Positions 1 through 64,000 of a DNA stretch of 64,000 nucleotides are shown here, in pieces. The notes under the pieces were generated by a model. The model saw only the letters and a program-made list of their open reading frames with translations. It was not told the origin of the DNA and did no database searches. The position numbers were made by a program, and so were the translations under genes. The number at the start of each line of letters is the position of its first letter. Positions within the stretch are counted from its first letter, which is position 1. Source of the stretch: a bacterium BMS3Abin14 (GTDB taxonomy: Bacteria > BMS3Abin14); the NCBI GenBank assembly GCA_002897695.1, contig BDTG01000028.1, forward strand, positions 7,329 to 71,328, in the 5' to 3' direction.

Positions 1-664
1 ACCGGGAAGGCCTTTCGGCGGCAGCGCCCCCGTCTACGTGACGCCGGATGCGCATCTTTTTAAAATGGATGATGAATGGATTATCCTGCTTAATGATGAT
101 GGAATGCCGAAGCTCAGAATCAACAGCTATTACAGGGAACTTCTCAAACGCGGCTCCAAACTTCCGGAGAAGGACAGGGCATTTCTACTGGAGAAGGTCA
201 GATCTGCCGCATGGTTGATAAAAAGCATCGATCAGCGGCAGCGGACCATCTACAGGGTAGTAAAAAGTATTCTGGGTAAACAGATGGGATTTTTTGAGCG
301 CGGGGTTAAATATTTAAGGCCCATGGTCTTAAGGGATGTGGCGGATGACATCGGGGTGCACGAGTCAACGGTCAGCCGTGTCACCACGCAGAAATATCTT
401 CATTGTCCTGAAGGTTTGTTTGAGCTCAAATACTTCTTCAACCCCGGAATTCGGACTGTTTCCGGGGAGTTTCTGGCGTCGGAAAGTGTGAGGGCCAAGA
501 TACGGGATATTATAAAGGCCGAGAACCACGGGAGACCGGTAAGCGACCAGGCTATTTCCGATATGCTAAAATTGGAGGGTATTGACATAGCCAGGAGAAC
601 CGTTGCCAAATACAGGGAGAACATGGGAATACTGCCTTCCTCCCGAAGGAAAGAATCCCCCTGA
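1..664 (+). CDS. rpoN: RNA polymerase sigma-54 factor, C-terminal part (5' end lies outside the window)
   Basis: ORF 38..664 is open to the window start. RpoN box ARRTVAKYRE and the HTH region (GIHESTVSRV) are near the C-terminus. Confidence 0.9.
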   Translation, partial: PGRPFGGSAPVYVTPDAHLFKMDDEWIILLNDDGMPKLRINSYYRELLKRGSKLPEKDRAFLLEKVRSAAWLIKSIDQRQRTIYRVVKSILGKQMGFFERGVKYLRPMVLRDVADDIGVHESTVSRVTTQKYLHCPEGLFELKYFFNPGIRTVSGEFLASESVRAKIRDIIKAENHGRPVSDQAISDMLKLEGIDIARRTVAKYRENMGILPSSRRKESP

Positions 665-742
665 CGCTGAAACTCTCGGCGGGGTTGACTTTGACCCGCA
701 ATCATGTTTACGTCCATTTACTTTTCTTGAGGAGGACTGTAA

Positions 743-1288
743 ATGCAGATCGAGGTATCGTTTAAAAGGATGGAACAAAGTGATGCTCTGCGAAGCTACG
801 TTGATGAGAAATTGTCAAAAGTTCTCAGACCGCTGATGGACCCCGTCAGTGCGCAGGTTGTTTTGCATGTGGAAAAATACCGGCACATTGCCAAGGTGAC
901 TGTGGCGGCCAACGGTATCATTATCAAGGGCAAGGAGGAGACGAACGATATGTATTCGTCAATCGACCTCGTCCTGGATAAATTGGACCGACAGGTCAAG
1001 AAGTACAGGGAAAAGATTCAGAGCCGTGGTGATCGGGATGCTGTCAGGGTATTCAAGGCCAGCCACAAAATTATTCATGATGCTGCTGAACCGGAAAAAG
1101 CGCATGAGATCATTCAGCAGAAGGAAATAATCCTGAAACCCATCACGGTAGATGAAGCCGTAATGCAGATGGAGCTGATGAATAAATCCTTTCTGCTATT
1201 TAATAATGCCAACTCCAGCGAACTTAATGTAATCTACGTACGGGATGATGGGCATTACGGCCTCATTGAACCCCGGATGCAGGATTAG
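743..1288 (+). CDS. hpf: ribosome hibernation promoting factor, long form
   Basis: MQIEVSFKRMEQSDALRSYVDEKL... is typical of sigma54-modulation protein/HPF. The rpoN-hpf-ptsN order is conserved. A GGAGG RBS precedes the start. Confidence 0.85.
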   Translation: MQIEVSFKRMEQSDALRSYVDEKLSKVLRPLMDPVSAQVVLHVEKYRHIAKVTVAANGIIIKGKEETNDMYSSIDLVLDKLDRQVKKYREKIQSRGDRDAVRVFKASHKIIHDAAEPEKAHEIIQQKEIILKPITVDEAVMQMELMNKSFLLFNNANSSELNVIYVRDDGHYGLIEPRMQD

Positions 1289-1301
1289 GCGAGAGGTTTT
1301 C

Positions 1302-1763
1302 ATGAAGATCGTGGATGTTCTTTCACCGGAGGATATTTTACCCGAACTTGCCGCCTCTTCCATGGAGGAGGTGTTAAGAGAGTTTGCGGAGTATCTTAAA
1401 ACACGAGAGGTTATCAAGGACGTTGATGAGTTGGTGGATGTCCTTCAGAACAGGGAAAAACTGGGGAGTACCGGGATCGGCAACGGTGTTGCTGTTCCTC
1501 ATGGCAGGCTTCCCGATATGGATGGAATAGTTGTTGTTTTCGGACGTTCCACCGGAGGGGTTGACTTTAATGCCCCCGATCGGGAATTGGTTCACCTGTT
1601 TTTTCTCCTGGTTGCGCCGGAGGATTCCGCTGGTGATCATCTCAAGACCCTCGCACGGATTTCACGGATCGTTAAAAGCCCCGATTGCCGCCGGGCACTT
1701 ATGGAATCCATGGACAATGAATCCCTTTACCAGGTGATTTCCGAGGAGGACAAGCGGCACTGA
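1302..1763 (+). CDS. ptsN: PTS IIA-Ntr (nitrogen regulatory IIA)
   Basis: MKIVDVLSPEDILPEL... and a GRxxGxxxxVAVPHGR-like motif. Start chosen at the internal ATG 1302 rather than the long ORF start 1245. Confidence 0.8.
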   Translation: MKIVDVLSPEDILPELAASSMEEVLREFAEYLKTREVIKDVDELVDVLQNREKLGSTGIGNGVAVPHGRLPDMDGIVVVFGRSTGGVDFNAPDRELVHLFFLLVAPEDSAGDHLKTLARISRIVKSPDCRRALMESMDNESLYQVISEEDKRH

Positions 1764-1775
1764 TCCCGGGGCCGG

Positions 1776-2747
1776 ATGATCAGCATCCCCGTAGGCACTT
1801 TCTTTGAACATAACCGGGAGGAACTTGATCTTGAGGTCCTCGCCGGCTGGGACGGGGTTGAAAGACCGATCCGGATCGCACGTATTCAGAAGCCCGGACT
1901 GGCCCTGGCGGGTTATCTCGACCAGATTCACAGGGACCGGGTACAGATTCTCGGAAAGACTGAAATATCCTATCTTGCAGCACTGGAGACCAAGGTGGCA
2001 TGGCAGCGCCTGAACGGGCTGTGTTCCTCGGGGGTTTCCTGCCTCATCGTCGCAAAGGGCCTTGATGTTCCTGATGCGATGCGGGAACTGGCCGACCGGC
2101 ACAAGGTCCCGTTGCTCAGATCACCGGAGATCTCGTCAAACCTCATCAGAAGGGTTACAAACTATCTCGAGGATATTCTGGCGCCGGAGACCTCTGTTCA
2201 CGGCGCCATGATTGATGTGTTCGGCGTAGGCATACTGCTGCTGGGAAAGAGCGGTATCGGCAAAAGCGAGTGTGCCCTCGGGCTGGTGGAAAGAGGCCAC
2301 AGGCTTGTGGGTGATGATGTAGTTATCATTAAAAGAAAGGTTGCCGGTATTCTGTCCGGAAGCTGTGATGAACTCATAGAACACCACATCGAGATCCGGG
2401 GACTGGGCATTATCAATATCAAAGACCTGTATGGTGTCTCATCCATCCGAAAAACAAAAAAACTAGAGCTTATAGTTGAACTGATTGAGTGGCTGCAGGG
2501 AGAGGAAATCGAGCGGACTGGACTCGACGAGCGCACCTATTCCATCCTGGATTCCAGTGTGCCCTATCTGAGAATCCCCGTTCGCCCGGCCCGGGATCTT
2601 TCCCTCATTGTCGAGGTGGCTGCCCGCAACCATCTACTCAAGGGAATGGGGTATGACGCGGCGCAGGAATTCGACATAAACCTGTCCAGGAAGATAAACA
2701 GCAACAGAGTGAAAAGGAAAAAACCAGACCTGGGGTCGGTCGAATGA
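1776..2747 (+). CDS. hprK: HPr kinase/phosphorylase
   Basis: Walker A GVGILLLGKSGIGKSECALGL and HprK C-terminal motifs. Overlaps rapZ by ATGA. Confidence 0.9.
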   Translation: MISIPVGTFFEHNREELDLEVLAGWDGVERPIRIARIQKPGLALAGYLDQIHRDRVQILGKTEISYLAALETKVAWQRLNGLCSSGVSCLIVAKGLDVPDAMRELADRHKVPLLRSPEISSNLIRRVTNYLEDILAPETSVHGAMIDVFGVGILLLGKSGIGKSECALGLVERGHRLVGDDVVIIKRKVAGILSGSCDELIEHHIEIRGLGIINIKDLYGVSSIRKTKKLELIVELIEWLQGEEIERTGLDERTYSILDSSVPYLRIPVRPARDLSLIVEVAARNHLLKGMGYDAAQEFDINLSRKINSNRVKRKKPDLGSVE

Positions 2748-3613
2748 AGAGAACCGAATTTGTCATTATCACCGGAGCATCAGGCACCGGGAAGACAACC
2801 GCGCTGAAGACCCTGGAGGATATCGGTTATTACGCTGTCGATAACCTTCCGGTGGACCTGCTCCACTCCTTTGCCCATCTCGTTGAAACGGGACATCCGG
2901 ATATCAGCCGAGCTGCAATGGTTATGGACATACGGGAGCCCGACCTGCAGTCTCGCTTTCCAGCCGTCATAGAATCCCTGAGAGAGTTCGGCTACAGGGT
3001 TGTCGTCGTATGCCTGGAAACATCGATGGAGGCGCTGCAGAAGCGATTCAGCGAGACGAGGCGAGTTCATCCCCTTGCCTCCGCGTCGCCTTTGTCGGAG
3101 GCCCTTCAAATTGAGCACGAACTCATTAAACCGCTGAGTGAGGCAGCCGATATTCACCTGGATACCACGGATCTTAATCCACATGAGTTAAAGAAACTTA
3201 TCCGGAGACGATTTGGAGGAACGGACAAGGACGGCCGGATGGTCCTGAGCTTTGTCTCCTTCGGATACAAACTGGGGCTTCCCAGGGAGGCGGATCTGGT
3301 TTTCGACGTTCGTTTTCTTCCCAACCCGTTTTTTGTGGAGGATCTCAGGGACAGGGACGGCAGAGACCCCGAGGTTCGGCGTTTCCTTGAGATGTCCGCC
3401 GGAACAGAGGAATTTCTGCAAAAACTGGAGAACTTCCTCACGGACCTTATCCCGAAATATGCTGGTGAGGCCCGGGGTTATCTGACGGTGGCCATCGGGT
3501 GTACCGGTGGACGGCATCGTTCGGTTGCCGTTGTAGAGAGGGTGGCGGGAAAATTCTCGAACGATAAACTGGTTAACGTACAGGTCAGACATCGGGACCT
3601 GCGGGAGGGGTGA
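2744..3613 (+). CDS. rapZ: RNase adapter / nucleotide-binding protein RapZ (YhbJ)
   Basis: N-terminal P-loop ITGASGTGKTTAL and a C-terminal GCTGGRHRSV motif. Confidence 0.9.
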   Translation: MKRTEFVIITGASGTGKTTALKTLEDIGYYAVDNLPVDLLHSFAHLVETGHPDISRAAMVMDIREPDLQSRFPAVIESLREFGYRVVVVCLETSMEALQKRFSETRRVHPLASASPLSEALQIEHELIKPLSEAADIHLDTTDLNPHELKKLIRRRFGGTDKDGRMVLSFVSFGYKLGLPREADLVFDVRFLPNPFFVEDLRDRDGRDPEVRRFLEMSAGTEEFLQKLENFLTDLIPKYAGEARGYLTVAIGCTGGRHRSVAVVERVAGKFSNDKLVNVQVRHRDLREG

Positions 3614-3619
3614 TCACGC

Positions 3620-4030
3620 ATGATTGAAGGTATAGGCATAGTCCTTGTTACCCATGAGGGGCTCGGTGGGGCATTGGTTGACACCTGCGTCGCTATAACC
3701 GGCACATTGGAGAACCTGACCCATGTAGCGGTCATGGCTTCCGACGGTGTCGGGGAGGTCAGGGAAAACATTGATCGCGCGATCAATAGCGTAAAGGGCG
3801 ACAGAGGCGCCATCCTGCTGGTGGATATGTTCGGGGGGACTCCATCAAATATCAGCCTTTCGTTTCTTGCTGAAGGTAAGGTTGAGGTTGTGACAGGCGT
3901 CAATCTCCCCATGTTGCTGAAGGTTGCGGCCTTCGACAGCACAACCTCTCTGGACGAAGCGGCCCGGATGCTCAGAGATTATGGCAGGCAGCACATCAAG
4001 GTGGCTGCGGAATACCTGTCCGGTAAATAG
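3620..4030 (+). CDS. PTS mannose/fructose-family EIIA component
   Basis: IVLVTHEGLGGAL...ILLVDMFGGTP matches the EIIA-Man fold signature. Confidence 0.8.
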   Translation: MIEGIGIVLVTHEGLGGALVDTCVAITGTLENLTHVAVMASDGVGEVRENIDRAINSVKGDRGAILLVDMFGGTPSNISLSFLAEGKVEVVTGVNLPMLLKVAAFDSTTSLDEAARMLRDYGRQHIKVAAEYLSGK

Positions 4031-4033
4031 CGC

Positions 4034-4522
4034 ATGCCGGTGGTTCTTGCCAGGGTGGATGATCGTCTTGTACATGGACAGATCATTGAAAGCTGGGTCC
4101 CGCATCTCCAGGCTGATTTTGTCTGTGTGATTGGCGATAAGATTTTCGAGGACGGTCCCAGATGCCGCCTGATGCGCATGATCGTTCCCGTCCCAATCGT
4201 ATTTTCCGTCGTTTCCACCGCCGGCCTGAAATCATGTCTTGAACATCGAAAGGATAAAAATGTTCTTCTCCTGTTCGGTTCCCTCGCGGACGTACTCACG
4301 GTGGCCAGAAACGGAGTATCCATCGGTGCGGTGAACATCGGCAACCTCCATCACCTGCGGCGGGGATTGAAGGTGAGCCCATCGGTCTTTCTGGACAGAA
4401 ACGACATTGAAATTCTCGGTGAGTTATTATCCCTGGGGATCGGAGTCGAAGCCATGGACCTTCCCGGAGGAAGATCCTATGACCTGTCAAAAATCGCTCT
4501 CTCAAGGGGTGATGTCCAGTGA
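4034..4522 (+). CDS. PTS mannose-family EIIB component
   Basis: ARVDDRLVHGQI matches the EIIB-Man phosphohistidine motif RxDxRLIHGQV. Confidence 0.8.
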   Translation: MPVVLARVDDRLVHGQIIESWVPHLQADFVCVIGDKIFEDGPRCRLMRMIVPVPIVFSVVSTAGLKSCLEHRKDKNVLLLFGSLADVLTVARNGVSIGAVNIGNLHHLRRGLKVSPSVFLDRNDIEILGELLSLGIGVEAMDLPGGRSYDLSKIALSRGDVQ

Positions 4523-5214
4523 GTTCCCTGCCGGTCCTTCTGTTTTCCACAGCCCTTGTCGGCGGCCTTCTTGGCGTGGAGAGAACAGCCTTCGGTCAGT
4601 TTTCTCTGTCCAGGCCCTTGGTCGCCTCCTTTCTTTTCGGCGCCCTTACCGGCCGGCCCGCGGAGGGGGCAATGGTGGGTATCATCTTTGAACTGTTGTA
4701 TATCAGATCCATTCCCGCCGGCTCCTATGTCCCCTACCATCCGCTCTACCCTGCGCTTCTTTCCGTGATGCTGCTCGCCTCGGGGGTTTTGGGCGACCAT
4801 GGCTGGATGAGGATTCCGGCAGCCGCGCTGCTTGCCCTGCCGGCTATCCTGCCGGACCGCCTGGCAGAAATTATCTGGAGGAGGTCAAACGAACGGGCCA
4901 TTATCAGGTCAGTGGCCCTTTGCAGAATGGGGAAACCCGGCCAGGCTCGCACCGTCCACATGGTGGGCATCAGCAGGGCATTCCTTTTTCATGCCATATC
5001 CATCACCCTTTCCGGCGGTATTCTCTATTTCCTTTCCTCCCGGGTTCTTGCTGCGGTTCCGGGAGCGCTTGGTTATTTTTCTGTGCTTGGCATAGCTCCG
5101 TTTTTTGTCGGGTTGGCAGGTGTGTCGGCCAATCGTCTCCGGGGGTTTGGATGGATAGGGTTTGTCCTGGGCCTGCTGGCGGGGGCGCTTGTGGGAAGCG
5201 GCGTTCTGGCATGA
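4519..5214 (+). CDS. PTS mannose-family EIIC component
   Basis: Polytopic membrane protein with the IIC-Man-like pattern. Four-base overlaps with neighbours. Confidence 0.7.
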   Translation: MSSLPVLLFSTALVGGLLGVERTAFGQFSLSRPLVASFLFGALTGRPAEGAMVGIIFELLYIRSIPAGSYVPYHPLYPALLSVMLLASGVLGDHGWMRIPAAALLALPAILPDRLAEIIWRRSNERAIIRSVALCRMGKPGQARTVHMVGISRAFLFHAISITLSGGILYFLSSRVLAAVPGALGYFSVLGIAPFFVGLAGVSANRLRGFGWIGFVLGLLAGALVGSGVLA

Positions 5215-5948
5215 TCGGAATCGGAATCAGGGAGAGAATCCTTTTTCTTGTGCGCTCCCTGTCAATACAGGGATCCTGGAGCTATCGGCACATGCAGGGA
5301 TTGGGATATTTTTTCGTCCTTTACCCCTGGCTCAGGAGGATCACCGGGGATGATTTTCATAAGGTGTTTAAGCGCCATCTCACTTATTTCAACACCCACC
5401 CCATTATGGCCTCCTACCTGTTCGGCGTAAGCGCCCGTCTGGACGAGGAAGGGGATCATGAGGGTTCGGTTCGGGCCAAAAACACTCTCATGGGCCCCAT
5501 GGGAGCAGCGGGAGACAGTCTCTTCTGGGGTTCGCTGAGGCCGCTTGTCACCGTTTCAGGCCTGTGCGTCGCTCTTTTTAACCCTTTGGTCGGGGTGTTT
5601 ACACTTCTCTTTCTTCACAACGCCATCCAGCTTTTCGCCAGGTGGTTTCTGTTTGACAAGGGGTTTGAGAACGCCGCCGACCCGTTGTCCTGTTTTGCCG
5701 ATCACGATATCCTGGGATATTCCAGGAAAATTCGCTCGGCCATAGCGCCGCCGGCAGGTTTTCTCCTGGGAATGGTTGCGGTCAGGACAGGGACGCCCGG
5801 AACCGTTCTCCTGCTTTTCTGTGTTCCCCTGAGCCTTTACCTGATGGGGAGAAAAACACTGACGGTGTGGGCTGTTGTGGCGTTTATCTCTCTGATCCTG
5901 GGTGTGCTGGGGTTAAGGATGGAATTACCGTGGTTTCTGCCGAGGTGA
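5211..5948 (+). CDS. PTS mannose-family EIID component
   Basis: Internal ATG 5211 of the long ORF 4920..5948. RSLSIQGSWSYRHMQGLGY matches the IID motif RSxxIQGSWNYERMQ. Confidence 0.75.
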   Translation: MIGIGIRERILFLVRSLSIQGSWSYRHMQGLGYFFVLYPWLRRITGDDFHKVFKRHLTYFNTHPIMASYLFGVSARLDEEGDHEGSVRAKNTLMGPMGAAGDSLFWGSLRPLVTVSGLCVALFNPLVGVFTLLFLHNAIQLFARWFLFDKGFENAADPLSCFADHDILGYSRKIRSAIAPPAGFLLGMVAVRTGTPGTVLLLFCVPLSLYLMGRKTLTVWAVVAFISLILGVLGLRMELPWFLPR

Positions 5949-6193
5949 TCATCAGCAACACTCTTGGCATGCACGCTCGTGCTGCCGCCGTATTTGTTCG
6001 GGAGGCCGCCCGATTCCATAGCGAGATATGGCTCGAGAAGGGCGAAAACAGGGTCAACGGCAAGAGTATCATGGGTATACTTACCCTTGCGGCCGCCAAA
6101 GGCGAGACCCTTGTTGTGGCGGCTGAGGGCACGGACGAGGATGATGCCGTCAGGACCCTGGTTGAGATCGTGTCTTCCGGGTTCGGGGAATGA
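5930..6193 (+). CDS. ptsH: phosphocarrier protein HPr
   Basis: ...IISNTLGMHARAAAVFV...AAKGETLVVAAEGTDEDDAV is HPr. Start is uncertain; GTG 5930 or 5945 is proposed. Confidence 0.75.
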   Translation: MVSAEVIISNTLGMHARAAAVFVREAARFHSEIWLEKGENRVNGKSIMGILTLAAAKGETLVVAAEGTDEDDAVRTLVEIVSSGFGE

Positions 6194-6295
6194 TCGACAT
6201 AACGCACTGGAAGGTTGTATTAATAGAGGTGTTTTGCTATTAAAGGCTCTGTTTTAATAATAATTTGAAAACCATGATATGGAGGATGATAGAAA

Positions 6296-8720
<2,425 letters not shown>

Positions 8721-8730
8721 CCGGATGCCA

Positions 8731-9822
8731 TCAGATCAGCCGCGGTGATGGTTTTATCAGGATCGCGGTTACGGCGACCATGGAAAAAATAATGTTGGCG
8801 CCCCATGCGGCCAGGGGGGCGGGCAGAATCCCTGAGTTTCCGAGGGACAAAAGAAGGGAATAGACCGACCAGTAGGCGAGGGCGACCACGATTCCCAGCC
8901 CCATGCCCAACGGAGCCCCGCCCTTGACCGGGACCTGAAAACCCACGGGGAGAGCAAGCAGAGCGAAGATAAAAGGGAGAAAGGCGGTTGCCGCCTTATT
9001 GTAGAGCCGCACTTCGAATCGACTGTACGGCACCCCGGATCTCCGAAGGTTATCCACATATTTTCTTATTTCCCTGCTGTTCATCTCATCGGGGCTCCTG
9101 CGTATTCCGAAAAAATCCTGCGGGCTGATTTCAATGGGCGCTTTGATGCGGCCCGGGTCGGTGGCCTGGATGATAGCTCCGTTTGAAAAGGTCCGCGCTA
9201 TCCCGCGGTCCATGATCCAGGCTCCGTTTTCCCATCGGGCCTGGGGGGCATCAAGCCTCCTTACGAGAGTCTTGAACCCCTTACCGGAAAATTCCAGGAC
9301 GGTCGGTTCAAGCAGTAGCTTTCCATTCCCAACGACGCTCCCGATATGGATAACCCTTTTGCCTTCCAGGAGCCAGATCTGGCTGCCGCCGATAATCCTT
9401 GAAACATTCTTTTGACCGGATCTCAGGATGTCCTTGCCGGCCTTTATGGATGATGGAGCCAGCGTTTCCCCCCAATAATAACCGACGGCGCATATCGCCA
9501 GCGTGGCGCCAAGCAGCGGAACGCCGATGCGAAAGCTCCCGAGTCCCGTGCAGAACATGGCGGTAAGCTCTTTTGTCCTTTTCATCCCCGTAAGTACCAT
9601 GAGTGTGGCAAGCAGTGCCGCCAGTGGCGCCATCTGATAGGAGATGGAGGGGAGCTTCAGGAGAAAGTGAAGGGCCAGTTTGAAAGGGGGGATGTTCTGC
9701 CCCAGGAGGCCCCAGACCCGAAAAGCGATCTCACTGGAGAGGTAGACAGAGCTGAGAACGGCAAGCGTTGGCAGGAAAAACACGAACCAGCTTTTGATCA
9801 GATACCGGTCGATGCGGGTCAT
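8731..9822 (-). CDS. lptG: LPS export ABC permease LptG
   Basis: MTRIDRYLIKSWF... is a YjgP/YjgQ family permease. Start taken at MTRIDRY with a 4-bp overlap to lptF. Confidence 0.8.
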   Translation of the reverse strand: MTRIDRYLIKSWFVFFLPTLAVLSSVYLSSEIAFRVWGLLGQNIPPFKLALHFLLKLPSISYQMAPLAALLATLMVLTGMKRTKELTAMFCTGLGSFRIGVPLLGATLAICAVGYYWGETLAPSSIKAGKDILRSGQKNVSRIIGGSQIWLLEGKRVIHIGSVVGNGKLLLEPTVLEFSGKGFKTLVRRLDAPQARWENGAWIMDRGIARTFSNGAIIQATDPGRIKAPIEISPQDFFGIRRSPDEMNSREIRKYVDNLRRSGVPYSRFEVRLYNKAATAFLPFIFALLALPVGFQVPVKGGAPLGMGLGIVVALAYWSVYSLLLSLGNSGILPAPLAAWGANIIFSMVAVTAILIKPSPRLI

Positions 9823-10988
9823 GCCCCAATCCCTTTCCGGACTTTTGGCCTGTGGAAGCAATGGCCGGCAAGGAAGGGGCAGAAAAAGACGAGAGCAATG
9901 ACGGATAAAACGGCGTCGGGCATCCACGCCGCGAATACCGGCGAGAATGCATCACCTGCGGTTAACCTGGAACTGAGGGAAAAGAGGAAGAAACTGATGC
10001 CGAAGAGAACTATGGATGCCAGAAAAGCCGCGGGTTTCCCGTAGCTCCGTGAGGAAATGGCCATGGGGAAGATTATGAAAGGAAAGATCATGATAACCGC
10101 AGGCAGTGAAAACCTCCTGTGGATGGTCATTATCAGCTTTCGCAGTTCCATTGTTCTCCCCTCCGATTTCAGCTCAGGCACCTTTTCGCGCAATTGCCCC
10201 AGGGTAAGGCTGGAATAGAGCTGTTCACTGTTCAGGCCCTCCGCGGATCCATGTTTTTCAATTCGCGTGACAAGGTTGTCGAAAGCTCCGGATATGTACC
10301 CTGGTTCCGGCGCGCTGATCGGCTGAATCGTGCCATGGTGGAGACGGAGTGTTACGTCCCCTCCAAGCACCGTGGGGATCTCGATAATACCGGATTTCGC
10401 CAGGATAATATCCCCCTTGCCCTTTTTCCAGCTTTGCACCATCAGCAAGTGGCCCATTTTTCCGGATGCAGGATCAAAATCATCCACCAGGAGGACGGCG
10501 CCCGGTATACCCCTGAAAAAGGTTCCCGGTTTTAATTCACTCAGTACCCTTTGTCTTGCTATTTCCAGCAGGCTGTCGTTATAGGCCCTGAAACTCATGG
10601 GGGAGATGTAGATTGAAAGGCTTGCCAGGAGAAGAAATATGCACGAGGCCGAAAAAACAAAGGGAACGAAGACGGAGAGCGGGGAGACCCCGGCGTAATA
10701 GATCGAGGTCAATTCCTGGTCCTGCTTCATCTGTCCGATGGTCGCGATCATCGCCATGAGAAATGCCAGTGGGAGGCTGTAGGTCAGCATCTCCGGCAAG
10801 AGGAGGGAAAAGGTCGTCATGAACTGGCTGAAGCTGTTCATCTGGGGGGCGATCTCATTGACCTGTCTTGAGGCCTGATCCATCAGGAAAAGAGCAGTAA
10901 AGATACCGGCGCCAGCCGAGAAGTGGCTGATGAATTTGAGCATGATGTACTTCTGGATCTTAAGCGCCATGAGATGAAAGCCCCGCAC
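9819..10988 (-). CDS. lptF: LPS export ABC permease LptF
   Basis: YjgP/YjgQ family with an N-terminal TM bundle and periplasmic domain. Paired with lptG. Confidence 0.8.
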   Translation of the reverse strand: MRGFHLMALKIQKYIMLKFISHFSAGAGIFTALFLMDQASRQVNEIAPQMNSFSQFMTTFSLLLPEMLTYSLPLAFLMAMIATIGQMKQDQELTSIYYAGVSPLSVFVPFVFSASCIFLLLASLSIYISPMSFRAYNDSLLEIARQRVLSELKPGTFFRGIPGAVLLVDDFDPASGKMGHLLMVQSWKKGKGDIILAKSGIIEIPTVLGGDVTLRLHHGTIQPISAPEPGYISGAFDNLVTRIEKHGSAEGLNSEQLYSSLTLGQLREKVPELKSEGRTMELRKLIMTIHRRFSLPAVIMIFPFIIFPMAISSRSYGKPAAFLASIVLFGISFFLFSLSSRLTAGDAFSPVFAAWMPDAVLSVIALVFFCPFLAGHCFHRPKVRKGIGA

Positions 10989-11261
10989 TGTCTGGAGTTG
11001 AATGAATACAGCTATAGCATAGAATGGAGTGAGGTGTCGAAGTGTCCGCCGTCGCTCAAGGAGCCATGGCGGACAGGCCGAACTGTGGAGTAAGGGGGTA
11101 AGGGAGTATGGGCGTGTGGGGGTATGGGCGAAGGTGGATCAAACTTGACCTGCCAAGGCTGGGATGGTACTTTGCAATTGCTTGGATTTGCACAATTTTT
11201 CAGCAGTGAATCCATCCCTGTGCATGGAAGAACAGGACGTCGGGCAAGTGGGGTTTTCATG

Positions 11262-11296
11262 ATAGAATACTGTGGGCTCAGGCGGCAGTATTCTAT
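11262..11296. promoter_or_regulatory. 11-bp perfect inverted repeat ATAGAATACTG-N13-CAGTATTCTAT just upstream of the cheW-like start
   Basis: Read directly from the sequence. Ends 14 nt before ATG 11310. Confidence 0.4.
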
Positions 11297-11309
11297 GGGG
11301 TCATCGTAA

Positions 11310-11723
11310 ATGGGCGACAGAGTGGTACTTTTTCGCATCGGAAAAATCCATTTTTCGGTGCCCTTCGAAGCGGTTGGTGAGATCGTGGGCAAGGAGCGTA
11401 TTGTCCACAGGGAAGCCCTTCCCGAGAACGTACCGGCGGGCGAGAATGACATCGAGGAATGGGTGTATGCCCGGGGGGACTGGTTTCCTTTAAACCCCCT
11501 CATTTCCGAACCCGGCCTTCCTGGACGAACACAGGTGATCATTTTGAGGCTCAACGGGAAAGGCAGGGCTTTTTTTGTTGATGAGGTGCTGGGGATTGAG
11601 AATCTGTCGGCGCTGCGGCCGGTTCCCCCTGCGGTATCTCGTTGCACTGACTTTCCCCTGTCGGGGTTTCGTATATGGGAGAGTAAAATCGTTTTCGACC
11701 TTGACCTTTCCAGGCTGATTTAA
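11310..11723 (+). CDS. CheW-like coupling domain protein
   Basis: Single CheW-like domain (...FSVPFEAVGEIV...). Confidence 0.7.
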   Translation: MGDRVVLFRIGKIHFSVPFEAVGEIVGKERIVHREALPENVPAGENDIEEWVYARGDWFPLNPLISEPGLPGRTQVIILRLNGKGRAFFVDEVLGIENLSALRPVPPAVSRCTDFPLSGFRIWESKIVFDLDLSRLI

Positions 11724-11748
11724 TATTCATGGAGCCGGGAGGACCTTC

Positions 11749-12177
11749 ATGACCGACAGTCGCCTCATCTCATTCCATGTGGGTGATTGTGATTTTGCCG
11801 TGCCTCTGAGTGAGATCCGCGAGATCGTCGCCGCTGTCTCTGTGACCCCGGTTCCAGATGGCAGACTTCCTCTGGAAGGGTTGATGGTTTACCGGGGTGG
11901 GCAGGCCCTGCCCGTGTTTTCTCTTTTGGGCGCTCTGGGCAGAGATTCCGAATCGGGCGGGAGCCTTATTGTGGTCTCAGAACTTGGACCTGCCTTTGTC
12001 GGGTTTAGGGTTGAGGGGATCGGAGGGGTTGTCGATGGGGTTCAAGGGGACCGCCTGGATGAGTATCATGGTGAATTGAAAGGCCGGGCCGGCGCCATTG
12101 AAGGGACCTTTGAGTCCGGAGATCGGTCCATGATCGTTCTCAGCCTTTCTGCTGTATTTCAGGAGGTGGTTCGTTGA
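11749..12177 (+). CDS. CheW-like coupling domain protein (second copy)
   Basis: ISFHVGDCDFAVPLSEIREIV... is a CheW fold. Tandem with the previous gene. Confidence 0.7.
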   Translation: MTDSRLISFHVGDCDFAVPLSEIREIVAAVSVTPVPDGRLPLEGLMVYRGGQALPVFSLLGALGRDSESGGSLIVVSELGPAFVGFRVEGIGGVVDGVQGDRLDEYHGELKGRAGAIEGTFESGDRSMIVLSLSAVFQEVVR

Positions 12178-12262
12178 AAAGGTCGCTGTTGCAAAATTCA
12201 CTTGGAGGGAGAGGAACCCCTTATAATTCTCCCTTATTGGGCAGGGGAGGGGAGGACCGCGG

Positions 12263-13576
12263 ATGAAAAAGATCCTGGTAGCTGATGACAGCGTCACTAT
12301 TCAGAAGGTTATTGCCCTTACCTTTGCCGACGAGCCCGTCGATATCCAGTCTGTTGGTTCCGGATCGGATGCCCTGGATAAGATGAGGGACTGGAAGCCC
12401 GATATTGTTCTGGCTGACGTCATCATGCCGCAGGTGAATGGGTATGAACTCTGCCGGGCAGTCAAGGAAAATGAGTCCACCAGGGATATCCCTGTGCTTC
12501 TCCTGGCGGGAACATTTGAGGCTTTCGATGAGGAAGAGGCAAAGGGCGCCGGCGCCGATGGCTTCATCACCAAACCCTTCGAGGCGCTGGAGCTCATTGA
12601 AAAGGTTAATGGGTTAATGGAAAAGGGTGTCCAGGTGGAACCCCCCAGGACCCCTGTTGTGGAGCCTGCTTTTGAACCCGCCCAGAAACCCGTTTTTGAA
12701 CCCGTTCAGGGTGCTGCCGATACTGAACCAGCCCCGGCAACCGTCCCCCCCGTAGAAGAGACCATTTCCGAACCGGATATCTGGGACATCCTCAGCGAGG
12801 CCGATGAGATGGAGCCCGTAAAGCCGCGGGGACCGACGGAGGTGGAGACTGCATCTCCATCTCTCGGACCGCTGGAGGGCTCCGGTGTCGTTGATTTTGG
12901 GAGTTTCGACATCGGGCTTGACAGGGCCGAGGAATCCCATGAAGTCCCGATGGTTCCAACCCCGGATGCAATCCAGCCGCCCGAAATGCCGCCGCCCGTA
13001 ATGCCGCCGCCCGTAATGCCGTCGCCCGTAATGCCGCCGCCCGTAATGCCGTCGCCCGTAATGCCGCCGCCCGTAATGCCGGTTGGTTCTGAAGGCGAAA
13101 GTAAGATTGAACGACGGGAAAAAGACTTCTTCGGATTTGAGACCGGAAGAACGGACTCAGTGTCCCTGGATATCATGGAAGACGCGATCGAGGAAATCAC
13201 CTTCGATGTCGAGGAGCCCGCCCCGTCCGGGGTTCCCGATCCTGACCCATTTAAGGCACAGGAGTCCGTTCCGCTTGAGATACAGGAACCCGCCTCGTTT
13301 AAGGTGCAGGAACCTGCCCCGTTTGAGATACAGGAATCTGTTCCACAGGATGCCGGGAAGGAAGAAACCGCATTCACCGTCCACGAGCCCCTCCCGGATG
13401 GGAGTCATGGGACGGCAGAGGCCGTTTTATCCCAAATTGATGATGCCCAGCTTGAATCCATCATCAGGGAGGCCGTGGAAAAGAAGGTTGAGAAGATTGT
13501 ATGGGAGGTTGTGCCGGAACTCTCAGAGATCCTGATTAGGGAAGCCATCGAGAAAATCAGGGGCGGCAGAGCCTGA
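12263..13576 (+). CDS. response regulator with receiver domain, long Pro-rich disordered linker and conserved C-terminal helix (RomR/FrzS-like architecture)
   Basis: Receiver motifs (VADDS...D54-like ADVIMP...KPF). (PVMPP)n linker. C-terminal LESIIREAVEKKVEKIVWEVVPELSEIL. Confidence 0.7.
   Translation: MKKILVADDSVTIQKVIALTFADEPVDIQSVGSGSDALDKMRDWKPDIVLADVIMPQVNGYELCRAVKENESTRDIPVLLLAGTFEAFDEEEAKGAGADGFITKPFEALELIEKVNGLMEKGVQVEPPRTPVVEPAFEPAQKPVFEPVQGAADTEPAPATVPPVEETISEPDIWDILSEADEMEPVKPRGPTEVETASPSLGPLEGSGVVDFGSFDIGLDRAEESHEVPMVPTPDAIQPPEMPPPVMPPPVMPSPVMPPPVMPSPVMPPPVMPVGSEGESKIERREKDFFGFETGRTDSVSLDIMEDAIEEITFDVEEPAPSGVPDPDPFKAQESVPLEIQEPASFKVQEPAPFEIQESVPQDAGKEETAFTVHEPLPDGSHGTAEAVLSQIDDAQLESIIREAVEKKVEKIVWEVVPELSEILIREAIEKIRGGRA
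12976..13080 (+). repeat. 7 tandem copies of a 15-bp unit (g/tccgcccgtaatgcc) inside the response-regulator CDS, encoding (P-V/E-M-P-P/S)n
   Basis: Perfect or near-perfect head-to-tail copies visible in the sequence. Confidence 0.9.
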
Positions 13577-13739
13577 TTCAAGCCAATGTCCAGCACGGGA
13601 GGGCTTTCGGGGAACCGTCAGCCCTCTTTCTGTATGGCTCCACAACGATAGAACCGGCGGCCTCGGCCGTGCCGCTTTTGAAAAGGTGTTTACTAAATAC
13701 TACGGGCATGATGCTGAGGTATTTCATCGGGAGTGATGA

Positions 13740-16403
13740 TTGATGAATGATAGCAATGACACTCTGGGCAAATATTTCAACCCCGCGGAAGCGGAAAAGC
13801 GCTGGTATGCCACCTGGATGGATAAAGGGTATTTCCATGCCGATGAGAGATCCTCCCTCCCTCCCTTCAGTATCGTGATTCCCCCTCCGAACGTTACAGG
13901 TTCTCTCCACATGGGACACGCCTTAAACAACACCCTCCAGGATATTCTTGTCCGTTACCGGAGGATGTCCGGGTTCGAGGCTCTCTGGATGCCGGGGACT
14001 GATCATGCCGGTATCGCAACACAGAATGTCGTCGAGAAACAGTTGGCCATCGAAGGGATCGACAGACACACTCTTGGGCGTGATCGTTTTGTGGAAAGGG
14101 TTTGGGAGTGGAAAAAGAAGTATGGCGGAGTCATCCTTGAACAGCTCCGGCGCCTGGGAGCGTCATGTGACTGGGAAAGGGAACGCTTCACCATGGACAA
14201 GGGCCTCTCAAAGGCTGTCCGGGAGGTGTTTGTCCGACTATACAGGGAAGATTTCATATACCAGGGCGATTATATAATAAACTGGTGTCCCAGGTGCCAA
14301 ACAGCAATTTCGGATCTGGAGGTGGAACACAAAACTGATAAGGGGCGTCTCTATCATATTCGATACCCCGCTTCAGATGGGCGGGGGGACGTGGTGGTTG
14401 CCACTACCCGGCCGGAGACCATGTTGGGGGATACAGCCGTCGCTGTTCATCCGGAGGACACACGTTACGCCGGCCTGACCGGTCGATCTTTCCGTCTTCC
14501 CCTGACGTCACGGGAGATCCCCCTCATCACCGATACCTACTGCGACATGGATTTTGGCACAGGCGCCGTTAAGGTGACCCCAGCCCATGATCCCAACGAT
14601 TTTGACATCGGTCAGCGCCATGGTCTTCCCAGTATAACTGTAATTTCACTTGATGGAACAATGACACTTGAGGCCGGAGAGCATTATGAGGGATTGGATC
14701 GATACGAGTGCCGCAGGAAGGTTGTCAATGACCTTCAGGATGGCGGGTATCTGGTAAGTGTCGCTGATTACGAGCATTCGGTTGGACAATGCTACCGGTG
14801 TCAGACGGTCATAGAGCCCATCATCTCCAGACAATGGTTTGTTAAAATGAAGAATCTGGCCGGGCCGGCCATGGAAGCCGTGAAGGATGGCCGCATCAGG
14901 ATCTATCCGGACAACTGGGAGAAAACGTACTTCGAGTGGATGAACAATATCAGGGATTGGTGCATATCCAGACAGATCTGGTGGGGGCATCGGATTCCGG
15001 TCTGGACCTGCCGGAAATGCGACGAACTCATGGTTGAGGTCGAGGATCCGACGGCCTGCGCCGCCTGCGGATCCAGCGATATCCAACAGGCCGAGGATGT
15101 TCTGGACACCTGGTTTTCCTCCGCGCTTTGGCCTTTTTCCACCATGGGATGGCCGGAAGAAACGCAGACGCTGAAAAAATTCTATCCCACAAGCTGTCTG
15201 ATTACCGGTTTCGATATCCTCTTTTTCTGGGTAGCCAGAATGATCATGATGGGAATGAAATTTATGGATGATGTCCCCTTCCGGGAAGTCTATATTCACG
15301 CCCTTGTCCGGGACGCTGAGGGGCATAAGATGAGCAAGTCGAGGGGAAACGTTATTGATCCGCTTGTGATGATCGATAGGTTCGGCGCCGATGCATTCCG
15401 GTATACTCTCGCCGCATTCGCTGCCATGGGAAGGGACATCAAACTGGCCGAGGACAGAATAGAGGGCTACAGGCACTTCATCAACAAGATCTGGAACGCA
15501 TCCGGCCTTGTCCTGCGATATGTCGACGGTTTCAGGGAGGAGGAGATTTTGAATCCGCCCCTTCCGGACGCTCAGCACAACAGATGGATATTGAGCAGAT
15601 TATCTCAGGTGATAATATCTGTGACGAATTCTCTGGACACCTATCGGTTTAATGAGACGGCCAACCTCATCTACCAGTTTTTCTGGCATGAGTTCTGTGA
15701 CTGGTACCTGGAGTTGGCCAAACCGTCTTTTTATGGTGAGGCCGGCGAGTCGGCCCTTCGGGAGACGTCGTTGACGGCCGCTCATGTCCTTGAGGCTGTC
15801 CTGAGGCTCATGCACCCCATTGTCCCGTTCATAACCGAGGAGATCTGGCAGAGGCTGCCCATGGAAGGGGAGAGCATCATGCTGGCCCCGTTTCCCATGG
15901 CCGGGGAAGATGGCATAAATCCCGAAGTGGAGGAGGTGGCGAACGTCATAATGGATGTCACCACCGCAATTCGGAACCTCAGGACGGAGCTGGAGGTTCA
16001 GCCGTCCCAACGGGTTCCGGCAACCGTGCTTTGCCATGACAAGAAAATGGCCGCGGTGCTCAGCGCCAATGCGGCCGACATTATAAGATTGGCCGGACTC
16101 GAAGGCCTCGAAATTATCGAGAAGGGGGAGAAGCCGGCTGATGTTTCCATCAACATTGTTCGGGGAATGGAGGTTTTCATCAGGCCCGATACCAGGGTGG
16201 ATGTGGAGGCCGAGACGCTTCGCCTTGGCCGTGCCCTTCAGAAGGCCTCCGCGGAGCTGGAAAAGGTTGAGTGCAAGCTTCAAAACCCGCAGTTTATCCG
16301 GAAGGCGCCCGGTGAGGTTGTTGAAAAGAACCGAAATACCCGGGATGAATTAAACCTTCAGATCCTTAAACTGAAACAGAACATGGAACGGCTGAATGCG
16401 TGA
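13740..16403 (+). CDS. valS: valyl-tRNA synthetase
   Basis: HMGH and KMSKS motifs, anticodon-binding domain and C-terminal coiled coil. Confidence 0.95.
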
Positions 16404-17232
16404 ACTTCCCGCCGCCGTCCTCCGGCTGATCGATCTGGCCCTGGAGGAAGATCTGGGCCCCGGCGATGTGACCGCCGCCGCCCTCATCGGACCCCTGAAG
16501 GGCAGGGCAATTATAGAGGCGAGGGAAAAAACCGTCGTATGCGGTTTGGGTGTGGCGGGATCCGTTTTCAAGAGGATCGACCCGGCCATACGTTTCAAAG
16601 GCCTTGCCGGGGAGGGAGAGACCGCCGCAGAGGGGGACGTTCTGGCGGAGCTCACCGGGTCTGTTGCCTCCCTGTTGGCCGGGGAACGCACAGCCCTTAA
16701 CTTTATCCAGAGGATGAGTGGGGTTGCAAGCCTTTCACGGCAATACGCCGAAAGGGCGAAAAATAAAGCCGTCGTCTTAGACAGCAGAAAGACCATCCCC
16801 GGATGGCGATGGCTTGACAAACTCGCCGTTCGGACCGGAGGCTGCCGGAACCATCGCATGGGGCTTTTCGACGGGATCCTGATCAAGGATAACCATATCG
16901 CGGCCTGTGGCGGAATCCGCCAGGCGGTGGCAAGGGCTCTTGTTAATTTACCCCCCGGCCTGGCTGTAGAGGTCGAGGTGGATTCCATAGCGGGGATAAA
17001 AGAGGCGTTGTCGGCGGGGGCGGGAATCATCATGCTCGATAACTTCACTTCCGATCAGGTCGCCGCCGCTATCCCCATTGTGGCCGGCAGGGCGCTTGTT
17101 GAGGTGTCCGGCGGGATCACCCTGGAAAACATTGATGGATACATTCAAAGCGGAAAGGTGGACTTCATTTCCGTTGGAGCCCTGACTCATTCGGCGGTTT
17201 CAAAGGACATCAGTATGGAGATAATGGAGTAA
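16396..17232 (+). CDS. nadC: nicotinate-nucleotide pyrophosphorylase (quinolinate PRTase)
   Basis: ...[16 protein letters not shown]...DNHI... is the QPRTase family. Confidence 0.9.
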
Positions 17233-17242
17233 AAACCCACGG

Positions 17243-18037
17243 ATGGACGTTTTGTCAGATGATCAATATTCGGTGAACTATCCGATGAACCTGCGCCGAT
17301 ACGACACCGTCCCCTCCACCAGCGATCTGCTCAAAACCATGGCGGACGAGGGAGCCGCCGAATGGACCGCTGTCCTGTCAAAATCCCAGACGAGGGGAAG
17401 GGGGCGTCTCGGGCGGCCCTGGCATTCTCCCCCGGGCAACATCTACCTTTCCATCCTTCTACGCCCCACCATCCTGCCCAATGAGCTTCCCAGGTTGTCC
17501 CTTATTGCAGCCCTGGCCGTTTTTGAAACCCTCCGGGGGGAGATGCTTTTGCTTAAGCTGAAGTGGCCCAACGATATTCTCTTCGAGGGCCGGAAACTCG
17601 CAGGCGTACTTCTTGAGGCCAAAACGCAGGCTGAGAAAGTGGAATATGTCGTGGTTGGAATAGGGATCAATCTCAAGGCATCCCCGGCGGGCATGCCGGA
17701 AGCTCTGGCTGGGAAAACCGCTTCCCTGGAGGAGGCGGGAGGGGACTTGAACGCCGAACGTATCATCAAGAGGCTGGAGATTAACCTTCGACGGCACAGT
17801 ACCTCATATCGAGGCGCCGGCTGGGAGGATGTCAGGGCCAGGTGGCTGGAATGCGCTGATTGGAATCGGGAATATTCCGCCATGAGCTCCGGGCATCGAT
17901 GTGTCGGACGCCCCGTAAGCCTGAATCCGGACGGGTCGCTTCTTTTCGCAACTTCCGATGGACATGTTACCTTAACCTCCGGGGAACTCGTCGATATTGC
18001 AGATCACCGTCCCGGTTATCAAAATACGATGAGGTGA
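17243..18037 (+). CDS. birA: biotin-[acetyl-CoA-carboxylase] ligase (group I, no HTH)
   Basis: GRGRLGRPWHSPPGNIY matches the BirA GRGRxGRxW motif. Confidence 0.9.
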   Translation: MDVLSDDQYSVNYPMNLRRYDTVPSTSDLLKTMADEGAAEWTAVLSKSQTRGRGRLGRPWHSPPGNIYLSILLRPTILPNELPRLSLIAALAVFETLRGEMLLLKLKWPNDILFEGRKLAGVLLEAKTQAEKVEYVVVGIGINLKASPAGMPEALAGKTASLEEAGGDLNAERIIKRLEINLRRHSTSYRGAGWEDVRARWLECADWNREYSAMSSGHRCVGRPVSLNPDGSLLFATSDGHVTLTSGELVDIADHRPGYQNTMR

Positions 18038-18039
18038 AC

Positions 18040-18816
18040 ATGAGGAAAGACCTGCTTCTTTGTATCGATGTCGGTAATACCCAGACAGTCCTTGGAACAT
18101 TCAGCGGCCTCAAGGTCACCTCCAGGTGGAGGATTCGGTCGGATCGTGGAAGAACAGCCGATGAATACGGCCACCTCATAAAGGATCTCCTTCGGAGCTC
18201 GGATCTGGACATAGATTCCCTGAAGGGTATTGCCATCTCCTGTGTGGTTCCACCTGCCCGCCAGGCCCTTGTGGAAATGTCGAAATCGAGTTTCGGGATC
18301 GATCCCATCGTTGTAGGCCCGGGGATCAGGACCGGAATGTCCATCCTCTACGATAATCCGAAGGAAGTTGGCGCGGACAGGATCGCCAACACGGTCGCCG
18401 CCTACGAACATTTCAAGCGGGCCCTGATAGTCATCGACTTCGGCACCGCCATAACATTCGATGTAGTATCCGGCAACGGGGATTATCTGGGCGGGGTGAT
18501 CTTCCCAGGGATACAGATCTCCCTGGATGCGCTCTTTCTCAAAGCGTCAAAACTCCCCCGGGTTGAGCTGGAATCTCCCCCATCTGTTATCGGGAGAGAT
18601 ACCATAGGCAGCATTCAATCCGGGATCGTATACGGATACGCCGGACTTGTGGATTCCCTTGTCAAAAAAATAGGGGAGGAGATGGTTGAGGCGCCCTATG
18701 TCGTGGCAACAGGAGGAATGACGCCCGTGCTGGCCGGTGAGTCTCAAACCATTATGGAGGTTCTCCCCGACCTTACGCTGGAAGGTCTCAGGATTCTCTA
18801 CGATCGGAATTGCTGA
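18040..18816 (+). CDS. coaX: type III pantothenate kinase
   Basis: MRKDLLLCIDVGNTQTV... is the Bvg accessory factor/CoaX family. ORF 17860 is an over-extension. Confidence 0.9.
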   Translation: MRKDLLLCIDVGNTQTVLGTFSGLKVTSRWRIRSDRGRTADEYGHLIKDLLRSSDLDIDSLKGIAISCVVPPARQALVEMSKSSFGIDPIVVGPGIRTGMSILYDNPKEVGADRIANTVAAYEHFKRALIVIDFGTAITFDVVSGNGDYLGGVIFPGIQISLDALFLKASKLPRVELESPPSVIGRDTIGSIQSGIVYGYAGLVDSLVKKIGEEMVEAPYVVATGGMTPVLAGESQTIMEVLPDLTLEGLRILYDRNC

Positions 18817-18955
18817 CCGGTCGCTTTGACCTTGACGCTATTTTCCACAGGATGATACTTATATATGTTTGAAACACACGCATAGGTAAAGTTAAAGGGA
18901 TAGAGACCTACAACGGAATTGCCGGAATTGTCAAAACTGACGGAGGTGCCAACGG

Positions 18956-21040
18956 ATGAAACAGGTTCAGGTGGACAGGATCAGGAATATTGCAATCATC
19001 GCCCACGGCAGCGCCGGCAAGACCGCCTTGGCTGAGGCCATTTTGTTTAATGCCGGGGCCACGAACCGCCTTGGAAAGATCAATGAAGGCAACACAATGA
19101 TGGATTTTCTGCCCGAAGAGATTTCCCGAAAAATAAGCACAAGTTCGGCCACGGCCTCCATACAGTGGGATGACCATCAAGTCAACCTTATCGATACTCC
19201 CGGATATCAGGATTTTATCGTCGATACCCTGTATGCCCTCATGGTTTGCGAAGGGGCGCTGATTATCGTAAGCGCCATCTCGGGCGTCAAGGTCCAGACA
19301 GAGAGGCTGTGGAAGATCGCCAGGGAAAATGATGTTCCATGCGTTGCCTTCGTAAACAAGATGGACCGGGAGAGGGCCAACTTCAATAAGGCCGTCGGCG
19401 ACATCAAAACGGCCCTCAATGCCAATCCTGTTCCTGTCCAGATTCCCATAGGGTCGGAAGCGGATTTCAAAGGGGTTGTCGACCTGATCAGGATGAAGGC
19501 ATTCATCTATAAAATGGATGGAAGCGGCAACTTCGAGGAAGGCGACATTCCCGCTGAAATGGTGGACGAGGTTAACGAATACAGGGAAAAACTCGTGGAG
19601 TCGGCAGCGGAGGGTGAGGATGCTCTGGTCGAAAAATACCTGGATACCGGAGAGCTGTCGGCTGGGGAGATAATCCGGGGCCTGAGGGCCGGTGTGATCG
19701 CCGGCCAGGTTGTCCCGGTATTCTGCGGCTCAGCGGCCCTGAATATCGGGGCCCGAAAACTTCTGGACAATCTCGTTGCGCTCTTGCCGTCCCCGGTGGA
19801 TCGCGGGCCGATTTCAGGTGTTGATGCCGAAGGGGCTGAAACATCGAGGAATCCCTCCACAGACGACCCTTTTGCCGCCTACGTTTACAAGACATTCGCC
19901 GACCCATACGCCGGCAAACTGACCCTGTTCAAGGTAATTTCCGGGTCCATTAAGGCGGATTCCGGGTTTTTCAACGCAACCCGGGAGGCCAAAGAGAGGT
20001 GTGGCAACATCTTCCAGCTCCAGGGCAAGAAACAGACCCCCGTTCCCGAATTATTCGCTGGTCAGCTGGGCGCTGTTGCCAAGCTCAAGGAGACCGGGAC
20101 CGGGGATACCCTTTGCATGGAGAGTGACCCATTTATACTTTCTCCCCCCCACGTCCCCGAACCAGCGCTTTCATACGCCATCGTTCCCAAAACCAAGGGG
20201 GACGAGGAGAAGGTCAGCGCTGCCATCAATCGACTCCTGGATGAGGACCCGTCCCTTCGAGTGTCGAGGGACAAGGAAACCAAAGAAAATATCCTTTCAG
20301 GTATGGGGCAGCTCCACATTGAGGTTACCATAGGGAGAATGAAGGAGAAATTTGGAGTGGATGTGGAGATGAAAATCCCCAAAGTTCCCTACAGGGAAAC
20401 CATCAAGGGGAAGACCAGGCTCCAGAGCCGTTACAAAAAGCAGTCCGGAGGGCGGGGACAGTATGGGGATGTCTGGCTGGAAATCGAGCCTCTTGCTAAC
20501 GGAGCAGAGTTTGAATTCGTTGACAGAATAGTTGGCGGCGTTGTGCCGAGGCAGTATATTCCGGCTGTTGAAAAAGGGGTCCGTGAGGCCATGACCGAGG
20601 GTGTCCTGGCGGGCTATCCCGTGACAAATGTCAAGGTATCCCTCTACGACGGGTCGTTCCACTCGGTGGATTCCTCGGAGATGGCGTTCAAAATAGCCGC
20701 GTCCATGGGATTCAAGAAGGGTTTCATGGAGGCGAAACCAATCCTTCTTGAACCAATTGTCGACCTTGAGGTCTCTGTGCAGGATGATTATATGGGATCC
20801 GTTATTGGGGACCTTAACTCCAGAAGGGGAAAAGTCGTGGGTGTGGAACCCCAGGCAGGAAGCCAGTTGGTGAGGGCCCAGGTCCCCATGGCGGAGGTTC
20901 TGACCTATGCGCCCGACTTGAGGTCTATGACCGAGGGGAGGGCCTCTTTCAGCCAGACGTTTTCACATTACGAGGAAGTTCCGGCGCACCTGGCGTCGGG
21001 AATTATCGAAAAAACCGGGGATAAAAAAGAAAAGGATTGA
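18956..21040 (+). CDS. elongation factor G paralogue (EF-G2-like translational GTPase)
   Basis: G domain AHGSAGKT, DTPGYQDF, NKMD. Full EF-G domain set. Not in a str operon context. Confidence 0.85.
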   Translation: MKQVQVDRIRNIAIIAHGSAGKTALAEAILFNAGATNRLGKINEGNTMMDFLPEEISRKISTSSATASIQWDDHQVNLIDTPGYQDFIVDTLYALMVCEGALIIVSAISGVKVQTERLWKIARENDVPCVAFVNKMDRERANFNKAVGDIKTALNANPVPVQIPIGSEADFKGVVDLIRMKAFIYKMDGSGNFEEGDIPAEMVDEVNEYREKLVESAAEGEDALVEKYLDTGELSAGEIIRGLRAGVIAGQVVPVFCGSAALNIGARKLLDNLVALLPSPVDRGPISGVDAEGAETSRNPSTDDPFAAYVYKTFADPYAGKLTLFKVISGSIKADSGFFNATREAKERCGNIFQLQGKKQTPVPELFAGQLGAVAKLKETGTGDTLCMESDPFILSPPHVPEPALSYAIVPKTKGDEEKVSAAINRLLDEDPSLRVSRDKETKENILSGMGQLHIEVTIGRMKEKFGVDVEMKIPKVPYRETIKGKTRLQSRYKKQSGGRGQYGDVWLEIEPLANGAEFEFVDRIVGGVVPRQYIPAVEKGVREAMTEGVLAGYPVTNVKVSLYDGSFHSVDSSEMAFKIAASMGFKKGFMEAKPILLEPIVDLEVSVQDDYMGSVIGDLNSRRGKVVGVEPQAGSQLVRAQVPMAEVLTYAPDLRSMTEGRASFSQTFSHYEEVPAHLASGIIEKTGDKKEKD

Positions 21041-21043
21041 GCT

Positions 21044-22135
21044 ATGGGCGATGATTTTGATCTCTTTCCCAAGAGGGATAACCTTGACCCGTTTTCTTTC
21101 GGACAGGATGAAAAGGGTCCGAAAGAAGAGGATAAACCGGAGGAACCCGCCGATCTTGTTTTTGGCGTAAAAGAGGAAAAGGCTGTCGACAGCCTACCGG
21201 ACCTGGATGTGGACAAACTCCTGGGTGAGCCGCGTTCATCCGACAGGGAGCTCGAACCTCCAATGTCAGGGCCCATACCCGATGAACAGTCGGGTATAGG
21301 TATTCCTCCAGCAGAAGGTCACCCGGGGACCGGCAGAAGAGCCGGTTCGGGAAAGCGCAAGACTTCACCGTTTGTCCTCATCGGAGGCGCGCTTGTACTT
21401 ATTCTGCTCATCCTGTGGGGAGTCTTGAACTATCTTCACCAGGACAGGAGAACAGATTCCAGTTTTCGGGCACCTGCGGTTAACAAGGTCACCGTGAAGA
21501 TGGAGAAGCTTCCCCGGAATACGGCTCCAAAGGTGACAGCTCCCGTTCCCAAACCGGTCCCTGTGCCCATTCCCAAACCTGTTCCTGCACCGGCGCCTGA
21601 ACCGGTTCAAACACCCGCTATAAAACCTGTTAAAACACCATCGTTGCAAAACCCCATGCCGGTTGTCGAAGGGGCGGAGGGGAAATATTCTGTTCAGGTT
21701 GGGGCATGCATTCTCAAGTCGAGCGTAAGGGAACTCGAAAAAAAGCTGGCTGCTGTCGGCTACAGTCCGCTCTATAAAAAAGGGTCTACTCACGCGATGA
21801 TGCATTTTCTGACAGTAGGCCCCTTTGCCAGTACCAGCGAGGCCGAAAGGGTTCTTTCCGACCTTAAACAGGCGAGGGTAGAGGCTAACCTTTCGAGGGT
21901 TTCCGGAGGAGAAACGGCTATCAACGCCGGCAGTTACCTGTTTGAGGGAAATGCCCGGATGATAATGACCCGCATAAATAAGATGGGGTACAGGGTCAGG
22001 CTGACCAAAAGAGAAACCAGGCTTCCCATGACCTTTGTCAGGGTTGGTAAGTTCCGGACAAGGTCGGATGCAGGAAGTTTAAGTGATGAGCTCAAGGATA
22101 AAGGATTTGATGCCATTGTCGTCAAGCTTCAATAG
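21044..22135 (+). CDS. SPOR domain protein (Pro-rich linker, two C-terminal SPOR repeats, one TM)
   Basis: Acidic N-terminus, TM FVLIGGALVLILLIL, PKPVPVPIPKPVPAP linker and two SPOR-like repeats (KYSVQVGAC..., RVRLTKRE...VGKF). Confidence 0.65.
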   Translation: MGDDFDLFPKRDNLDPFSFGQDEKGPKEEDKPEEPADLVFGVKEEKAVDSLPDLDVDKLLGEPRSSDRELEPPMSGPIPDEQSGIGIPPAEGHPGTGRRAGSGKRKTSPFVLIGGALVLILLILWGVLNYLHQDRRTDSSFRAPAVNKVTVKMEKLPRNTAPKVTAPVPKPVPVPIPKPVPAPAPEPVQTPAIKPVKTPSLQNPMPVVEGAEGKYSVQVGACILKSSVRELEKKLAAVGYSPLYKKGSTHAMMHFLTVGPFASTSEAERVLSDLKQARVEANLSRVSGGETAINAGSYLFEGNARMIMTRINKMGYRVRLTKRETRLPMTFVRVGKFRTRSDAGSLSDELKDKGFDAIVVKLQ

Positions 22136-22146
22136 GAAACTCACCA

Positions 22147-22806
22147 ATGACTCCGGCAAATGAGCGTGAATTAGGTGTTCTTGTCCGGATGGTAGCCTCG
22201 GACGACCCGCAAAGGCGGGATATCGCGCTCCGGGCCATCAGGAAAATTCCTTCGGCCGAGGTCGCGGAGTACCTGGCATCCCGTAAGCCTGACGAGAAGA
22301 CCTCCGGCCTGATAACACAATCACTCCAGGAAAGCGAATCCGACCCCGTTCCAACTGCTCAACAGGAAAATCATCCGGATAATGATAAGGAGTTGACATT
22401 GACCCAGCGCGTCCAGTTCATGACCGTGGGTGAAAAGATTAAATTGGCTTTCAAGGGCGACAAGGAGTCCAGGACGCTTCTCCTCAAGGACACTAACCGT
22501 GAGATATACATGTCCGTCCTGGAAAATCCAGGCCTTAAGGAGACCGAGGTCGAGATGATAACTAAAAATACGGCCACCAATGCCGACATTCTAAGGGCCA
22601 TCGGAAAGAACAGGGAGTGGTCGTCAAACAGGAATATAATGAGAAACCTTGTACACAATTCCAAAACCCCTGTGGAGCTTTCCATAAGGTTTCTTCCCAG
22701 AATGAATTTTAAAGATCTGGAATTTATCGCCAAGAGCCGGAACCTCCCGATGGCAGTCAGGACAAACGCCAAGAGGCTCGTCTCCAGCAAAAGGAAAGGG
22801 CGGTGA
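22147..22806 (+). CDS. hypothetical protein (alpha-helical), co-oriented with the mglA-like gene
   Basis: Intact ORF with good coding periodicity and no recognisable motif. Confidence 0.5.
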   Translation: MTPANERELGVLVRMVASDDPQRRDIALRAIRKIPSAEVAEYLASRKPDEKTSGLITQSLQESESDPVPTAQQENHPDNDKELTLTQRVQFMTVGEKIKLAFKGDKESRTLLLKDTNREIYMSVLENPGLKETEVEMITKNTATNADILRAIGKNREWSSNRNIMRNLVHNSKTPVELSIRFLPRMNFKDLEFIAKSRNLPMAVRTNAKRLVSSKRKGR

Positions 22807-22810
22807 AGCT

Positions 22811-24172
22811 ATGCCGGTTTTTAACTACCCCGGTAAAGAAGTAAACATAAAGGTCGTCTATTACGGTCCCGGCCTGTCCGGAAAGACCACCAACATCCAG
22901 TTTATCCACGGCAATGTCAGGCCCGATTTCAAAGGGAAGCTCGTATCTCTTGCCACCCAGACAGACAGGACGCTGTTTTTTGACTTCCTTCCCATGGAAC
23001 TGGGAGTGTTGGGTGGGTACAAGATAAGGCTCCACCTGTATACCGTCCCTGGCCAGGTTCATTACAACGCGACAAGAAAACTCGTCCTGAAAGGGGTGGA
23101 TGGGGTTGTCTTTGTGGCTGATTCCCAGCGTGCGATGCAGGAGACGAATCAGGAGAGTCTTTCCAACCTTGAGAAGAACCTGGCATCCTACGGCAAGGGT
23201 CTCGCCGATCTTCCCCATGTCATACAATGCAACAAAAGGGACCTTGATGATCTTTTGGACATGGATGCACTCAGCGCTCAGCTAAACCCCCACAAAGCGC
23301 CGATTGTCGAGGCCGTCGCATCGGATGGAAAGGGTGTGCTGGAATGTCTGAGAGAAGTCCTGCGGCTTGTCATGAAATCACTTCGGGACCAGTTTCCATC
23401 GCGGGAAATGGGGACCAAACAGGCGGAGACCCCCCCTTCTGAGGCCAGGGCCGAGGTTGTCCCGGAACCTGAACCATTGGAGGATTATGAGGCAGCTTCG
23501 CCGCTCCAGGAGCGGGATCTTTCCAATGAGTCGGCGTTATCCCCTGATTCCGACGGTGAGGCCGATGAATCCGAGATAATGCTGGAGGTCCCGGAAAGGG
23601 AGGCCACCCAAATACCTGAACCTGAGGCTACGGTCGCCCTTGATGCGCCGGAAGCGCAGATTTCCACCGATACGAACGATGTGGTCGTTCATCTGCCCAT
23701 CCCCGGCGGTGGGGAGATGGAGGTTTCCGTCCGGATCATCGCCCGTCTTACCAGAGCGCCGGTTTCCGCGGAGGTCATTCCCCCGGAGCCTGTGAGGGAA
23801 CGACGGGAGGAAAATTCCCCCGAAGGGATTTCCGAAGAGATCGAAACCGTCGTCCTCGATCCGGATCTGGAGATAGAGAGCGCAGATATTGAGGAGACGG
23901 CCCTCGATGACGAGTTCGATGTCGAGGAGGTTATCGCCGAGCTGGAGGAGGAGATGGAACTCGATGCCCTTGAAACCGCAACCGGGGACGGTGAAGACAG
24001 CAGGGCTGGAGGTCCGGATGGGGGGTCCGCCCCGGGGACTCCGGATGAACACTATGACCCTTCTTTCCGGGAGTTGCAGTTCACTGATTTTGACGGAAAT
24101 CAGGAGTCCGAGGCTGGAAAGGGGAAGCGGAAAGGCCTTTTCGGGCGGCTCAGGAAGAAAAAGCGGCCCTGA
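22811..24172 (+). CDS. mglA: MglA-like Ras-family small GTPase with about 250-aa acidic C-terminal extension
   Basis: N-terminal 200 aa are near-colinear with M. xanthus MglA (KVVYYGPGLSGKTTN, TDRTLFFDFLP, LYTVPGQV, KGVDGVVFVADSQ, IQCNKRDL). The tail is E/D-rich and ends KGKRKGLFGRLRKKKRP. Confidence 0.85.
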   Translation: MPVFNYPGKEVNIKVVYYGPGLSGKTTNIQFIHGNVRPDFKGKLVSLATQTDRTLFFDFLPMELGVLGGYKIRLHLYTVPGQVHYNATRKLVLKGVDGVVFVADSQRAMQETNQESLSNLEKNLASYGKGLADLPHVIQCNKRDLDDLLDMDALSAQLNPHKAPIVEAVASDGKGVLECLREVLRLVMKSLRDQFPSREMGTKQAETPPSEARAEVVPEPEPLEDYEAASPLQERDLSNESALSPDSDGEADESEIMLEVPEREATQIPEPEATVALDAPEAQISTDTNDVVVHLPIPGGGEMEVSVRIIARLTRAPVSAEVIPPEPVRERREENSPEGISEEIETVVLDPDLEIESADIEETALDDEFDVEEVIAELEEEMELDALETATGDGEDSRAGGPDGGSAPGTPDEHYDPSFRELQFTDFDGNQESEAGKGKRKGLFGRLRKKKRP

Positions 24173-24190
24173 CGGGACAGGTAAGGAAAA

Positions 24191-24228
24191 TAGTCCAGAG
24201 TCCAGAGTCCAGAGTCCAGAGGCTGGAC
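24191..24228. repeat. (GTCCAGA)x4 heptad tandem repeat ending in hairpin GTCCAGaggCTGGAC
   Basis: Seen directly. Related copies at 53735-53760, 41600-41620 and 49275-49315. Confidence 0.85.
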
Positions 24229-24280
24229 TCCCTGCCGCGCCGAAGCCCGGAAGGCGAAGGCGGATGAATCCTGGCCCGTT

Positions 24281-24296
24281 TGGCAGCACTTTTGCT
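24281..24296 (+). promoter_or_regulatory. candidate sigma-54 promoter (TGGCAG-N5-TTGCT; GG-N10-GC spacing) upstream of comEC
   Basis: Matches the -24/-12 consensus TGGCAC-N5-TTGCW with one mismatch. rpoN and a sigma54 activator are encoded in the window. Confidence 0.35.
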
Positions 24297-26644
24297 TGTG
24301 TGTTTCCATGCGGACGGGTTCCACCGGAAATAATCGCGGGATAGTTTCTCTCAGACCCGCCAGTGCCCTTCTTGCCGTGGGATTTTTGTGCGGCTCCCTG
24401 TTGGGAATGGCCATTCCCAACTATCCGGAAGCTGCGATAGGTCCAGTCGCGGCGGTTACGGGACTCTCTGTTGTTGCTTCGACTCCCCTCGCTCTGATGG
24501 CGGCCGGCTTTTCACTGGGCATCCTGACCGCAGTTATTCCAGAAAAATACCGGACCGGAACAAACTCCCCGGATATTACGGGCACCATGGAGGGCAGGGT
24601 CCTGTCTGTCGCTTCCGGAGTGGCCGGGGGCGGGGTTGCCACCGTCTCAGTGGACCGGGTTTTTCTGCCCCGGCCTGTAACCGTTCGTTTTAAGGCCCGT
24701 CTGCGTTTTTCCGGCGGGCCTATGCCTTTCGCCGGAGATCTGATCAGAGCTCCTGTCCATTTGATCCAGTTTGAGTCGGCAAACAGGCCCGGTTTGCGCT
24801 ATCTCGGCAATGTGGACCCTCGAGGATGGGCCCTCATCCGTGAAGGGGGGTACCTTTCGCATCTCAGGAGGAAGATCAGGAATTCACTGCTGAAAGGAGG
24901 TGAGAGGTTTGGCCCTTCAGTCACAGGGATGCTTGCCAGTATAGCTCTTGGGGACAAATCCCTTTTGCCGGCAGAAACATCCAGAGCCATGCGGCATACC
25001 GGCATCTATCATCTTCTGGCCGTATCCGGAGTCCACCTGGCTGCAGCTCTGCTGATGGGAATCCTGTTGGCCCGCCCTCTGGGTGCGGCAATAGCGGGCG
25101 CCGGGCGCCCGGGCCTGTCCCTCGAAATTCGAGTGGTTGCAGGTGGCCTGTTCTGCATCCTTTACCTGTGCATAACCGGAATATCCCCTTCCGCTGCCAG
25201 GGCCGGAGTTTTTGCGGCTCTGACGGCTTTGGCATTGATGACAAAGAGGGAAATCCACCCGATTAATGTCCTTGCATTATGCTACCTGGCTATCGGCTCA
25301 TTTTCCACCGTTCCTCAGCCCGGGGTCTCACTGGCCCTTTCAATGCTCGCGTGTCTGGGTATCTTTGCATCCGTCGGGAGGGGTCCAAGGGATCTGACGT
25401 CTGCGATGAGGGTGTCGGTAGGTGCATTTATCTTTACCCTTCCACTGGTTGTAACGGTTTTCAGGGGAATCCCGTTCTTGGCTCCGGCGATCAACCTGAT
25501 CGTCGGAGTTCCCTTTGCCGCCATGCTGATTCCAGGGGTGGTACTCGGCGATGTCCTTTCAGTTGTGTTGCCCCAAGGGGCGAATATCGTTTTTGCCGTT
25601 TGTGCCGGTCTCGGTAAGATATTCTCGGTTTTTATCGCTGCCCTCGGGAGCGTGAGATGGATCTATCTCCCCCTGAACGAATACGGATGTGCTGTAGCTG
25701 CAGCCGCAGGCGTCCTGTGTGCATTTCTGTGGATTAGATGGTGTGGAAACCTTGGTCGCGGAGTGGTGTTAATAATCCTCATTTCCAGCGCTGCGCTTGC
25801 AGGAAACTTTCTCGGGGACATGTTTGTTTACAACAGGCTTGTAATGCAATTTCCCGGCCTGGGCCAGGCCGACGCAGCTGTCCTCAGAGCCAGCGGCAAG
25901 ACGGTTATGGTTGATACAGGGCCACCCGGAGTTGGATTGCGCAGCCCTCCCATTGCCCGGATGATGGAGAGAGAGGGGATAAGGAGGATTGATGTCATCA
26001 TTCTTACCCACCCACATCCTGATCACGTGGGCGGGGTTGCGTTTCTGATGAAAAACTGGGACGTTGGCGAGGTCGTCCTGCCCCAGACCATGCAGGCGTT
26101 TGACCTCTGGCGGAAGGTCCTGACGACCGTCCCTCCGGGTACCGTTGTGCGTTTTCTGGCCAGGGGGGATTCCATAAGGGTGGGAGAGATGGAATTCGAG
26201 GCCATGGCCCCGTTTTCCGAACTGTATCGGGATGGAGACGATCTGAACGGGCTTTCGCTGGTCATGCTGCTGCATTGGCGAAAATTTACTGCGCTGTTCA
26301 CCGGTGATGCCCCCTGGGGGTCGGTGGAAAAAATAATCGGCCGGTTAGACAGCCTCTATCTTCTCAAAGTCCCCCATCACGGGAGCGCCAGAGGTTTCGA
26401 CCCGGTCGCCATGAAAAGGATCGGTATGATCAAAGGGGTGTTCCGAAAACTGCTGGCCGTGTTCACTTCCGATCCGCTTGGGGAGAGGGCGCTCCCCTCC
26501 CTGAAAGTGGTCCGATGGTTTGAAAGGGCAGGGGCACGGTTTTTACTGACAGGACGTGGAGAGGGTGTTAACATTATTTGCCGTTTTCCGCGAAAGTGGA
26601 GAAAGGGCGAGATTGGGAAAGTTGACATCCATTATGGCTTCTGA
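24296..26644 (+). CDS. comEC: DNA internalisation competence protein ComEC/Rec2 (with C-terminal metallo-beta-lactamase domain)
   Basis: Competence TM domain plus HxHxDH motif (ILTHPHPDHVGG). Start uncertain (TTG 24296 or ATG 24308). Confidence 0.85.
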   Translation: MCVSMRTGSTGNNRGIVSLRPASALLAVGFLCGSLLGMAIPNYPEAAIGPVAAVTGLSVVASTPLALMAAGFSLGILTAVIPEKYRTGTNSPDITGTMEGRVLSVASGVAGGGVATVSVDRVFLPRPVTVRFKARLRFSGGPMPFAGDLIRAPVHLIQFESANRPGLRYLGNVDPRGWALIREGGYLSHLRRKIRNSLLKGGERFGPSVTGMLASIALGDKSLLPAETSRAMRHTGIYHLLAVSGVHLAAALLMGILLARPLGAAIAGAGRPGLSLEIRVVAGGLFCILYLCITGISPSAARAGVFAALTALALMTKREIHPINVLALCYLAIGSFSTVPQPGVSLALSMLACLGIFASVGRGPRDLTSAMRVSVGAFIFTLPLVVTVFRGIPFLAPAINLIVGVPFAAMLIPGVVLGDVLSVVLPQGANIVFAVCAGLGKIFSVFIAALGSVRWIYLPLNEYGCAVAAAAGVLCAFLWIRWCGNLGRGVVLIILISSAALAGNFLGDMFVYNRLVMQFPGLGQADAAVLRASGKTVMVDTGPPGVGLRSPPIARMMEREGIRRIDVIILTHPHPDHVGGVAFLMKNWDVGEVVLPQTMQAFDLWRKVLTTVPPGTVVRFLARGDSIRVGEMEFEAMAPFSELYRDGDDLNGLSLVMLLHWRKFTALFTGDAPWGSVEKIIGRLDSLYLLKVPHHGSARGFDPVAMKRIGMIKGVFRKLLAVFTSDPLGERALPSLKVVRWFERAGARFLLTGRGEGVNIICRFPRKWRKGEIGKVDIHYGF

Positions 26645-26697
26645 TAAAAAAACGCATATATTCTATATTGTTAGATGAGTTTCAGCCGGGGAAGGCG

Positions 26698-28125
26698 ATG
26701 AAAAAATTCACGGTCCTTGTTGTTGATGATGACAAATTTTCCAGAACTTTCTGCCGCCAGATCCTGGAGGAAGAGGGAAATGTGGTGGTTGAAGAGTCCG
26801 CAGGGGTGGATGAGGCCCTGGGCAGGGTAAAAGATGGTGGAATCGATCTTGTTGTTTCCGACATGGTCATGCCGGACAAGTCAGGCCTTGACCTTGTACA
26901 AAGTTTAAGCGTTGAGTCACCTGACCTCAAGGTCATCGTTATTACCGGCCACGCCTCAATTGAGAACGCGGTTGAGGCCATGAAACTCGGTGCGCTGGAC
27001 TACATACGAAAACCTCTGAACCCCGGTGAGTTCAAGGTGGTCGTTCAGCACGCTCTCGATCGAATGACCCTCACCAGGGAAAACAGGGAGCTCAAGAGCA
27101 GCCTAAACCTCTACAATGTGAGCAGTCGGATCATGCGAACCATTGAGATTGAGGAACTGTATGAGGTCGTCTTCGAAAAGATGCTACAGGAGGTTGGGGC
27201 CACAAGCGGGTTTCTTTATCTCATCGACCAGGAACAAGGTGAATCGAACATCGTTATCTCCGAGGGTTTCGATGTGGATCGTAATCCTGATCTTGACCGG
27301 AAGGTCTTTGAACTATACGGGGTCGCACTGTCCGAGACAACGCTCCCGTACTGTCCCGAGGTTGTTCTCCCCCTGAAGATCAACTACAGGAGCAGGTCCG
27401 ATTCCATTCTTTCCATTATCTTTATCCCTCTCAGAAGCAAGAGTGACCTGGTCGGAATGGTGGTATTTTTTGACACCGAACAGGAGAGCGCCTTCGATGA
27501 CGAGGACCTGAAAGCGGCCCAGTTCCTCTGTGATCATGCCGGTTCTGCTTTTGAAAACGCACTTTTATACTCCAAGGCAAAAATCCTCACTATTACCGAT
27601 GATCTGACCAGCGTGTTTAACTACCGGTATCTGAATAATATTCTTGACCGTGAAATGCTCAGGGCTGAAAGGCTGGAGTCGTCCATGTCCGTTCTCTTCC
27701 TGGATCTGGATTCGTTCAAGAAGGTCAATGACCGGTTCGGGCATCTGGTGGGGAGTAAAATTCTGGTTGAACTGGCCGGCCTGCTCAAGGAAGCTGTGCG
27801 AAAGGTCGATGCCGTTGCGCGATACGGTGGCGATGAGTACATCATCGTTTTGACGGATACATTTGCCGAAGGGGCTGTGATCGTTGCAGAACGAATCCGG
27901 CAGATGATTGAAGAGTTTGTCTTCCTCGAAGAGGAGGGATATTCTATTCGCCTGACGATCTCCATAGGGGTCGCCTCCTATCCGGAGCATGCCCAGAGCA
28001 AGGCGGAACTGCTGCATCTCGCCGATGAGGCAATGTACAGGGGCAAGTTCGGCAAGAAAAACGTTGTCTATCTTGCCGTTCCCGGCCAGGGAAGTTCGGG
28101 CTCCAGTATTCTATCAGCCCCCTGA
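26698..28125 (+). CDS. response regulator receiver-GAF-GGDEF (diguanylate cyclase-type; GGDEY variant)
   Basis: Receiver (VLVVDDD...SDMVMP), middle GAF-like region, and YGGDEYIIV with an RYGGDE I-site-like context. Confidence 0.8.
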   Translation: MKKFTVLVVDDDKFSRTFCRQILEEEGNVVVEESAGVDEALGRVKDGGIDLVVSDMVMPDKSGLDLVQSLSVESPDLKVIVITGHASIENAVEAMKLGALDYIRKPLNPGEFKVVVQHALDRMTLTRENRELKSSLNLYNVSSRIMRTIEIEELYEVVFEKMLQEVGATSGFLYLIDQEQGESNIVISEGFDVDRNPDLDRKVFELYGVALSETTLPYCPEVVLPLKINYRSRSDSILSIIFIPLRSKSDLVGMVVFFDTEQESAFDDEDLKAAQFLCDHAGSAFENALLYSKAKILTITDDLTSVFNYRYLNNILDREMLRAERLESSMSVLFLDLDSFKKVNDRFGHLVGSKILVELAGLLKEAVRKVDAVARYGGDEYIIVLTDTFAEGAVIVAERIRQMIEEFVFLEEEGYSIRLTISIGVASYPEHAQSKAELLHLADEAMYRGKFGKKNVVYLAVPGQGSSGSSILSAP

Positions 28126-28150
28126 GAAAAAGGGTAAAGGTCAAACTTCA

Positions 28151-29425
28151 ATGCACAAAGCGATCAAGGCGATACGCGGCTTCAGCGATGTTCCGACCGA
28201 GGATGCCTGGAAATACACCTATATTGAAAATTGCGCCCGGCGGCATTTTCAGCTGTATGGCTACAGGGAGATACGGCTTCCGGTGCTTGAGTACACCGAA
28301 CTGTTTTCAAGAGGGATCGGCGAGGCCACGGATATTGTTGAAAAGGAAATGTATACTTTCCCCGACCGTAAAGGGAGAAGCCTGACCCTCCGTCCCGAGG
28401 GAACCGCATCCGCGATGCGCGCATACCTGGAAAGGGGATGGCACTCTAACGGGGCTCTCAGTAAACTCTTCTATTCCGGCCCCATGTTCCGGCATGAGAG
28501 GCCGCAGAAGGGCCGGTATCGCCAGTTCTATCAGCTTGGGTTGGAGGCCATCGGCCATGGCGGGCCTTTGGTGGATGCCGAGGTAGTCGACCTTCTGTAC
28601 CGGTTTTTCCTCCGAATGGATGTCCAGGACGTCAGGATCCTCCTTAACAGCCTGGGGTGCGAGGATTGCCGACCCGGGTTCCGTGATAAATTGCTGGTTT
28701 TTCTCGGGTCCGTCTCCGACAGGCTATGCTCAAATTGCAGAAGAAGGACACAGACAAACCCTCTCAGGGTCCTGGATTGCAAGGTGCCGACCTGTCAGGA
28801 GGCTCTAACAGGCGTCCCGGTAATGGTGGATTCTCTTTGCGATGAATGCCGGGACCATTTTTCCGGCGTGTGCCGTACCCTGGACGGTCTTGAAGTGCCT
28901 TACACCGTAGACCCCAGGATCGTTCGCGGCCTGGACTACTACAGCAGGACCGCAATTGAGGCCGTCTGTGACCGTCTGGGTTCCCAGAACGCTGTGGCGG
29001 CCGGCGGGCGATACGATGGCCTGGCTCGGCAGATCGGAGGGGATGTGCCGGGAATCGGGTTTGCCCTGGGTGTTGAACGTCTGAAGCTGATTATGAAATG
29101 GGATTCTCCTGCTCCTCCGGTTCCCGACTATTATCTTGCGGGCGCCACACCCGATGCAAGGATCCCCGTTATGAAATTGGCGGATCAAATCAGGGGATTC
29201 GGGATTCGGGCCGAGGTTGATCTGGAGGAAAGGAGCCTTAAGGCACAGATGAGGCGTGCAAATAGAATGTCGGTACACAAGGTGGTTATCATCGGGGATG
29301 ACGAGCTGTCGAGAGGAACCGTGACGCTGAAAGATTTTTCCAGTAATAAACAGGAGGAGATCTCTCGAGATAATTTTCTCGCTGGACTGATCAGAACCGG
29401 AGAAAACCTGAAAGGAGCGGAGTGA
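28151..29425 (+). CDS. hisS: histidyl-tRNA synthetase
   Basis: Class II motifs (FRHERPQKGRYRQF, GGRYDGL). Internal ATG of ORF 27989. Confidence 0.9.
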   Translation: MHKAIKAIRGFSDVPTEDAWKYTYIENCARRHFQLYGYREIRLPVLEYTELFSRGIGEATDIVEKEMYTFPDRKGRSLTLRPEGTASAMRAYLERGWHSNGALSKLFYSGPMFRHERPQKGRYRQFYQLGLEAIGHGGPLVDAEVVDLLYRFFLRMDVQDVRILLNSLGCEDCRPGFRDKLLVFLGSVSDRLCSNCRRRTQTNPLRVLDCKVPTCQEALTGVPVMVDSLCDECRDHFSGVCRTLDGLEVPYTVDPRIVRGLDYYSRTAIEAVCDRLGSQNAVAAGGRYDGLARQIGGDVPGIGFALGVERLKLIMKWDSPAPPVPDYYLAGATPDARIPVMKLADQIRGFGIRAEVDLEERSLKAQMRRANRMSVHKVVIIGDDELSRGTVTLKDFSSNKQEEISRDNFLAGLIRTGENLKGAE

Positions 29426-31092
29426 TGGTTACGTCGGGAAGCCTGAAGGCGATAGGTCTTGCAAAATTGCTCGCCGATGCCGAGAGCCGGGGGTTCACAG
29501 GGTCATTGACCCTTAAGGGCAAGACAGGCCTTGCCGGTATTACCCTTAAGGATGGCCATGTCGTTGATGTTCAGGAACCACGGATCAGGAGCCGCCTCGG
29601 CCGTTACCTGGTGACGAAGAACCTCATTACCGAGAAGGAACTCCAGGCGGCTTTGAATACGCAGAAACAGTCGGGTAAAGGAAAATTTCTTGGTGAGATC
29701 CTTGTTGACCAGGCGGTTCTGGACAGGAAAACCCTCGACAGTTCCATGAGGAATGTCGTTGAGGACTCCCTTGTCCATCTCCTCGGGTGGGAAGAAGGGC
29801 TGTACAGGGTTGAGCCCCTGGACGTTGTGGTGGGTGATCCCGTGGAAATAGCCCCCATCCCGGAGCTCCTCTCAAGGACGGCTCAACTTGCCTCGGCTGT
29901 GGAGGAGGAATGGATTATCAGCGAAATTCTTCCTGACGGTGGGGAGCTTGAAAATGGTGTAAGGGGTGAGATCCTCGCGGCGGTTCGCAGGGTCAGCCAG
30001 AAGTTGAGGGAGCTCAAGCCACAGGAGATCGTTCTCATGGTTGAGGATGAGGCCCTTATGCGTAAGATGTTCAAGGACAAACTGGAGAGTTTTGGTTTTG
30101 ATGTGGACGCTGTGGAGTCGCCGCAAAAGGCCATCGAAAAGCTTTCCGACTACGACCTGGAGGGAAAGCTGCCCATCGTTCTGGCGGATCTTATCATGCC
30201 CACCATCAGCGGCAAGGGTATATTCGGCGGGCTGGAACTGCTTGAGGAGATACAGAAGACCCACAGCCATGTTCCCGTAATAGTCAACACGGCCTACCCG
30301 GATCCGACCATAAGGAGAAGGGCCCTTTTCCTGGGCGCGACCTATTATATAAACAAACCTGAAAGAAAGGACATCACCCCCGACAAGCTTGAAAATCAGT
30401 TGAACCTCTTTATTGAGGAGGTCGCCCTCTGCATACAGAATGTTATCCAGAGGCATGAGATTTATTTCGAGAGGGAGCAGCAGAACATTCTGCGGGAGGA
30501 ACTTCTTTCCCAGCTCATTCAATCCCGCGAGGAATTGCAGAAAGTGGGGGAACTTGTTCAAAGGGACACGGGGGATATTCGTTTCCTTCGTGAGACCAGC
30601 GACAAGATGGTGCATAACAAGAGTCTGGCGAAGATGGCAGAGACCATCGTCCAGTTCGCAGGTGATGAGATGGACCGGAGCGCCATCTTCCTGATCAGGC
30701 GGGAAAAGGTGGCGGGTTTTTTCGGCCACGACAGAAGGTCTGATCAGGATGATTTTGGAGATCGTATAAGAGGCCTGAACTTTACCCTGGAAGATTCTCC
30801 AGCTATCCAGGAAGCGGTAATCTCCAGGGACGGGGTCGTCAAACGGAACCCGGGAGATGCTCTGGGATCCGCGCTGTTGGAAGTATTCGGGGATTCTCCT
30901 CCCGAACATTCGGTAATACTCCCCCTGCTGGTGCAGAATATGGTCGTTGCGGTTTTATACTGCGATGTCGTAGCCGGAGGGACCCCGCCGCGGGAGCTGG
31001 ATTCACTGGAAATCCTGCTGAACCTGGCTTCCATGTCCCTGGAGATCCAGCAGCAGCATGCGATTATCCAGAGGCTCAGACAGAGCAGTTAG
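29425..31092 (+). CDS. signal-transduction protein with N-terminal unknown (DUF4388-like) domain, receiver domain and C-terminal GAF-like domain
   Basis: Receiver region VLMVEDEALMRKMF...LADLIMP...NKP. The N-terminal and C-terminal regions have no strong motif. Start shares TGATG with the hisS stop. Confidence 0.6.
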   Translation: MVTSGSLKAIGLAKLLADAESRGFTGSLTLKGKTGLAGITLKDGHVVDVQEPRIRSRLGRYLVTKNLITEKELQAALNTQKQSGKGKFLGEILVDQAVLDRKTLDSSMRNVVEDSLVHLLGWEEGLYRVEPLDVVVGDPVEIAPIPELLSRTAQLASAVEEEWIISEILPDGGELENGVRGEILAAVRRVSQKLRELKPQEIVLMVEDEALMRKMFKDKLESFGFDVDAVESPQKAIEKLSDYDLEGKLPIVLADLIMPTISGKGIFGGLELLEEIQKTHSHVPVIVNTAYPDPTIRRRALFLGATYYINKPERKDITPDKLENQLNLFIEEVALCIQNVIQRHEIYFEREQQNILREELLSQLIQSREELQKVGELVQRDTGDIRFLRETSDKMVHNKSLAKMAETIVQFAGDEMDRSAIFLIRREKVAGFFGHDRRSDQDDFGDRIRGLNFTLEDSPAIQEAVISRDGVVKRNPGDALGSALLEVFGDSPPEHSVILPLLVQNMVVAVLYCDVVAGGTPPRELDSLEILLNLASMSLEIQQQHAIIQRLRQSS

Positions 31093-31215
31093 ACTCACAG
31101 GCAGGGGACTTCGAGTCACGTTTACCTGTCACGTCGCAGCTCAAGTGAAGACCGGCAGCGTGACGAGCGGGCGAGAGAAAAAGGTTTTTATCCGGACTGA
31201 TATTGGGAGGATAAG

Positions 31216-33018
31216 TTGGATACGGGATCAGATGCACTGGACCAGCAGGGTGATTGGGAGCGAACGCACAACTGTGGAACCCTGAAAAAAGATAATATCG
31301 GGAATGAGGTCATCCTCATGGGTTGGGTCCTTCGCAGAAGGGATCACGGCGGGTTGATCTTCGTCGATCTGAGAGACCGGTGGGGCATAACCCAGGTAGT
31401 TTTCAACCCGGAGAGGGAACCTGAATCCCACGGGAAAGCTGAGCGCCTGAGATCCGAATACGTTATCGCCGTCAGGGGTGAGGTGTCTCCAAGACCCGAA
31501 GGCATGGGAAACCCTGGTCTGGTCACGGGAGCGATTGAGGTGCTGGTTGACGAGTTGAGGGTTCTCAACTCCAGTCTGACCCCCCCGTTTTCCCTTGACG
31601 AGCGTGAGGGTGGGGATGTCGCTGAAATCGTCCGCCTCAAGTACCGGTACCTGGCCCTGCGGCGGGACACCCTGAAAAACAATATGATACAGCGTTCCCT
31701 CTTGGCGAAATGGGTCAGGGACTATTTTTACGATGAGGGATTTCTCGAGATAGAGACACCCTTTCTCACAAAAAGCACCCCAGAGGGCGCCAGGGATTAT
31801 CTTGTGCCCAGCAGGGTTAGCCAAGGTAACTTCTACGCACTTCCACAGTCCCCACAGCTTTTCAAACAGATCTTGATGGTAGCCGGGTTCGACCGCTATT
31901 TCCAGATTGTACACTGTTTCAGGGACGAGGACCTGCGTGCGGACCGGCAGCCGGAGTTTACCCAGATCGACGTGGAGATGTCCTTTCCCACGGTTGACAC
32001 CCTGTTCGATATAATGGAGCGGATGATGTCCGGGGTCTTCCGGTTCGCCCTGGACCTGGACATAGCGGGACCCTTTCCACGACTGGGTTATGGGGAGTGC
32101 CTTGACAGGTTTGGACTGGACAGGCCGGACACAAGATTCGGGATGGAGCTGGTTGACCTGACGGAGATCCTTGGCTGTACCGAGGCGAGAGTGTTCTCCG
32201 AAACCGTGGCGGCCGGCGGTATTATCAGAGGGCTGACGGTTAAGGATGGGGGTGGAATGTCCCGCAGAGAGCTCGATGAGCTTACAGCCTATGTGGGGGT
32301 TTACGGGGCAAAAGGGCTGGCCTGGTTCAAGTATTCCGAGAATGGCTGGCAGTCTCCCCTGGCCAAGTTCATCGGTGAGGACGAAAAAGCGCGGGTGTCC
32401 CAAACGGCCATGTTTGAACCGGGCGACCTGCTTCTGGTAGTCGCGGGCGCCTCCGGCATGGTTAACGAGTCGTTGGGGCAGCTGCGGGTCCACCTCGGGA
32501 ACATGCTCGACCTCATACCTGCTGACCGCTACGATTTTCTCTGGGTTACCGATTTCCCCCTTTTCGAATACGACGAGAAGGCGGGCAGGTACAACTCCAT
32601 GCACCACCCGTTCACCTCCCCGGTGGAAGAAGACCTGCCCCTCCTCGAAACGGACCCCGGCCGGGTCAGGGCCAAGGCCTACGACATGGTCCTGAACGGG
32701 TCTGAGATCGGTGGCGGCAGCGTTCGTATTCACCGGCAAGACGTACAGAGCACCGTATTCAAGCACCTGAACATAGGACCTGATGAGGCAAGCGAAAAAT
32801 TCGGATTTCTCCTTGACGCGCTGCAGTACGGCGCCCCTCCTCACGGCGGCATCGCATTCGGTCTGGACCGCATTATGATGATACTGACCGGATCTGCCTC
32901 CATCAGGGACGTCATTCCTTTTCCCAAGACCCAGAAAGCCGCTTGTCTCATGACCGATGCGCCCAACCCTGTTGATCCAACCCAGCTTATGGAACTTGGA
33001 CTGAAGCTGCGCCGGTAA
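31216..33018 (+). CDS. aspS: aspartyl-tRNA synthetase
   Basis: OB fold followed by class II catalytic motifs (FRDEDLRADRQPEFTQ, GGGSVRIH, GLDRIMM). TTG start preceded by GGGAGG. Confidence 0.9.
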   Translation: MDTGSDALDQQGDWERTHNCGTLKKDNIGNEVILMGWVLRRRDHGGLIFVDLRDRWGITQVVFNPEREPESHGKAERLRSEYVIAVRGEVSPRPEGMGNPGLVTGAIEVLVDELRVLNSSLTPPFSLDEREGGDVAEIVRLKYRYLALRRDTLKNNMIQRSLLAKWVRDYFYDEGFLEIETPFLTKSTPEGARDYLVPSRVSQGNFYALPQSPQLFKQILMVAGFDRYFQIVHCFRDEDLRADRQPEFTQIDVEMSFPTVDTLFDIMERMMSGVFRFALDLDIAGPFPRLGYGECLDRFGLDRPDTRFGMELVDLTEILGCTEARVFSETVAAGGIIRGLTVKDGGGMSRRELDELTAYVGVYGAKGLAWFKYSENGWQSPLAKFIGEDEKARVSQTAMFEPGDLLLVVAGASGMVNESLGQLRVHLGNMLDLIPADRYDFLWVTDFPLFEYDEKAGRYNSMHHPFTSPVEEDLPLLETDPGRVRAKAYDMVLNGSEIGGGSVRIHRQDVQSTVFKHLNIGPDEASEKFGFLLDALQYGAPPHGGIAFGLDRIMMILTGSASIRDVIPFPKTQKAACLMTDAPNPVDPTQLMELGLKLRR

Positions 33019-33059
33019 AAATACACACTGACCCGGATGAACCCCACTACCTAAAGTTC

Positions 33060-33107
33060 TTGACACCTGAGGGCTACCCTTATATAGGTATACTGTATAC
33101 AGTATAC
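33060..33107 (+). promoter_or_regulatory. predicted sigma70 promoter (TTGACA -35) followed by triple GTATAC operator (GTATACtGTATACaGTATAC, 20-bp perfect palindrome) upstream of mdh
   Basis: Seen in sequence. The same TTGACA plus tandem GTATAC arrangement recurs upstream of sdhC at 55001-55047. Confidence 0.55.
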
Positions 33108-33240
33108 TGAAGTTGTGCCCATTAAATGATATCTTTCGTTTTCCGTGGAGTAAAAGGCCACGACTGGTTTTTTTGCGGCCTTATCAATAGGTAGTAGTGT
33201 GACAGTAGTGCAAAAAAATCGGCGTCTTGAACAGGTATAA

Positions 33241-34227
<987 letters not shown>

Positions 34228-34260
34228 TTTTTCCGGGGTTTCTTCTATCTAACTGCAGAT

Positions 34261-34305
34261 GGAGGGTCGTCTTCTACTTTCACGGAGGACCCTCCTTCTG
34301 TTTGT
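34261..34305 (+). terminator. hairpin (GGAGGGTC-N19-GACCCTCC) with a T-rich tail after mdh; possible partial terminator or attenuator
   Basis: 8-bp perfect stem seen in sequence. The tail TTCTGTTTGTG is only moderately U-rich. Confidence 0.35.
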
Positions 34306-34376
34306 GAACGCGAAATTCTACTTTTGGAAAAAGATGGAGACCTGTTCGGCGTGATTGGATGCCCGGAGGAAAAACC

Positions 34377-35216
34377 ATGAGAGAGATCGAGGCCCGGCAG
34401 ATAACCCGGGCCGTTAAAGAGCTTTGCATGAATGCGGCTTATCACCTGGGCGATGATGTGGTCGGGGCTATCAGGGAAGGTCTGGAAAAGGAGGCATCTC
34501 CCACCGGCAGGGATGTGTTGAACCAGCTTCTCGAGAATGCGGAGATAGCCTCGGCAGGGGAGTTCCCCCTTTGCCAGGATTGCGGCCTTGCGGTTATCTT
34601 CGTTGAACTTGGCCAGGATGTCCACGTGAGCGGCAGCGACCTCAACGATGCCATCCATGAAGGGGTCAGGCAGGGCTATGGGGAAGCCTATCTCCGAAAG
34701 AGCGTATGTCATCCCTTCACCCGTAAAAATACCGGAGATAACACGCCCTCCATCATCCACGTTAAGATTGTCCCTGGTGAAAAGATCAAGCTGACCATGG
34801 CCGCCAAGGGAGGGGGCAGTGAGAATATGAGCCGGGTCATGATGCTCAAACCTTCCGATGGGAAGGAAGGTATCATGGATTATGTTATCGGGCGGGTAAT
34901 AGAATCAGGCCCCAACCCCTGTCCTCCAACCATCGTCGGTGTTGGAATAGGGGGGACATACGAAAAGGCCGCTCTTATTGCCAAGGAGGCTCTCCTCCGC
35001 CCCGTCGGCCGACCAAGCCCTGACCCGGAACTGGCAGAGATGGAGAAAAAAATTCTCGATGCAGTGAATGGATCCGGCATCGGTCCGGCCGGGCTGGGGG
35101 GCAGGGTGACTTCATTTGCCGTCCACATCGAGATGAACCCCTGTCACATCGCCAGCCTTCCGGTGGCGGTTAATATCAACTGCCATTCCCACCGGCACAA
35201 GGAAACGGTCATCTAA
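34377..35216 (+). CDS. fumA: class I fumarate hydratase, alpha (N-terminal/Fe-S) subunit
   Basis: Fe-S hydro-lyase alpha-type sequence (...FPLCQDCGLAVIFVELGQ...). RBS GGAGG before ATG 34377. Confidence 0.85.
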   Translation: MREIEARQITRAVKELCMNAAYHLGDDVVGAIREGLEKEASPTGRDVLNQLLENAEIASAGEFPLCQDCGLAVIFVELGQDVHVSGSDLNDAIHEGVRQGYGEAYLRKSVCHPFTRKNTGDNTPSIIHVKIVPGEKIKLTMAAKGGGSENMSRVMMLKPSDGKEGIMDYVIGRVIESGPNPCPPTIVGVGIGGTYEKAALIAKEALLRPVGRPSPDPELAEMEKKILDAVNGSGIGPAGLGGRVTSFAVHIEMNPCHIASLPVAVNINCHSHRHKETVI

Positions 35217-35230
35217 GGGAGGTATTGATC

Positions 35231-35788
35231 ATGTCGGAACCTGTTCGGTTGACTCCCCCTCTGTCGGGGGAAGATGTTGAGTTTTTGAAAGCAGGTGACA
35301 GGGTGCTGATCTCCGGTACGATCTACACGGGGCGGGATGCCGCCCATAAGAGGCTTGTGGATCTGTTGGAGAAGGGTGATCCTCTTCCCCTGGAACTGGA
35401 GGGCCAGGTCATCTATTTTGTCGGTCCCTCTCCGAGCAGGCCTGGAAATCCCATCGGTTCTGCCGGCCCGACCACCAGTTACCGTATGGACGCCTATTCT
35501 CCTGTCCTCATAGAGAAGGGGCTGAAAGTAATGATAGGCAAGGGAGCGCGTTCACAGGAAGTTATTGATGCGATGGTACGCTATAAGGCGGTTTATCTTG
35601 CGGCGGTAGGCGGGGCAGCGGCCCTGATATCCCGAAGGATCGAGTCCTGTGAGGTCATCGCCTACGAGGACCTCGGCCCGGAGGCCATTCGAAAGCTGGA
35701 AGTCAGGGATTTTCCCGCTATCGTGGTAAACGACTGCGAGGGAAACGATCTTTACAGGCAGGGTGTGGAAGAGTACAAGACGGCGTAA
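35231..35788 (+). CDS. fumB: class I fumarate hydratase, beta (C-terminal) subunit
   Basis: Fe-S hydro-lyase beta-type ([19 protein letters not shown]...). Alternative TTG start at 35225. Confidence 0.85.
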
Positions 35789-35877
35789 TATTTTTATGGA
35801 AGGGGAAGGCTCGGTGCTACCCCCTATACAGCAGTCGGTCCCCCGGGTGGCGGGATCAGATAGCGGGAGGTCATTGC

Positions 35878-37047
35878 ATGAAGGTCCACGAATACCAGGC
35901 GAAACAGCTTCTTCGGGAATATGGCGTTCCGGTGCCGGACGGGGGGATGGGCAGAACCCCTGCGGAGGCCCGGAAGATAGCCGAAGAATTGGGCGGGAAA
36001 GTCGTTGTAAAGGCTCAGATCCATGCCGGGGGCCGCGGCAAGGCCGGCGGCGTTAAGTTGGTTTCAGGACCCGCGGAGGCCGAGAAGGTGGCTGGGGAGC
36101 TTATAGGCAAAACCCTGATAACCCACCAGACCGGACCCGGGGGGAAGGTTGTCAATCAGATCCTCATCGAGGGAGGGGTTGAGATCGCATCCGAGTTCTA
36201 CCTCGGCATGGCCATCGATCGCGCAACCGAGAGGGTCGCCATCATGGCGAGTACCGAGGGAGGGGTTGAGATCGAGAAAGTAGCGGCCGAAGCCCCTGAG
36301 AAGATCCTCAAGGAATTCGTGGACCCGGCCGTGGGATTGATGCCCTTTCAGGCCAGGAAGATTGCATTCAATCTGGGTTTGACCGGAAAGACTGCGTCTG
36401 CCGCGGCCTCCTTTGTCCTGAAGCTTTACAGACTGTTTATGGACAAGGATTGTTCACTGGCTGAGATCAATCCGCTCATCACCACTGCGACCGGCGAGGT
36501 GATTGCCCTTGACGCAAAGTTGAATTTTGACGACAATGCCCTTTTCCGGCACCCTGATATCGTTGAGCTTCGGGACCTTTCGGAGGAACAGCCGCAGGAG
36601 ACCGAAGCCTCGGAGTACGGGCTCTCCTATATAAAACTGGAGGGCAATGTGGGGTGTATGGTCAACGGTGCGGGCCTAGCCATGTCCACCATGGACATTA
36701 TCAAGCTTGCAGGCGGCGAGCCGGCGAATTTTCTGGATGTGGGCGGAGCGGCCAAGGAGGAATCCGTCACTAATGCCTTCAGGATCATTCTCTCCGATAA
36801 AAATGTTAAGGTTGTCCTCGTCAATATTTTCGGGGGCATCGTCCGTTGCGATATCGTGGCCCAGGGTGTGATCAATGCTGCGAAAAACCTGAACGTGACG
36901 GTCCCTGTCGTCGTCAGGCTCGAGGGCACGAATGCGAAGGAGGGGCTCAGCCTTATTGAAAAATCAGGGATGAAATTTATTACGGCCAAAGGCCTGAAGG
37001 CCGCTGCAGAGCAGGCGGTAGCTGCCGCAAAGAGCGGGGAGGTGTAG
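35878..37047 (+). CDS. sucC: succinyl-CoA synthetase beta subunit
   Basis: [12 protein letters not shown]... with ATP-grasp. Confidence 0.95.
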
Positions 37048-37048
37048 G

Positions 37049-37921
37049 ATGAGCATCCTGGTAAACAGCGATACGAGGGTTGTCGTTCAGGGAATCACGG
37101 GACACGAGGGTAGTTTCCACACAAGGCAGTGCGTAGCCTACGGGACCAAAGTGGTCGCCGGGGTGACGCCTGGAAAGGGCGGCCAGGACGTCGATGGCAT
37201 CCCTGTTTTCAACACGGTATCCCAGGCGGTAGAAAAGGAGGGCGCCGACGCGGCCCTGATTTTCGTTCCACCTGCATTTTGCGCCGACGCTATCCTTGAG
37301 GCGGCTTACGGGGGGGTCGATCTCGTTGTATGTATTACCGAGGGGATTCCCACTCTGGACATGGTCAAGGTGAAAAACGCACTTGGGGCTACGGGTGTGC
37401 GGATGATCGGGCCTAACTGTCCCGGTGTCATGACCCCGGGTCAGTGCAAGATGGGCATCATGCCCGGGTTTATCCATAAGGAGGGGCGCGTTGGCGTTAT
37501 CTCCAGGAGCGGGACCCTGACCTACGAGGCCGTCGGCCAGTTGACGGAGCTTGGCATCGGTCAGAGTACATGCATCGGCATTGGGGGAGACCCCATTATC
37601 GGCAGCACATTTGTTGATCTTTTACGGCTTTTCAACGATGATCCTGATACCGACGCCGTGGTGATGATCGGCGAGATCGGCGGCTCTGCGGAGGAGACCG
37701 CCGCAGACTTTATCAAAAAAGAGATGGGTAAACCGGTTGTGTCGTTCATCGCCGGACAGACTGCCCCTCCCGGGAAGCGGATGGGGCATGCCGGGGCTAT
37801 TATTGCTGGTGGAAAAGGTACTGCCGCCGAAAAGATTGTCAGCCTGGAGGCAGCCGGGGTTACCGTCAGCAGGAGCCCCTCGGAAATTGGCGCCAGGATA
37901 GCTGAAGTCCTTGGCGCCTGA
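37049..37921 (+). CDS. sucD: succinyl-CoA synthetase alpha subunit
   Basis: CoA-binding motif and phosphohistidine loop (...SRSGTLTYE...). Confidence 0.95.
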
Positions 37922-37934
37922 CAGGGAGGAAAGA

Positions 37935-38189
37935 ATGGCCAATATCGCTCCTGACGAGAAGACTGAGGTAGCGCAATATGGTGGGAGAAAAATCACCATA
38001 ATTCCCCGATATTGCAAGGGGTGCGAGATCTGTGTGAAGTTCTGCCCTGCTTCGGTCCTGGAAATGAAAGATTTCAAGGTTCACACAGCTCGCATTGAGG
38101 ACTGTACCGAATGCATGCTCTGTGAGGTGAGATGCCCCGATTTTGCCATTTTTGTAGATGAATCGGGTAAAAAGGGGAAGGCGAAATGA
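37935..38189 (+). CDS. korD: 2-oxoglutarate:ferredoxin oxidoreductase delta subunit (2x[4Fe-4S] ferredoxin)
   Basis: Two CxxCxxC(x)nCP motifs. RBS before ATG 37935; ORF 37911 also possible. Confidence 0.8.
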   Translation: MANIAPDEKTEVAQYGGRKITIIPRYCKGCEICVKFCPASVLEMKDFKVHTARIEDCTECMLCEVRCPDFAIFVDESGKKGKAK

Positions 38190-39319
38190 GCGGCAAGGAC
38201 GTATTTTTTCAAGGTAATGAAGCCTGTGCGCACGGTGCCCTTTATGCCGGCTGCCGTTTTTTCGCCGGCTATCCCATCACCCCATCAACCGAGGTAGCTG
38301 AATTGATGTCACGCTTCCTGCCGAAGCTTGGCGGGGCGTTTATCCAGATGGAGGATGAGATCGCCGCCATGGCGGCCACCATCGGGGGGTCCCTCGCAGG
38401 CAAAAAAAGCCTGACGGCTACCAGTGGTCCCGGTTTTTCCCTCAAACAGGAAAACATCGGGTTCGCATGCATAACGGAGATACCGTGTGTGATCCTGAAT
38501 GTCATGCGAGGCGGCCCCAGCACCGGGCTGCCCACCGGCCCCAGCCAGTCGGACGTCATGCAGGCCAGGTGGGGCACCCATGGGGATCATCCGGTCATCG
38601 CCTTAACCCCCGCCTCCGTTCAGGAGATCTTCACCGAAACGGTGAGGGCTTTCAACCTGGCCGAGAGGCTCAGGACCCCGGTTATCCTTCTCCTCGATGA
38701 GATTATCGGTCACATGAGGGAAAAGATCACTATTCCCCCCGAAGGGGAGCTTGAGATCTGGGACCGTCCCAGGCCAACGTGCAAACCTGAGGAGTATAAA
38801 CCTTACGACATCAGTGAAGGGTTGATTCCGCCCATGGCCGATTTCGGCTCCGGCTACCGCTGGCACACCACCGGCCTGAACCATGATGAAACAGGATTTC
38901 CAACCAACAAGCCCGAATTGGTGGAACCGGAAGCTGAGAGGCTTATGAACAAGATCACCCGCAATCTGGACATCATAGAAAAGTATGACTACCACGAGGC
39001 CAGGGGGGCTAAGGTCGGGATGATGGCCTTCGGTTCCACATCCCGGTCCGCGCGCGCGGCCATCAGAACCCTGGCCGCAGAGGGGATTCCTGTGGAGTTC
39101 CTCAGGCCCGTCACCCTTTGGCCCTTTCCCACGAAGATCATCGAGAAGATGGCCGAAAATGTTGATGCCATAATTGTCCCTGAGATGAATCTCGGCCAGA
39201 TGTCTGAGGAGGTCCAGAGGTGCGCCTGCGGCAAGGCCAGGGTCGTTGGGATTAACAGGGTGGACGGTGATCCGATAACACCCGCGCAGATCATTGACAA
39301 GATCAGGGAGGTGTCGTGA
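38186..39319 (+). CDS. korA: 2-oxoglutarate:ferredoxin oxidoreductase alpha subunit
   Basis: Pyruvate/2-oxoacid:Fd oxidoreductase alpha domain (GYPITPSTE...). Confidence 0.9.
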   Translation: MSGKDVFFQGNEACAHGALYAGCRFFAGYPITPSTEVAELMSRFLPKLGGAFIQMEDEIAAMAATIGGSLAGKKSLTATSGPGFSLKQENIGFACITEIPCVILNVMRGGPSTGLPTGPSQSDVMQARWGTHGDHPVIALTPASVQEIFTETVRAFNLAERLRTPVILLLDEIIGHMREKITIPPEGELEIWDRPRPTCKPEEYKPYDISEGLIPPMADFGSGYRWHTTGLNHDETGFPTNKPELVEPEAERLMNKITRNLDIIEKYDYHEARGAKVGMMAFGSTSRSARAAIRTLAAEGIPVEFLRPVTLWPFPTKIIEKMAENVDAIIVPEMNLGQMSEEVQRCACGKARVVGINRVDGDPITPAQIIDKIREVS

Positions 39320-40137
39320 TGGCATTTAACTACGCGCAATATACCCGGCCGGGCAAGCTTCCCCACATCTGGTGTCCGGGATGCGCCCATGGAATCGTTA
39401 TGAAATCGCTTATCAGGGCCATCGATCGGGTTGGGCTGGATAAGGACAACACCGTTATCGTATCAGGGATAGGCTGCGCTTCAAGGCTTCCCGGCTATGT
39501 CGACTTCAACACTCTGCACACCACCCATGGAAGAGGCCTTGGATTTGCCACGGGAATAAAGATGGCCAATCCGAAGCTTGATGTTATTGTCGTGGGTGGC
39601 GACGGGGATTCCCTCGCCATCGGCGGGAATCATTTTATACACGCCTGCCGAAGGAACATCAACATCACTCTGGTGGTTTTCAACAACTTTATCTACGGCA
39701 TGACAGGAGGTCAATTCTCGCCAACGACCCCCCATGGCAGGCTTGCAAGCACCACACCTTACGGCAATCCTGATTACTCTTTCGACGTGGTGGAGTTGGC
39801 ATCGGGCGCCGGGGCGAGCTTTGTGGGGCGCCATACCGCGTATCATGCCATTCCACTGGAGAGGATGATTGCCGATGCCATCTCCCATAAGGGATTTTCG
39901 GTGGTGGATGCCCTGTGCACGTGCCCGACGACCTACGGACGAAGGAACAAACTGGGAACGGCTGTGGATATGATCGAGTGGTTTAAAAATAATACCGTGG
40001 GCATCAAGGCGGCTGGAAAGCTTCCTCCCGAAAAGGTCGAGGGAAAGATCCTCACCGGCGTGTTTAAAAATATTGAAAAGCCCGAATATTGTATGGAATA
40101 CGAAAACATCAAGGCAAAGGCAGGGAACAGGCCCTGA
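39316..40137 (+). CDS. korB: 2-oxoglutarate:ferredoxin oxidoreductase beta subunit (TPP-binding)
   Basis: TPP motif GDGD...N region (VVGGDGDSLAIGGNHF). Confidence 0.9.
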   Translation: MMAFNYAQYTRPGKLPHIWCPGCAHGIVMKSLIRAIDRVGLDKDNTVIVSGIGCASRLPGYVDFNTLHTTHGRGLGFATGIKMANPKLDVIVVGGDGDSLAIGGNHFIHACRRNINITLVVFNNFIYGMTGGQFSPTTPHGRLASTTPYGNPDYSFDVVELASGAGASFVGRHTAYHAIPLERMIADAISHKGFSVVDALCTCPTTYGRRNKLGTAVDMIEWFKNNTVGIKAAGKLPPEKVEGKILTGVFKNIEKPEYCMEYENIKAKAGNRP

Positions 40138-40152
40138 CCAGGAGGTAATATC

Positions 40153-40689
40153 ATGGCCGACAGGTTCGAGGTAAGACTCAGCGGCGCTGGTGGACAGGGA
40201 TTGATCCTTGGCGGTGTCATCCTTGCGGAGGCCGCATCCCTTTTTGAAGGTAAAAACGCTGTTCAAACCCAGTCCTACGGACCCGAAGCCAGGGGCGGCG
40301 CCAGTAAATCTGAGGTCATCCTCTCGGAAGGAGAGGTCGATTATCCCAAGGCCACGGAGATTGATCTCCTTCTATGCCTTACGCAGGAAGCCTGTGATAA
40401 ATACACCGTCGATCTGAAAGACAATGGTGTTCTTATCACCGATTCCCGCATGGTCCAGGATATTCCCGAAGGGAAATTCAAGGTTTATCAGCTGCCCATA
40501 ATCGATACCGCCAAGGATAAGGTCGGGAAGGTTTTTGTCGCCAACATCGTGGCGCTTGGAGCCATAACCCGCCTGATCGAGCAGGTATCCTTCGATTCGG
40601 TTGAAAAGGCCGTTCTCAACCGGGTGCCGAATGGAACCGAGGACCTGAACAAAAGAGCCCTGAAACTGGGATACGATCTGGTTAATTAA
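40153..40689 (+). CDS. korC: 2-oxoglutarate:ferredoxin oxidoreductase gamma subunit
   Basis: ...LSGAGGQGLILGG... gamma-subunit fold. Confidence 0.85.
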   Translation: MADRFEVRLSGAGGQGLILGGVILAEAASLFEGKNAVQTQSYGPEARGGASKSEVILSEGEVDYPKATEIDLLLCLTQEACDKYTVDLKDNGVLITDSRMVQDIPEGKFKVYQLPIIDTAKDKVGKVFVANIVALGAITRLIEQVSFDSVEKAVLNRVPNGTEDLNKRALKLGYDLVN

Positions 40690-40719
40690 TCAGGCCTGCG
40701 ACGGGGATCAGACGGAGAG

Positions 40720-41510
40720 TTACCTGAACCTTATGTTGTGCTTTTGAACGGCCTTAACCAGATATTCTATCTCGCCGGGATGGAGGATTCCCTTCTTGAC
40801 AAAGAATTCCCCTATGGGCCGCTGGAGCCAACGCTGAAAGCCAAGGACCGCGGAACGCTGGTAGGGAGTCATGTACCCCAGGCGAAGCGCTGAGCCGCCT
40901 ATCCTTTCCCCGAACACTCTTTCCGCTGAGATGATGTGAAGCTCCTCTGAATTAAGAAACTTCCACGTGGCGGCAATATGGCCGAAAGAGGGACGCTGAC
41001 GTCTCTGCCAGGTAATGGCCTTGATAAGGGTTCTCCAGGATATGATCCCGGAGTAGTAAAGGTACTGGCCCAGCAGAAGCCTGTTCTCGGGAACCAGACC
41101 CTGCCAGAAATGGTCATGGGTTTTCCCGCCCGTTTCTGATGCCCTGTTTTCGGCCGGGTCTTCGCGGGGGGTGTTGCGGGGCTGAGGATTCGTCCGGTGA
41201 ACAGTCGTGGATAGGTCCTCCGATGACAGGAAAGCCAGAAGGCTGGAGTAGGCCTGAGTTACTGCTATGAAATGTTCGGCCATCTCATTCTCATCCTTGC
41301 CCTGAATTCTGGCCCTGTCCGGATGAAGCTCCAGAGCCTTTCTCCTGAAGGTGACCTTCAGGCCTGAAGGCCCCAGCGTTCGCAGAAACTCATCGGTCAC
41401 CTCGACATCGGCGCCGAAAAGCACCCTGAATGCCGAAGTGATCTCCCGGGTATTTAACGCGGTATTCAAGGACCAGAACCTCCCTAAGTCTCCAGCTACA
41501 AACAGAAGAA
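40720..41510 (-). CDS. J-domain (DnaJ-like, HPD motif) protein with uncharacterised C-terminal domain; start uncertain
   Basis: KVTFRRKALELHPDRA J-domain core. The upstream part of ORF 40720..41919 looks non-coding (repeat-rich), so a later TTG/GTG start is assumed. Confidence 0.5.
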
Positions 41511-41587
41511 TCGCTTGCAGGCACAAAAGCGACAACCGCAACTTTACAGTGACGCTATTCTGGGTAATAAACGTGCATGTGTCAAGT

Positions 41588-41768
41588 GTCTTGAACGTGG
41601 TCCAATGTCCAATGTCCAACGGGGAAAAGCCGGATGTGGTGACACGGAGACACGGAGAAAAACGAAGAGGGGGGATAAGAGCAGGCGGTGGGCTCGATTT
41701 AACAGGGATGAAGGGGATGAAAACAGGCGATGGGCAGTAAGAGCAAGTTTGTAGTTTGAGGCTTGAGG
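41588..41768. repeat. left imperfect inverted repeat of the island (core GTCTTGAACGTGgtccaATGTCCAATGTCCAACGGGGAAAAG plus second block GCAAGTTTGtAGTTTGAGG)
   Basis: The reverse complement of 49249-49315 aligns (AACGTG...ATGTCCAAyGTCCAACGGGGAA..GCAAGTTTGAGGTTTGAGG). Local micro-tandem repeats (gacacggag x2, atcgaaga x3). Confidence 0.75.
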
Positions 41769-41867
41769 TTAAAATCTGGCACTGAAACCTTGGTGAAACA
41801 GACATGGGAGCAAGGGAGTAAGGGCGTATCGAAGCATCGAAGAATCGAAGAATCTCAAACTCGCCTA

Positions 41868-42360
41868 TATTATGTGACAATTGTCTTGTCCGGTTCGACG
41901 TGGTATGCCTCGATCCCAAAAACGACTTTTAAAAAGGGAGACTTTTGGTGTCGGGCAAGCCCATTAATGTCATTATCGGGGACGGGGAAAATCCCTCGTC
42001 TTTAGGTGAAGGGAAGGATGTGATAACATAATTATGTCAGATATCGATTGAACGTGAGATAGAGATCCTGTCGGGTAAAGTTGGCAGCGACCATGTTCAC
42101 GTTTTTATATCCTGTCGTCCGAGTCATAATATCAGTGTATCAGTCAGGTAGTGCAATGGTTGAAGGGAATCAGTTTCCGGGTGCTTCTTTAAGGAGTTTC
42201 CCCACTTGCGCAAGCAATTTTGGGGTCGTCATTTTTGGGCTCGCGGCTATCTTGCTGTTTCCTCCGGTACCATCACAGATGAGATGATCCAGGAGTATAT
42301 TGAAGAGCAAGAAGGGGAGCCGATTCATGATGACAGTCAATTTCCAGTTGACAACCCTTA
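41868..42360 (+). pseudogene. IS200/IS605-family TnpA (Y1 HuH transposase) remnant in three frames with an in-frame TGA
   Basis: Fragments YIM*QLSCPVRR..., ...EIEILSGKVGSDHVHVFISCRPSHNISV... (HuH) and ...QFWGRHFWARGYLAVSSGTITDEMIQEYIEEQ... are colinear with IS200 TnpA but frameshifted. Confidence 0.75.
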
Positions 42361-42391
42361 AACCCATCGCCTTTTAGGCGAGGAGTATCCA

Positions 42392-42637
42392 GTGGAGTCG
42401 AGGCTGCGGACAAACATGCCTCCAGTGAAAGCGAGCTTTCTTGCTATGACTCAAAACCATGCGAAAGATAACAATCAAATGCAGGCCTCGTTTGCGACTT
42501 TACTGAGTGGGGCGGCTGAGGCCCTTGCAAATTATCTTGACAGGCTATTGCCTTCACTTCTTGATAACTGGTGGAAAAATGCTGTGGTGGACAAGCTGTC
42601 TTTTCAGCAACACCGCGGATCAAACAGAAAGGAATAG
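42392..42637 (+). pseudogene. HEPN-related ORF fragment (frame 2), partial duplicate of the downstream HEPN N-terminus
   Basis: LLPSLLDNWWKNAVVDKLS parallels LLRVLDQNWYQISMKMNLS in the next frame. Confidence 0.35.
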
Positions 42638-43041
42638 TCCACCTCTCATCATTGGATCTTGCTGCCTTGCTTCGGGTGTTGGATCAGAACTGGTACCAGA
42701 TTTCAATGAAGATGAATCTATCCCCGGAAGTTCGCCATTTTGTTAAAGAAATGCAGACAGTTCGCAATCGGTGGGCGCACGCCGGCAGTGAAGGATTTCC
42801 GGTCGACGATGTATACCGTGACTTGGACACCCTGCAACGTTTTGCCACAGTCATTGAGGCGGACGAAGCTCTGCTTCAAGAAGTACGGTGGAGGGTGAGA
42901 CGCAGACATACTACGCATCGCAACTCAAAGCTGAAGACCGGCAGGAAGCCGAGTCCCGATTCTTGCCGTGCGAGGAATTTCATTCCTACCTCACCGCGCT
43001 GCAAATTCGATATCCGGGACTCTCCACGCTCTATTCCTTGA
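42571..43041 (+). pseudogene. Swt1/sacsin-type HEPN domain ORF (R-N-x3-H motif RNRWAH), frameshifted into the SNF2 helicase gene
   Basis: HEPN Rx4-6H motif and helical pattern. The last 50 codons are Arg-rich out-of-frame translation of the helicase 5' region. Frame 0 has a stop at 42855. Confidence 0.5.
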
Positions 43042-45851
43042 ATGCCGCACGAGCCGATTTTATCCCCTATCAGTTCCGGCCCGTCTTGCGGTTTATCAGA
43101 TCAGACCGTCCTCGATTGCTGGTCGCCGATGGCGTGGGCGTCGGCAAGACAATCGAAGCGGGTCTGATTCTCCGAGAACTGCAGGCACGACGAGATATAC
43201 GCTCGATCCTCATCATATGCCCTCGCCCTCTTGTTACCGAGCGTAAGTGGCAGATTGAGATGAAGCGGTTTGAAGAGCGTTTTATTCATCTTGACGGTGG
43301 GACGCTCAGGTATTGCATAAACGAAATGGATTTGGAAGGAACCTGGCCAGAGCAGCACCAGCGAGTCATCATCCCATATTCCTTATTCGACGAAGTCCTT
43401 CTCTATGGCTCGGGCTCTGACGGCAAACGAAAGTGCAAAAAGGGGTTGTTGGATTTGGACCCACCCCCTCGCTTCGATCTGGTTATCGTGGATGAGGCGC
43501 ACCACATCCGGAATCAGGATACGTTCAGCCACAAAGCCGTGCGGTTTTTCTGTGACCATGCGGAAGCCGTGGTCTTTCTGACAGCGACGCCGATTCAACT
43601 TGGCAGCCATGACCTCTTTGTTTTGCTGAACACCCTCCGCCCCGACCTTATTATCGACCAAGAGAGCTTTGAGCACATGTCAGAGCCGAATCCGTTTATA
43701 AACCAAGCGGTCGCATTGGCGCGTGCCCAGGAACCGGACTGGACGACCCAGGCCAATGAAGCTCTCGATCAGGCTGCTGGGACACCCTGGGGACAATCGA
43801 TTCTTAAACATAATCCTGAATTCAACCGCATACATACTCTAATTTCGAAAGGCAAAATCGGATTGGAGGAGCGTGTACAGCTGATTACCGACCTCGAGGC
43901 GTTACATACCTTCTCCGGGATAATCAATCGAACGCGACGCCGCGATATCGGGGAGTTCACGATCCGAAATCCGGAAACCGTGGTTGTTGAATTTACCCCC
44001 CCCCAAAAAGAGCTTCATGACGAACTGATTCAAGTCCAGGCGGAGATATTCAGCAGACTTCATGGGGATGTTAACGTCAAGTTCATGATGACAACAATTA
44101 GACGTCAGGCTGCGAGCTGCCTTTTCGGCCTCGCCCCTTTCCTTGACGAAATTCTCAACCGGCATCTTGATGAATTATCATGGGAGGAGGCCGACAACAC
44201 CGAACCAGTTCCACAAAGCGACATCATCGATAGCATCGAATCACGAATTAAAACCATCCTTGAGAAGGCGCGTGCTCTCGATCCGAATGACCCCAAGCTT
44301 GACGCTCTCCGTAAAGTCATAAGAGACAAGCAGGGTCTGCCAAACAACAAAGTGATGCTTTTTAGCAGTTTTCGGCACACGCTTCACTATCTCTATGAAC
44401 ATCTGAACGCAGATAGTTTTCGGGTTGGAATGATTCATGGCGGCACACCTGACGAGGACCGTGTCGATCTTCGTAACCGCTTTGAGATGCAGCGAGATCA
44501 GGATAACGGTCTCGACGTTCTTCTGTTTTCCGAGATCGGTTGTGAAGGCTTGGACTACCAGTTCTGTGATTGCATTGTGAACTATGACCTGCCCTGGAAT
44601 CCGATGCGGATTGAGCAGAGAATAGGACGAATTGACCGCTGGGGGCAGAAAAGTGAAAAGGTGGCTATCTTCAATATGATTACGCCAGGGACTGTGGACG
44701 CGGACATCTATGAACGCTGTCTGGTTCGCATAGGAGTGTTCAATAATGCCCTGGGCGGTAGTGAAGAGATACTTGGTGAAATCAGTCGAGAAATTCGTAA
44801 TATTGCGGATAACTTCTCTCTGAGTGAAGCTGAGCGCGGAGAGCAGTTCCAACAATTAGCGGACAATAAGATCAGGCTAATACAAGAACAGGATGACCTC
44901 GAGCAGAAACAACTTGAGCTATTCGGCATCCGTCTTCCTCAAGACCAAATGAAGCGGGAAATCGAACAGGCGTCGAGTTTCTGGCTGTCTCCCTCTTCAA
45001 TACGAAGGCTCATAACGATTTACCTTCAGCGGGTTTGCGGAAAGGAACAGGAGTTCATACTCGGCGAGAAAGCACTGAAAACGCTTCGGCTTTCGCAAGA
45101 ATCAAGGAGTAGTGTACTACGGGATTTTCAAAGACTACCCCGCCAGAACACGTCCGCGTATCGAGAATGGGAAAACTGGTTGAAGGGTGGCAACCCTCAT
45201 CTTCTAATGACCTTCGAGTCCGAGTGCGCTTCGCACCACCCTGAGGCCGTTTTCATTATGCCCCTCCATCCCTTGGTAAAACAGGCGGCCATGGCATTCG
45301 ATGCCAGAAAGCGCGTATTTACAGCCCTGAAGGTTAACAGCAATGATGTCCCGAAAGGCAGATACGAATTCGCCATCTTCCAATGGCAGTTCCATGGCGT
45401 TAGGGAGGATTTGGTCTTGCGGCCTGTTGCTTCCTCGGACGTGGTGACCGAACACCTTCCAGGTCTTGTTGAGAAAGCGGAAGGAGATCCCACTGGAAGG
45501 ATCGACGTCGCAGATCCCGCCATTTGGGATGGTCTGGATGCGCAGCATCACAGGCTGTGGTCTGAAGCACGCAAAAACCATCAACGAAAGACCCAGGAAC
45601 TGGCTGAATACCGGAGGGAGAGTTTGACAACGAGCCACAGAGCCCGGATCTCACTTCTTGAAGAACAACTGGGTCAAGCGAGTAATGACAAAATCAGGCG
45701 GATGCGCCAAGCTCAAATTGCAGCGGCTGAAGCGGATTACGCGCGTCGCATTCAAGAATTGGATATTGCTATGGAACGGGCCGATATTACCGCCCAACCG
45801 GTGGCGTATGGGGTAATCCACATCGATGGAGGGTTGTCGGATGCCGAGTGA
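42888..45851 (+). CDS. SNF2/Rad54-family superfamily-2 helicase (DEAH), about 350-aa C-terminal region of unknown function
   Basis: Motif I DGVGVGKT, II VIVDEAHHIRN, III FLTATPIQ, V LFSEIGCEGLDY, VI QRIGRIDRWGQ. GTG start; possibly originally fused to the upstream HEPN. Confidence 0.85.
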   Translation: MEGETQTYYASQLKAEDRQEAESRFLPCEEFHSYLTALQIRYPGLSTLYSLNAARADFIPYQFRPVLRFIRSDRPRLLVADGVGVGKTIEAGLILRELQARRDIRSILIICPRPLVTERKWQIEMKRFEERFIHLDGGTLRYCINEMDLEGTWPEQHQRVIIPYSLFDEVLLYGSGSDGKRKCKKGLLDLDPPPRFDLVIVDEAHHIRNQDTFSHKAVRFFCDHAEAVVFLTATPIQLGSHDLFVLLNTLRPDLIIDQESFEHMSEPNPFINQAVALARAQEPDWTTQANEALDQAAGTPWGQSILKHNPEFNRIHTLISKGKIGLEERVQLITDLEALHTFSGIINRTRRRDIGEFTIRNPETVVVEFTPPQKELHDELIQVQAEIFSRLHGDVNVKFMMTTIRRQAASCLFGLAPFLDEILNRHLDELSWEEADNTEPVPQSDIIDSIESRIKTILEKARALDPNDPKLDALRKVIRDKQGLPNNKVMLFSSFRHTLHYLYEHLNADSFRVGMIHGGTPDEDRVDLRNRFEMQRDQDNGLDVLLFSEIGCEGLDYQFCDCIVNYDLPWNPMRIEQRIGRIDRWGQKSEKVAIFNMITPGTVDADIYERCLVRIGVFNNALGGSEEILGEISREIRNIADNFSLSEAERGEQFQQLADNKIRLIQEQDDLEQKQLELFGIRLPQDQMKREIEQASSFWLSPSSIRRLITIYLQRVCGKEQEFILGEKALKTLRLSQESRSSVLRDFQRLPRQNTSAYREWENWLKGGNPHLLMTFESECASHHPEAVFIMPLHPLVKQAAMAFDARKRVFTALKVNSNDVPKGRYEFAIFQWQFHGVREDLVLRPVASSDVVTEHLPGLVEKAEGDPTGRIDVADPAIWDGLDAQHHRLWSEARKNHQRKTQELAEYRRESLTTSHRARISLLEEQLGQASNDKIRRMRQAQIAAAEADYARRIQELDIAMERADITAQPVAYGVIHIDGGLSDAE

Positions 45852-48800
45852 CTACGAACAGATTTGCAAGGATAATATTCGCCGTCGTGGTGAGGAATTT
45901 GACGACATAGGTCAGCTCATATCAGAACAACTCCACAGTGATCGCACACATTTTATCTACGAGCTTCTTCAAAACGCTGAAGATGCACTAGGGCGTCGCA
46001 AGCGAAACAATCCAGAAAGTGAATTGCCCACCAACGTTAAGTTTCTTCTCTATAAAGATAGAATGGAATTTAGACACTTCGGGGAAAACTTTAACATAGA
46101 AGATGTAAAAGGCATTTCAAACGTTCTTAAAGGCACCAAGTCCGAAGATAAGACTCAAATTGGAAAATTTGGCATAGGATTTAAGTCAGTATATGCATTT
46201 ACTTCAACACCAGAAATTCACTCTGGAGCCGAACATTTTATTATCGAACGATATATTCGACCTCGAAGCGCTGATAAATTTCCACAAATAGCCAGCGGAG
46301 AGACAACCTTTGTTTTCCCCTTCAATCATAAAGACCTTTCAAAAGAACAAGCATTTCAGCTCATAGAAGAGAAGCTGAAAAAGATTGGTTCCCGCATCTT
46401 ACTTTTCCTGGGTAACATAACGGAAATTAAATGGAAAATTGAAGACCAAGATGAAGGACTATATCTTAAAGAATCAAAACAGCAAGGCCAGTTCGCCCAA
46501 AAGGTTACTGTGATAGGACAGCACGGAAATGAAAATGAAGAAGAGGAGTGGCTTGTTTTCAGACGACAGATTGAGGCTGGGAATTCATCTTTTGAGAGTT
46601 TTGTTGAAGTAGCATTCAGATTAAAAAATGATGTAAAATTAGAAAGAGAAATTATACAGAAAATTGAATCTTCTCCATTGATTGTTTATTTCCCCACAAA
46701 ACTTGAGACGCGTTTTGGTTTTTTTGTTCATGGTCCTTATGACACTACTGCTTCGCGTTCGGACATTGAAAATAACGAATGGAATAGAAGACTAATCATC
46801 GAAACGGCAGATCTTTTAACCGAAATAGTCTTGCCTTGGTTAAAGGAAAATAGGTTATTAACTCCCAGTTTTCTTGAGGCTCTACCAATCAGACTCGATG
46901 TATTTCCACAAGATAGCTTATTTCGGCCAATATATGAAAAGGTGCGGGGTGCACTAAGAAATCAAGATTTTCTTCCGACAACAGATGGTAATTACGTTGC
47001 CGGGAAGCGTGCAGTGCTCGCTCGCGCTGAAGACCTTGTGAACTTAATGAGCTCGGAACAACTTTCCTTCCTATTAAGCAAATCGATAAAATTAGAATGG
47101 CTTACAACAGATATAACGGAAAATAAAAAAGATATCCATCGATATTTAGTTGGTTGGAAGCCAGGCTACTACGATACTGGAGAGGAGACAGAATCACTTA
47201 TTGTTGCTGAGATTCGCCCACAAGATTTAATTGAAAAACTTACGTCTGATTTCCTAGAGGCGCAAAGTATCACCTGGCTACTTAAATTTTATGCTTTTTG
47301 TGAAAAACGCCCCACACTTATTGACAAGTTAAAAAATAAACCTGTTGTTCGTCTCGAAGAAGGTCCTTATGTTATTCCATTCAAGCAAGACGGTTCTCCT
47401 AATGCTTACTTGCCACCTGAAAACGATACAGAGTTTCCAGTGGTGTCCAGAAAAATATCTAAAGATGAAAAGGCGCTTGAATTCCTCAAGAAATTAGGGC
47501 TCACAAAGCCTGATGCAGTTGCTGAAGTGATAGAACATGTTCTTCCCAAATACAGGCAATCTAATCCTGATATCTCAGATGATGAACATCGCCAGGACAT
47601 AAAAAAAATCCTAAAGGCTTACGAAACTGACTCTCAAAAAAAGAAGAGAAGACTGATAGAACAGTTACAGGCAACGGAGTTTATTTTTACGGAAACACCC
47701 GGCATAGAAACGACCAGTTTCAGAAGGCCAATTGACGCGTATTTCTGGAGTAATGAGTTGGAAGCATACTTTTCTGGCAGCAACACAGTTGGTTTCGTTA
47801 GGCCAGAATTTTATAATCAGTCCGTCTTGGCGGTTTTCGAAGATCTGGGAGTCACTGATAAGATACGAATACGATGTAAGTCAAAAAATGGTTCAGTGGA
47901 TTACATGCAGCTTGAATATAAGAATTGGCATAGGCGTGGGCTAAGAGGTTTTGATCCAGATATTCAAATAGACGGAATCCAATATGCCATAAAGAATCCA
48001 TCAGGTGAAAAGAGCAAAATCATTTGGAACGAAGTAGCGGTAAAGTACAGTCATTGCATTAAGGGCAAAATTATAAGATCAAGCCGGCAAGATTTTTCAC
48101 TGAATGCAAGCGTCTACGAAGAAGAGGAATTAACGTCAAATTTTGGCCGATTATTGATGGACACCCCTTGGCTGCCAGATAAGCAAGACAACTTTCATAA
48201 ACCCGCTGAACTCAAGCTCGACGATCTACCGGAATCATTTGTTCGTGATGAAAAACCGGTCAACCAGTTAGGTATGAAGAAAGATGTTGTCGCTAAACTT
48301 GCGGAAGAAGCAGGTATTTCATTAGATAATATCGAAAAGGCCAAGAAAATTGCTGAAGCCTCTCCAGAAGTCAAAGAACAAATTGACTTATTGCTCTCTA
48401 ATTCCAACGAAAAACAGCCGGAATTCCCCCGAAAAGCCTCATCGAATGTTGACCGCCGCAGAAAAAAAACAACTGAAAAATACCATAAGGCACCCAAAAA
48501 GAAATATGAAAAGAAACCTTACAGTAAAAAGGTTACTGAAAATACTATAGATCCCAAAATTTGGCTGAGAGAAACATATACGAACAAAGAAAGGCAGATG
48601 ATTTGCCAAATATGCCAGAATGAAATGCCCTTCAAAAAGAAGGATAGCCAGTATTATTTTGAAGCCGTCGAATTATTGAATGATTTTGATCGCGAGATGG
48701 AAGAGTTTTATATTGCCCTGTGCCCCCTATGTGCGGCTATGTATAACGAATTTGTGAAACATGACAAAGGTGCCATGGAGCCTTTGAAAAACGCGTTGAT

Positions 48801-48912
48801 AAATTCGGACGACGCTGAAGTCCCGCTGCAGCTTGGAGAGCTGGACACAAGTGTCCGGTTTGTCGAGACCCATTATCACGATATACAGACTATTCTCGAG
48901 GAGCGAAAATAA
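45841..48912 (+). CDS. sacsin/Hsp90-like GHKL ATPase domain protein (1028 aa) with C-terminal CxxC-N35-CxxC zinc ribbon
   Basis: N-box IYELLQNAEDA and G2-box IGKFGIGFKSVYAF at the N-terminus. Long mixed middle region. C-terminal CQICQN...CPLCAAMY. Start overlaps the helicase stop (ATGccgagTGA). Confidence 0.8.
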   Translation: MPSDYEQICKDNIRRRGEEFDDIGQLISEQLHSDRTHFIYELLQNAEDALGRRKRNNPESELPTNVKFLLYKDRMEFRHFGENFNIEDVKGISNVLKGTKSEDKTQIGKFGIGFKSVYAFTSTPEIHSGAEHFIIERYIRPRSADKFPQIASGETTFVFPFNHKDLSKEQAFQLIEEKLKKIGSRILLFLGNITEIKWKIEDQDEGLYLKESKQQGQFAQKVTVIGQHGNENEEEEWLVFRRQIEAGNSSFESFVEVAFRLKNDVKLEREIIQKIESSPLIVYFPTKLETRFGFFVHGPYDTTASRSDIENNEWNRRLIIETADLLTEIVLPWLKENRLLTPSFLEALPIRLDVFPQDSLFRPIYEKVRGALRNQDFLPTTDGNYVAGKRAVLARAEDLVNLMSSEQLSFLLSKSIKLEWLTTDITENKKDIHRYLVGWKPGYYDTGEETESLIVAEIRPQDLIEKLTSDFLEAQSITWLLKFYAFCEKRPTLIDKLKNKPVVRLEEGPYVIPFKQDGSPNAYLPPENDTEFPVVSRKISKDEKALEFLKKLGLTKPDAVAEVIEHVLPKYRQSNPDISDDEHRQDIKKILKAYETDSQKKKRRLIEQLQATEFIFTETPGIETTSFRRPIDAYFWSNELEAYFSGSNTVGFVRPEFYNQSVLAVFEDLGVTDKIRIRCKSKNGSVDYMQLEYKNWHRRGLRGFDPDIQIDGIQYAIKNPSGEKSKIIWNEVAVKYSHCIKGKIIRSSRQDFSLNASVYEEEELTSNFGRLLMDTPWLPDKQDNFHKPAELKLDDLPESFVRDEKPVNQLGMKKDVVAKLAEEAGISLDNIEKAKKIAEASPEVKEQIDLLLSNSNEKQPEFPRKASSNVDRRRKKTTEKYHKAPKKKYEKKPYSKKVTENTIDPKIWLRETYTNKERQMICQICQNEMPFKKKDSQYYFEAVELLNDFDREMEEFYIALCPLCAAMYNEFVKHDKGAMEPLKNALINSDDAEVPLQLGELDTSVRFVETHYHDIQTILEERK

Positions 48913-49248
48913 GTTCGCTCGGTGGCCATTGCGAGCAATTCTCTACATGCGTAGGCCTAATTTTACTGCCAGATATCAAGCGAAGACTGAGGCAATTGTT
49001 CGGGCCGGAACGGCTTCAAGACAGGGTGAGTCATGATGTTTGAAGCCGCGTCGGGCCTATGCAGCTCCCCCCAAATGAAAGATCAAGAGGCTCGGCGGAA
49101 TCTGGAACCCGAGACGAAAGCTTCGAGGAAGCCCTTGTGTCAGAGACAGTTAAGGCAATGGGACGTGTATGGGAGCATTGAGGTAACGAAGTGTTATCTA
49201 TGTCCTGAACTAAAAGTGTTGCCCCTGTCCTGATTGCTCCCCCGCATC

Positions 49249-49315
49249 CCTCAAACCTCAAACTTGCCCTTCCCCGTTGGACGTTGGACATTCTTTCTCA
49301 CGTTGAACGTTGGAC
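49249..49315. repeat. right imperfect inverted repeat of the island
   Basis: Reverse complement matches 41588-41629 and 41743-41768. Confidence 0.75.
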
Positions 49316-49431
49316 TTAATGGTAGTTCCCCGACTTTCGGAACAATGTGGTGTTTTTGCCACACATTATCCTTGTTGAGATACTCCTAAATGATATAATC
49401 TCCAGCAATCTGCCAATAAAAATGTGTATCC

Positions 49432-50052
49432 GTGCGTACGCAAGGGAGACTCCCGATAACTGTGAACTGCGAAATCCGGCGTGTAACAGGCTGCCTTCTC
49501 ATCTTCCTGGCGCTCCAGACCCTCCTTTCACCGGGGCTTGCCGTTGCCGCCGCGGGGAGGAAGCCGGTCATCTCTGAGGTAACACTCAGGGCTGGGCAGC
49601 AGGATGTCCTTCTTTCGGCGAAACTCGATGCCCCTATCAGTGAGAAGGTAAGGGAAGCCGTTATGGGGGGGGTCCCCCTGACATTTCGATACAAAATCAG
49701 GCTGACAAAAAAAGGGGCTCCTCTGGGAGAAAGGATTCTCCGCACGGAGGATGTCGTCCACACAATTCAGTACAACCCTGTGAAGAAGATTTTCGATTTC
49801 AAGACAGAGGGGTACAGGGATGATCTTCAGAAAACAACGAAGGATGCGAACGAGGCTTTCAGGTGGATGTCCAGGGTAGAGGAATGGCATCTCTACCCTC
49901 TGAAAAAGCTCAGGAGCCATGTGCGGTATCGGGTCAGGGTTATGGCGACCTTAAATTCGGTGGAACTACCCTCTGTTCTGGGATACCTCTTTTTCTTCAC
50001 GAGCATCTTCAACAGTGACACCCCCTGGAAACAGGTGGAATTTTCCTATTAG
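49432..50052 (+). CDS. DUF4390-type periplasmic protein (signal peptide)
   Basis: N-terminal hydrophobic signal. Typical small gene preceding NtrY-like kinases. Confidence 0.6.
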   Translation: MRTQGRLPITVNCEIRRVTGCLLIFLALQTLLSPGLAVAAAGRKPVISEVTLRAGQQDVLLSAKLDAPISEKVREAVMGGVPLTFRYKIRLTKKGAPLGERILRTEDVVHTIQYNPVKKIFDFKTEGYRDDLQKTTKDANEAFRWMSRVEEWHLYPLKKLRSHVRYRVRVMATLNSVELPSVLGYLFFFTSIFNSDTPWKQVEFSY

Positions 50053-50054
50053 GA

Positions 50055-52274
50055 GTGATTTTGCCGGCTAAACTCCCAAAGATTCTGGATGTAAGATCAC
50101 GGCTGACCGCCATCGTCCTTCTTGTCCTTCTCATAGGGCTGGCTCTTTTTTTTGGTAGCCGGTACAGGGATTTTCAGTCCGCCGTCCCCAGGGGCGGGAA
50201 TCTCTTTGTTTTTTTTCTGATCAATATCAATGTTCTTCTGGTCACGGTACTCATCTTTCTTCTGGCCCGGAACGTCATCAAACTGTTCTACGAAGGCCGA
50301 AGAAAGGTTTTTGGCTATCACCTCAGGGCTAAACTGGTACTGATCCTTGCCGGGTTTTCCCTTATTCCCACTATCCTGCTTCTCTTCGTGGCCGAAGGGT
50401 TTATTTCCGACAGTGTGCGGTACTGGTTCAATATCAATGTGGAGCAGGCAGTTGAGGACAGCGTTTCCATCTCCCGGGACTATTATTCGACCATGACCGG
50501 TCGAGCCAGGGTGCTGGCTCAAAGGGTTTCGGACCGCCTTGGGGAGATTGATGGAGAGAAAGACATTGGCGATCGGCTTGAAGCTGTTCGAAAGGATTAT
50601 TCGGTTTCCGACATTGAACTATTCGACCATTATGGACAACGTATTGCCGATGCCTGGGACGGATTGGGACCGCAGGAGGTGACTGACCCCCAAAGCAGTC
50701 TGGTCCAGAACGCAAGTGTCGGCAGGGTTGTTGACGGTATCGGCAAGGCCATGAAAGGAGAGTTTATCAAGGGGGCGGCTCCTCTTATGACACCCCGGGG
50801 TCAGGGCGCTGTGATCGTCTCTATATTCGTTCCGGAAAATGTCAGGGCAAAGGCCGAGAACATTGCCAAGACCTACCGTGGCTACACTGAGATGAAGCTG
50901 CTGAAAAAACCCATATATACCAACTACAGGGCCTATCTTATTTTCCTGGCCATGCTCATCCTGTTTTCCGCATCCTGGCTGGGTTTTTACATTGCACGCA
51001 GCATTACCGTTCCCATCCAGTCCCTCGCCGAGGGGGCGGAAAAGGTCGCCGGCGGGGATCTTTCGGTCCGTGTTGATGTTACGGCAACGGACGAGATCGG
51101 TATCCTCGTTCAGGCCTTCAACCGGATGACGGGTGAGCTGGAAGAGGGCAGGCTGCGGCTCGAGAAGGCCCATGGTGACCTGGAGAAAGCATACTTCGAA
51201 AATGAACAGCGACGCACCTACATAGAGACGGTTTTAAGGGATGTCGGCACGGGCGTAGTTTCCATGGATATGGAGGGGAGGATCAACACCTTCAACCGTG
51301 CAGCCGAGGTCATGTTTGTGGTCAACCCGGAGGATGTGCTCGGGAGATGTATTGACGACCTCCTGGGGGCGGAGCATGTTCGTGTCATGCGCGGAATGCT
51401 GAAGGCGGCTCTCGATTCGGACCTCCGAAACGTCAGGCGTGAAATCCCGATCGTAGTCGCCGGAACACCCCTTATTCTCCGCCTGAATATCAGTGTCCTG
51501 GATGATCCGGCAGGAAAGCCCATGGGGTTTGTCCTCGTTCTGGAGGATATGACGCAACTCGTCAACGCCCAGAAAAAAGCGGCATGGTCTGAAGTGGCAA
51601 CCCGGATTGCCCACGAAATAAAAAATCCGCTGACCCCCATAAAACTTTCCGCGGAAAGGATCAGGAAGAGGCTTATGGGGCATCTGGATGAGGAGGATGC
51701 CCGAATTATGAGTGAAGGAACCGCGTCAATAATCAGGGAGGTTGACTGGATGCGGAGTTTGGTTAACGAATTTTCCCAATTCGCCCGGCTTCCTGTGCTT
51801 ACTTCCGTTCCGGGGGACATTAACGGGACAATCAGTGAAGTGACTGCACTATATAGCGGCGGAAAATCAATGAAAATGAAAATTGGGATGCAGCTTGAAC
51901 CTGATCTGCCTGTTATAAGTTTTGACCACGAGCAGATACGCAGGGTGCTGATCAATCTCATTGACAACGCCATCAAGGCCGTTGAGGAAAAAGGAGAAGG
52001 GGAGATATTGGTTTCAACCAACCTCCTGAGGACCCATGGCATACTTGAAATATCCGTGGCTGATACGGGGGTCGGGGTTCGGGAGAATCTTCGGAACAGG
52101 ATTTTCGAGCCCTATTTCAGCACAAGAGAGGATGGGTCCGGATTAGGCCTGGCGATTACCCAGAGGATCGTAGAGGAGCATGGCGGAACGATCACCCATA
52201 TGGAAAACCACCCAAGCGGAAGCGTGTTTTCAGTCAGGATACCGGTTGACATTGATCCCGGAAGGCGAGCCTGA
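50055..52274 (+). CDS. sensor histidine kinase (2TM-HAMP-PAS-HisKA-HATPase; NtrY/AtoS-like)
   Basis: H-box IAHEIKNPLTPI and N/G boxes (LIDNAIKA, GLGLAI). GTG start. Confidence 0.85.
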   Translation: MILPAKLPKILDVRSRLTAIVLLVLLIGLALFFGSRYRDFQSAVPRGGNLFVFFLININVLLVTVLIFLLARNVIKLFYEGRRKVFGYHLRAKLVLILAGFSLIPTILLLFVAEGFISDSVRYWFNINVEQAVEDSVSISRDYYSTMTGRARVLAQRVSDRLGEIDGEKDIGDRLEAVRKDYSVSDIELFDHYGQRIADAWDGLGPQEVTDPQSSLVQNASVGRVVDGIGKAMKGEFIKGAAPLMTPRGQGAVIVSIFVPENVRAKAENIAKTYRGYTEMKLLKKPIYTNYRAYLIFLAMLILFSASWLGFYIARSITVPIQSLAEGAEKVAGGDLSVRVDVTATDEIGILVQAFNRMTGELEEGRLRLEKAHGDLEKAYFENEQRRTYIETVLRDVGTGVVSMDMEGRINTFNRAAEVMFVVNPEDVLGRCIDDLLGAEHVRVMRGMLKAALDSDLRNVRREIPIVVAGTPLILRLNISVLDDPAGKPMGFVLVLEDMTQLVNAQKKAAWSEVATRIAHEIKNPLTPIKLSAERIRKRLMGHLDEEDARIMSEGTASIIREVDWMRSLVNEFSQFARLPVLTSVPGDINGTISEVTALYSGGKSMKMKIGMQLEPDLPVISFDHEQIRRVLINLIDNAIKAVEEKGEGEILVSTNLLRTHGILEISVADTGVGVRENLRNRIFEPYFSTREDGSGLGLAITQRIVEEHGGTITHMENHPSGSVFSVRIPVDIDPGRRA

Positions 52275-52363
52275 CCCCGATTGATGACTTCGCAGGAAGT
52301 CACCGAAGCGCCCACTGAGGGGCGTTCAATTCGAAAAGTCCGGAAGGAAAAGGAGGTAATGGT

Positions 52364-53734
52364 TTGAGCCGAAGAAAAACCGGCGGACTGATCCTCGTTG
52401 TCGATGACGACAAAAGGGTCCGGGAAAGTATCAGCACGATACTTCAGGATGAAGGTTTTTCCGTTCTGGAGGCAGCCGATGGAGAATCTGCGTTGACCAG
52501 GGTGGCCGTGGACAGTCCCGACGCTGTGCTGCTTGACGTCTGGATGCCGGGAATGGATGGAGTCGAAACGCTCCGGGGAATGGCCCGACAGGATCCCGAG
52601 CTGCCTGTAATTATCATGTCTGGCCATGGAAACATTGAGACTGCCGTTACGGCCACCAAGCTGGGGGCTTTCGACTTTCTGGAAAAACCACTGTCCATTG
52701 ATCGGCTTACCCTGGCCCTTCGAAATGCCATCAGTCAAAGGGAACTCGTTGAGGAAAATCGGGCGCTCAGGGATGCCCAGGGCAGAACGGGTGAGCTCGT
52801 GAACAAGTCCCCTGTGATGAAAGCGATTATCGAGCAGCTCCGAATCGTCGCACCGACCATGGCTTCGGTTTTGATCACAGGAGATAACGGGACAGGCAAA
52901 GAGCTCCTGGCAAGGGCCCTGCACTCGGCATCCCACAGGGGAAAGGAACCGTTCGTGGCCGTCAACTGCGCGGCTATTCCTGAGGGCCTTATCGAGAGCG
53001 AGCTGTTTGGATACGAGAGGGGCGCCTTTACCGGCGCCAATGCCCGGAAGATGGGTAAATTCGACCTGGCCAACCACGGCACCCTCTTTCTGGATGAGAT
53101 AGGAGACATGAGTCTTGCTACCCAGGCTAAAATCCTTCGGGTCCTGGAGGAGAAGCTGTTCCAGAGGGTGGGCGGGAACAGGGATGTTGAAGTTGATGTC
53201 CGCATTGTAGCCGCGACAAACAAGGATCTGGGTTTGGAAATTTCCCAAGGCCGATTCAGAGAGGATCTCTTCTTTCGGCTGAACGTTTTTCCCTTCCATA
53301 TTCCACCCCTTCGGGAACGGAAAGAGGATATTCCGGAACTGCTGAAAAGTTTTCTGCTCGAGTTGGGGGACCTTTATTCCAAAAAAAGGCTTTCTTTCTC
53401 GAAGGAAGCCCTTGTGATGATGTCATCCTACTCCTGGCCGGGGAATATACGGGAACTCAGGAACGTCGTGGAGCGCCTCGTGATCCTGTCACCGGATGAA
53501 GTTATTTCTGTCGGCCTGATCCCGGTATCCATAAAACAGGGCAACTTGAGGAAGGATGCGGGTGAGGCGGCCCAGGAGGGGGATTACCGGAAAGCCCGTG
53601 AGGATTTTGAGCGGAAGTTTTTCCTCGAAAGCCTTGAGCGCAACGGCTGGAATGTCTCCAAAACTGCCGAGGAAGTCGGCATCGAACGGAGCAACCTTCA
53701 CAGGAAGATCAAGCAGTTCGGCCTCAGGAAATAA
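52364..53734 (+). CDS. sigma-54-dependent response regulator (receiver-AAA+-Fis HTH; NtrX/NtrC-like)
   Basis: Receiver, GDNGTGKE Walker A, GAFTGA loop, C-terminal HTH. Confidence 0.9.
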   Translation: MSRRKTGGLILVVDDDKRVRESISTILQDEGFSVLEAADGESALTRVAVDSPDAVLLDVWMPGMDGVETLRGMARQDPELPVIIMSGHGNIETAVTATKLGAFDFLEKPLSIDRLTLALRNAISQRELVEENRALRDAQGRTGELVNKSPVMKAIIEQLRIVAPTMASVLITGDNGTGKELLARALHSASHRGKEPFVAVNCAAIPEGLIESELFGYERGAFTGANARKMGKFDLANHGTLFLDEIGDMSLATQAKILRVLEEKLFQRVGGNRDVEVDVRIVAATNKDLGLEISQGRFREDLFFRLNVFPFHIPPLRERKEDIPELLKSFLLELGDLYSKKRLSFSKEALVMMSSYSWPGNIRELRNVVERLVILSPDEVISVGLIPVSIKQGNLRKDAGEAAQEGDYRKAREDFERKFFLESLERNGWNVSKTAEEVGIERSNLHRKIKQFGLRK

Positions 53735-53760
53735 TAGTCCAGAGTCCAGCGTCCAGAGGG
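53735..53760. repeat. heptad repeat TAGTCCAGAGTCCAGCGTCCAGAGG (same family as 24191-24222)
   Basis: Near-identical to the repeat after the mglA-like gene. Confidence 0.8.
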
Positions 53761-53852
53761 GCGAAGAGCGTTCGCGTCGAAGGGTGGTATGACCTGAAAG
53801 CGGTCATGCCGTGGTAAATCAGCCCTGGAATTCCAAAAAACAAGGGGGAATG

Positions 53853-54968
53853 AAAATGTCTGAGGCCGGTCGTCGTGAACTGGAGAGTGTTGTACGTTCA
53901 CTCATCAAGGTCAACCTGGGCGTGAAGGAGGATGAAACGCTCCTGTTGCTTGGCGATAAGGGTGACGATGTCATGGACCCGCGACTGGCGCTGGATGTGG
54001 GCGAGTGCCTTGAGCTGATTCATCCGGGGACCACGACCGTCATATTCCCGTCCACAGGAAGAAGCGGCATCGAACCCCCGGAGCAGGTATGGGAAGCCTC
54101 CTTTGGCCGGGAGACAGTGCAGCGGTTTCGGAGAAGCGGCCTGTTAAAGAGGCTTATCGAAAAGACCGCCTCAGAGGAGGATATCCGGGCCGCAGGGGAG
54201 ATGGTCTCCCCTGCGGATGCCGTGGATACCGTCGTCGCCCTTGCGTTCAATTCCACCAGCCATACCTCCTTTCGCAAGCTTCTCACCATGTGGGGAAAGG
54301 CTCGCTATGCCAGCATGCCCCACTTTCTCAGGGATATGTTTTTCGGTTCGATGAATGTGGACTGGAGAGCCCTTGCGAATTCCACCCAGGCCCTTGCGAG
54401 GGCGCTCGAAGGGGTGAATTCCCTGGAAATCCATGCCGGCAACGGCACCAATCTGGAACTGGATGTGTCGGAAAGGCCTTTCAAGACGGATGATGGTGAC
54501 CTGACAAAACCCGGGTCATTCGGCAACCTCCCTGCCGGTGAGGTTTTCGTCGCCCCCCTGGAGGGGACCACGGAAGGAACCCTGGTCATTGAATGGGGCC
54601 CATCGTTAAAACTGGCTGCTCCGATGAAGGTATTTGTCGAAAAGGGCCGGGCGGTCTCGGTCTCCGGCGAGAATCCGGATGATGTAAGATGGATCGAGGG
54701 CCTTTTTTCCGCCCACCCCGACAACAATAATGTCGCTGAACTGGGCATCGGTACCAATCCAGGCGCAACGCGCCCGGACAGTATCCTTGAATCGGAGAAA
54801 ATTCTCGGGACGGTTCACCTCGCCTTCGGTGATAACCACACCTTCGGAGGGAACGTTGTGGCCCCATTTCACCTGGATTTTGTGGTCTATGATGCCACAC
54901 TGACCGGCCTGTGGAAGCAGGGAGGGGGAAGAAGAGTCCTGCTCTCGGATGGAAAGCCGGGTTGGTAG
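53853..54968 (+). CDS. M29-family aminopeptidase (aminopeptidase T/AmpS-like)
   Basis: ELGIGTNPGA...GTVHLAFGDN is the M29 signature region. Start uncertain (53811, 53853 or 53859). Confidence 0.7.
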   Translation, partial: KMSEAGRRELESVVRSLIKVNLGVKEDETLLLLGDKGDDVMDPRLALDVGECLELIHPGTTTVIFPSTGRSGIEPPEQVWEASFGRETVQRFRRSGLLKRLIEKTASEEDIRAAGEMVSPADAVDTVVALAFNSTSHTSFRKLLTMWGKARYASMPHFLRDMFFGSMNVDWRALANSTQALARALEGVNSLEIHAGNGTNLELDVSERPFKTDDGDLTKPGSFGNLPAGEVFVAPLEGTTEGTLVIEWGPSLKLAAPMKVFVEKGRAVSVSGENPDDVRWIEGLFSAHPDNNNVAELGIGTNPGATRPDSILESEKILGTVHLAFGDNHTFGGNVVAPFHLDFVVYDATLTGLWKQGGGRRVLLSDGKPGW

Positions 54969-55000
54969 CCGGCCGACCCCAAGCGCCCCGTCCGGGATAG

Positions 55001-55047
55001 TTGACATCTTGCATCTAAAGTCCTATGTTCCCGTGTATACTGTATAC
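55001..55047 (+). promoter_or_regulatory. predicted sigma70 promoter TTGACA-17-TATGTT with tandem GTATACtGTATAC operator at +1 of the sdhCAB operon
   Basis: Seen in sequence. Same arrangement as upstream of mdh (33060-33107). A second TATAAT lies at 55153. Confidence 0.55.
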
Positions 55048-55172
55048 AAATTTTCAGAGGAGGAGGGTACGCCGGGATTAAGTTTGCTGCGTTTCCCCGG
55101 TTTTGCCGCGGGGTAATCATTTCTGTCGTCCGTTTTTATTAACCACAACCGTATAATCAAAGGAAAGGTGCC

Positions 55173-55838
55173 ATGTCAATGCTCACTAGTTCCGTCGGGA
55201 GAAAGATGTTCATGGCGGTGAGTGGCCTGTTCATGCTCCTGTTCGTCGTTGCGCACCTGCTGGGAAACTCCACTATTTTTGTGGGCGCCGGCTGGTTGAA
55301 CGCATACGCGGAGCATCTTCGCAGTCTGCCCATCCTGGTGTGGCCGGAACGAATCATCATGTTCGTTCTGCTATGTCTGCATATCTATTTCGGAATCACC
55401 CTGACGCTGGAAAACTGGGGCGCAAAAGGGCGAAAATACGCTGTAACCAGGAGGCTCAAGGCCACCTTTGCCGGCAGGACCATGATCTGGACAGGGCTTG
55501 TTCTCCTGGCCTTCATCATCTACCACCTGCTCCAGTTCACATTCCGCGTCACCCCGGATATCGTCCAGACACTGGATGCCGAAGGGCGTTATGATGTCTT
55601 TAACATGGTCGTCAGCAGCCTTCGGGTAGCGTCCAATTCCGCTATATATCTCGTCGCCGTAGTTGCCCTGTTCCTCCATCTCTACCATGGCGCCGAGAGT
55701 TTTTTGCAGACCCTGGGGCTCAATAACGATCGGACACGGCCGAGGATTAACGCGGTGGGCATCGCGCTATCCGTGCTGTTTCTCGTTGGGTACGGCGCGA
55801 TCCCGGTCCTCATCCTGGCCGGCATCCTGGCCAGATAG
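55173..55838 (+). CDS. sdhC: succinate dehydrogenase/fumarate reductase cytochrome b subunit (5-TM dihaem, B. subtilis/Wolinella type)
   Basis: Five hydrophobic helices with conserved His ligands. Operon with sdhA/B. Confidence 0.8.
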
Positions 55839-55849
55839 GGGGCGTGACA

Positions 55850-57763
55850 ATGATACTTGACGGAAAGAGTCCGACAGGACCCATTGAAGAAACATGGGAT
55901 AAGTACCGCAACGATATGAAGCCGGTCAACCCGACCAACAAACGGAATTTCAAGGTTCTCATCGTCGGCACCGGCCTTGCCGGCGCTTCGTCCGCCGCAA
56001 CCCTTGCCGGGCTTGGGTACAACGTGGAGTCGTTCTGCTACCAGGACAGCCCCCGGCGCGCCCATTCCATAGCCGCCCAGGGCGGGATCAACGCCGCCAA
56101 GAACTACCCCAACGATGCCGACAGCGTCTGGCGTCTCTTCTACGATACGGTTAAAGGCGGTGACTTCCGGTCCCGCGAGGCCGATGTGTGGCGCCTGGCC
56201 CAGGTGAGCAACAGCATCATCGACCAGTGCGTCGCCCAGGGCATCCCTTTCGCCCGTGACTACGCCGGTTACCTCGACAACCGTTCGTTCGGGGGGGCTC
56301 AGGTTTCCAGGACATTTTTCGCCAGGGGGCAGACGGGACAGCAGCTCCTGCTCGGGGCCTACTCGGCCATGTCCCTCCAGATCAAGGCGGGAGGGGTCAG
56401 GATATTCCCCCGGACAGAGATGCAGGACCTCATACTGGTGGACGGTGAGGCTAAGGGGATAACCGTTCGTAATCTTCTCACAGGCGAGATCAGCAGCCAT
56501 GTCGGTGACGCTGTTCTCCTGTGTACCGGTGGGTATGTCAACGTGTTCGACCTGTCCACCAATGCCATGGGTTCCAGCGTTTCGGCCATCTGGAAAGCAT
56601 ACCGGAAAGGCGCCTTTTTGGCCAATCCCTGTTACACCCAGATCCATCCCACCTGTATCCCGCAGTCGGGCGACTACCAGTCGAAGCTGACGCTCATGTC
56701 CGAGTCTCTCCGCAACGACGGCAGATGCTGGGTTCCCAAAAAACACGGGGAAAATCGTCCTCCCGACCAGATTCCCGAGGAGGATCGCGACTACTATCTC
56801 GAGAGGAAATACCCTGCTTTCGGGAACCTCGCGCCCCGGGACATTGCCTCCCGTGCAGCCAAGGAACAGTGCGATGACGGGCGTGGTGTAGGGCCCACCG
56901 GCCGCGGTGTTTATCTGGACTTCCGGGATCCCATCAAACGTCTCGGTGAGGATTTGATTCGTGAAAGGTATGGGAACCTGTTCGAAATGTACGAACAGAT
57001 AACCGGCGAGGACGGCTACAAAGTCCCCATGCGCATTTATCCCGCACCTCACTATTCCATGGGCGGGCTGTGGGTGGACTACAGCCTCATGAGCAACATC
57101 CCCGGTCTGTTCGTCCTGGGCGAGGCCAATTTCTCCGTGCACGGCGCGAACAGGCTTGGCGCCAGTGCCCTCATGCAGGGTCTGGCCGACGGCTACTTCA
57201 TTATCCCTTATACCCTGGCAAACTACCTTTCCGGGGTAACACCGGGCAGGCTCAGTGCCGACAGTCCGGAAGTCAAAGCCTCTATCGAGGATGTCAAATC
57301 GAACATCCGGAAACTCCTGTCCGTCGATGGAAAGCGCACCGCGGCCGAGTTCAGGCGCGATCTTCACCACGTCATGTGGGAGGACGCGGGCATGACGCGC
57401 AGCAAGGAAAGCCTCACGGATGCGATCCATAAGATCCCCGCCATCCGCAAGGAGTTCTGGGAGAATGTGAAAGTGCCCGGGACCGGGACAGAGATCAACC
57501 AGGAGTTGGAGAAAGCCGGCCGGGCGGTGGATTTTCTGGAGTTTGCCGAACTGCTCGCTCGCGATGCCCTACACCGGGACGAATCGTGCGGAGGCCACTT
57601 CCGTGTTGAGCACCAGACGGAGGATGGCGAGGCGATACGTGACGACGAGAACTTTACCTATTCGGCGGCCTGGGAGTTCAAGGGGGTTGACAAGGAGCCT
57701 GAGCTCCATAAGGAACCCCTGAAATTCGAAAAAGTTCACCTCGCGGTAAGGAGCTACAAATAA
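55850..57763 (+). CDS. sdhA: succinate dehydrogenase/fumarate reductase flavoprotein subunit
   Basis: FAD-binding [12 protein letters not shown], covalent FAD His region [10 protein letters not shown], catalytic R/H residues. GTG 55844 is an alternative start. Confidence 0.95.
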
Positions 57764-58530
57764 TGAGCGGAAATGCTGAGCAAAAGACGATGACATTGAA
57801 GCTGGTCGTCTGGCGTCAGAAGGAACCAAAGGACGCCGGCCGCTTTGAGACGTACCTTGCCAACGGGATCACTACCCACCATTCCTTCCTGGAAATGCTG
57901 GACGTGGTGAACCGGGAACTCATCCTCGCAGGGAAAGAACCCATAGTATTCGACCATGACTGCCGTGAGGGAATATGCGGAGCATGTTCCATGGTAATCA
58001 ACGGGGTTCCCCATGGCGGGCAGGAAAGGACCACCACCTGTCAACTGCACATGCGGAATTTCAAGGACGGGGACACGATCTACATCGAGCCCTGGCGGGC
58101 CAAGGCGTTTCCCATTCGCAAGGATCTGATGGTGGACCGCAGCGCCTTTGATAAAATAATTCAGGAGGGGGGGTATATCTCCGTGCACGCCGGTTCTCCG
58201 GTGGACGCAAACGCCATTCTGATCGCCAAGCAGGCCGCTGATTATTCCATGGACGCCGCCGAATGCATCGGTTGCGGGGCCTGCGTTGCCGCCTGTCCCA
58301 ACGGATCCGCCATGCTGTTTACCAGCGCCAAGGTTTCCCAGTTTGCCGCTTTGCCCCAGGGTCAGGTGGAGGCAAAGGAACGCGTCCAGAAGATGCTGGA
58401 TGCGATGAAGGACTGCGGGTTTGGCAACTGTACCAATCATTACGAGTGCCAGGCGGCGTGTCCAAAGGGGATTGACGTGAAGTTCATCGCGAAACTCAAC
58501 AGGGAGTATCTGAAAGCCGTGTTCTGCTAG
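57763..58530 (+). CDS. sdhB: succinate dehydrogenase/fumarate reductase iron-sulfur subunit
   Basis: 2Fe-2S (CREGICGAC) and 4Fe-4S/3Fe-4S Cys clusters ([20 protein letters not shown]). Confidence 0.95.
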
Positions 58531-58616
58531 AAAGGTGAACTTTCTGCTCTGAATTTTTCGGCCTTGACCGGACAGGATGTCCCGTGTTACGAAGTAAGCT
58601 GAAGGGGATATTTAAT

Positions 58617-58721
58617 ATGCGCTCTGAACTTTACACATCCTTTGCACTTTCGGGCCTGGAACGGTCATGGTGGTGGTGTGTGAAATTGGCAACTTCGCCG
58701 GAAGGCCGTCAGGGCGCCTGA
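58617..58721 (+). CDS. candidate 34-aa small ORF (MRSELYTSFALSGLERSWWWCVKLATSPEGRQGA) with RBS, followed by an intrinsic terminator
   Basis: AAGGGGAT RBS 6 nt upstream of the ATG. Could equally be a non-coding RNA. Not in the supplied ORF track (<60 aa). Confidence 0.25.
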   Translation: MRSELYTSFALSGLERSWWWCVKLATSPEGRQGA

Positions 58722-58744
58722 TCCCAAGGACCAAAAGTCACTTC

Positions 58745-58776
58745 AAGCCCCGCCGGAACCGGCGGGGCTTTTTTAC
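58745..58776 (+). terminator. rho-independent terminator (GCCCCGCCGG-aac-CCGGCGGGGC + TTTTTT)
   Basis: Perfect 10-12 bp GC stem and U-tract seen in sequence. Confidence 0.8.
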
Positions 58777-58818
58777 GTTAAAGGGAGTATTAAACCTTTT
58801 AAAAGGAAGGGGTCGAAC

Positions 58819-59967
58819 ATGAACAAGAAAACGACAGGTGCTTTTACGATTGCGGCCATGATGCTAACCCTGGGGATAATGACGCCGACGGCCCAGGCTG
58901 CGGAGCCCTACAGGATCGGCGCGGCCTTCGCCCTGACGGGCCCGGCTGCCATGATCGGAGAACCGTCGATGAAGATGGCCCAGATGCTTTTAGAGGAGAT
59001 CAACGCCGCCGGCGGCGTTAACGGCCATCCAATTGAGCTGATTACCTACGACACGAAATCCGATCCGACCCGGGCGGTTCTCGTCATTCGCAAGCTGGTT
59101 TCCAGGGATAAGGTTCTGGCGATTATCGGACCCACGACCACCGGTTCCGCCATGGCCTCCATCAAGTTCATCCAGGAGAGCAAGGTGCCCATGGTTGCCT
59201 GTGTGGGAGGGTCCCCTGTGGTCATTCCCGTGAAAAAATGGGTTTTCAAAACCCCACAGACAGGTATCATTGCTGTAGAACGACTTTACGATTACTTCGC
59301 CAAAGAGGGGTATAGGAAGATAGCCCTTTTGACCTCCGCCGGTGGATTCGGCGACAGCGGCAAGAAAGCGCTTCTGGCGCAGGCCGGGCCTCTTGGTATC
59401 GAGGTGGTTGCCAAAGAACGTTACAACGATAAGGACACCAATATGAGCGCCCAGCTCACTTCCATCAGGGGAACTGACGCGCAGGCCATCGTCGTATGGG
59501 GGATCGGTCCGGCTCCGGCAATCATCGCCAAAAATGCCAGGCAGCTGGGAATCAGGACCCCTGTCTTCCTGAGCCACGGCGAGGCGGATCCGAGCTTTAT
59601 CAGACTTGCAGGCGACGCCGGTGAGGGTGTCATGATGCCCGCGAGCCGTTTTATCGTTGCCCAGAAGCTTCCCGACGATGATCCTCGAAAGGCCTTCCTG
59701 ATGAAGATCAAGGAAAAATATGAAAAACGCTACGGCCCGGTCAGTACGCACACCGGCTATGCTTACGATGCTCTCAGGATAATCCAGCATGCGCTCGAGG
59801 AGGCCGGCGCCGATAGAGCCGGCATCAGGGATGCCATCGAAAAAACAACTAATTATGTCGGCATCAACGGGACGTTCAATATGTCGTCTTCAGACCACAA
59901 CGGTCTCACCAAGGATTCCCTCGTCATGGTTGAGGTGGAGAATGGGGGATGGGTGATTGTACCCTGA
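58819..59967 (+). CDS. ABC transporter periplasmic substrate-binding protein (branched-chain amino acid / Liv family)
   Basis: Signal peptide and type I periplasmic binding fold (...IGAAFALTGPAA...). Confidence 0.8.
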   Translation: MNKKTTGAFTIAAMMLTLGIMTPTAQAAEPYRIGAAFALTGPAAMIGEPSMKMAQMLLEEINAAGGVNGHPIELITYDTKSDPTRAVLVIRKLVSRDKVLAIIGPTTTGSAMASIKFIQESKVPMVACVGGSPVVIPVKKWVFKTPQTGIIAVERLYDYFAKEGYRKIALLTSAGGFGDSGKKALLAQAGPLGIEVVAKERYNDKDTNMSAQLTSIRGTDAQAIVVWGIGPAPAIIAKNARQLGIRTPVFLSHGEADPSFIRLAGDAGEGVMMPASRFIVAQKLPDDDPRKAFLMKIKEKYEKRYGPVSTHTGYAYDALRIIQHALEEAGADRAGIRDAIEKTTNYVGINGTFNMSSSDHNGLTKDSLVMVEVENGGWVIVP

Positions 59968-61825
59968 TTCACCTGCCGAAACCCCGGGAGGGGGCGCACG
60001 TCTCCTCCTGGGGAATGAGGCTATAGCACAGGGGCTCTTCGAGGCCGGGTGCCGTATGGCAACGGCCTACCCCGGCACTCCGTCAACCGAGATTCTGGAA
60101 GCGCTGGCCGCCTACGGGGCTGCTGATCTGCATGTTGAGTGGTCGGTCAACGAAAAGGTTGCGTTGGAGACCGCTATCGCCGGGTCCTACAGTGGGTTGA
60201 GAACGGCCACGATCATGAAGCAGGTCGGCCTTAACGTGGCCTTGGATCCCCTCATGAGCCTGGCATATACCGGCGTCGTGGGCGGCCTTCTCATCGTGGT
60301 GGCAGATGATCCTGGACCGCACAGTTCCCAGACAGAGCAGGACACGCGTGCTCTGGCCATGGCGGCCGGCATTCCCGTTCTGGACCCTGCGACGCCCGAG
60401 GAGAGCAGGGAGATGGTGGATCTCGGGTTCAGGCTCTCTGAAAAATACGGTATCCCCGTTATTCTCAGGCCGGTTCTCAGGGTTTGCCATTCAAGGACAG
60501 CCATCCAGACCCCTGTCTCCCGTCCCGAGTCCGGGCCGGCGGAATTTTGCAAAGATCCGGATCGCTGGGCGGCGACGCCAAAACACCGATACACCCTGCA
60601 TGGAGAGTTGAACAAAAAAATCCGGGCCATAGCCTCTGACCCCCTTTCCCTTGGGACCTACAAAAACCTGATCGTGGACGGTGCCAGACCTTCGTTCGGG
60701 ATAGTAGCCTCCGGGGTTCCCGCGGCCTACGCGGCCGATGTCATACGGCGCAGAGGGCTGGATGATCGACTGAAACTCATATCCGTGGGGCTTCCCTTCC
60801 CCCTGAACCCGGAGAAAATATCCTCCATGCTGAGAGGCGTTGAGACCATCCTGGTTCTCGAGGAGACAGGGCCTGTTATGGAGACTGTCCTTGCGGGTTA
60901 TCTGAATGTCTCCGGCAGGCTGGATGGCGCTATCCCGTCGGAGGGGGAAATGACGCCTGACCTGGTGGATATTGTCATCCGAAAGCTCCCTGGAGCATCC
61001 CGGACATCCATCGAAGTTGCAGGCGCACAGGATTATTTTCATCGAGCCGAAAAGGAAGATGCCGGAAGCCCGCCCATACTTTGTGCAGGATGTTCCCACC
61101 GTTCGTCGTTCTGGGCGTTGAAGCAGGCAATGCCCGGCGGGATCTACACGGGTGACATAGGGTGCTACACCCTCGGCATCGCATTAGGCGCTGTGGACAC
61201 AGTGCTTTGTATGGGGGCATCAATCTCCCAGGCTGCCGGTTTTTTTTGGGCCTACGGACAATCTGACGGCCCCATGCCGGCAATCGCCGCCGTAATAGGA
61301 GACTCGACCTTCTGTCACGCTGGAATCCCCGCTCTTGTAAATGCCGTCCAACAGGGGGCTGCTTTCGTGCTGCTGGTCCTGGACAACGGGACAACGGCCA
61401 TGACGGGTGGACAGCCCACACCTGGAACCGGGATGCTTGCCGGGGGGGGGAACGGGAAACATGTTCCACTGGAGGGGATTGTCACCGGATGCGGAGTTTC
61501 GGAATTATGGATAACCGATCCCCTGGATTATAAAGTAATGGTCGATGATATCAGGGCCGCAGCGGATGTGGCGGCAGGTGGAGAAATGGCGGTGGTTATC
61601 TGCCGGTCTCCCTGCGTCCTGATGATTGACGACCGCCAGGGAGCCGTACCCGTTATCGATCTGGATGCCTGCAACGGATGCCGTATCTGTACGGATCGAT
61701 TCGGCTGTCCGGCCATCGTCTGGGGTTCCTGTGGCCCCGTCATCATCGCCGACCAGTGTCCCGGATGCGGGATCTGCCTTCACGTCTGCGCTCCAGGGGC
61801 CATCCGTCTGGAGGTGGATGCATGA
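59957..61825 (+). CDS. iorA: indolepyruvate:ferredoxin oxidoreductase alpha subunit
   Basis: TPP-binding and 2x[4Fe-4S] (CNGCRIC...CPGCGIC). TTG start. Confidence 0.85.
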   Translation: MYPDSPAETPGGGARLLLGNEAIAQGLFEAGCRMATAYPGTPSTEILEALAAYGAADLHVEWSVNEKVALETAIAGSYSGLRTATIMKQVGLNVALDPLMSLAYTGVVGGLLIVVADDPGPHSSQTEQDTRALAMAAGIPVLDPATPEESREMVDLGFRLSEKYGIPVILRPVLRVCHSRTAIQTPVSRPESGPAEFCKDPDRWAATPKHRYTLHGELNKKIRAIASDPLSLGTYKNLIVDGARPSFGIVASGVPAAYAADVIRRRGLDDRLKLISVGLPFPLNPEKISSMLRGVETILVLEETGPVMETVLAGYLNVSGRLDGAIPSEGEMTPDLVDIVIRKLPGASRTSIEVAGAQDYFHRAEKEDAGSPPILCAGCSHRSSFWALKQAMPGGIYTGDIGCYTLGIALGAVDTVLCMGASISQAAGFFWAYGQSDGPMPAIAAVIGDSTFCHAGIPALVNAVQQGAAFVLLVLDNGTTAMTGGQPTPGTGMLAGGGNGKHVPLEGIVTGCGVSELWITDPLDYKVMVDDIRAAADVAAGGEMAVVICRSPCVLMIDDRQGAVPVIDLDACNGCRICTDRFGCPAIVWGSCGPVIIADQCPGCGICLHVCAPGAIRLEVDA

Positions 61826-62394
61826 TGCCGCCTTCCTTCGATATCGTCCTGGCTGGTCGTGGGGGGCAGGGTGTAATATTCCTTTCCCGCATCATAGGCG
61901 AGGCGGCCATGCTCCAGGGGCTCGGGATCAGGACCACTGAAACCCATGGGATGGCCATGAGAGGCGGATCGGTTAAGTGTTTTGTGCGTATCGGCGATGC
62001 CATGGGGCCGCTGTTTCCCAGGGGCTGCGCATCTCTTCTGATGGCCCTGCACCCGGATGAAGCCCCGTCCGGAAGTTCTTATCTGGGACCGGCCGGAGTA
62101 ATGGTCATAAATACCTCCCAGATGCCGGAGCGGACAAAAAATCCTGAGGACATGAAAATTATCACCGTGGATGCCCAATCCCTGGCTGAAAAGGAGGGCG
62201 TCCCCCGTTCATCCAATCTTGCCCTTCTGGGAGCCGCGGCCGGACTGGAGGACTTCCCTGTATCATCCGCCAGTCTGGAGTCCGTTATCCTGTCGAAGGG
62301 GCCGGAAGGCATACGGGAGCGCAACCTGAGAATCTTCCAGCTTGGCGGTGAGAATTTTCAACAGTATCCCGGCAAAAAAACAAGAAAACCGTGA
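61822..62394 (+). CDS. iorB: indolepyruvate:ferredoxin oxidoreductase beta subunit
   Basis: FDIVLAGRGGQGV gamma-type domain. Overlaps the iorA stop. Confidence 0.85.
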   Translation: MMPPSFDIVLAGRGGQGVIFLSRIIGEAAMLQGLGIRTTETHGMAMRGGSVKCFVRIGDAMGPLFPRGCASLLMALHPDEAPSGSSYLGPAGVMVINTSQMPERTKNPEDMKIITVDAQSLAEKEGVPRSSNLALLGAAAGLEDFPVSSASLESVILSKGPEGIRERNLRIFQLGGENFQQYPGKKTRKP

Positions 62395-62427
62395 ACCATG
62401 TGTGAAGTGAACCGGTGAAAGGAGATT

Positions 62428-63705
62428 TTGATGTTTCAGCCTGACAGGGAAACCCTTTCCAGGGAGGAACTGGCCAGGGAGCAGCTAAAAAAACTGCACT
62501 CAACCGTCGGCCGCATCCGCGAGAAAAACCCTGACTATCATGCCCGGATCGGTTCGCCTGACCCCGGGGAGATTCGGTCGCTTGAAGATATTGGCGAAAT
62601 CCCTTTTATGAGCAAGGACGATCTGCGGGATGGATATCCATTCCGGTTCGCCTGTGCTCCGAGGGAAAGCTTTGTCAGGATGCATATGAGTTCCGGCACC
62701 ACAGGGACACCCATCATCACCCCATACACCACTGCTGACGTTGACCAATGGGGGGAGATCATGGCCAGGTGCTTTGCCGCCGCCAGGGTGGGCTCCGAGG
62801 ACGTGGTTCAGATAACCCCATCCTTCGGTCTGTTCAACGGGGGGTTCGGATTTCATTATGGGGCCGCCCGGCTCGGCAGCTTCATCGTTCCCATTGGGGC
62901 CGGCCGGAGTTCATTGCAGCTCCAGTTCATGAAGGATCTCGGGACCACCGCACTGACTGCCATTGCCTCGTATCCGCTGCGGTTGATGGATATTGCCAGG
63001 CAGGAGGGCTTTGATTGGGGCTCCACCCGGTTGAAGGTCGGAATCTTCGGGGCTGAGGTCTGGAGCGACGAGATGAGGGCGCGGATCGAAGAAGAGATGG
63101 GTATTGAAGCCTACGATATTATCGGCATGACCGAGACGGGCGGGGTTGGCCTGGGGATCGACTGCCCCGCACGTGCCGGGATCCACATCTGGGAGGATCA
63201 CTATCTCGTGGAGATCGTTGACCCCGAAAGCGGCGACATGCTTCCGGACGGGCAGACCGGGGAAATGGTAGTCACCACGCTTACCAGGGAGGCCCTCCCC
63301 CTGATCCGGTTCAGAACCAGGGACATAACGTCTGTTGTATCCCGGGAAAAGTGTGGTTGCGGCAGAACCCACATGAGAATTGCCCGTATCACGGGCCGCA
63401 CCGACGATATGATCAAGGTCAAGGGAGTGAATTTCTTTCCCCGCCAGATCGAATCCCTTCTTCTCAAGGAGGAGGGAATGGGCAACGACTACCTCATCGA
63501 GGTTGAAAGGATTCATGGAGCCGATCGCCTTCAGGTCACGGTTGAGGTTGAGAACCCTTCGGATATGCGCCTGGCCGGCAGGTTGGGAGAGATCCTCCGC
63601 GATTTTCTGGGATTCGGGGCGAAGATCTCCCTCCTGCCCTTGGGGGGGATAGAAAAGCCTCCCGGGAAAGCGGTAAGGATTGTGGACCGCCGGCAAAAGG
63701 CCTGA
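62428..63705 (+). CDS. paaK: phenylacetate-CoA ligase
   Basis: SSGTTGTP AMP-binding motif in a PaaK-family context. Confidence 0.85.
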   Translation: MMFQPDRETLSREELAREQLKKLHSTVGRIREKNPDYHARIGSPDPGEIRSLEDIGEIPFMSKDDLRDGYPFRFACAPRESFVRMHMSSGTTGTPIITPYTTADVDQWGEIMARCFAAARVGSEDVVQITPSFGLFNGGFGFHYGAARLGSFIVPIGAGRSSLQLQFMKDLGTTALTAIASYPLRLMDIARQEGFDWGSTRLKVGIFGAEVWSDEMRARIEEEMGIEAYDIIGMTETGGVGLGIDCPARAGIHIWEDHYLVEIVDPESGDMLPDGQTGEMVVTTLTREALPLIRFRTRDITSVVSREKCGCGRTHMRIARITGRTDDMIKVKGVNFFPRQIESLLLKEEGMGNDYLIEVERIHGADRLQVTVEVENPSDMRLAGRLGEILRDFLGFGAKISLLPLGGIEKPPGKAVRIVDRRQKA

Positions 63706-63906
63706 AAACCTGTCTCACGCTGAGAAAACCAGGGTCCAGAGCCAATTCACCGCGAAGTTAACGAAGTTTCGCGAAGTTTAAAACCAGAACCTCTGGGTTA
63801 GATCTATCAGCGTAAATCAGCGGGCTAATAAGGATTTAAAATTATTTACCGCGGATGAACACAGATAGACGCGGATAAGGCAAGTATTTAAAGCGAAAAA
63901 ACCCCC

Positions 63907-63953
63907 TTGACAGGATGCGGCGGAAAGTGTACTGACTGAGCGGTCAGTCAGTA
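63907..63953 (+). promoter_or_regulatory. TTGACA -35 followed by perfect palindrome TACTGACTGA-gcgg-TCAGTCAGTA overlapping the predicted -10
   Basis: Seen in sequence. Likely operator for a gene starting beyond the window end. Confidence 0.4.
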
Positions 63954-64000
63954 TTGTAGTCGGAACATGGGCCATGGGGAAGAGCAAAATGTCCAGAAAA

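Follow-up and report, generated by a model that had tools for sequence, protein, structure and literature searches.

The closest described system is that of HgtR in Geobacter sulfurreducens (Ueki and Lovley, Nucleic Acids Res 2010; PMC2817479). HgtR (GSU3364) is a protein of 62 aa with a predicted ribbon-helix-helix (RHH) fold; hgtR is hydrogen-induced from a sigma-54 promoter and required for growth on hydrogen, during which HgtR represses the genes of the TCA cycle and respiration (PMC2817479). Geobacter HgtR has no sensor domain, and its amount is set by the sigma-54-dependent transcription of hgtR, which is probably controlled via an enhancer-binding protein with an Fe-hydrogenase-like domain. 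The operator was footprinted at gltA as 5'-TTGTATACAGTATACTAA-3'. This 18-mer, which is given in the Methods as the string for Geobacter genome searches and also lies within the cloning primer GTAAAATTGTATACAGTATACTA, reads GTATAC-A-GTATAC, and the dyad-symmetric repressor footprint at gltA was at +11 to +23 (PMC2817479). Similar sites were reported upstream of acnB, icd (icd-mdh), oorD (oorDABC, 2-oxoglutarate:ferredoxin oxidoreductase), ato and frdC (frdCAB), as well as atpG, nuoA, sfrB, nad, iolE and gntR, and fumA was among the identified genes. These sites lie 3' of the start site, over the start site, or over the -35/-10 elements. [quoted passage not shown] Coordinated repression of TCA operons on energy or redox supply, as proposed below, is also known for ArcA of Escherichia coli and for CcpC and CcpA of Bacillus subtilis (PMC2817479), but these regulators belong to unrelated protein families (response regulator, LysR and LacI, respectively) and have unrelated operators.

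Here, we analyzed a stretch of 64 kb (positions 7,329 to 71,328 of contig BDTG01000028.1, hereafter the window) in which two operons of central carbon metabolism, mdh-fumAB-sucCD-korDABC and sdhCAB, are preceded by tandem arrays of the hexamer GTATAC (Table 1). We consider that these arrays are operators for an HgtR-family RHH repressor, with a probability of roughly 0.8. This is a known kind of operator, of the HgtR type, in a lineage without an earlier report of HgtR.

The SdhC of the window was identical (100%) to proteins encoded by 'bacterium BMS3Abin14' and by the MAG GCA_011040875.1. The MAG called 'bacterium BMS3Abin14' is the apparent namesake of BMS3Abin14, a GTDB candidate phylum known under this name in the literature from 12 genomes of hydrothermal and sub-seafloor sulphide settings. 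Reductive-TCA genes have been reported in this phylum (2025 study; published survey of mangrove-sediment MAGs). The Mdh of the window was found in marine metagenomes, and its homologues formed a discrete group at 80–94% identity, followed by proteins of at most 75% identity in unrelated phyla. The rpoN gene (sigma-54) was located immediately upstream of the window, in a 10-kb upstream extension, and the window starts with a cluster of hpf, PTS-EIIA, hprK, rapZ and mannose-type PTS genes (window 1-6000 and L140:8471-9922 for the two together). Several sigma-54-dependent response regulators are encoded in the window (e.g., 52364-53734).

Table 1. Promoters, putative operators, leaders and operons of the window, with the corresponding leader elements of relatives.
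Feature	Position	Strand	Basis
mdh -35 hexamer TTGACA	33060..33065	+	sequence; invariant in window, L137, L138, L139, L142
mdh TATA-rich -10 region TATATAGG	33081..33088	+	sequence; conserved box in relatives
mdh three-heptad putative HgtR-type operator, GTATAC-T-GTATAC-A-GTATAC = GTATACtGTATACaGTATAC	33088..33107	.	sequence, motif search
mdh 5' leader, ~180 nt	33108..33288	+	folds, alignment with relatives
mdh-fumA-fumB-sucC-sucD-korD-korA-korB-korC, putatively regulated operon	33289..40689	+	NCBIfam matches
sdhC sigma-70-type promoter TTGACA-17 nt-TATGTT	55001..55029	+	promoter scan 10/12
sdhC two-heptad putative HgtR-type operator, GTATAC-T-GTATAC = GTATACtGTATAC	55035..55047	.	sequence, motif search
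sdhC-sdhA-sdhB, b558-type succinate dehydrogenase / fumarate reductase, putatively regulated operon	55173..58530	+	NCBIfam matches
mdh leader element, window	33108-33175
mdh leader element, L137	L137:9640-9750
mdh leader element, L138	L138:9553-9680
mdh leader element, L139	L139:9673-9800
mdh leader element, L142	L142:2365-2495
Shine-Dalgarno-like box of the sdhC leader, window	55056-55068
Shine-Dalgarno-like box of the sdhC leader, L010 (also in the L008, L137 and L139 sdhC leaders)	L010:1178-1190

An earlier note on this DNA, made from its letters alone, had placed promoters and palindromic GTATAC arrays upstream of both operons and had named their genes. The coordinates of the mdh -35 hexamer and array and of the sdhC promoter and array were reproduced, and the gene calls were confirmed by NCBIfam matches. 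The sdhC promoter (TTGACA at 55001-55006, 17 bp, TATGTT at 55024-55029) scored 10/12 in the promoter scan, with a shuffle mean of 0.1, and its array begins 5 nt further 3'. The mdh operon lies 3' of aspS, which ends at 33018. The TATA-rich -10 claimed for mdh was present as a box that is conserved in relatives, but it was non-canonical: it can be read as TATATA (33081-33086, with a 15-nt spacer) or as TATAGG (33083-33088, with a 17-nt spacer), and the strict consensus scan called no + strand promoter at mdh. The transcription starts at both promoters are predictions. The mdh array is a perfect 20-bp palindrome with its hexamers in 7-bp phase, abuts the -10 and covers the predicted start. The sdhC array corresponds to predicted +1 to +13, within the 15-bp palindrome TGTATACTGTATACA.

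The arrays of the window resembled the published operator in sequence, in position and in the genes that follow. The identity to the Geobacter gltA 18-mer was 16/18 at mdh and 15/18 (on either strand) at sdhC, and it reached 17/18 in the relative L138; the GTATAC hexamers, the 7-bp register and the dyad symmetry were all shared. Both arrays overlap or directly follow a sigma-70-type promoter or its predicted start, at or just 3' of the promoter as in Geobacter. The genes behind them (mdh, fumAB, sucCD, korDABC and sdhCAB) are central metabolism genes on the published list or akin to it: malate dehydrogenase and fumarase are found in both, korDABC corresponds to oorDABC (2-oxoglutarate:ferredoxin oxidoreductase), and sdhCAB corresponds to frdCAB (succinate dehydrogenase/fumarate reductase). 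The two systems differ in host, which here is the BMS3Abin14 candidate-phylum lineage, and in operon structure, since mdh-fumAB-sucCD-korDABC is one operon here (followed directly by sdhCAB in some relatives), whereas icd-mdh, oorDABC and frdCAB are separate in Geobacter. The number of heptads also differs, with three at mdh and two at Geobacter gltA, the one published sequence available as text.

The motif GTATACNGTATAC with at most one mismatch was found three times in the 64-kb window, against 0.02 matches expected, and zero shuffles reached three. All three matches fell at the mdh and sdhC sites, and no further site of at least 10/12 occurred anywhere else in the window. With three mismatches the motif was at chance level (8 observed, 6.5 expected). 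Single copies of GTATAC numbered 12, compared with 3.4 expected, and five of the 12 were within the arrays.

The mdh promoter was compared in five lineages with Mdh proteins 80–100% identical (the window, L137, L138, L139 and L142); P0284, with an Mdh of 73% identity, was left out. The three-heptad array was kept in all five, with 16–18 of the 18 hexamer positions matching (four of the five lineages had 17 or 18). L138 (complete genome CP070682.1; Mdh 85%) had the same array as the window and, like the window, the box TATATAG. This box was also present in L137 (Mdh 87%), where the array read GTATAC-A-ATATAC-A-GTATAC; in L142 (Mdh 80%) the box was TATATAC and the array GTATAC-T-GTATAT-T-GTATAC; in L139 (Mdh 83%) they were TATACAT and GCATAC-T-GTATAC-A-GTATGC. 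Thus, the outer hexamers of L139 carried mirror-image changes (GCATAC...GTATGC), which preserve the perfect 20-bp palindrome. The changes in the middle hexamer of L137 and L142 were uncompensated, and the hexamer register was retained. TTGACA, the TATA box and the array persisted in the five lineages, while the sequence diverged in the spacer from TTGACA to the box and around the array.

Conservation at sdhC was less complete. The array was exact in L010 and L011 (SdhC 90% identical), and the promoter elements of L010 were identical to those of the window. In L008 (SdhC 70% identical) it was degenerate (10/12; GGACACAGTATAC), and it was absent from L139, which has its own sdhC promoter. The phylogenetic footprint that the earlier note had proposed as a check therefore held in full for mdh, but only in part for sdhC. 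The note had also named occurrence at many unrelated positions as an outcome that would speak against the idea; in ~172 kb of lineage DNA, all matches of at least 11/12 were at mdh or sdhC promoters. As a control, no array was found in 0.92 Mb flanking hgtR-like genes (120 public genome contigs among the matches listed, nearly all labelled Geobacteraceae or Desulfuromonadaceae).

A further element had been described as common to both promoters. CTAAAGT does occur in both regions, at 33051-33057, 5' of the mdh -35, and at 55015-55021, but the latter copy is inside the -35/-10 spacer of sdhC and not 5' of the promoter. Its position thus differed between the two sites; a shared 7-mer appeared in 16% of shuffles, and CTAAAGT was absent from the orthologous mdh promoters. 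The link is due to chance, and the element was rejected.

The gene order of the mdh operon in the window was also found in L137 and L139. In these two genomes sdhCAB is located directly 3' of korC (L137, 16811-17540; L139, 16893-17726), while ~14.5 kb separate them in the window (40690-55000). This indicated that the ~14.5 kb are an insertion relative to those genomes. In L137, sdhCAB follows korC directly and has no promoter of its own, and therefore is presumably driven from the mdh promoter and dependent on its three-heptad site. In the species of the window, where sdhCAB is separated, it is preceded by its own promoter, which carries the same operator.

The 14.5-kb stretch looks like an inserted island with defence-like genes that split an ancestral operon. 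It contains an unannotated minus-strand ORF of 399 aa, an SNF2 helicase (42888-45851) with sub-threshold similarity to DISARM DrmD, and an ORF of 1028 aa (45826-48912) in a low-GC stretch (GC 0.39 over 46–48 kb). A DUF4390 protein, a histidine kinase, a sigma-54 response regulator and an M29-peptidase-like gene are also encoded there. In L138, the mdh operon is interrupted after a truncated sucC by a formate-dehydrogenase-like cluster. A match to the Moco (molybdenum/tungsten cofactor) riboswitch, just at the gathering score (36.3 vs. 36 bits), was located upstream of a 1030-aa ORF of this cluster (L138:17680-17792, minus strand).

The mdh 5' leaders of the relatives (~330–450 nt) share a conserved element of ~125 nt just 3' of the operator. 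Its parts follow in the order CAGGCCT..CCGACCTGG..CCCCCCTCCGC, a variable hairpin with apparently compensatory changes, GGGAAGGCCGGTTCGAAGGGGG, and a terminator-like GC hairpin with a run of T6-7. In the window the leader is short and the element degenerate; a hairpin and a run of T7 (at 33168) are located near 33139-33174. The element could be an attenuator or a riboswitch-like leader. Rfam gave no match at gathering score in the window and none in 33000-33300 at E ≤ 1; over the loci of the relatives it gave nothing relevant, with sub-threshold 6C and Moco matches at E ~0.4. In the sdhC leader, a Shine-Dalgarno-like box, AAGGAGGTGG (GAGGAGGAGGG in the window), lies ~100–130 nt upstream of the sdhC start codon, and it was conserved in all relatives, even in those without their own sdhC promoter. 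A conserved upstream ORF in this leader was considered and dropped by eye, because neither start codons nor peptides were conserved.

The regulator was searched for on the basis of the Geobacter protein. The hgtR primer of Ueki and Lovley (2010) led to a metagenome contig encoding a 62-aa protein, MGKMRENPRYNVISMRISDEERDRLQAIMEATHKSVSDIMREAMELFSVQLEQSQSTDQKAA; the scan gave the Geobacter-type gene only. This protein matched Pfam RHH_1 at the gathering score. Its structural model (pLDDT 82) showed an extended N-terminus followed by two helices, i.e., a strand-helix-helix layout; the best fold matches were RHH antitoxin domains, with weak statistics, and no significant match was found among PDB sequences. 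Homologues formed 970 clusters at 90% identity, some of them named 'hydrogen-dependent growth transcriptional repressor'. The best 120 of the 970 were 67–98% identical, and the organism-named clusters among these 120 were of Geobacter, Desulfuromonas or Trichlorobacter type, and one bore only the label '[bacterium]'. Two segments were nearly invariant, MGRMRENPRYNVISMR at the N-terminus and KSVSDIMREAM in the centre. When representatives at 50% identity were searched with a profile, 165 clusters were obtained at E ≤ 1e-10, many of which kept PRYNV(I/V)S(M/L)R, within the strand NPRYNV(I/V)S(M/L)R, indicating that the HgtR family is wider than the canonical Geobacter-type group.

Neither tblastn nor two profile HMMs detected an HgtR-like ORF in the 64-kb window or in the related loci (~110 kb), and no RHH gene was present in the 10 kb upstream of the window. 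A scan of public genomes for the coding pattern NPRYNV[IV]SMR gave at least 120 matches; those listed belonged to Geobacter- or Desulfuromonas-type genomes or odd bins, and none to the BMS3Abin14 lineage. Likewise, neither the unnamed HgtR clusters that were looked up nor 20 representatives from the 50%-identity search could be connected with BMS3Abin14 or its relatives. In the literature search, HgtR was discussed for Geobacter only, and no report concerned the phylum BMS3Abin14. From the operators, we infer that the organism of this lineage encodes an HgtR-family protein.

Several Geobacter- or Desulfuromonas-type genomes carried two or three HgtR-like genes (L053 and L082; L089, L121 and L124; L059 and L060; L067 and L127; L079 and L109). 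The divergent short paralogues in those genomes (e.g., MDKSTRHNPRYNVISMRISEEERKRLDDIAARCKMNVSDIMRVAFENYTTTIH) retain the same beta-strand, and therefore may compete for the same operators. In L012, the HgtR homologue was located 3' of the gene for a sigma-54 activator that has an Fe-hydrogenase-like domain, as described for Geobacter (PMC2817479).

The proposed mechanism rests on the architecture of the arrays. Short repeats are read via a beta-ribbon by small RHH dimers; examples are the omega repressor (plasmid pSM19035), MetJ (which reads met-boxes), Arc and CopG. The omega repressor recognizes 7-bp heptads, each bound by one dimer, and its cooperative binding requires two heptads or more; this is the same register as that of GTATACW. 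The heptad sequence of these repressors is another one, they control plasmid copy number, partition or methionine genes, and they have no detectable sequence relationship with HgtR beyond the fold. The Geobacter-type HgtR has a predicted RHH fold, and the arrays consist of two and three heptads. By analogy, each GTATAC(W) heptad would be a small palindromic subsite, presumably read by one RHH dimer through its N-terminal beta-ribbon, and two or three heptads in the 7-bp register would allow cooperative binding of neighbouring dimers. The mdh array begins at the edge of the -10 and the sdhC array at the predicted +1, so that a bound repressor would block initiation, either at open-complex formation or at promoter escape, and mdh-fumAB-sucCD-korDABC and sdhCAB would be shut off together. 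Binding to the motif and repression through it come from Geobacter data (PMC2817479); the evidence in this lineage consists of sequence, position and conservation.

Three other explanations for the arrays were considered. That the arrays arose as chance repeats or were left behind by a mobile or repetitive element, and do not regulate anything, has practically no probability: GTATAC is a short AT-rich palindrome whose single copies are somewhat commoner than expected, but nothing specific points that way, and the reading is excluded by the statistics given above and by conservation, as both sites are at promoters of functionally linked operons and the array was conserved in five lineages despite diverging flanks, with no further copies in ~172 kb. 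It is also very unlikely that the palindromes work as RNA, that is, as a 5'-terminal hairpin stabilizing the mRNA or modulating translation. The perfect 20-bp and 15-bp palindromes would fold if transcribed, the mirror-image changes of L139 would keep an RNA stem as well, and the leaders are long and structured, as are the long 5' UTRs mentioned for TCA genes by the Geobacter authors (PMC2817479). However, the predicted starts are inside the arrays, so that at least part of the first hexamer would be untranscribed; the middle-hexamer changes of L137 and L142 were uncompensated, with the register kept; and in Geobacter the same sequence was protected by a purified protein and behaved as a repressor site in lacZ fusions (PMC2817479). 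The RNA reading is disfavoured for these reasons.

The arrays could instead be operators read in this phylum by an unrelated transcription factor, such as a GntR/FadR-type dimer, for which the motif was converged upon or inherited; this has a low probability. It is conceivable in that searches of the window and of the related loci did not yield the regulator, and the organism-named HgtR homologues among the matches listed came from the Geobacter/Desulfuromonas group, while the window belongs to a different candidate phylum. GntR-type sites are single inverted repeats for one winged-helix dimer, often with GT-N-AC core palindromes and usually near a GntR gene; the B. subtilis GntR operator contains GTATAC, and the arrays share with such operators the palindromic GTATAC core and an association with the regulation of organic-acid metabolism. 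In Geobacter, GSU3370, a member of the GntR family, bound the gltA promoter fragment as well, and its pattern was a different one (PMC2817479). Nevertheless, the similarity to the HgtR site extends beyond the core to the phase, to W as the spacer base and to the bases on the flanks, up to 17/18, and the target genes coincide with the HgtR regulon. Two or three tandem units in a 7-bp register are what is typically seen for RHH proteins, but not for winged-helix dimers. GntR-type genes were seen neither beside the operons nor among the annotated ORFs of the window, and this, together with the tandem 7-bp phase, spoke against a GntR-family operator. The extent of the match and the tandem 7-bp architecture make an unrelated factor in general less likely.

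The HgtR-type operator thus remains the preferred reading, and the idea that one common repressor governs both TCA operons was supported by the footprinted Geobacter operator, by the shared target genes and by conservation in five lineages. The further suggestion of a factor dedicated to the TCA cycle did not stand, since Geobacter HgtR is an already known global regulator that also acts on nuo, atp and sfr. There is some chance, though a rather small one, that the heptad switch acts differently from that in Geobacter: it may set the timing or direction of the branch (autotrophic reductive vs. oxidative), its signal may be something other than hydrogen, or its reader may be a protein outside the HgtR orthologues. 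Repression by hydrogen may follow a different physiological logic if the pathway is reductive in this lineage. In some relatives, the operon encodes the whole branch from oxaloacetate to 2-oxoglutarate as one unit. Such a different role, if true, would together with the conserved, unclassified leader RNA and its terminator directly 3' of the operator mean that carbon fixation is controlled in two layers in a phylum without a cultured member.

No new regulatory principle is revealed by the HgtR-type operators. They extend the HgtR operator beyond the Geobacter group, the sole place where it is described in the searchable literature, and the motif GTATACWGTATAC can serve for regulon prediction across the phylum. 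With three heptads at one site and two at the other, the promoters lend themselves to a natural test of whether RHH proteins bind cooperatively. A specific and testable type of regulator is thereby assigned, at the strength given above, to a central carbon operon of an uncultured lineage of the deep sea and subsurface.

What the first reader, a model, noticed from the sequence alone, without database searches (positions are those of the whole stretch)
41588..49315. AT-rich 7.7-kb island bounded by long imperfect inverted repeats carrying a HEPN / SNF2 helicase / sacsin-like GHKL ATPase module: candidate uncharacterised defence system
Between the korDABC block and a two-component operon lies a segment visibly poorer in G+C than its neighbours (e.g. 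gaaaataaaaaagatatccatcgatatttag). Its ends are inverted copies of one another: 41588-41629 is AACGTGgtccaATGTCCAATGTCCAACGGGGAAAAG, and the reverse complement of 49249-49315 is AACGTGagaaagaATGTCCAACGTCCAACGGGGAAGGG followed by GCAAGTTTGAGGTTTGAGG, which matches 41743-41768. Inside, in order:
- a decayed IS200/IS605 tnpA;
- Swt1/sacsin-type HEPN fragments;
- a 987-aa SNF2/Rad54-type DEAH helicase with all motifs intact;
- a translationally coupled 1028-aa protein (start ATG overlaps the helicase stop) whose N-terminus carries the sacsin/Hsp90 GHKL signature (IYELLQNAEDA ... IGKFGIGFKSVYAF) and whose C-terminus is a CxxC-N35-CxxC zinc ribbon.

A helicase plus a GHKL ATPase plus a HEPN RNase module is the logic of several anti-phage systems (DISARM, Zorya, MORC-containing R-M-like islands). 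This exact combination does not correspond to any experimentally characterised system I recognise.
Basis: partly seen in the sequence, partly recalled or inferred. Interest (0 to 1): 0.9.

Follow-up and report, generated by a model that had tools for sequence, protein, structure and literature searches.

The report
Broken Tiamat-like helicase–ATPase defence module
The 7.7-kb segment is a strain-specific insertion carrying a partly decayed copy of a widespread but untested two-gene candidate anti-phage module: a HEPN–SNF2 helicase followed by a Tiamat-like Hsp90/sacsin-type ATPase; its "terminal inverted repeats" are a common intergenic heptad-repeat element, not transposon ends.

Summary
The sequence features are real, but the interpretation needs three corrections.

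1. **Not without relatives.** The 1028-aa ATPase matches PADLOC TmtA (Tiamat) at 3e-67, but only over the first ~800 model positions. It lacks Tiamat's C-terminal NOV_C/DUF3883 nuclease-type domain and has a conserved zinc ribbon instead. The helicase is DrmD/RapA-like (2e-115).

2. **A conserved pair.** In 38 of 39 genome loci, zinc-ribbon-type ATPases have this SNF2 helicase directly upstream. None of 27 NOV_C/short-type relatives do. In about half the pairs the helicase carries an N-terminal Swt1-like HEPN domain. Neighbouring genes are rich in defence genes. I found no paper or PADLOC system model describing the pair.

3. **The window's copy is damaged.** Compared with intact 1200–1240-aa fusions, HEPN has a frameshift. 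A ~68-codon out-of-frame deletion removes a β-rich N-terminal segment present in every family helicase examined. A truncated IS200 transposase remnant lies just upstream.

The island is absent from two ~85%-identical relatives. Near-identical strain contigs carry different alleles left of a sharp breakpoint inside the ATPase gene.

The inverted repeats are GTCCAAY/RTTGGAC heptad arrays. Such arrays occur as compact inverted pairs in more than 120 metagenome contigs.

Verdict: a new variant of a known kind, of moderate interest.

The parts
41591..49299 (.). Segment with no blastn-alignable counterpart in the closest island-free relative. It replaces 510 nt in L089 and about 9 nt in L095.
   Evidence: blastn of L089 against the window stops at 41590 and resumes at 49300. 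In L095 the two flanks are joined directly. GC is 46.2% against 54.5% and 55.8% in the flanks.
41594..41629 (+). Left repeat arm: AACGTG + (GTCCAAY)x3 + GGGGAA.
   Evidence: A diverged counterpart (AACGTCCAA) is present in island-free L089.
41743..41768 (+). Second repeat block, GCAAGTTTGTAGTTTGAGGCTTGAGG (heptad-like). It is inverted relative to 49249-49271 and lies 112 nt further in than on the right side.
42041..42361 (+). Decayed, N-terminally truncated IS200/IS605 TnpA (Y1 transposase) remnant with frameshifts and stops.
   Evidence: Three-frame translations. The stitched peptide matches Pfam Y1_Tnp positions 38-121 of 121, E 1.2e-25.
42377..42631 (+). N-terminal part of the Swt1-like HEPN domain (first frame).
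   Evidence: tblastn of the intact L002 fusion: query residues 15-99, 74% identity.
42601..42888 (+). C-terminal part of the Swt1-like HEPN domain with the RNRWAH (Rx4H) motif, in a second frame. A 1-nt frameshift lies near 42617-42622.
   Evidence: Pfam PF18731, 2.3e-15. tblastn HSP to L002 query residues 90-185.
42886..42890 (+). Junction of an out-of-frame deletion of about 68 codons. It removes the linker and the β-rich N-terminal segment that all examined family helicases carry before the SNF2 core.
   Evidence: L002 query residues 186-253 have no counterpart, and the next HSP is in a third frame. The segment is present in all 10 N-termini examined. N-terminal extensions are at least 36 aa in every complete helicase ORF.
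42888..45851 (+). 987-aa SNF2/RapA/DrmD-like helicase ORF, the 5'-truncated remainder of a HEPN-SNF2 fusion gene.
   Evidence: PADLOC DrmD PDLC02623, 2e-115. Pfam SNF2-rel_dom and Helicase_C. NCBIfam DISARM_DrmD scores 303 bits against a cut-off of 610.
45841..48912 (+). TmtA-like Hsp90/sacsin-type GHKL ATPase with a C-terminal zinc ribbon. The ORF could start at 45826; homologues start at MPSDY = 45841. It overlaps the helicase 3' end by 11 nt.
   Evidence: PADLOC TmtA, 3e-67, over model positions 27-808 of 1302. Pfam SACS and NCBIfam P_loop_sacsin. AF2 model pLDDT 84, and Foldseek best hits are full-length Hsp90/TRAP1. Cysteines at 927, 930, 966 and 969 are conserved.
48138..48138 (.). Allele breakpoint inside the ATPase gene (about aa 771). 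To the right, contigs L085 and L088 are 99.8-99.9% identical to the window. To the left they carry different alleles.
   Evidence: The L088 ATPase (P0023) is about 55% identical overall, but its C-terminal part is near-identical.
49250..49315 (-). Right repeat arm: CCTCAAA heptads, TTCCCC, (GTTGGAC)x2, and a further TTGAAC/TTGGAC heptad pair.
   Evidence: It can be aligned, with gaps, to the native heptad unit of island-free L089.

Best explanation
The segment is a laterally acquired, population-variable insertion in the divergent intergenic region between a DnaJ-domain gene and a DUF4390-ntrYX-like operon. Its cargo is one copy of a widespread two-gene module.

**Gene 1** is an SNF2 (RapA/DrmD-like) helicase with a β-rich N-terminal segment found in all family members examined. 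In about half of the family it also carries an N-terminal Swt1-type HEPN domain, a predicted RNase.

**Gene 2** is a paralogue of Tiamat's TmtA and overlaps gene 1, which suggests translational coupling. It has an Hsp90/sacsin-type GHKL ATPase plus middle domain. A Cys4 zinc ribbon replaces TmtA's PD-(D/E)XK (NOV_C/DUF3883) domain.

**Inferred mechanism for intact members (not shown):** the two proteins form a complex. The GHKL protein acts as an ATP-driven clamp or sensor on nucleic acid, and the SNF2 motor translocates on DNA. Recognition of foreign DNA unleashes the HEPN domain, or another effector in HEPN-less variants. The effector thus sits in trans on the helicase rather than in cis on TmtA.

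**In this window the module is decaying.** HEPN is frameshifted, and a ~68-codon out-of-frame deletion has removed the β-rich segment. An IS200 remnant sits at the 5' end. At most an N-terminally truncated helicase and an orphan ATPase could be made.

**The flanking inverted repeats** are the two arms of a common intergenic heptad-palindrome element, not transposon termini.
For: **Homology:**

**Pairing rule:** 38 of 39 zinc-ribbon-type ATPase loci have the helicase directly upstream, against 0 of 27 NOV_C/short-type loci. NOV_C is present in stand-alone relatives. The pair is conserved down to 25% identity on a Rhizobium plasmid.

**Intact fusions:** 1200-1242-aa fusions occur in L002-4 and L090.

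**Damage in the window:**

**Defence context:** Vsr, Mrr-helicase, MORC-type ATPase, SLFN, PLD and MZB genes are neighbours. 127 ORFs flanking the pair in 16 genomes hit 220 PADLOC families at 1e-10. 43 housekeeping ORFs of the window hit 3.

**Insertion and turnover:** the island is absent in L089 and L095, and alleles are replaced left of 48138 in L085 and L088.

**Repeats:**. There is a precedent for paired tandem hepta/octanucleotide arrays in Geobacter (PMC2700814).
Against: - No member of the pair family has been tested, so the defence function rests on homology to TmtA/DrmD and on gene neighbourhood.
- ATP binding and RNase activity are inferred from motifs only.
- The helicase ORF has stayed open for 987 codons and the ATPase gene is intact. 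Decay is therefore recent, or the remainder still does something.
- The flank-enrichment measure counts PADLOC families, many of which are redundant. It does not count genes.
- L085 and L088 start inside the island, so their linkage to the left flank is unverified.
- The 1-nt frameshift could in principle be an assembly error. The 204-nt deletion could not.
Confidence: 0.7

Rival explanations
1. One reading: an intact, wholly uncharacterised HEPN + SNF2 + GHKL defence system carried on a mobile island delimited by terminal inverted repeats.
For: The inverted repeats are real and sit at the edges of the segment that is missing in L089. GC is lower. No paper describes the pair.
Against: - HEPN is frameshifted and the helicase 5' part is deleted.
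- TmtA and DrmD homology is strong.
- The repeat arms are generic heptad arrays, present without any island in L089 and L093 and in more than 120 metagenome contigs.
- There is no functional transposase or integrase and no tRNA.
- None of 84 other loci carrying a homologue of the ATPase has the motif.
Confidence: 0.07
2. The remaining 987-aa helicase, translated from the internal GTG at 42888, together with the ATPase still works as a HEPN-less version of the system. This would resemble the natural HEPN-less subtypes.
For: Eighteen of 38 paired loci lack a detectable HEPN. Both long ORFs are uninterrupted and the helicase motifs are intact. The stop/start overlap is preserved.
Against: Every complete natural helicase ORF keeps at least 36 residues upstream of the point where the window ORF begins, and all 10 N-termini examined, HEPN-less ones included, keep the β-rich segment that is deleted here. 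There is no obvious Shine-Dalgarno sequence before the GTG (read directly). An IS200 remnant occupies the upstream region.
Confidence: 0.15
3. The pair is not immunity but a DNA/chromatin-maintenance or repair module: an Hsp90-like chaperone plus a RapA-like remodeller.
For: Best structural matches are Hsp90-family chaperones. The helicase also matches RapA (NCBIfam, 2.7e-49).
Against: - The pair is patchily distributed across phyla and absent in close relatives.
- Alleles are swapped within one species.
- It is embedded among defence genes.
- It is fused to a HEPN toxin-type domain and homologous to an experimentally named defence gene family.
- Scores are far below the RapA cut-off (168 against 576 bits).
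Confidence: 0.06

Closest known systems
Tiamat (TmtA), a single-gene anti-phage system. Millman et al. 2022 is cited from memory; the PADLOC TmtA models were tested here; bioRxiv 10.1101/2024.10.26.620412 lists it as a single gene with a PD-(D/E)XK domain.
   Same: About 800 N-terminal residues are homologous: the sacsin/Hsp90-type GHKL plus the long middle region. PADLOC E-value is 3e-67 over model positions 27-808 of 1302. The same Pfam SACS signature is found in stand-alone relatives.
   Different: There is no NOV_C/DUF3883 PD-(D/E)XK domain; a conserved Cys4 zinc ribbon takes its place. It is never stand-alone: it is obligatorily paired with an SNF2 helicase (38 of 39 against 0 of 27). The mechanism of Tiamat itself is unknown (PMC12926258).
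DISARM DrmD and ARMADA ArmA (RapA-like SNF2 helicases of multi-gene defence systems).
   Same: The helicase gives full-length-type matches to PADLOC DrmD (2e-115) and NCBIfam DISARM_DrmD (4e-90). The PADLOC model also covers the β-rich N-terminal segment in the intact L002 fusion.
   Different: The score is below the NCBIfam cut-off (303 against 610 bits). There is no DrmA/DrmB (DUF1998), DrmC or methyltransferase in the island. The partner is a GHKL ATPase, which DISARM and ARMADA lack (PMC13463889). HEPN fusion is not a DrmD feature.
Prokaryotic MORC/paraMORC GHKL ATPases linked to SF-II (including SWI2/SNF2) helicases and nucleases in R-M-like operons (Iyer, Abhiman & Aravind 2008, PMC2292703).
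   Same: The logic is the same: a GHKL ATPase, an SNF2 helicase and a nuclease-type effector in laterally mobile operons sitting in hotspots.
   Different: The GHKL here is of the Hsp90/sacsin type, not MORC (Pfam SACS; Foldseek best hits Hsp90/TRAP1). There is no methylase or DNase gene; the effector domain is a HEPN (RNase-type). The 2008 paper does not mention sacsin-like proteins (0 occurrences).
Eukaryotic sacsin (Hsp90-like repeats plus a C-terminal HEPN domain in one protein).
   Same: The only PDB sequence relatives of the ATPase N-domain are sacsin SR1 and Hsp90. A sacsin-type GHKL and a HEPN domain also co-occur in this operon.
   Different: Here the HEPN is of the Swt1 family, whereas sacsin's is HEPN-T (PMC3710099). 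It sits on the helicase, not on the ATPase. The 2013 HEPN census does not list this operon.
Paired inverted arrays of tandem hepta/octanucleotide repeats, annotated as putative global-regulator sites in Geobacter metallireducens (Aklujkar et al. 2009, PMC2700814).
   Same: The architecture of the "terminal repeats" is the same: 3-5 tandem heptads on one strand facing 3-5 on the other, intergenic, with variable spacing.
   Different: The heptad sequence differs (GTCCAAY against MTYCTGA / GTTGCTYN). Here the arms are 7.6 kb apart because the island lies between them. The function of either set is unknown.

Membership tests
Tiamat (TmtA) | N-terminal sacsin/Hsp90-type ATPase region homologous to TmtA | tested here: met
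   Seven PADLOC TmtA models match, the best at 3.1e-67. Pfam SACS 2.4e-13 and NCBIfam P_loop_sacsin 1.9e-21.
Tiamat (TmtA) | C-terminal PD-(D/E)XK nuclease-type domain (NOV_C / DUF3883) | tested here: not met
   There is no PF13020 hit. TmtA models are matched only up to position ~808 of 1302. Stand-alone relatives L084, L054 and L058 do have NOV_C and match the TmtA C-terminal ends.
Tiamat (TmtA) | Acts as a single-gene system | tested here: not met
   38 of 39 zinc-ribbon-type homologues have an SNF2 helicase directly upstream, mostly with overlapping or near-abutting (up to ~23 nt) reading frames.
Tiamat (TmtA) | Experimentally shown phage protection | not testable with these tools
   Needs cloning and phage challenge.
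DISARM | DrmD-type SNF2 helicase at equivalog level | tested here: inconclusive
   PADLOC DrmD 2e-115, but NCBIfam DISARM_DrmD scores 303 bits against a cut-off of 610.
DISARM | Core DrmA helicase plus DrmB (DUF1998), a DrmC PLD and a methyltransferase in the same locus | tested here: not met
   The island holds only the IS200 remnant, HEPN fragments, the helicase and the ATPase. The flanks are kor genes, a DnaJ-domain gene and a DUF4390-ntrYX-like operon.
MORC/paraMORC-SNF2 R-M-like systems | GHKL of the MORC/paraMORC type (HATPase_c_3 plus an S5 fold) | tested here: not met
   Pfam gives SACS only. Foldseek's top hits are Hsp90/TRAP1/GRP94 N+M domains, E 3e-11.
MORC/paraMORC-SNF2 R-M-like systems | Operon link between a GHKL ATPase and an SF-II/SNF2 helicase plus a nuclease-type domain | tested here: met
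   This is a resemblance in logic, not family membership.
Transposon / IS-bounded mobile element | Functional transposase or integrase inside | tested here: not met
   Only a truncated, frameshifted Y1_Tnp remnant is present. There is no tRNA.
Transposon / IS-bounded mobile element | Terminal inverted repeats specific to the element and travelling with it | tested here: not met
   The motif is absent from 84 other loci carrying a homologue of the ATPase. The same heptad arrays occur without the module in L089 and L093 and in more than 120 metagenome contigs.
Transposon / IS-bounded mobile element | Target-site duplication | tested here: inconclusive
   TTGAACGT occurs at 41591-41598 and 49303-49310. 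It is itself part of the TTGAAC/TTGGAC heptad repeats, so it is uninformative.
HEPN (Swt1-like) RNase domain | Rx4-6H motif and a full-length domain in one reading frame | tested here: not met
   The RNRWAH motif is present, but the domain is split between two frames and separated from the helicase by an out-of-frame deletion.

The most novel reading that the evidence does not exclude
Intact members of this family may form an unrecognised, widespread two-gene anti-phage system, in effect a "two-component Tiamat". A TmtA-like GHKL zinc-ribbon sensor would control a DNA-translocating SNF2 motor. That motor would carry exchangeable N-terminal domains, possibly effectors: HEPN_Swt1, or instead DUF4926 or RHH. 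Some variants have an extra ~200-aa protein encoded between the two genes. If so, it would give a handle on how Tiamat and sacsin-type ATPases sense infection.
Probability: 0.45. Interest if true: 0.6.

Novelty: new variant of a known kind. Interest (0 to 1): 0.45.

Why it matters
- **Mechanism of Tiamat.** Tiamat is a named defence system with no known mechanism. This family shows that its sensor/ATPase body exists in a second, common configuration. There the nuclease-type domain is replaced by a zinc ribbon, and an SNF2 helicase, often with a HEPN domain, is recruited in trans. This natural domain swap suggests which part of TmtA is the effector and which is the sensor or motor, and it gives testable constructs.
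- **Annotation.** Tools may label such loci "DrmD" or "Tiamat" when neither definition is met.
- **Population biology.** Near-identical strain contigs carrying different alleles, with a breakpoint inside the ATPase gene, illustrate rapid turnover of defence genes.
- **This window.** For this particular window the practical message is negative.

Tried and rejected
- **Exact-protein look-up** of the window ATPase: not on record.
- **Literature searches** found no description of the pair. Terms tried: Tiamat/TmtA, sacsin-like plus defence, HEPN_Swt1/PF18731, sacsin plus anti-phage. The 2013 HEPN census and the 2008 MORC paper do not list it. ARMADA was checked and rejected because it has no GHKL.
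- **PDB searches** by sequence and by profile returned only sacsin SR1 and Hsp90 N-domains. No bacterial TmtA-like structure was found.
- **Plasmid and phage collections:** 17 plasmid records and 1 phage record, mostly distant, with uninformative annotation.
- **Rfam, tRNA and promoter/terminator scans** of the island found nothing that explains the repeats. Promoter-like hexamers lie just outside each arm, but these are consensus matches only.
- **REP/RAYT idea.** I considered that the IS200-like remnant is a REP-associated transposase and the arms its REPs. No Y1 transposase homologue occurs in 80 contigs carrying the heptad arrays, so I did not adopt this.
- **Sigma-54 promoters near the arms:** the spacing does not fit the GG-N10-GC rule (read); dropped.
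- **Pfam scan of the ~200-240-aa genes** lying between helicase and ATPase in some variants: no significant family.

Full report

Mostly yes.
- **Repeats.** The repeat finder returns two inverted pairs at the edges of the stated interval: 41604-41626 / 49270-49292 (23 nt, 96% complementary) and 41739-41768 / 49242-49271 (30 nt, 80%). The core ATGTCCAAYGTCCAACG occurs only at these two ends of the 64-kb window, and no shuffle out of 100 gives as many matches.
- **ORFs.** The ORFs are as described: a 987-aa ORF at 42888-45851 and a 1028-aa ORF at 45826-48912.
- **Domains.** Pfam finds SNF2-rel_dom and Helicase_C in the first ORF and the sacsin domain in the second. It finds HEPN_Swt1 in a short upstream ORF.
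- **IS200.** A translation stitched across three frames matches the IS200 Y1 transposase model from position 38 to 121 of 121, so that gene is truncated and broken.
- **Zinc ribbon.** In 68 homologues C927 and C966 are invariant and C930 and C969 are conserved in at least 90%.
- **GC caveat.** The island is 46.2% GC against 54.5% and 55.8% for the flanks. The ATPase gene alone accounts for this (39.8%, GC3 36%). The helicase, at 51.4% (GC3 56%), is near the flanks. In seven other loci the ATPase gene is also 3-9 points below its partner helicase, so low GC is a property of this gene family rather than of "the island".

**2. It is a real insertion, and the site is variable.**

- The right flank encodes a DUF4390 protein, an NtrY-like kinase and a sigma-54 activator. 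The left flank encodes kor genes and a DnaJ-domain gene on the minus strand.
- A relative about 85% identical in DNA (L089) has the same flanks but no island. Homology to the window stops at 41590 and resumes at 49300, and 510 nt stand in place of 7.7 kb.
- A second relative (L095) joins the two flanks with only about 9 nt between them.
- Four contigs from other samples are 99.8-99.95% identical to the window to the right of the island. Two of them (L085, L088) extend leftwards into it. They are near-identical only as far as 48138, inside the ATPase gene, and beyond that they carry different alleles. The L088 ATPase (P0023) is about 55% identical overall, but its last ~250 residues are almost the same as the window's.
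- This looks like allele replacement by recombination within one species. The caveat is that L085 and L088 begin inside the island, so their left-hand linkage is unseen.
- The window itself is unlikely to be a chimera, because both of its flanks are syntenic with L089 and L095.

**3. What the two large genes are.**

- **PADLOC hits.** The helicase matches DrmD (2e-115). The ATPase matches TmtA, the single protein of Tiamat, at 3e-67, but only over model positions 27-808 of 1302.
- **Family size.** The ATPase has more than 3,000 database homologues, many of them full-length at 45-82% identity.
- **Two classes.** A scan of one genome per species returned 80 loci from many phyla. I compared them with tblastn.
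  - Where the match runs to the zinc-ribbon C-terminus, 38 of 39 loci with enough upstream sequence have the SNF2 helicase directly upstream. In most of these the reading frames overlap or lie within ~23 nt of each other.
  - Where the match stops near residue 830-880, 0 of 27 have a helicase.
- **The second class is Tiamat proper.** Three second-class proteins examined (1043-1102 aa) carry the NOV_C/DUF3883 domain and hit TmtA models at both ends. A 2024 preprint lists Tiamat as a single gene with a PD-(D/E)XK domain. A fourth second-class ORF (L048, 823 aa) showed no NOV_C hit.
- **Conclusion.** The window's protein is therefore a TmtA paralogue in which the nuclease-type domain is replaced by a zinc ribbon, and which always comes with a helicase. 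The pair is kept even at 25% identity on a Rhizobium plasmid, next to another defence-type system.

**4. The helicase partner and its variable N-terminus.**

- In L002-L004, L090 and many genome loci the upstream gene is one ORF of about 1170-1240 residues. It runs HEPN_Swt1, then a linker, then a β-rich segment (consensus F..GQIV.LKSDP...GAVV...PG..E.RY.VF..G....YYASQL), then the SNF2 core.
- HEPN is detectable in 20 of the 38 paired loci.
- Others have DUF4926, a ribbon-helix-helix, or nothing before the β-rich segment.
- Several variants have an extra gene of about 200-240 codons, with no Pfam match, between helicase and ATPase.
- The β-rich segment is present in all 10 N-termini examined. 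Every complete helicase ORF extends at least 36 residues upstream of the point where the window ORF begins.

**5. The window's copy is damaged.**

- tblastn of the intact L002 fusion against the window gives three HSPs in three different frames:
  - residues 15-99 at 42377-42631;
  - residues 90-185 at 42601-42888;
  - residues 254 onwards from 42888.
- Residues 186-253, which hold the linker and the β-rich segment, have no counterpart.
- So there is a 1-nt frameshift inside HEPN (about 42617-42622, not in a homopolymer run) and an out-of-frame deletion of about 68 codons at about 42886-42890.
- The "987-aa helicase" is what remains downstream, opened by a GTG with no evident ribosome-binding site (read).
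- The IS200 remnant ends 16 nt before the HEPN homology begins.
- The neighbouring housekeeping genes are intact; the kinase, for example, is 100% identical to database entries. Random assembly error is therefore an unlikely explanation, and a 204-nt deletion cannot be one.

**6. Structure.**

- An AlphaFold2 model built from 68 sequences has mean pLDDT 84.
- Foldseek against the PDB gives full-length Hsp90-family chaperones (HSP90B, TRAP1, Hsc82, GRP94; E down to 3e-11) and sacsin SR1.
- Sequence and profile searches of the PDB find only sacsin and Hsp90 N-domains.
- Thus the N-terminal half is an Hsp90/sacsin-type GHKL plus middle domain, not a MORC type. No structure of a bacterial relative turned up in these searches.

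**7. Evidence for a defence role (inference).**

- Neighbours of the pair include Vsr, an Mrr-helicase, a MORC-type ATPase, Schlafen/AlbA, PLD and MZB genes, and an ABC-three-component system.
- As a rough measure, 127 ORFs flanking the pair in 16 genomes match 220 PADLOC families at E ≤ 1e-10. These include DpdF, type III methylase, PsyrT, HmaA, PD-T4-6 and several PDC candidates.
- By contrast, 43 housekeeping ORFs of this window match 3 families, all through one sigma-54 activator. The measure counts redundant models, so it is qualitative.
- Patchy phyletic distribution, absence from close relatives and allele swapping point the same way.
- No experiment exists for any member of the pair family, as far as the searchable literature shows.

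**8. Likely mechanism.**

*Shown:*
- homology of the parts;
- obligatory pairing;
- overlapping reading frames;
- conserved catalytic-type motifs (E46 and N50 of ELLQNAEDA, the GxxGxG-type loop, helicase motifs, Rx4H);
- the conserved zinc ribbon.

*Inferred:*
- The two proteins act as a complex. The GHKL protein is an ATP-driven clamp or sensor, with the zinc ribbon contacting nucleic acid, and the SNF2 motor tracks along DNA.
- An effector is released on sensing foreign DNA: HEPN where present (predicted RNase, possibly leading to abortive infection).
- Single-gene Tiamat would do the same with a cis-fused PD-(D/E)XK domain.
- In this window the HEPN-helicase gene is disrupted, so the system is most probably inactive. 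At most a truncated helicase and an orphan ATPase remain.

**9. The inverted repeats.**

- The arms are arrays of the heptad GTCCAAY (left) and RTTGGAC (right).
- Island-free L089 has its own TTGGAC/TTGAAC/CTCTGGA heptad units at the same place and a single AACGTCCAA on the left. Both window arms can be aligned to these with gaps.
- A more distant relative with a different left neighbour (L093) has GGTCCAATGTCCAACGTCCAATGTC about 130 nt upstream of the same operon's promoter region.
By my own estimate from the 20-nt pattern and a rough size for the collection, chance would give only a handful.
- Many of these contigs carry compact inverted pairs: 3-5 heptads, 15-90 nt of spacer, then 3-5 heptads on the other strand. 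They are often just upstream of a start codon, and one contig has several pairs.
- None of 84 other loci carrying a homologue of the ATPase has the motif.
- No Y1 transposase homologue lies in the 80 heptad-bearing contigs fetched.
- Paired inverted arrays of tandem hepta/octanucleotide repeats were catalogued as putative regulator sites in Geobacter metallireducens (PMC2700814).
- Promoter-like hexamers face outwards just beyond each arm (consensus matches only).
- I conclude that the arms belong to a common intergenic heptad-palindrome element, and the island lies between them. They are not termini of a transposon. How the island got there is not resolved.

**10. Comparison with known systems, and verdict.**

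- **Tiamat:** the N-terminal body is shared. The defining nuclease-type domain and single-gene status are not met.
- **DISARM/ARMADA:** the helicase is of a related type, but it scores below the curated cut-off and none of the other components is present.
- **MORC/paraMORC-SNF2 R-M-like operons:** the logic is the same, but the GHKL family differs and there is no methylase.
- **Sacsin:** it shares the ATPase type and the co-occurrence with HEPN, but the HEPN family differs and sits on another protein.

The family is best called a new variant of a known kind: a helicase-paired, nuclease-less relative of Tiamat. It is widespread and untested, which makes intact members reasonable candidates for experiment. 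The copy in this window is a decaying one, and the "IR-bounded island" framing does not hold.

Interest: moderate.

Noticed in passing
window 41600-41620 and 49275-49315; L099 944-1012; L101 326-421; L122 5795-5874; L123 6517-6600; L150 1882-2002; L163 3577-3684; L173 2367-2496; L161 (three pairs); L093 5004-5023: There is a widespread intergenic element made of 3-5 tandem GTCCAAN heptads facing 3-5 NTTGGAC heptads across a 15-90-nt spacer. It occurs in more than 120 metagenome contigs, often just upstream of a start codon. It has no Rfam match, and no Y1 transposase homologue was found in the 80 fetched contigs. Its nature is unknown: possibly a regulator site, or REP-like.
   Followed up: partly
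window 48138; L085 1-1616; L088 81-2329: There is a sharp identity breakpoint inside the ATPase gene. Contigs 99.8-99.9% identical to the right carry different helicase/ATPase-N alleles to the left. Two other contigs of the same species (L086, L087) begin within 300 nt of this point. This is consistent with population-level allele turnover by recombination.
   Followed up: partly
L005 8901-9509; L007 9329-9970; L008 9352-9969; L009 9354-10004; L018 9270-9986; L027 9326-9967: In one subtype an extra gene of about 200-240 codons sits between the helicase and the ATPase. Its N-terminal half looks predicted coiled-coil-like and its C-terminal part is conserved. It has no Pfam hit, and the one tested (L007) has no PADLOC hit. 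It may be a third component.
   Followed up: partly
L007 5952-6290; L078 6517-7020: In HEPN-less variants the helicase carries other N-terminal add-ons before the β-rich segment: DUF4926 (9.6e-27) in L007 and a weak ribbon-helix-helix match in L078. This suggests an exchangeable N-terminal module.
   Followed up: partly
L029 6127-9138 and 10001-13087; L021 2901-6053 (minus strand) and 10001-13069: Some loci carry two divergent copies (26-27% and 36-37% identity to the window protein) of the sacsin-type ATPase next to one helicase.
   Followed up: no
window 45826-48912 compared with 42888-45851; L002, L007, L010, L015, L017, L038, L090: The ATPase gene is 3-9 GC points below its partner helicase in all seven other loci checked (11.6 points here). 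This is a family-wide compositional offset that remains unexplained.
   Followed up: partly
window 40690-40752 compared with L089 6890-7889 and L095 5329-6066: Both island-free relatives have a 245-aa gene of unknown function between the POR gamma gene and the DnaJ-domain gene. The window has only 63 nt there, so this is a second indel difference close to the island.
   Followed up: no
window 48913-49249: A 337-nt non-coding stretch (52% GC) lies between the ATPase stop and the right repeat arm. It has an 18-nt-stem inverted repeat at 49002-49019 / 49040-49057. It has no T-tail and no Rfam match, and its function is unknown.
   Followed up: no
L002 11270-14992; L001 12991-13635: In the two closest metagenome contexts a large AAA_19/AAA_30/UvrD_C_2 helicase gene (1240 aa in L002, a fragment in L001) follows the ATPase gene. 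It is absent from the window. I did not check whether it is a linked component or just a neighbour.
   Followed up: no

Follow-up and report, generated by a model that had tools for sequence, protein, structure and literature searches.

The window, by which is meant the whole 64,000-nt stretch of DNA that was analysed, contains a mobile-looking island in which a transposase remnant, a helicase gene in pieces and an intact ATPase gene follow one another. The features discussed below are located as follows:

41588-49337, no strand assigned: 7.75-kb island consisting of an IS200 remnant, the broken helicase gene and the ATPase gene; absent from the conspecific contig L007
about 42030-42361, plus strand: decayed IS200-like Y1 transposase remnant, covering Pfam Y1_Tnp positions 88-121
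42392-42637, plus strand: N-terminal remnant ORF in frame 2, annotated as the hypothetical protein GBE15163.1 (81 aa) in the source MAG
42571-43041, plus strand: HEPN ORF in frame 1, starting at GTG 42571
42613-42616, plus strand: lesion 1, a G>C change at 42613 and the loss of one T between 42615 and 42616, relative to four conspecific contigs
42616-42887, plus strand: C-terminal two thirds of the Swt1-like HEPN domain (residues 58-148), in frame 1
42887-42888, plus strand: lesion 2, the clean junction of a 205-nt deletion (68 codons plus 1 nt); the missing segment corresponds to positions 14704-14908 of the conspecific contig L005
42888-43041, plus strand: out-of-frame helicase tail of the frame-1 ORF, 51 codons, with its stop TGA at 43039-43041
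42888-45851, plus strand: remnant ORF of a SNF2 (RapA/DrmD-like) helicase, 987 aa, in frame 0, annotated as 'RapA' (GBE15164.1)
45841-48912, plus strand: intact sacsin-like GHKL ATPase gene, 1023 aa (Pfam SACS, NCBIfam P_loop_sacsin, PADLOC TmtA-like)

The island has a GC content of 46%, as opposed to 55% in its flanks, and in L007 it is missing as a whole, with about 57 nt in its place. Inside the island ends, imperfect inverted repeats are found at 41604-41626 and 49270-49292 (23 nt, 96%), together with a second imperfect pair at 41739-41768 and 49242-49271 (30 nt, 80%). The inverted-repeat core AATGTCCAACGGGGAA occurs at these two places only within the window, and the repeats may represent the ends of a mobile element. 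The Y1 transposase remnant is truncated at its N-terminus and carries two internal frame changes. As it is identical in L005, its decay predates the lesions of the helicase gene. Between the kor operon and the island, the minus strand encodes a 248-aa protein (40720-41466) with a weak, sub-cut-off match to the MshE-type c-di-GMP-binding motif. The 399-aa extension upstream of this protein in the ORF list is probably unreal; gene callers give 249 aa in the sister contigs.

The ORFs and their frames, the Rx4H motif, the TGA at 42855 and the GTG at 42888, all reported in a preliminary description of this DNA, were confirmed by the ORF list and by three-frame translation. The frame-2 ORF starts either at GTG 42392, which is preceded by AGGAG, or at ATG 42446, the start used in the homologue P0004. 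It corresponds to residues 1-57 of a HEPN-SNF2 protein, which comprise the first Swt1-like HEPN helices, and ends with seven out-of-frame codons followed by TAG at 42635-42637. The frame-1 ORF contains the Rx4H (Rx4-6H catalytic) motif RNRWAH at 42763-42780, whose R and H are invariant in 41 homologues, and the last 50 or so of its codons had rightly been taken for the 5' end of the helicase gene read out of frame (51 codons at 42888-43041). Frame 0 is closed by TGA at 42855-42857, after which GTG 42888 is the next start-type codon. This GTG is the native Val217 codon and not the native start, and the ORF that it opens represents residues 217-1203 of the intact protein, including the Walker A motif GVGKT (43137-43151) and the DEAH motif (43491-43502). 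No Shine-Dalgarno sequence lies upstream of either GTG 42571 or GTG 42888, and scans for promoters and terminators around the lesions returned nothing exceeding shuffled expectation.

The HEPN domain is not encoded in one uninterrupted frame. The frame-1 ORF alone matches Pfam HEPN_Swt1 (PF18731) with an E-value of 2.3e-15 at profile positions 45-114 of 115. When frame 2 is joined to frame 1 at about 42616, the match extends over positions 7-114 of 115 and the score rises from 57 to 68 bits; the frame-1 ORF (57.3 bits) and the joined translation (68 bits) both exceed the PF18731 cut-off, a gathering score of 27.5. Profile positions 7-44 thereby fall in frame 2 and positions 45-114 in frame 1, and owing to this collinear cover the frame-2 ORF can be assigned to the N-terminal part of the same HEPN domain. 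It had previously been regarded as a second HEPN fragment that arose by duplication and subsequently decayed, but proves to be the N-terminal half of the one domain, cut off by lesion 1. A local duplication of the HEPN helix is ruled out, as the two ORFs map to consecutive positions of the profile and of the protein and the helices concerned are single-copy in intact homologues. In fact, the look-alike helices LLPSLxDNWW... and LLRVLDQNWY... occur once each per intact homologue (in P0004: ...LLPSLFDNWWKDAVVDKLSFQQQRR...LLRVLDQNWYKTSTKLNLT...). Since both are present in every intact homologue, their resemblance is a built-in feature of the HEPN domain.

Conspecific contigs, located by exact match to the window's KorA protein, reveal the intact state of the gene. 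Here, L005 carries an uninterrupted ORF of 1203 or 1221 aa, and the intact product is a Swt1-like HEPN plus SNF2 protein of 1203 aa. The DNA identity between L005 and the window amounts to 99.94% over 28186-42887 (14.7 kb) and to 99.75% over 42888-47989 (5.1 kb). A tblastn comparison of the L005 protein with the window recovers residues 1-62, 53-148 and 217-1203 as collinear segments in three successive frames with 92-99.8% identity; this amounts to 92-96% for the HEPN pieces and to 99.8% for the helicase ORF (residues 217-1203). Apart from one 90-nt patch the helicase remnant is identical to L005, and the break is therefore recent. The patch (44687-44777) contains 12 SNPs relative to L005, 10 of which are synonymous, and resembles a short stretch of another allele brought in by recombination, or else a consensus of mixed strains.

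A homologue search with the conceptually repaired protein as the query gave a consistent picture beyond the species. Each of the best 120 homologues is a single protein that is 1145-1210 aa long and combines PF18731, SNF2 and Helicase_C, and the family members outside the window are single ORFs of 1145-1221 aa. Alignment to these homologues and to L005, in which HEPN and SNF2 form one ORF, bears out the proposal of a single ancestral HEPN-SNF2 polypeptide that is broken here. Where the family has a single ORF (about 1150-1220 aa, with HEPN, SNF2 and Helicase_C), the window gene is distributed over three ORFs in three frames. The 987-aa ORF falls in the 90%-identity cluster of P0001, and its product is recorded as an exact sequence from one contig only.

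The break postulated in the preliminary description is present in the window sequence, but it consists of two lesions (42613-42616, and between 42887 and 42888) instead of one. At lesion 1 the window has CAACACCG-CGGATC, whereas L005, L006, L008 and L081 have CAACAGCGTCGGATC; the window sequence across the lesion is CAACACCGCGGATC. Located at codon 57/58, the lesion changes the reading frame midway through the HEPN domain, before the catalytic motif is reached. At the boundary between HEPN and helicase, a 1-nt indel at 42860-42890 had been suspected; this candidate was rejected, as the DNA alignment shows a 205-nt gap placed exactly between 42887 and 42888. The junction is formed by GAAGTACG on the left and GTGGAGGG on the right and displays no microhomology. 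Over the roughly 20 kb compared, the 1-nt gap and the 205-nt segment are the only indels relative to L005.

Lesion 2 takes out RATKTSLLAKNMPVPVQGEAVKDKPSQDTVKPSAEFEPGQIVILKSNPAIRGAVVTVIPGQPENRFMVF, corresponding to residues of about 149-216. Lost with them are the tail of the final HEPN helix, the disordered linker that follows and the opening predicted strands of a small EFEPGQIV...NRFMVF domain. In the AlphaFold model of the homologue P0005, HEPN residues 4-145 are confidently helical, residues 146-180 are disordered and three low-confidence strands follow; the full-length model is poor (mean pLDDT 52), and the HEPN residues 4-145 are its only trustworthy part. The deletion thus eliminates the linker together with most of a small domain that is predicted, with low confidence, to be beta-rich.

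The conspecific contigs also document further states of the locus. An IS3-like element, whose rve DDE transposase is encoded on the minus strand, has inserted into the gene in L008 (8368-8462) and L081 (5031-6029). The insertion follows ...GTGATACCCGGCC, at a point 25 nt before the right-hand end of the segment deleted in the window, and leaves a 230-aa HEPN-only ORF in which the HEPN domain is whole. L008, which has RKRWAH in place of RNRWAH, belongs to a sequencing run of PRJDB5792, the BioProject that covers the BMS cores and the window's MAG. The population thus includes intact (L005), IS-broken (L008, L081), double-lesion (window) and island-free (L007) states. Descent of the window's deletion from the IS allele is disfavoured, as the window differs from L005 by 8 mismatches in 14.7 kb and from L008 and L081 by 16-17 mismatches in 4.8-8.2 kb, with the RKRWAH variant of L008 as a further difference.

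The locus is best explained, with a probability of roughly 0.78, as one HEPN-SNF2 gene recently broken by two mutations, and hence as an ordinary strain-specific pseudogene within a non-functional module of a mobile defence island. The ancestral protein of about 1203 aa would have comprised a Swt1-like HEPN domain (a predicted RNase), a linker, a small predicted beta-rich domain and a RapA/DrmD-like SNF2 helicase, and its gene would have been co-transcribed with that of the sacsin-like GHKL ATPase, giving a two-gene module typical of defence islands. The G>C change and the 1-nt deletion at 42613-42616 would have split the HEPN domain, and the out-of-frame deletion of 205 nt between 42887 and 42888 would have removed the linker and most of the small domain. 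Efficient translation would then probably be limited to an N-terminal peptide of 63-81 aa. Neither the half of HEPN with the active site nor the 987-aa helicase remnant has a ribosome-binding site, and both would, judging from the sequence, be essentially silent; the module is for this reason presumed to be non-functional. The downstream ATPase may still be made via its own Shine-Dalgarno sequence (GGAGG). The loss of function would be very recent, and the horizontally acquired island appears to be in flux in this population. The locus should be better annotated as a pseudogene than as 'RapA' plus a hypothetical protein.

Both lesions are probably real mutations. It is unlikely that the organism has an intact 1203-aa gene and that the 1-nt and 205-nt gaps arose when a mixture of strains was assembled. 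The contig that contains the window was assembled from a metagenome and belongs to the MAG 'bacterium BMS3Abin14'; for the BMS3 MAGs, SPAdes and MetaBAT were applied to Illumina MiSeq PE300 reads (PMC6759336). An exact search of genome and metagenome collections found neither junction elsewhere, so that both lesions rest on one assembly, and they lie within 275 nt of each other, about one MiSeq read length. Furthermore, the locus is assembly-prone: L006 stops 85 nt short of the deletion, a switch to IS sequence within the 205-nt segment is seen in L008 and L081, and L008 breaks off 95 nt into that segment. With 70-90% conservation over many taxa, the gene behaves as an inter-genome repeat, and the 90-nt SNP patch of the helicase hints at mixed alleles. 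However, single-base indels are rare in Illumina MiSeq/SPAdes data, lesion 1 is a compound of substitution and deletion and not a homopolymer error, and the comparison of about 20 kb with L005 yielded no further indels. The 205-nt junction offers no repeat or microhomology at which an assembly graph could collapse and contains no Ns, and the conspecific contigs display other real disruptions of the same gene. Programmed recoding, in which two successive -1 ribosomal frameshifts would restore the fusion protein, had been put forward as an alternative to a broken gene. The frame changes do share one direction (2 to 1 to 0), but this reading is now ruled out and its probability is close to nil: neither 42560-42640 in frame 2 nor 42840-43041 in frame 1 contains a slippery X XXY YYZ heptamer, no Rfam frameshift element is found, the conspecific contigs (99.6-99.9% identity) and the homologues stay in one frame at both sites, and the rebuilt product would still fall short of 68 residues.

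A functional remodelling, in which the HEPN effector has been removed and an internally initiated 987-aa helicase still works with the sacsin-like ATPase, is very unlikely. It is consistent with the intact helicase and ATPase ORFs, with the clustering of both indels in the 5' 500 nt of the gene and with the existence of about 20 natural relatives that lack the HEPN domain. Those relatives, however, begin at an EFxPGQIV motif (e.g., L038, L043, L049, L054 and L055), about 35-40 residues upstream of the window's GTG, and thereby retain the small domain, most of which is missing from the window. GTG 42888 has neither a Shine-Dalgarno sequence nor a promoter-like site, and translational coupling is not expected, as the frame-2 stop lies 250 nt upstream of it; moreover, the 987-aa product is on record from a single contig. 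A related proposal holds that the multiple allele states reflect recurrent selection against a costly HEPN-SNF2 plus ATPase immune module, with the window representing a 'disarmed' allele whose helicase remnant and ATPase retain some role. This is quite unlikely; if true, the locus would provide a natural allele series in which to examine what it costs to carry a defence module that is uncharacterised and has been transferred very widely. The earlier suggestion that a toxic HEPN moiety was counter-selected while the helicase/ATPase pair stayed intact is at most weakly supported, for the helicase ORF lacks its native start, about 216 N-terminal residues and a Shine-Dalgarno sequence. Since the IS allele keeps HEPN whole, turnover or cost of the whole module fits better than selection against HEPN specifically, and that allele points to loss of the whole system.

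Among 72 related genome loci, few are frameshifted, and at positions that differ from those of the window. Single frameshifts at scattered sites of the orthologous helicase gene are seen in L046 (8656), L062 (about 11260), L068 (9477 and about 10030) and L054 (about 10800), which may be real pseudogenes or long-read errors.

The partner gene encodes an ATPase that matches Pfam SACS with an E-value of 2.4e-13 and whose nearest solved structures are sacsin repeat domains. Its GC content is 39.7%. The ORF overlaps the helicase stop by 11 nt, as is the case in homologous loci (L001-L004). Its start is most likely ATG 45841, with GGAGG 8 nt upstream, in preference to the ATG 45826 of the ORF list; no record exists of the exact sequence of the version from either start.

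The HEPN_Swt1-SNF2 family to which the gene belongs (the P0001 cluster, named 'helicase-related protein' in Thermodesulfobacteriota MAGs) is uncharacterised and is paired with a SACS-domain ATPase, as in the window; in contrast to the family, the window gene is spread over three frames and is without residues of about 149-216. Several known systems resemble parts of the module. The best PADLOC match of the helicase is DrmD of the DISARM system (PDLC02623), which scores 398 bits with the intact P0004 and 385 bits with the window ORF. DrmD is also the best NCBIfam match, but at 315.8 bits P0004 remains below the equivalog cut-off of 610. The island contains no DrmA, DrmB, DrmC or methylase genes, the HEPN domain lies outside the DISARM DrmD models, and no PADLOC model matched the N-terminal 216 residues. 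RapA/HepA proteins represent the nearest solved structures by sequence (PDB, E of about 5e-33), whereas the NCBIfam RapA score of 175 bits lies below the cut-off of 576. RapA also has no HEPN fusion, while the window gene is located in a mobile, low-GC island together with a sacsin-like ATPase.

The ATPase, in turn, resembles TmtA of the Tiamat system (E-value 3.1e-67) in its sacsin-type GHKL ATP-binding domain, with a match limited to positions 27-808 of the 1302 in the TmtA profile, i.e., the N-terminal 60% or so; the PADLOC model has no curated cut-off. Tiamat is described as a single-gene system, whereas the ATPase here is paired with a SNF2 helicase in nearly all of the 72 loci. The Hhe system (HEPN-helicase-Vsr) follows the same logic as the window family, as a Swt1/Abi2-type HEPN domain is fused to a helicase; its helicase, however, is from another superfamily and is joined to a Vsr nuclease. 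Among the PADLOC matches, no HheA model was found. A HEPN-Vsr-DUF3320 architecture has been listed previously (PMC3710099). A literature search found no paper on the pair of HEPN-SNF2 protein and sacsin-like ATPase. Inferred from its parts, the intact module may act in phage or plasmid defence, with the helicase as a putative sensor or translocase, the HEPN RNase as the candidate effector and the GHKL ATPase as their partner.

As a recently broken copy from a gene family whose domain architecture is already on record, the window gene itself carries little weight. Its context is of more value: the module of Swt1-HEPN-SNF2 protein and sacsin/TmtA-like ATPase is not covered as a system by any PADLOC model, is 70-90% identical across many phyla and shows several independent loss states in one uncultured species. 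The 72 loci (L009-L080) come from species-representative genomes of many phyla, among them Thermodesulfobacteriota, Nitrospirota, Bacillota, Bacteroidota, Acidobacteriota, Chloroflexota, Poribacteria and others. Across these loci helicase identity ranges from 57 to 93% and is mostly 70-85%. The sacsin-like ATPase comes next in almost every case, with an identity of mostly only 25-50%. A very conserved and widely transferred helicase motor is thus coupled with a fast-diverging ATPase partner. The HEPN-less relatives include many from sponge-associated lineages, and some of them have small antitoxin-like ORFs just upstream.

Follow-up and report, generated by a model that had tools for sequence, protein, structure and literature searches.

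The question raised by this locus is whether a bacterial genome holds the parts of a sacsin-like system. The locus lies in a stretch of 64,000 nucleotides of contig BDTG01000028.1 of the bacterium BMS3Abin14 (hereafter the window). Coordinates refer to the window, and features lie on its plus strand unless stated otherwise.

The gene at the centre of this question (45841–48912) is intact and encodes a GHKL ATPase of the sacsin/Hsp90 type with a C-terminal zinc domain. Its open reading frame extends from 45826, which corresponds to the 1028-residue protein of the preliminary description, but the start that is backed by homologues (MPSDY) lies at 45841 and gives 1023 residues. The motifs recognized initially as ELLQNAEDA and GxFGIGFKSVY read YELLQNAEDA and GKFGIGFKSVY in full and are those of a Bergerat-fold ATP-binding site (45961–46194; ELLQNAEDA at residues 41–49, GKFGIGFKSVY at residues 108–118). 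Their columns are invariant in 30 ATPase homologues and align with the SRR motifs of the sacsin structures 5V47 and 5V45. The protein matched, above the respective cut-offs, Pfam SACS (PF25794; 2.4e-13) and NCBIfam P_loop_sacsin (NF047352; 1.9e-21). When a profile of the ATPase family was compared with solved structures in the PDB, sacsin SRR (5V44–5V47) ranked first (E 6e-14), followed by Hsp90 (approximately 1e-5), and no MutL, MORC or histidine kinase structure appeared at E≤0.01. Full-length Hsp90/TRAP1 were the top Foldseek matches of the AlphaFold model (mean pLDDT 76.6), over approximately 550 columns. The assignment as an SRR-type ATPase was therefore upheld by Pfam, NCBIfam, the PDB profile search and Foldseek, which place the protein on the sacsin/Hsp90 branch, and clustering with MutL, MORC or histidine kinases was not seen. 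Only some 100 residues, all in the ATP-binding core, resemble sacsin. Each protein has just one SACS match, and the model shows one GHKL head and no tandem SRR units.

The zinc ribbon, which had also been noticed previously, occupies the C-terminal part of the protein (48373–48909; residues 845–1023). It has the form CxxC...CxxC; among 30 homologues Cys 922, 925 and 961 are invariant, and Cys 964 is conserved in 90% or more. A profile of this domain had one match in the PDB at E≤0.1, the HNH domain of EcoKMcrA (6GHC), with a marginal E value of 0.0056; the second match (E 1.1) is not credible. The same structure was the top Foldseek match of the domain model (pLDDT 80.4; probability 0.90, E 0.015, also marginal), and the Pfam HNH models gave no match. 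In both proteins, as far as these marginal scores allow, a CxxC...CxxC zinc site frames a beta-beta-alpha unit, but the catalytic His, Asn and His of EcoKMcrA are replaced: the HH, DN and CH positions of McrA align with VE, AQ and CA. Searches with the domain recovered 963 cluster representatives at E≤1e-3, and among the best 150 of these 963 it nearly always sits at the C terminus. A relative from Halorubrum carries a bona fide HNH. Judged from the alignment and the model, the zinc domain looks like a derivative of an McrA-type HNH that has lost its catalytic H/N/H residues.

The ATPase gene is situated within a 7.7-kb region (41591–49299), between the J-domain gene and a DUF4390-HK-NtrC operon. 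On both sides of this region the window is collinear with an island-free relative, L085 (84–87% nucleotide identity in blastn), in which only 510 nt stand in place of 41591–49299. The GC content of the region is lower than that of its flanks, and it contains the remnant of an IS200 element, the remnants of a HEPN-SNF2 gene and the ATPase gene; its small open reading frames have no Pfam match. The IS200-type Y1 transposase remnant (42040–42360) is truncated and frameshifted: Y1_Tnp (PF01797) matches 42170–42360 (E 6e-12, profile positions 77–121 of 121), a DHVHVFISCRP piece can be read upstream in a different frame, and the N-terminal HUH part is missing. The “inverted repeats” at the flanks, the left of which had been described as separating the J-domain gene from the island, turned out to be copies of an intergenic heptamer repeat found throughout the host genome. 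The region is probably a horizontally acquired island of the defence type.

Sequence exchange has also occurred within the island. Ungapped identity to a related locus, L090 (91.6% at the nucleotide level), stops at 46096 in the ATPase gene, where the GC content drops from approximately 0.51 to 0.37–0.41; this position marks an approximate recombination breakpoint. Moreover, identities of the SNF2 genes and of the ATPase genes are discordant across loci. These data indicate that the ATPase gene, though intact, is a mosaic and itself a recombinant.

Directly upstream of the ATPase gene lies an SNF2 helicase remnant (42888–45851; 987 codons, open from a GTG) of the DrmD/RapA/BrxH-like type, which is truncated at its N terminus. 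It carries the Pfam domains SNF2-rel_dom and Helicase_C, and no NOV_C was found in it. The best matches of the helicase were defence helicases (DrmD, BrxH, HmaA and DpdE), all of them as profiles of related systems and not as equivalogs: PADLOC DrmD (PDLC02623; 2e-115), PADLOC BrxH (1.6e-53), PADLOC HmaA (3.8e-40, the SNF2 core alone resembling HmaA) and NCBIfam DISARM_DrmD (303 bits, under the cut-off of 610). The remnant shares 93.6% amino acid identity with the fusion protein of L090.

The preliminary description placed a Swt1-type HEPN gene two genes upstream of the ATPase. A domain of this type is indeed encoded there, but it is not a separate intact gene, since it corresponds to the N-terminal domain of the SNF2 protein in relatives. 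What remains of it consists of two fragments. Fragment A (42425–42612; start GTG 42425 or ATG 42446) derives from the N-terminal portion of the ancestral HEPN-SNF2 gene and ends where one base is missing (at approximately 42612, according to alignments with L006, L009, L011, L034 and L090); beyond this point its frame meets a stop at 42635–42637. Fragment B (42613–42887) continues in a second reading frame and contains the catalytic motif RNRWAH, in which R, W and H are invariant among 19 intact HEPN homologues (Rx4H motif). With its match to HEPN_Swt1 (PF18731; 2.3e-15) and its Rx4-6H motif it shows the features of Swt1-type HEPN RNases, and its dN/dS relative to L090 is 0.06. Fragment B is followed by the junction of a 205-nt deletion (42887–42888, equivalent to 510 and 716 of L090), which was seen again in comparison with four other loci. 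This deletion, which also changed the reading frame, took out the linker between HEPN and SNF2 together with a small Tudor-like beta domain. Compared with five intact relatives, the HEPN coding sequence of the window is thus split across two reading frames by the 1-nt deletion, which could be an error in a metagenome-assembled genome (MAG), and severed from SNF2 by the 205-nt deletion. From these alignments the HEPN of this copy is a pseudogene, destroyed by frameshift. The module in this window is most likely inactive or crippled, because the frameshift kills HEPN and the larger deletion deprives SNF2 of its native start, of the linker and of the Tudor-like domain.

We considered whether the module might still work here as a HEPN-less pair of SNF2 and ATPase, the loss of a toxic HEPN being tolerated or selected. 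Both reading frames are open, the SNF2 stop and the ATPase start still overlap by 11 nt, the dN/dS of SNF2 relative to L090 is 0.09, and HEPN is naturally missing from approximately 42% of related loci. However, the 205-nt deletion removed a conserved domain and the native start as well, so that the one start left is a GTG with no evident ribosome-binding site, and the low dN/dS mostly reflects divergence older than the lesions. In addition, variants that are naturally free of HEPN retain a different N-terminal domain (DUF4926), often along with an extra gene of 213 aa. We therefore regard a working pair as unlikely.

The lesions could instead be assembly artefacts or minority variants, with an intact HEPN-SNF2 gene in the true genome. 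The window does come from a MAG, and HEPN-SNF2 is fragmented in other MAG loci too, some of which are probably long-read assemblies. Against this stand the presence of two independent lesions, of which a clean deletion of 205 nt is an unlikely base-calling error, and the decay of the adjoining IS200 remnant, which fits an ageing island. An artefact is, in our opinion, quite improbable.

The ATPase family to which the protein of the window belongs is large, and its members, which come from many phyla, are always approximately 1000–1070 aa long. A DrmD/RapA-like SNF2 gene is located directly upstream of the ATPase in all 36 informative loci, and in most of them the SNF2 stop and the ATPase start overlap by 7–10 nt. 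The linkage of HEPN with an SRR-type ATPase, pointed out from the window alone, is kept in relatives: a Swt1-type HEPN is fused to the N terminus of the upstream SNF2 in 21 of the 36 loci (approximately 58%). HEPN cannot be the universal effector, because it is not detectable in the rest. Solo relatives of the ATPase, recovered by the same search, combine SACS with NOV_C; they match TmtA profiles from end to end and terminate in DUF3883/NOV_C, not in the zinc domain. Several of the loci lie in neighbourhoods of the defence-island kind, which include Dcm with a MORC-like ATPase, an Mrr-helicase, Vsr and SLFN/AlbA (L082–84), a helicase with MZB, PLD and Vsr (L081), an HmaA-like SNF2-NOV_C (L002) and, on an Ensifer plasmid, a RecB-like nuclease-helicase.

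Among known defence systems, the ATPase most closely concerns Tiamat, a single-gene system with a PD-(D/E)XK domain (bioRxiv 10.1101/2024.10.26.620412). Residues 26–800 matched positions 27–808 of 1302 in the PADLOC profile of TmtA (PDLC03972; 3e-67), a profile of a related system, and its C-terminal parts were left unmatched. The two proteins share the sacsin-type GHKL head and approximately 550 further residues, as well as a defence-island habitat. TmtA ends in the PD-(D/E)XK domain DUF3883/NOV_C, whereas the ATPase of the window has the degenerate HNH-like zinc domain and no match to DUF3883/NOV_C (PF13020). Furthermore, TmtA acts solo, while the zinc-domain ATPase never occurs without its SNF2 neighbour, and here the likely effector, HEPN, resides on the partner protein. 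On the strength of the profile match, we conclude that the ATPase is a paralogue of TmtA.

The helicase, in turn, leads to the Hma system (HmaA SNF2-NOV_C, HmaB methylase and HmaC DUF499 ATPase), equivalent to the operons of Ava_2192 type in Anantharaman et al. 2013. R-M-like operons that encode SNF2-DUF3883 helicases have been found to contain Swt1-type HEPN domains (PMC3710099), and SNF2-NOV_C (HmaA) gives protection against phage T4 (PMC11232893). Hma and the module described here have in common an SNF2 helicase, a Swt1-type HEPN and a large ATPase partner. They differ in the placement of HEPN (on the ATPase in Hma, on the helicase here) and in the type of ATPase (AAA+/DUF499 in Hma, GHKL here); neither a methylase (DUF1156) nor DUF499 was found in the island, and the helicase does not carry NOV_C. 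The best profile matches of the helicase are the SNF2 proteins DISARM DrmD, BREX BrxHII and RapA, and an N-terminal Tudor-like domain followed by an SNF2 core is an architecture described in PMC12839542, which matches the helicase. None of the DISARM class 1 partners (DrmA, DrmB (DUF1998), DrmC (PLD) and the methyltransferase) and no BREX genes were found in the island.

Taken together, sequence comparisons make it likely that the island is a decayed, two-gene variant of Tiamat/Hma-like defence, composed of SNF2 and a GHKL ATPase, to which the J-domain gene is unrelated. The two-gene form with a zinc-domain ATPase is apparently uncatalogued. A housekeeping role without defence, in which a RapA-like SNF2 recycles RNA polymerase beside an Hsp90-like chaperone, would agree with the RapA match of the helicase (NCBIfam; 2.7e-49) and the Hsp90-like fold of the ATPase, but it is very improbable, given that both matches fall far below the equivalog cut-offs and that the module is patchy across phyla, missing at this site from the closest relative, set among restriction and defence genes, equipped with HEPN and nuclease-derived domains, and shuffled as a gene pair by recombination.

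There remains the sacsin question itself. The J-domain gene (40720–41510, minus strand) lies outside the island, approximately 4.3 kb from the ATPase gene, and encodes a protein with a J domain and MshEN-like repeats. It contains FRRKALELHPDRA with the HPD motif, and the earlier identification as a J-domain protein stands: its own DnaJ match in Pfam does not reach the gathering score (E 9e-5), but PF00226 is present in most homologues. The protein is 100% identical to one from the MAG “bacterium BMS3Abin14”. In the collinear, island-free L085 the gene stands at the corresponding site, flanked by the POR-gamma side and by DUF4390-HK-NtrC, and in a more distant genome (L086) it is found beside POR genes. 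A genome scan revealed no homologue of it in any of 80 ATPase loci. It is an unrelated core gene whose proximity to the island is coincidental, because the island-free relative keeps it beside the same flanking genes; such a coincidence had been allowed for at the outset.

The HEPN domains are not of one kind either. Sacsin carries a HEPN of the nucleotidyltransferase-associated HEPN-T family, PF05168 (PMC3710099, Table 1), whereas the HEPN of the window belongs to the Swt1/Abi2 group, HEPN_Swt1 (PF18731) being its only match, and a search of the PDB with the HEPN-domain profile did not retrieve a HEPN structure of sacsin, even at a threshold of E≤10. Among solved structures sacsin SRR is the closest to the GHKL core of the ATPase, but sacsin has three ATPase units and not one, contains a J domain that is absent from the bacterial module, and has no SNF2, which here is an obligate partner; the HNH-derived zinc domain and the location of HEPN on another protein are further differences. 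The finding of three sacsin domain types within 8 kb is thus a coincidence of labels, and the reading of the module as a precursor of the sacsin architecture is not supported. It is hardly credible that the ATPase, HEPN and J genes form a functional or ancestral chaperone/RNase triad, even with an ATPase core of sacsin type, a HEPN truly linked to the ATPase family and a J-like gene nearby, since the setting is that of defence islands and not of proteostasis genes, and the J gene of the island-free relative already largely refutes this reading by the criterion proposed for it at the outset.

The decayed defence variant that we favour would have consisted, ancestrally, of a DrmD/RapA/BrxH-type SNF2 translocase that bore a Swt1-type HEPN RNase at its N terminus along with a small Tudor-like domain, and of a translationally coupled sacsin/Hsp90-type GHKL ATPase ending in the catalytically degenerate zinc domain. 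The proposal that the ATPase controls a HEPN RNase cannot apply to the window, where HEPN is a pseudogene, but it is a reasonable hypothesis for intact relatives. In such copies, a complex of helicase and ATPase might scan DNA, with the dead-HNH zinc domain and the Tudor-like domain binding nucleic acid or partners. More speculatively, the GHKL heads could dimerise in an ATP-driven manner, as they do in Hsp90, MutL and MORC, and so pair the helicase-tethered HEPN domains. Paired HEPN domains would create a composite Rx4H RNase site, and the resulting cleavage of RNA would stop phage growth.

To summarize, the large sacsin-like ATPase of this bacterium is real, but it probably pairs with a helicase in a widespread two-part module of the anti-phage defence type, and in this genome that module is partly broken.

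We showed that the ATPase gene of the window is one half of a conserved, translationally coupled helicase-ATPase pair. The family is large (3190 homologues at E<1e-5, with all the top-ranking ones full length and unnamed), and a genome scan limited to one genome per species returned 80 ATPase loci from many phyla. Of these, 36 were informative, i.e. they contained the ATPase including its zinc domain together with enough upstream sequence, and all 36 have an SNF2 helicase gene immediately upstream in the same orientation, its stop overlapping the ATPase start by 7-10 nt in most cases. In 21 of the 36 the helicase frame reaches approximately 200-270 codons further upstream and encodes an in-frame Swt1-type HEPN domain. 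Gene calls on metagenome contigs give proteins of 1192-1242 aa with HEPN_Swt1, SNF2-rel_dom and Helicase_C domains, followed by a SACS protein. The HEPN motif RNRWAH is kept in the fusion proteins (R, W and H invariant in 19/19), and most intact loci carry such a catalytic-looking HEPN on the helicase. The linkage of HEPN and ATPase in one operon, proposed in the preliminary description, is thus upheld, but not the view of the HEPN as a separate gene, since in the window it is the frame-broken remnant of a fusion.

The loci without HEPN have a helicase whose N-terminus is DUF4926 or no domain, and in some of them helicase and ATPase are separated by a gene for a 213-aa protein. This conserved protein, for which no Pfam match was found, occurs in the relative loci L001, L002 (approximately 9314-9955), L004, L005, L014 and L023; in L002 the SNF2 gene opens with DUF4926 and follows a DUF6883 gene. 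Downstream of the ATPase, a minority of loci encode an SF1 helicase or a RecB-like nuclease-helicase, possibly an accessory third component. An SF1 helicase of about 1240 aa follows the ATPase in L006, L011, L013 and L081-L084 (e.g. L082, 13270-16992) and is missing from the window, while an Ensifer plasmid (L092, 9000-12389) has a RecB-like nuclease-helicase in its place. As a conserved third gene of the module the SF1 helicase was rejected, because it follows the ATPase only in this minority, and it was treated as accessory. The loci with ATPase and SNF2 sit in typical defence islands; the ATPase is rare on plasmids (17 records) and nearly absent from phage records (one match).

The ATPase itself is a member of the sacsin/Hsp90 branch of GHKL, a placement which follows from profile ranking and fold alignment. 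Its reading frame (forward strand) is intact, as first described, and runs to 48912 from an ATG at 45826 (1028 aa) or at 45841 (1023 aa). The second start is supported because homologues open with MPSDY, and the length originally given, 1028 aa, was therefore replaced by 1023 aa. The protein carries the motifs YELLQNAEDA and GKFGIGFKSVY and is matched above the curated cut-offs by Pfam SACS (PF25794, 2.4e-13) and NCBIfam P_loop_sacsin (NF047352, 1.9e-21). When a profile built from 30 members of the family was searched against the PDB, crystal structures of the sacsin SRR (5V44-5V47) ranked first (E 6e-14 to 1.5e-12), Hsp90, HtpG and TRAP1 came next (from 7e-6), and no MutL, MORC or histidine kinase appeared at E<=0.01. 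Approximately 550 columns of the AlphaFold model (mean pLDDT 76.6) align with full-length Hsp90/TRAP1. These results confirm the sacsin-type GHKL ATPase; likeness to sacsin itself extends over no more than about 100 residues, all in the ATP-binding core.

The presence of a zinc ribbon was likewise corroborated: all 30 homologues have Cys 922, 925 and 961, and at least 90% of them keep Cys 964. A profile of the last 179 residues gave one credible PDB match, the HNH domain of EcoKMcrA (6GHC, E 0.0056), the second, at E 1.1, not being credible. When the domain was modelled on its own (pLDDT 80.4), 6GHC was again the top fold match (probability 0.90, E 0.015), and none of the Pfam HNH models matches it. 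In the alignment with McrA the zinc cysteines coincide, and the ATPase family has VE, AQ and CA where McrA has its catalytic HH, DN and CH. The domain is probably nuclease-derived but degenerate; there is moderate evidence, with marginal scores, that it descends from an HNH domain which has lost canonical catalysis. HNH ancestry is plausible because in a Halorubrum plasmid protein a genuine HNH_2 domain (4e-11) accompanies the same type of SACS head. This archaeal protein of 1561 aa (L093, 4908-9593 of the locus from NZ_CP098416.1), with its sacsin-type GHKL head and HNH_2 nuclease domain, shows the Tiamat-like ATPase body in a third domain arrangement. Clustered at 50% identity, the zinc domain has 963 representatives at E<=1e-3 and at least 687 at E<=1e-10; among the best 150 listed it is almost always C-terminal, in proteins of approximately 1000-1070 aa or fragments thereof.

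Comparison with known defence systems showed that the ATPase body is homologous to a validated defence protein family. PADLOC profiles of TmtA, the single-gene ATPase of Tiamat, match the window ATPase only over residues 26-800 (3e-67). In the other scanned loci the ATPase match mostly stops at about residue 830-870, and nearly all of them lack an SNF2 neighbour; in two such loci examined in detail, SACS and NOV_C (DUF3883) were found and the TmtA profiles match end to end. The best PADLOC matches of the window helicase are DrmD (2e-115), BrxH, DrmA, HmaA and DpdE. It scores below the NCBIfam DrmD cut-off. Membership of the island in DISARM was rejected, and so was membership in Hma, since the other defining genes of each are missing. 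No description of the helicase-ATPase gene pair was found in PADLOC 2.0 or in the searchable literature, the coverage of which was incomplete. We assign the locus to a two-gene family related to Tiamat, of which it is a decayed member.

The decay was traced by alignment with five intact relatives, including L090, whose helicase shares 93.6% protein identity and 91.6% DNA identity (over 3209 ungapped bases) with that of the window. Compared with all five, the window has lost one base within the HEPN, at about 42612, and 205 bases at 42887|42888, and the ancestral HEPN-SNF2 gene is therefore read in three successive frames. The larger deletion removes the linker and a small beta domain (GQIV..GAV..PENR..VF) ahead of the SNF2 core, which by analogy with the RapA/BrxHII-type helicase architecture (PMC12839542) is probably a Tudor domain. 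The frame of the helicase part remains open over 987 codons, from a GTG, with no native start. Low dN/dS values relative to L090 (0.09 for the helicase and 0.06 for the HEPN remnant) indicate that the lesions arose late compared with the divergence of the two copies. With its effector gone and its helicase truncated, the window module is probably inactive. Immediately upstream of HEPN-SNF2 lies the remnant of an IS200-type Y1 transposase (42040-42360), frameshifted and reduced to its C-terminal part, the HUH part being missing. The HEPN-SNF2 gene is also fragmented in L081 (6388-10011), L003, L024, L033 and L066, where the ATPase is mostly intact (in L033 its match is also partial). This may reflect either recurrent helicase/HEPN decay or indel errors of long-read MAG assemblies.

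The ATPase gene of the window is a mosaic: as far as about 46096 it resembles L090 (91.6% nt identity), and beyond this point it diverges and its GC content drops from about 0.51 to 0.37-0.41. Across loci, the identity values of helicase and ATPase do not agree with each other. The homologous protein P0023 is nearly identical to the window ATPase over its last 230 or so residues, with an overall identity of only about 55%; together with the 46096 breakpoint, this points to domain-level shuffling within the ATPase family. The main value of the window copy is to illustrate how a defence operon can lose its HEPN and recombine internally.

The ATPase, the HEPN and a nearby J-domain gene had been read as a bacterial forerunner of sacsin, an interpretation which our data do not support. 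Only PF18731 (Swt1-type) matches the HEPN here, and no sacsin HEPN structure was found with the HEPN profile; the sacsin HEPN belongs to the nucleotidyltransferase-associated HEPN-T family (PF05168), the Swt1-like group being placed elsewhere (Anantharaman et al. 2013, PMC3710099). The same authors found bacterial Swt1-like HEPNs in R-M-like operons with SNF2-DUF3883 (NOV_C) helicases; these are the counterparts of HmaA in the system now named Hma (PMC11232893). The J gene (40720-41510, reverse strand), whose product shares 100% identity with a protein from the MAG 'bacterium BMS3Abin14', has a 76%-identical homologue on the L085 contig, collinear with the window to either side (84-87% nt identity). 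In L085 only 510 nt replace window positions 41591-49299, and the J gene directly faces DUF4390-HK-NtrC. It is therefore a core gene, close to the ATPase by chance. In a distant genome it again adjoins 2-oxoacid:ferredoxin oxidoreductase genes, and none of the 80 ATPase loci encodes a homologue. With the J gene a core gene, the HEPN Swt1-type and the sacsin likeness so short, the precursor with a J domain falls, and nothing changes for sacsin biology.

The J-like protein combines a weak J domain with three MshEN/GspE-N-like repeats and an NCBIfam c-di-GMP-binding motif below the cut-off (3.9e-7); it may be a J protein that responds to c-di-GMP and is conserved beside TCA/POR genes in the BMS3Abin14 lineage. 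Between the J gene and POR-gamma, L085 has a 245-aa ankyrin-repeat gene (10775-11512) which the window lacks (64 nt versus approximately 1000 nt). A 23-nt inverted repeat at the island ends was rejected as a terminal inverted repeat, as it consists of the host heptamer TGGACNT (10 matches in the window versus 2.2 expected), which occurs in several intergenic regions (24193-24218, 41600-41618, 49278-49315 and 53737-53755) and fills the island-free intergenic region of L085 (9380-9530); these arrays explain the apparent repeats. BLAST of the island ends against the window and all fetched loci revealed no shared mobile-element ends, and no tRNA was found in the window, hence no tRNA integration site. 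Promoter and terminator counts in the island were close to shuffled expectation, and the small ORFs at 41515-42005 and 48833-49291 had no Pfam matches.

ATP-dependent dimerisation of GHKL heads is established for Hsp90, MutL and MORC. We propose that helicase and ATPase would form a complex on DNA, in which dimerisation of the heads would bring two HEPN domains together and so activate RNA cleavage, because HEPN RNases work as dimers. TmtA and the GHKL-HNH proteins would instead carry their effector fused in cis. We consider it conceivable, though somewhat short of probable, that HEPN-Tudor-SNF2 and a sacsin-type GHKL ATPase with a dead HNH form a widespread, uncatalogued anti-phage system, a hybrid of Tiamat and Hma whose helicase-tethered HEPN RNase is licensed when an Hsp90-like clamp dimerises, driven by ATP, and, as a further step, that the eukaryotic sacsin-type GHKL clade (sacsin, NO VEIN) descends from this clade of bacterial defence proteins.

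To conclude, at least three forms of the Tiamat ATPase body can be told apart: one carries a DUF3883 nuclease, another an active HNH, and the third combines a probably dead HNH with an obligatory SNF2 helicase, which often bears a Swt1-type HEPN. This comparison ties together the parts lists of Tiamat, Hma and the DISARM/BREX-type helicases, and provides a testable model for Tiamat-type ATPases, in which an Hsp90-like clamp would control an effector in cis or in trans.
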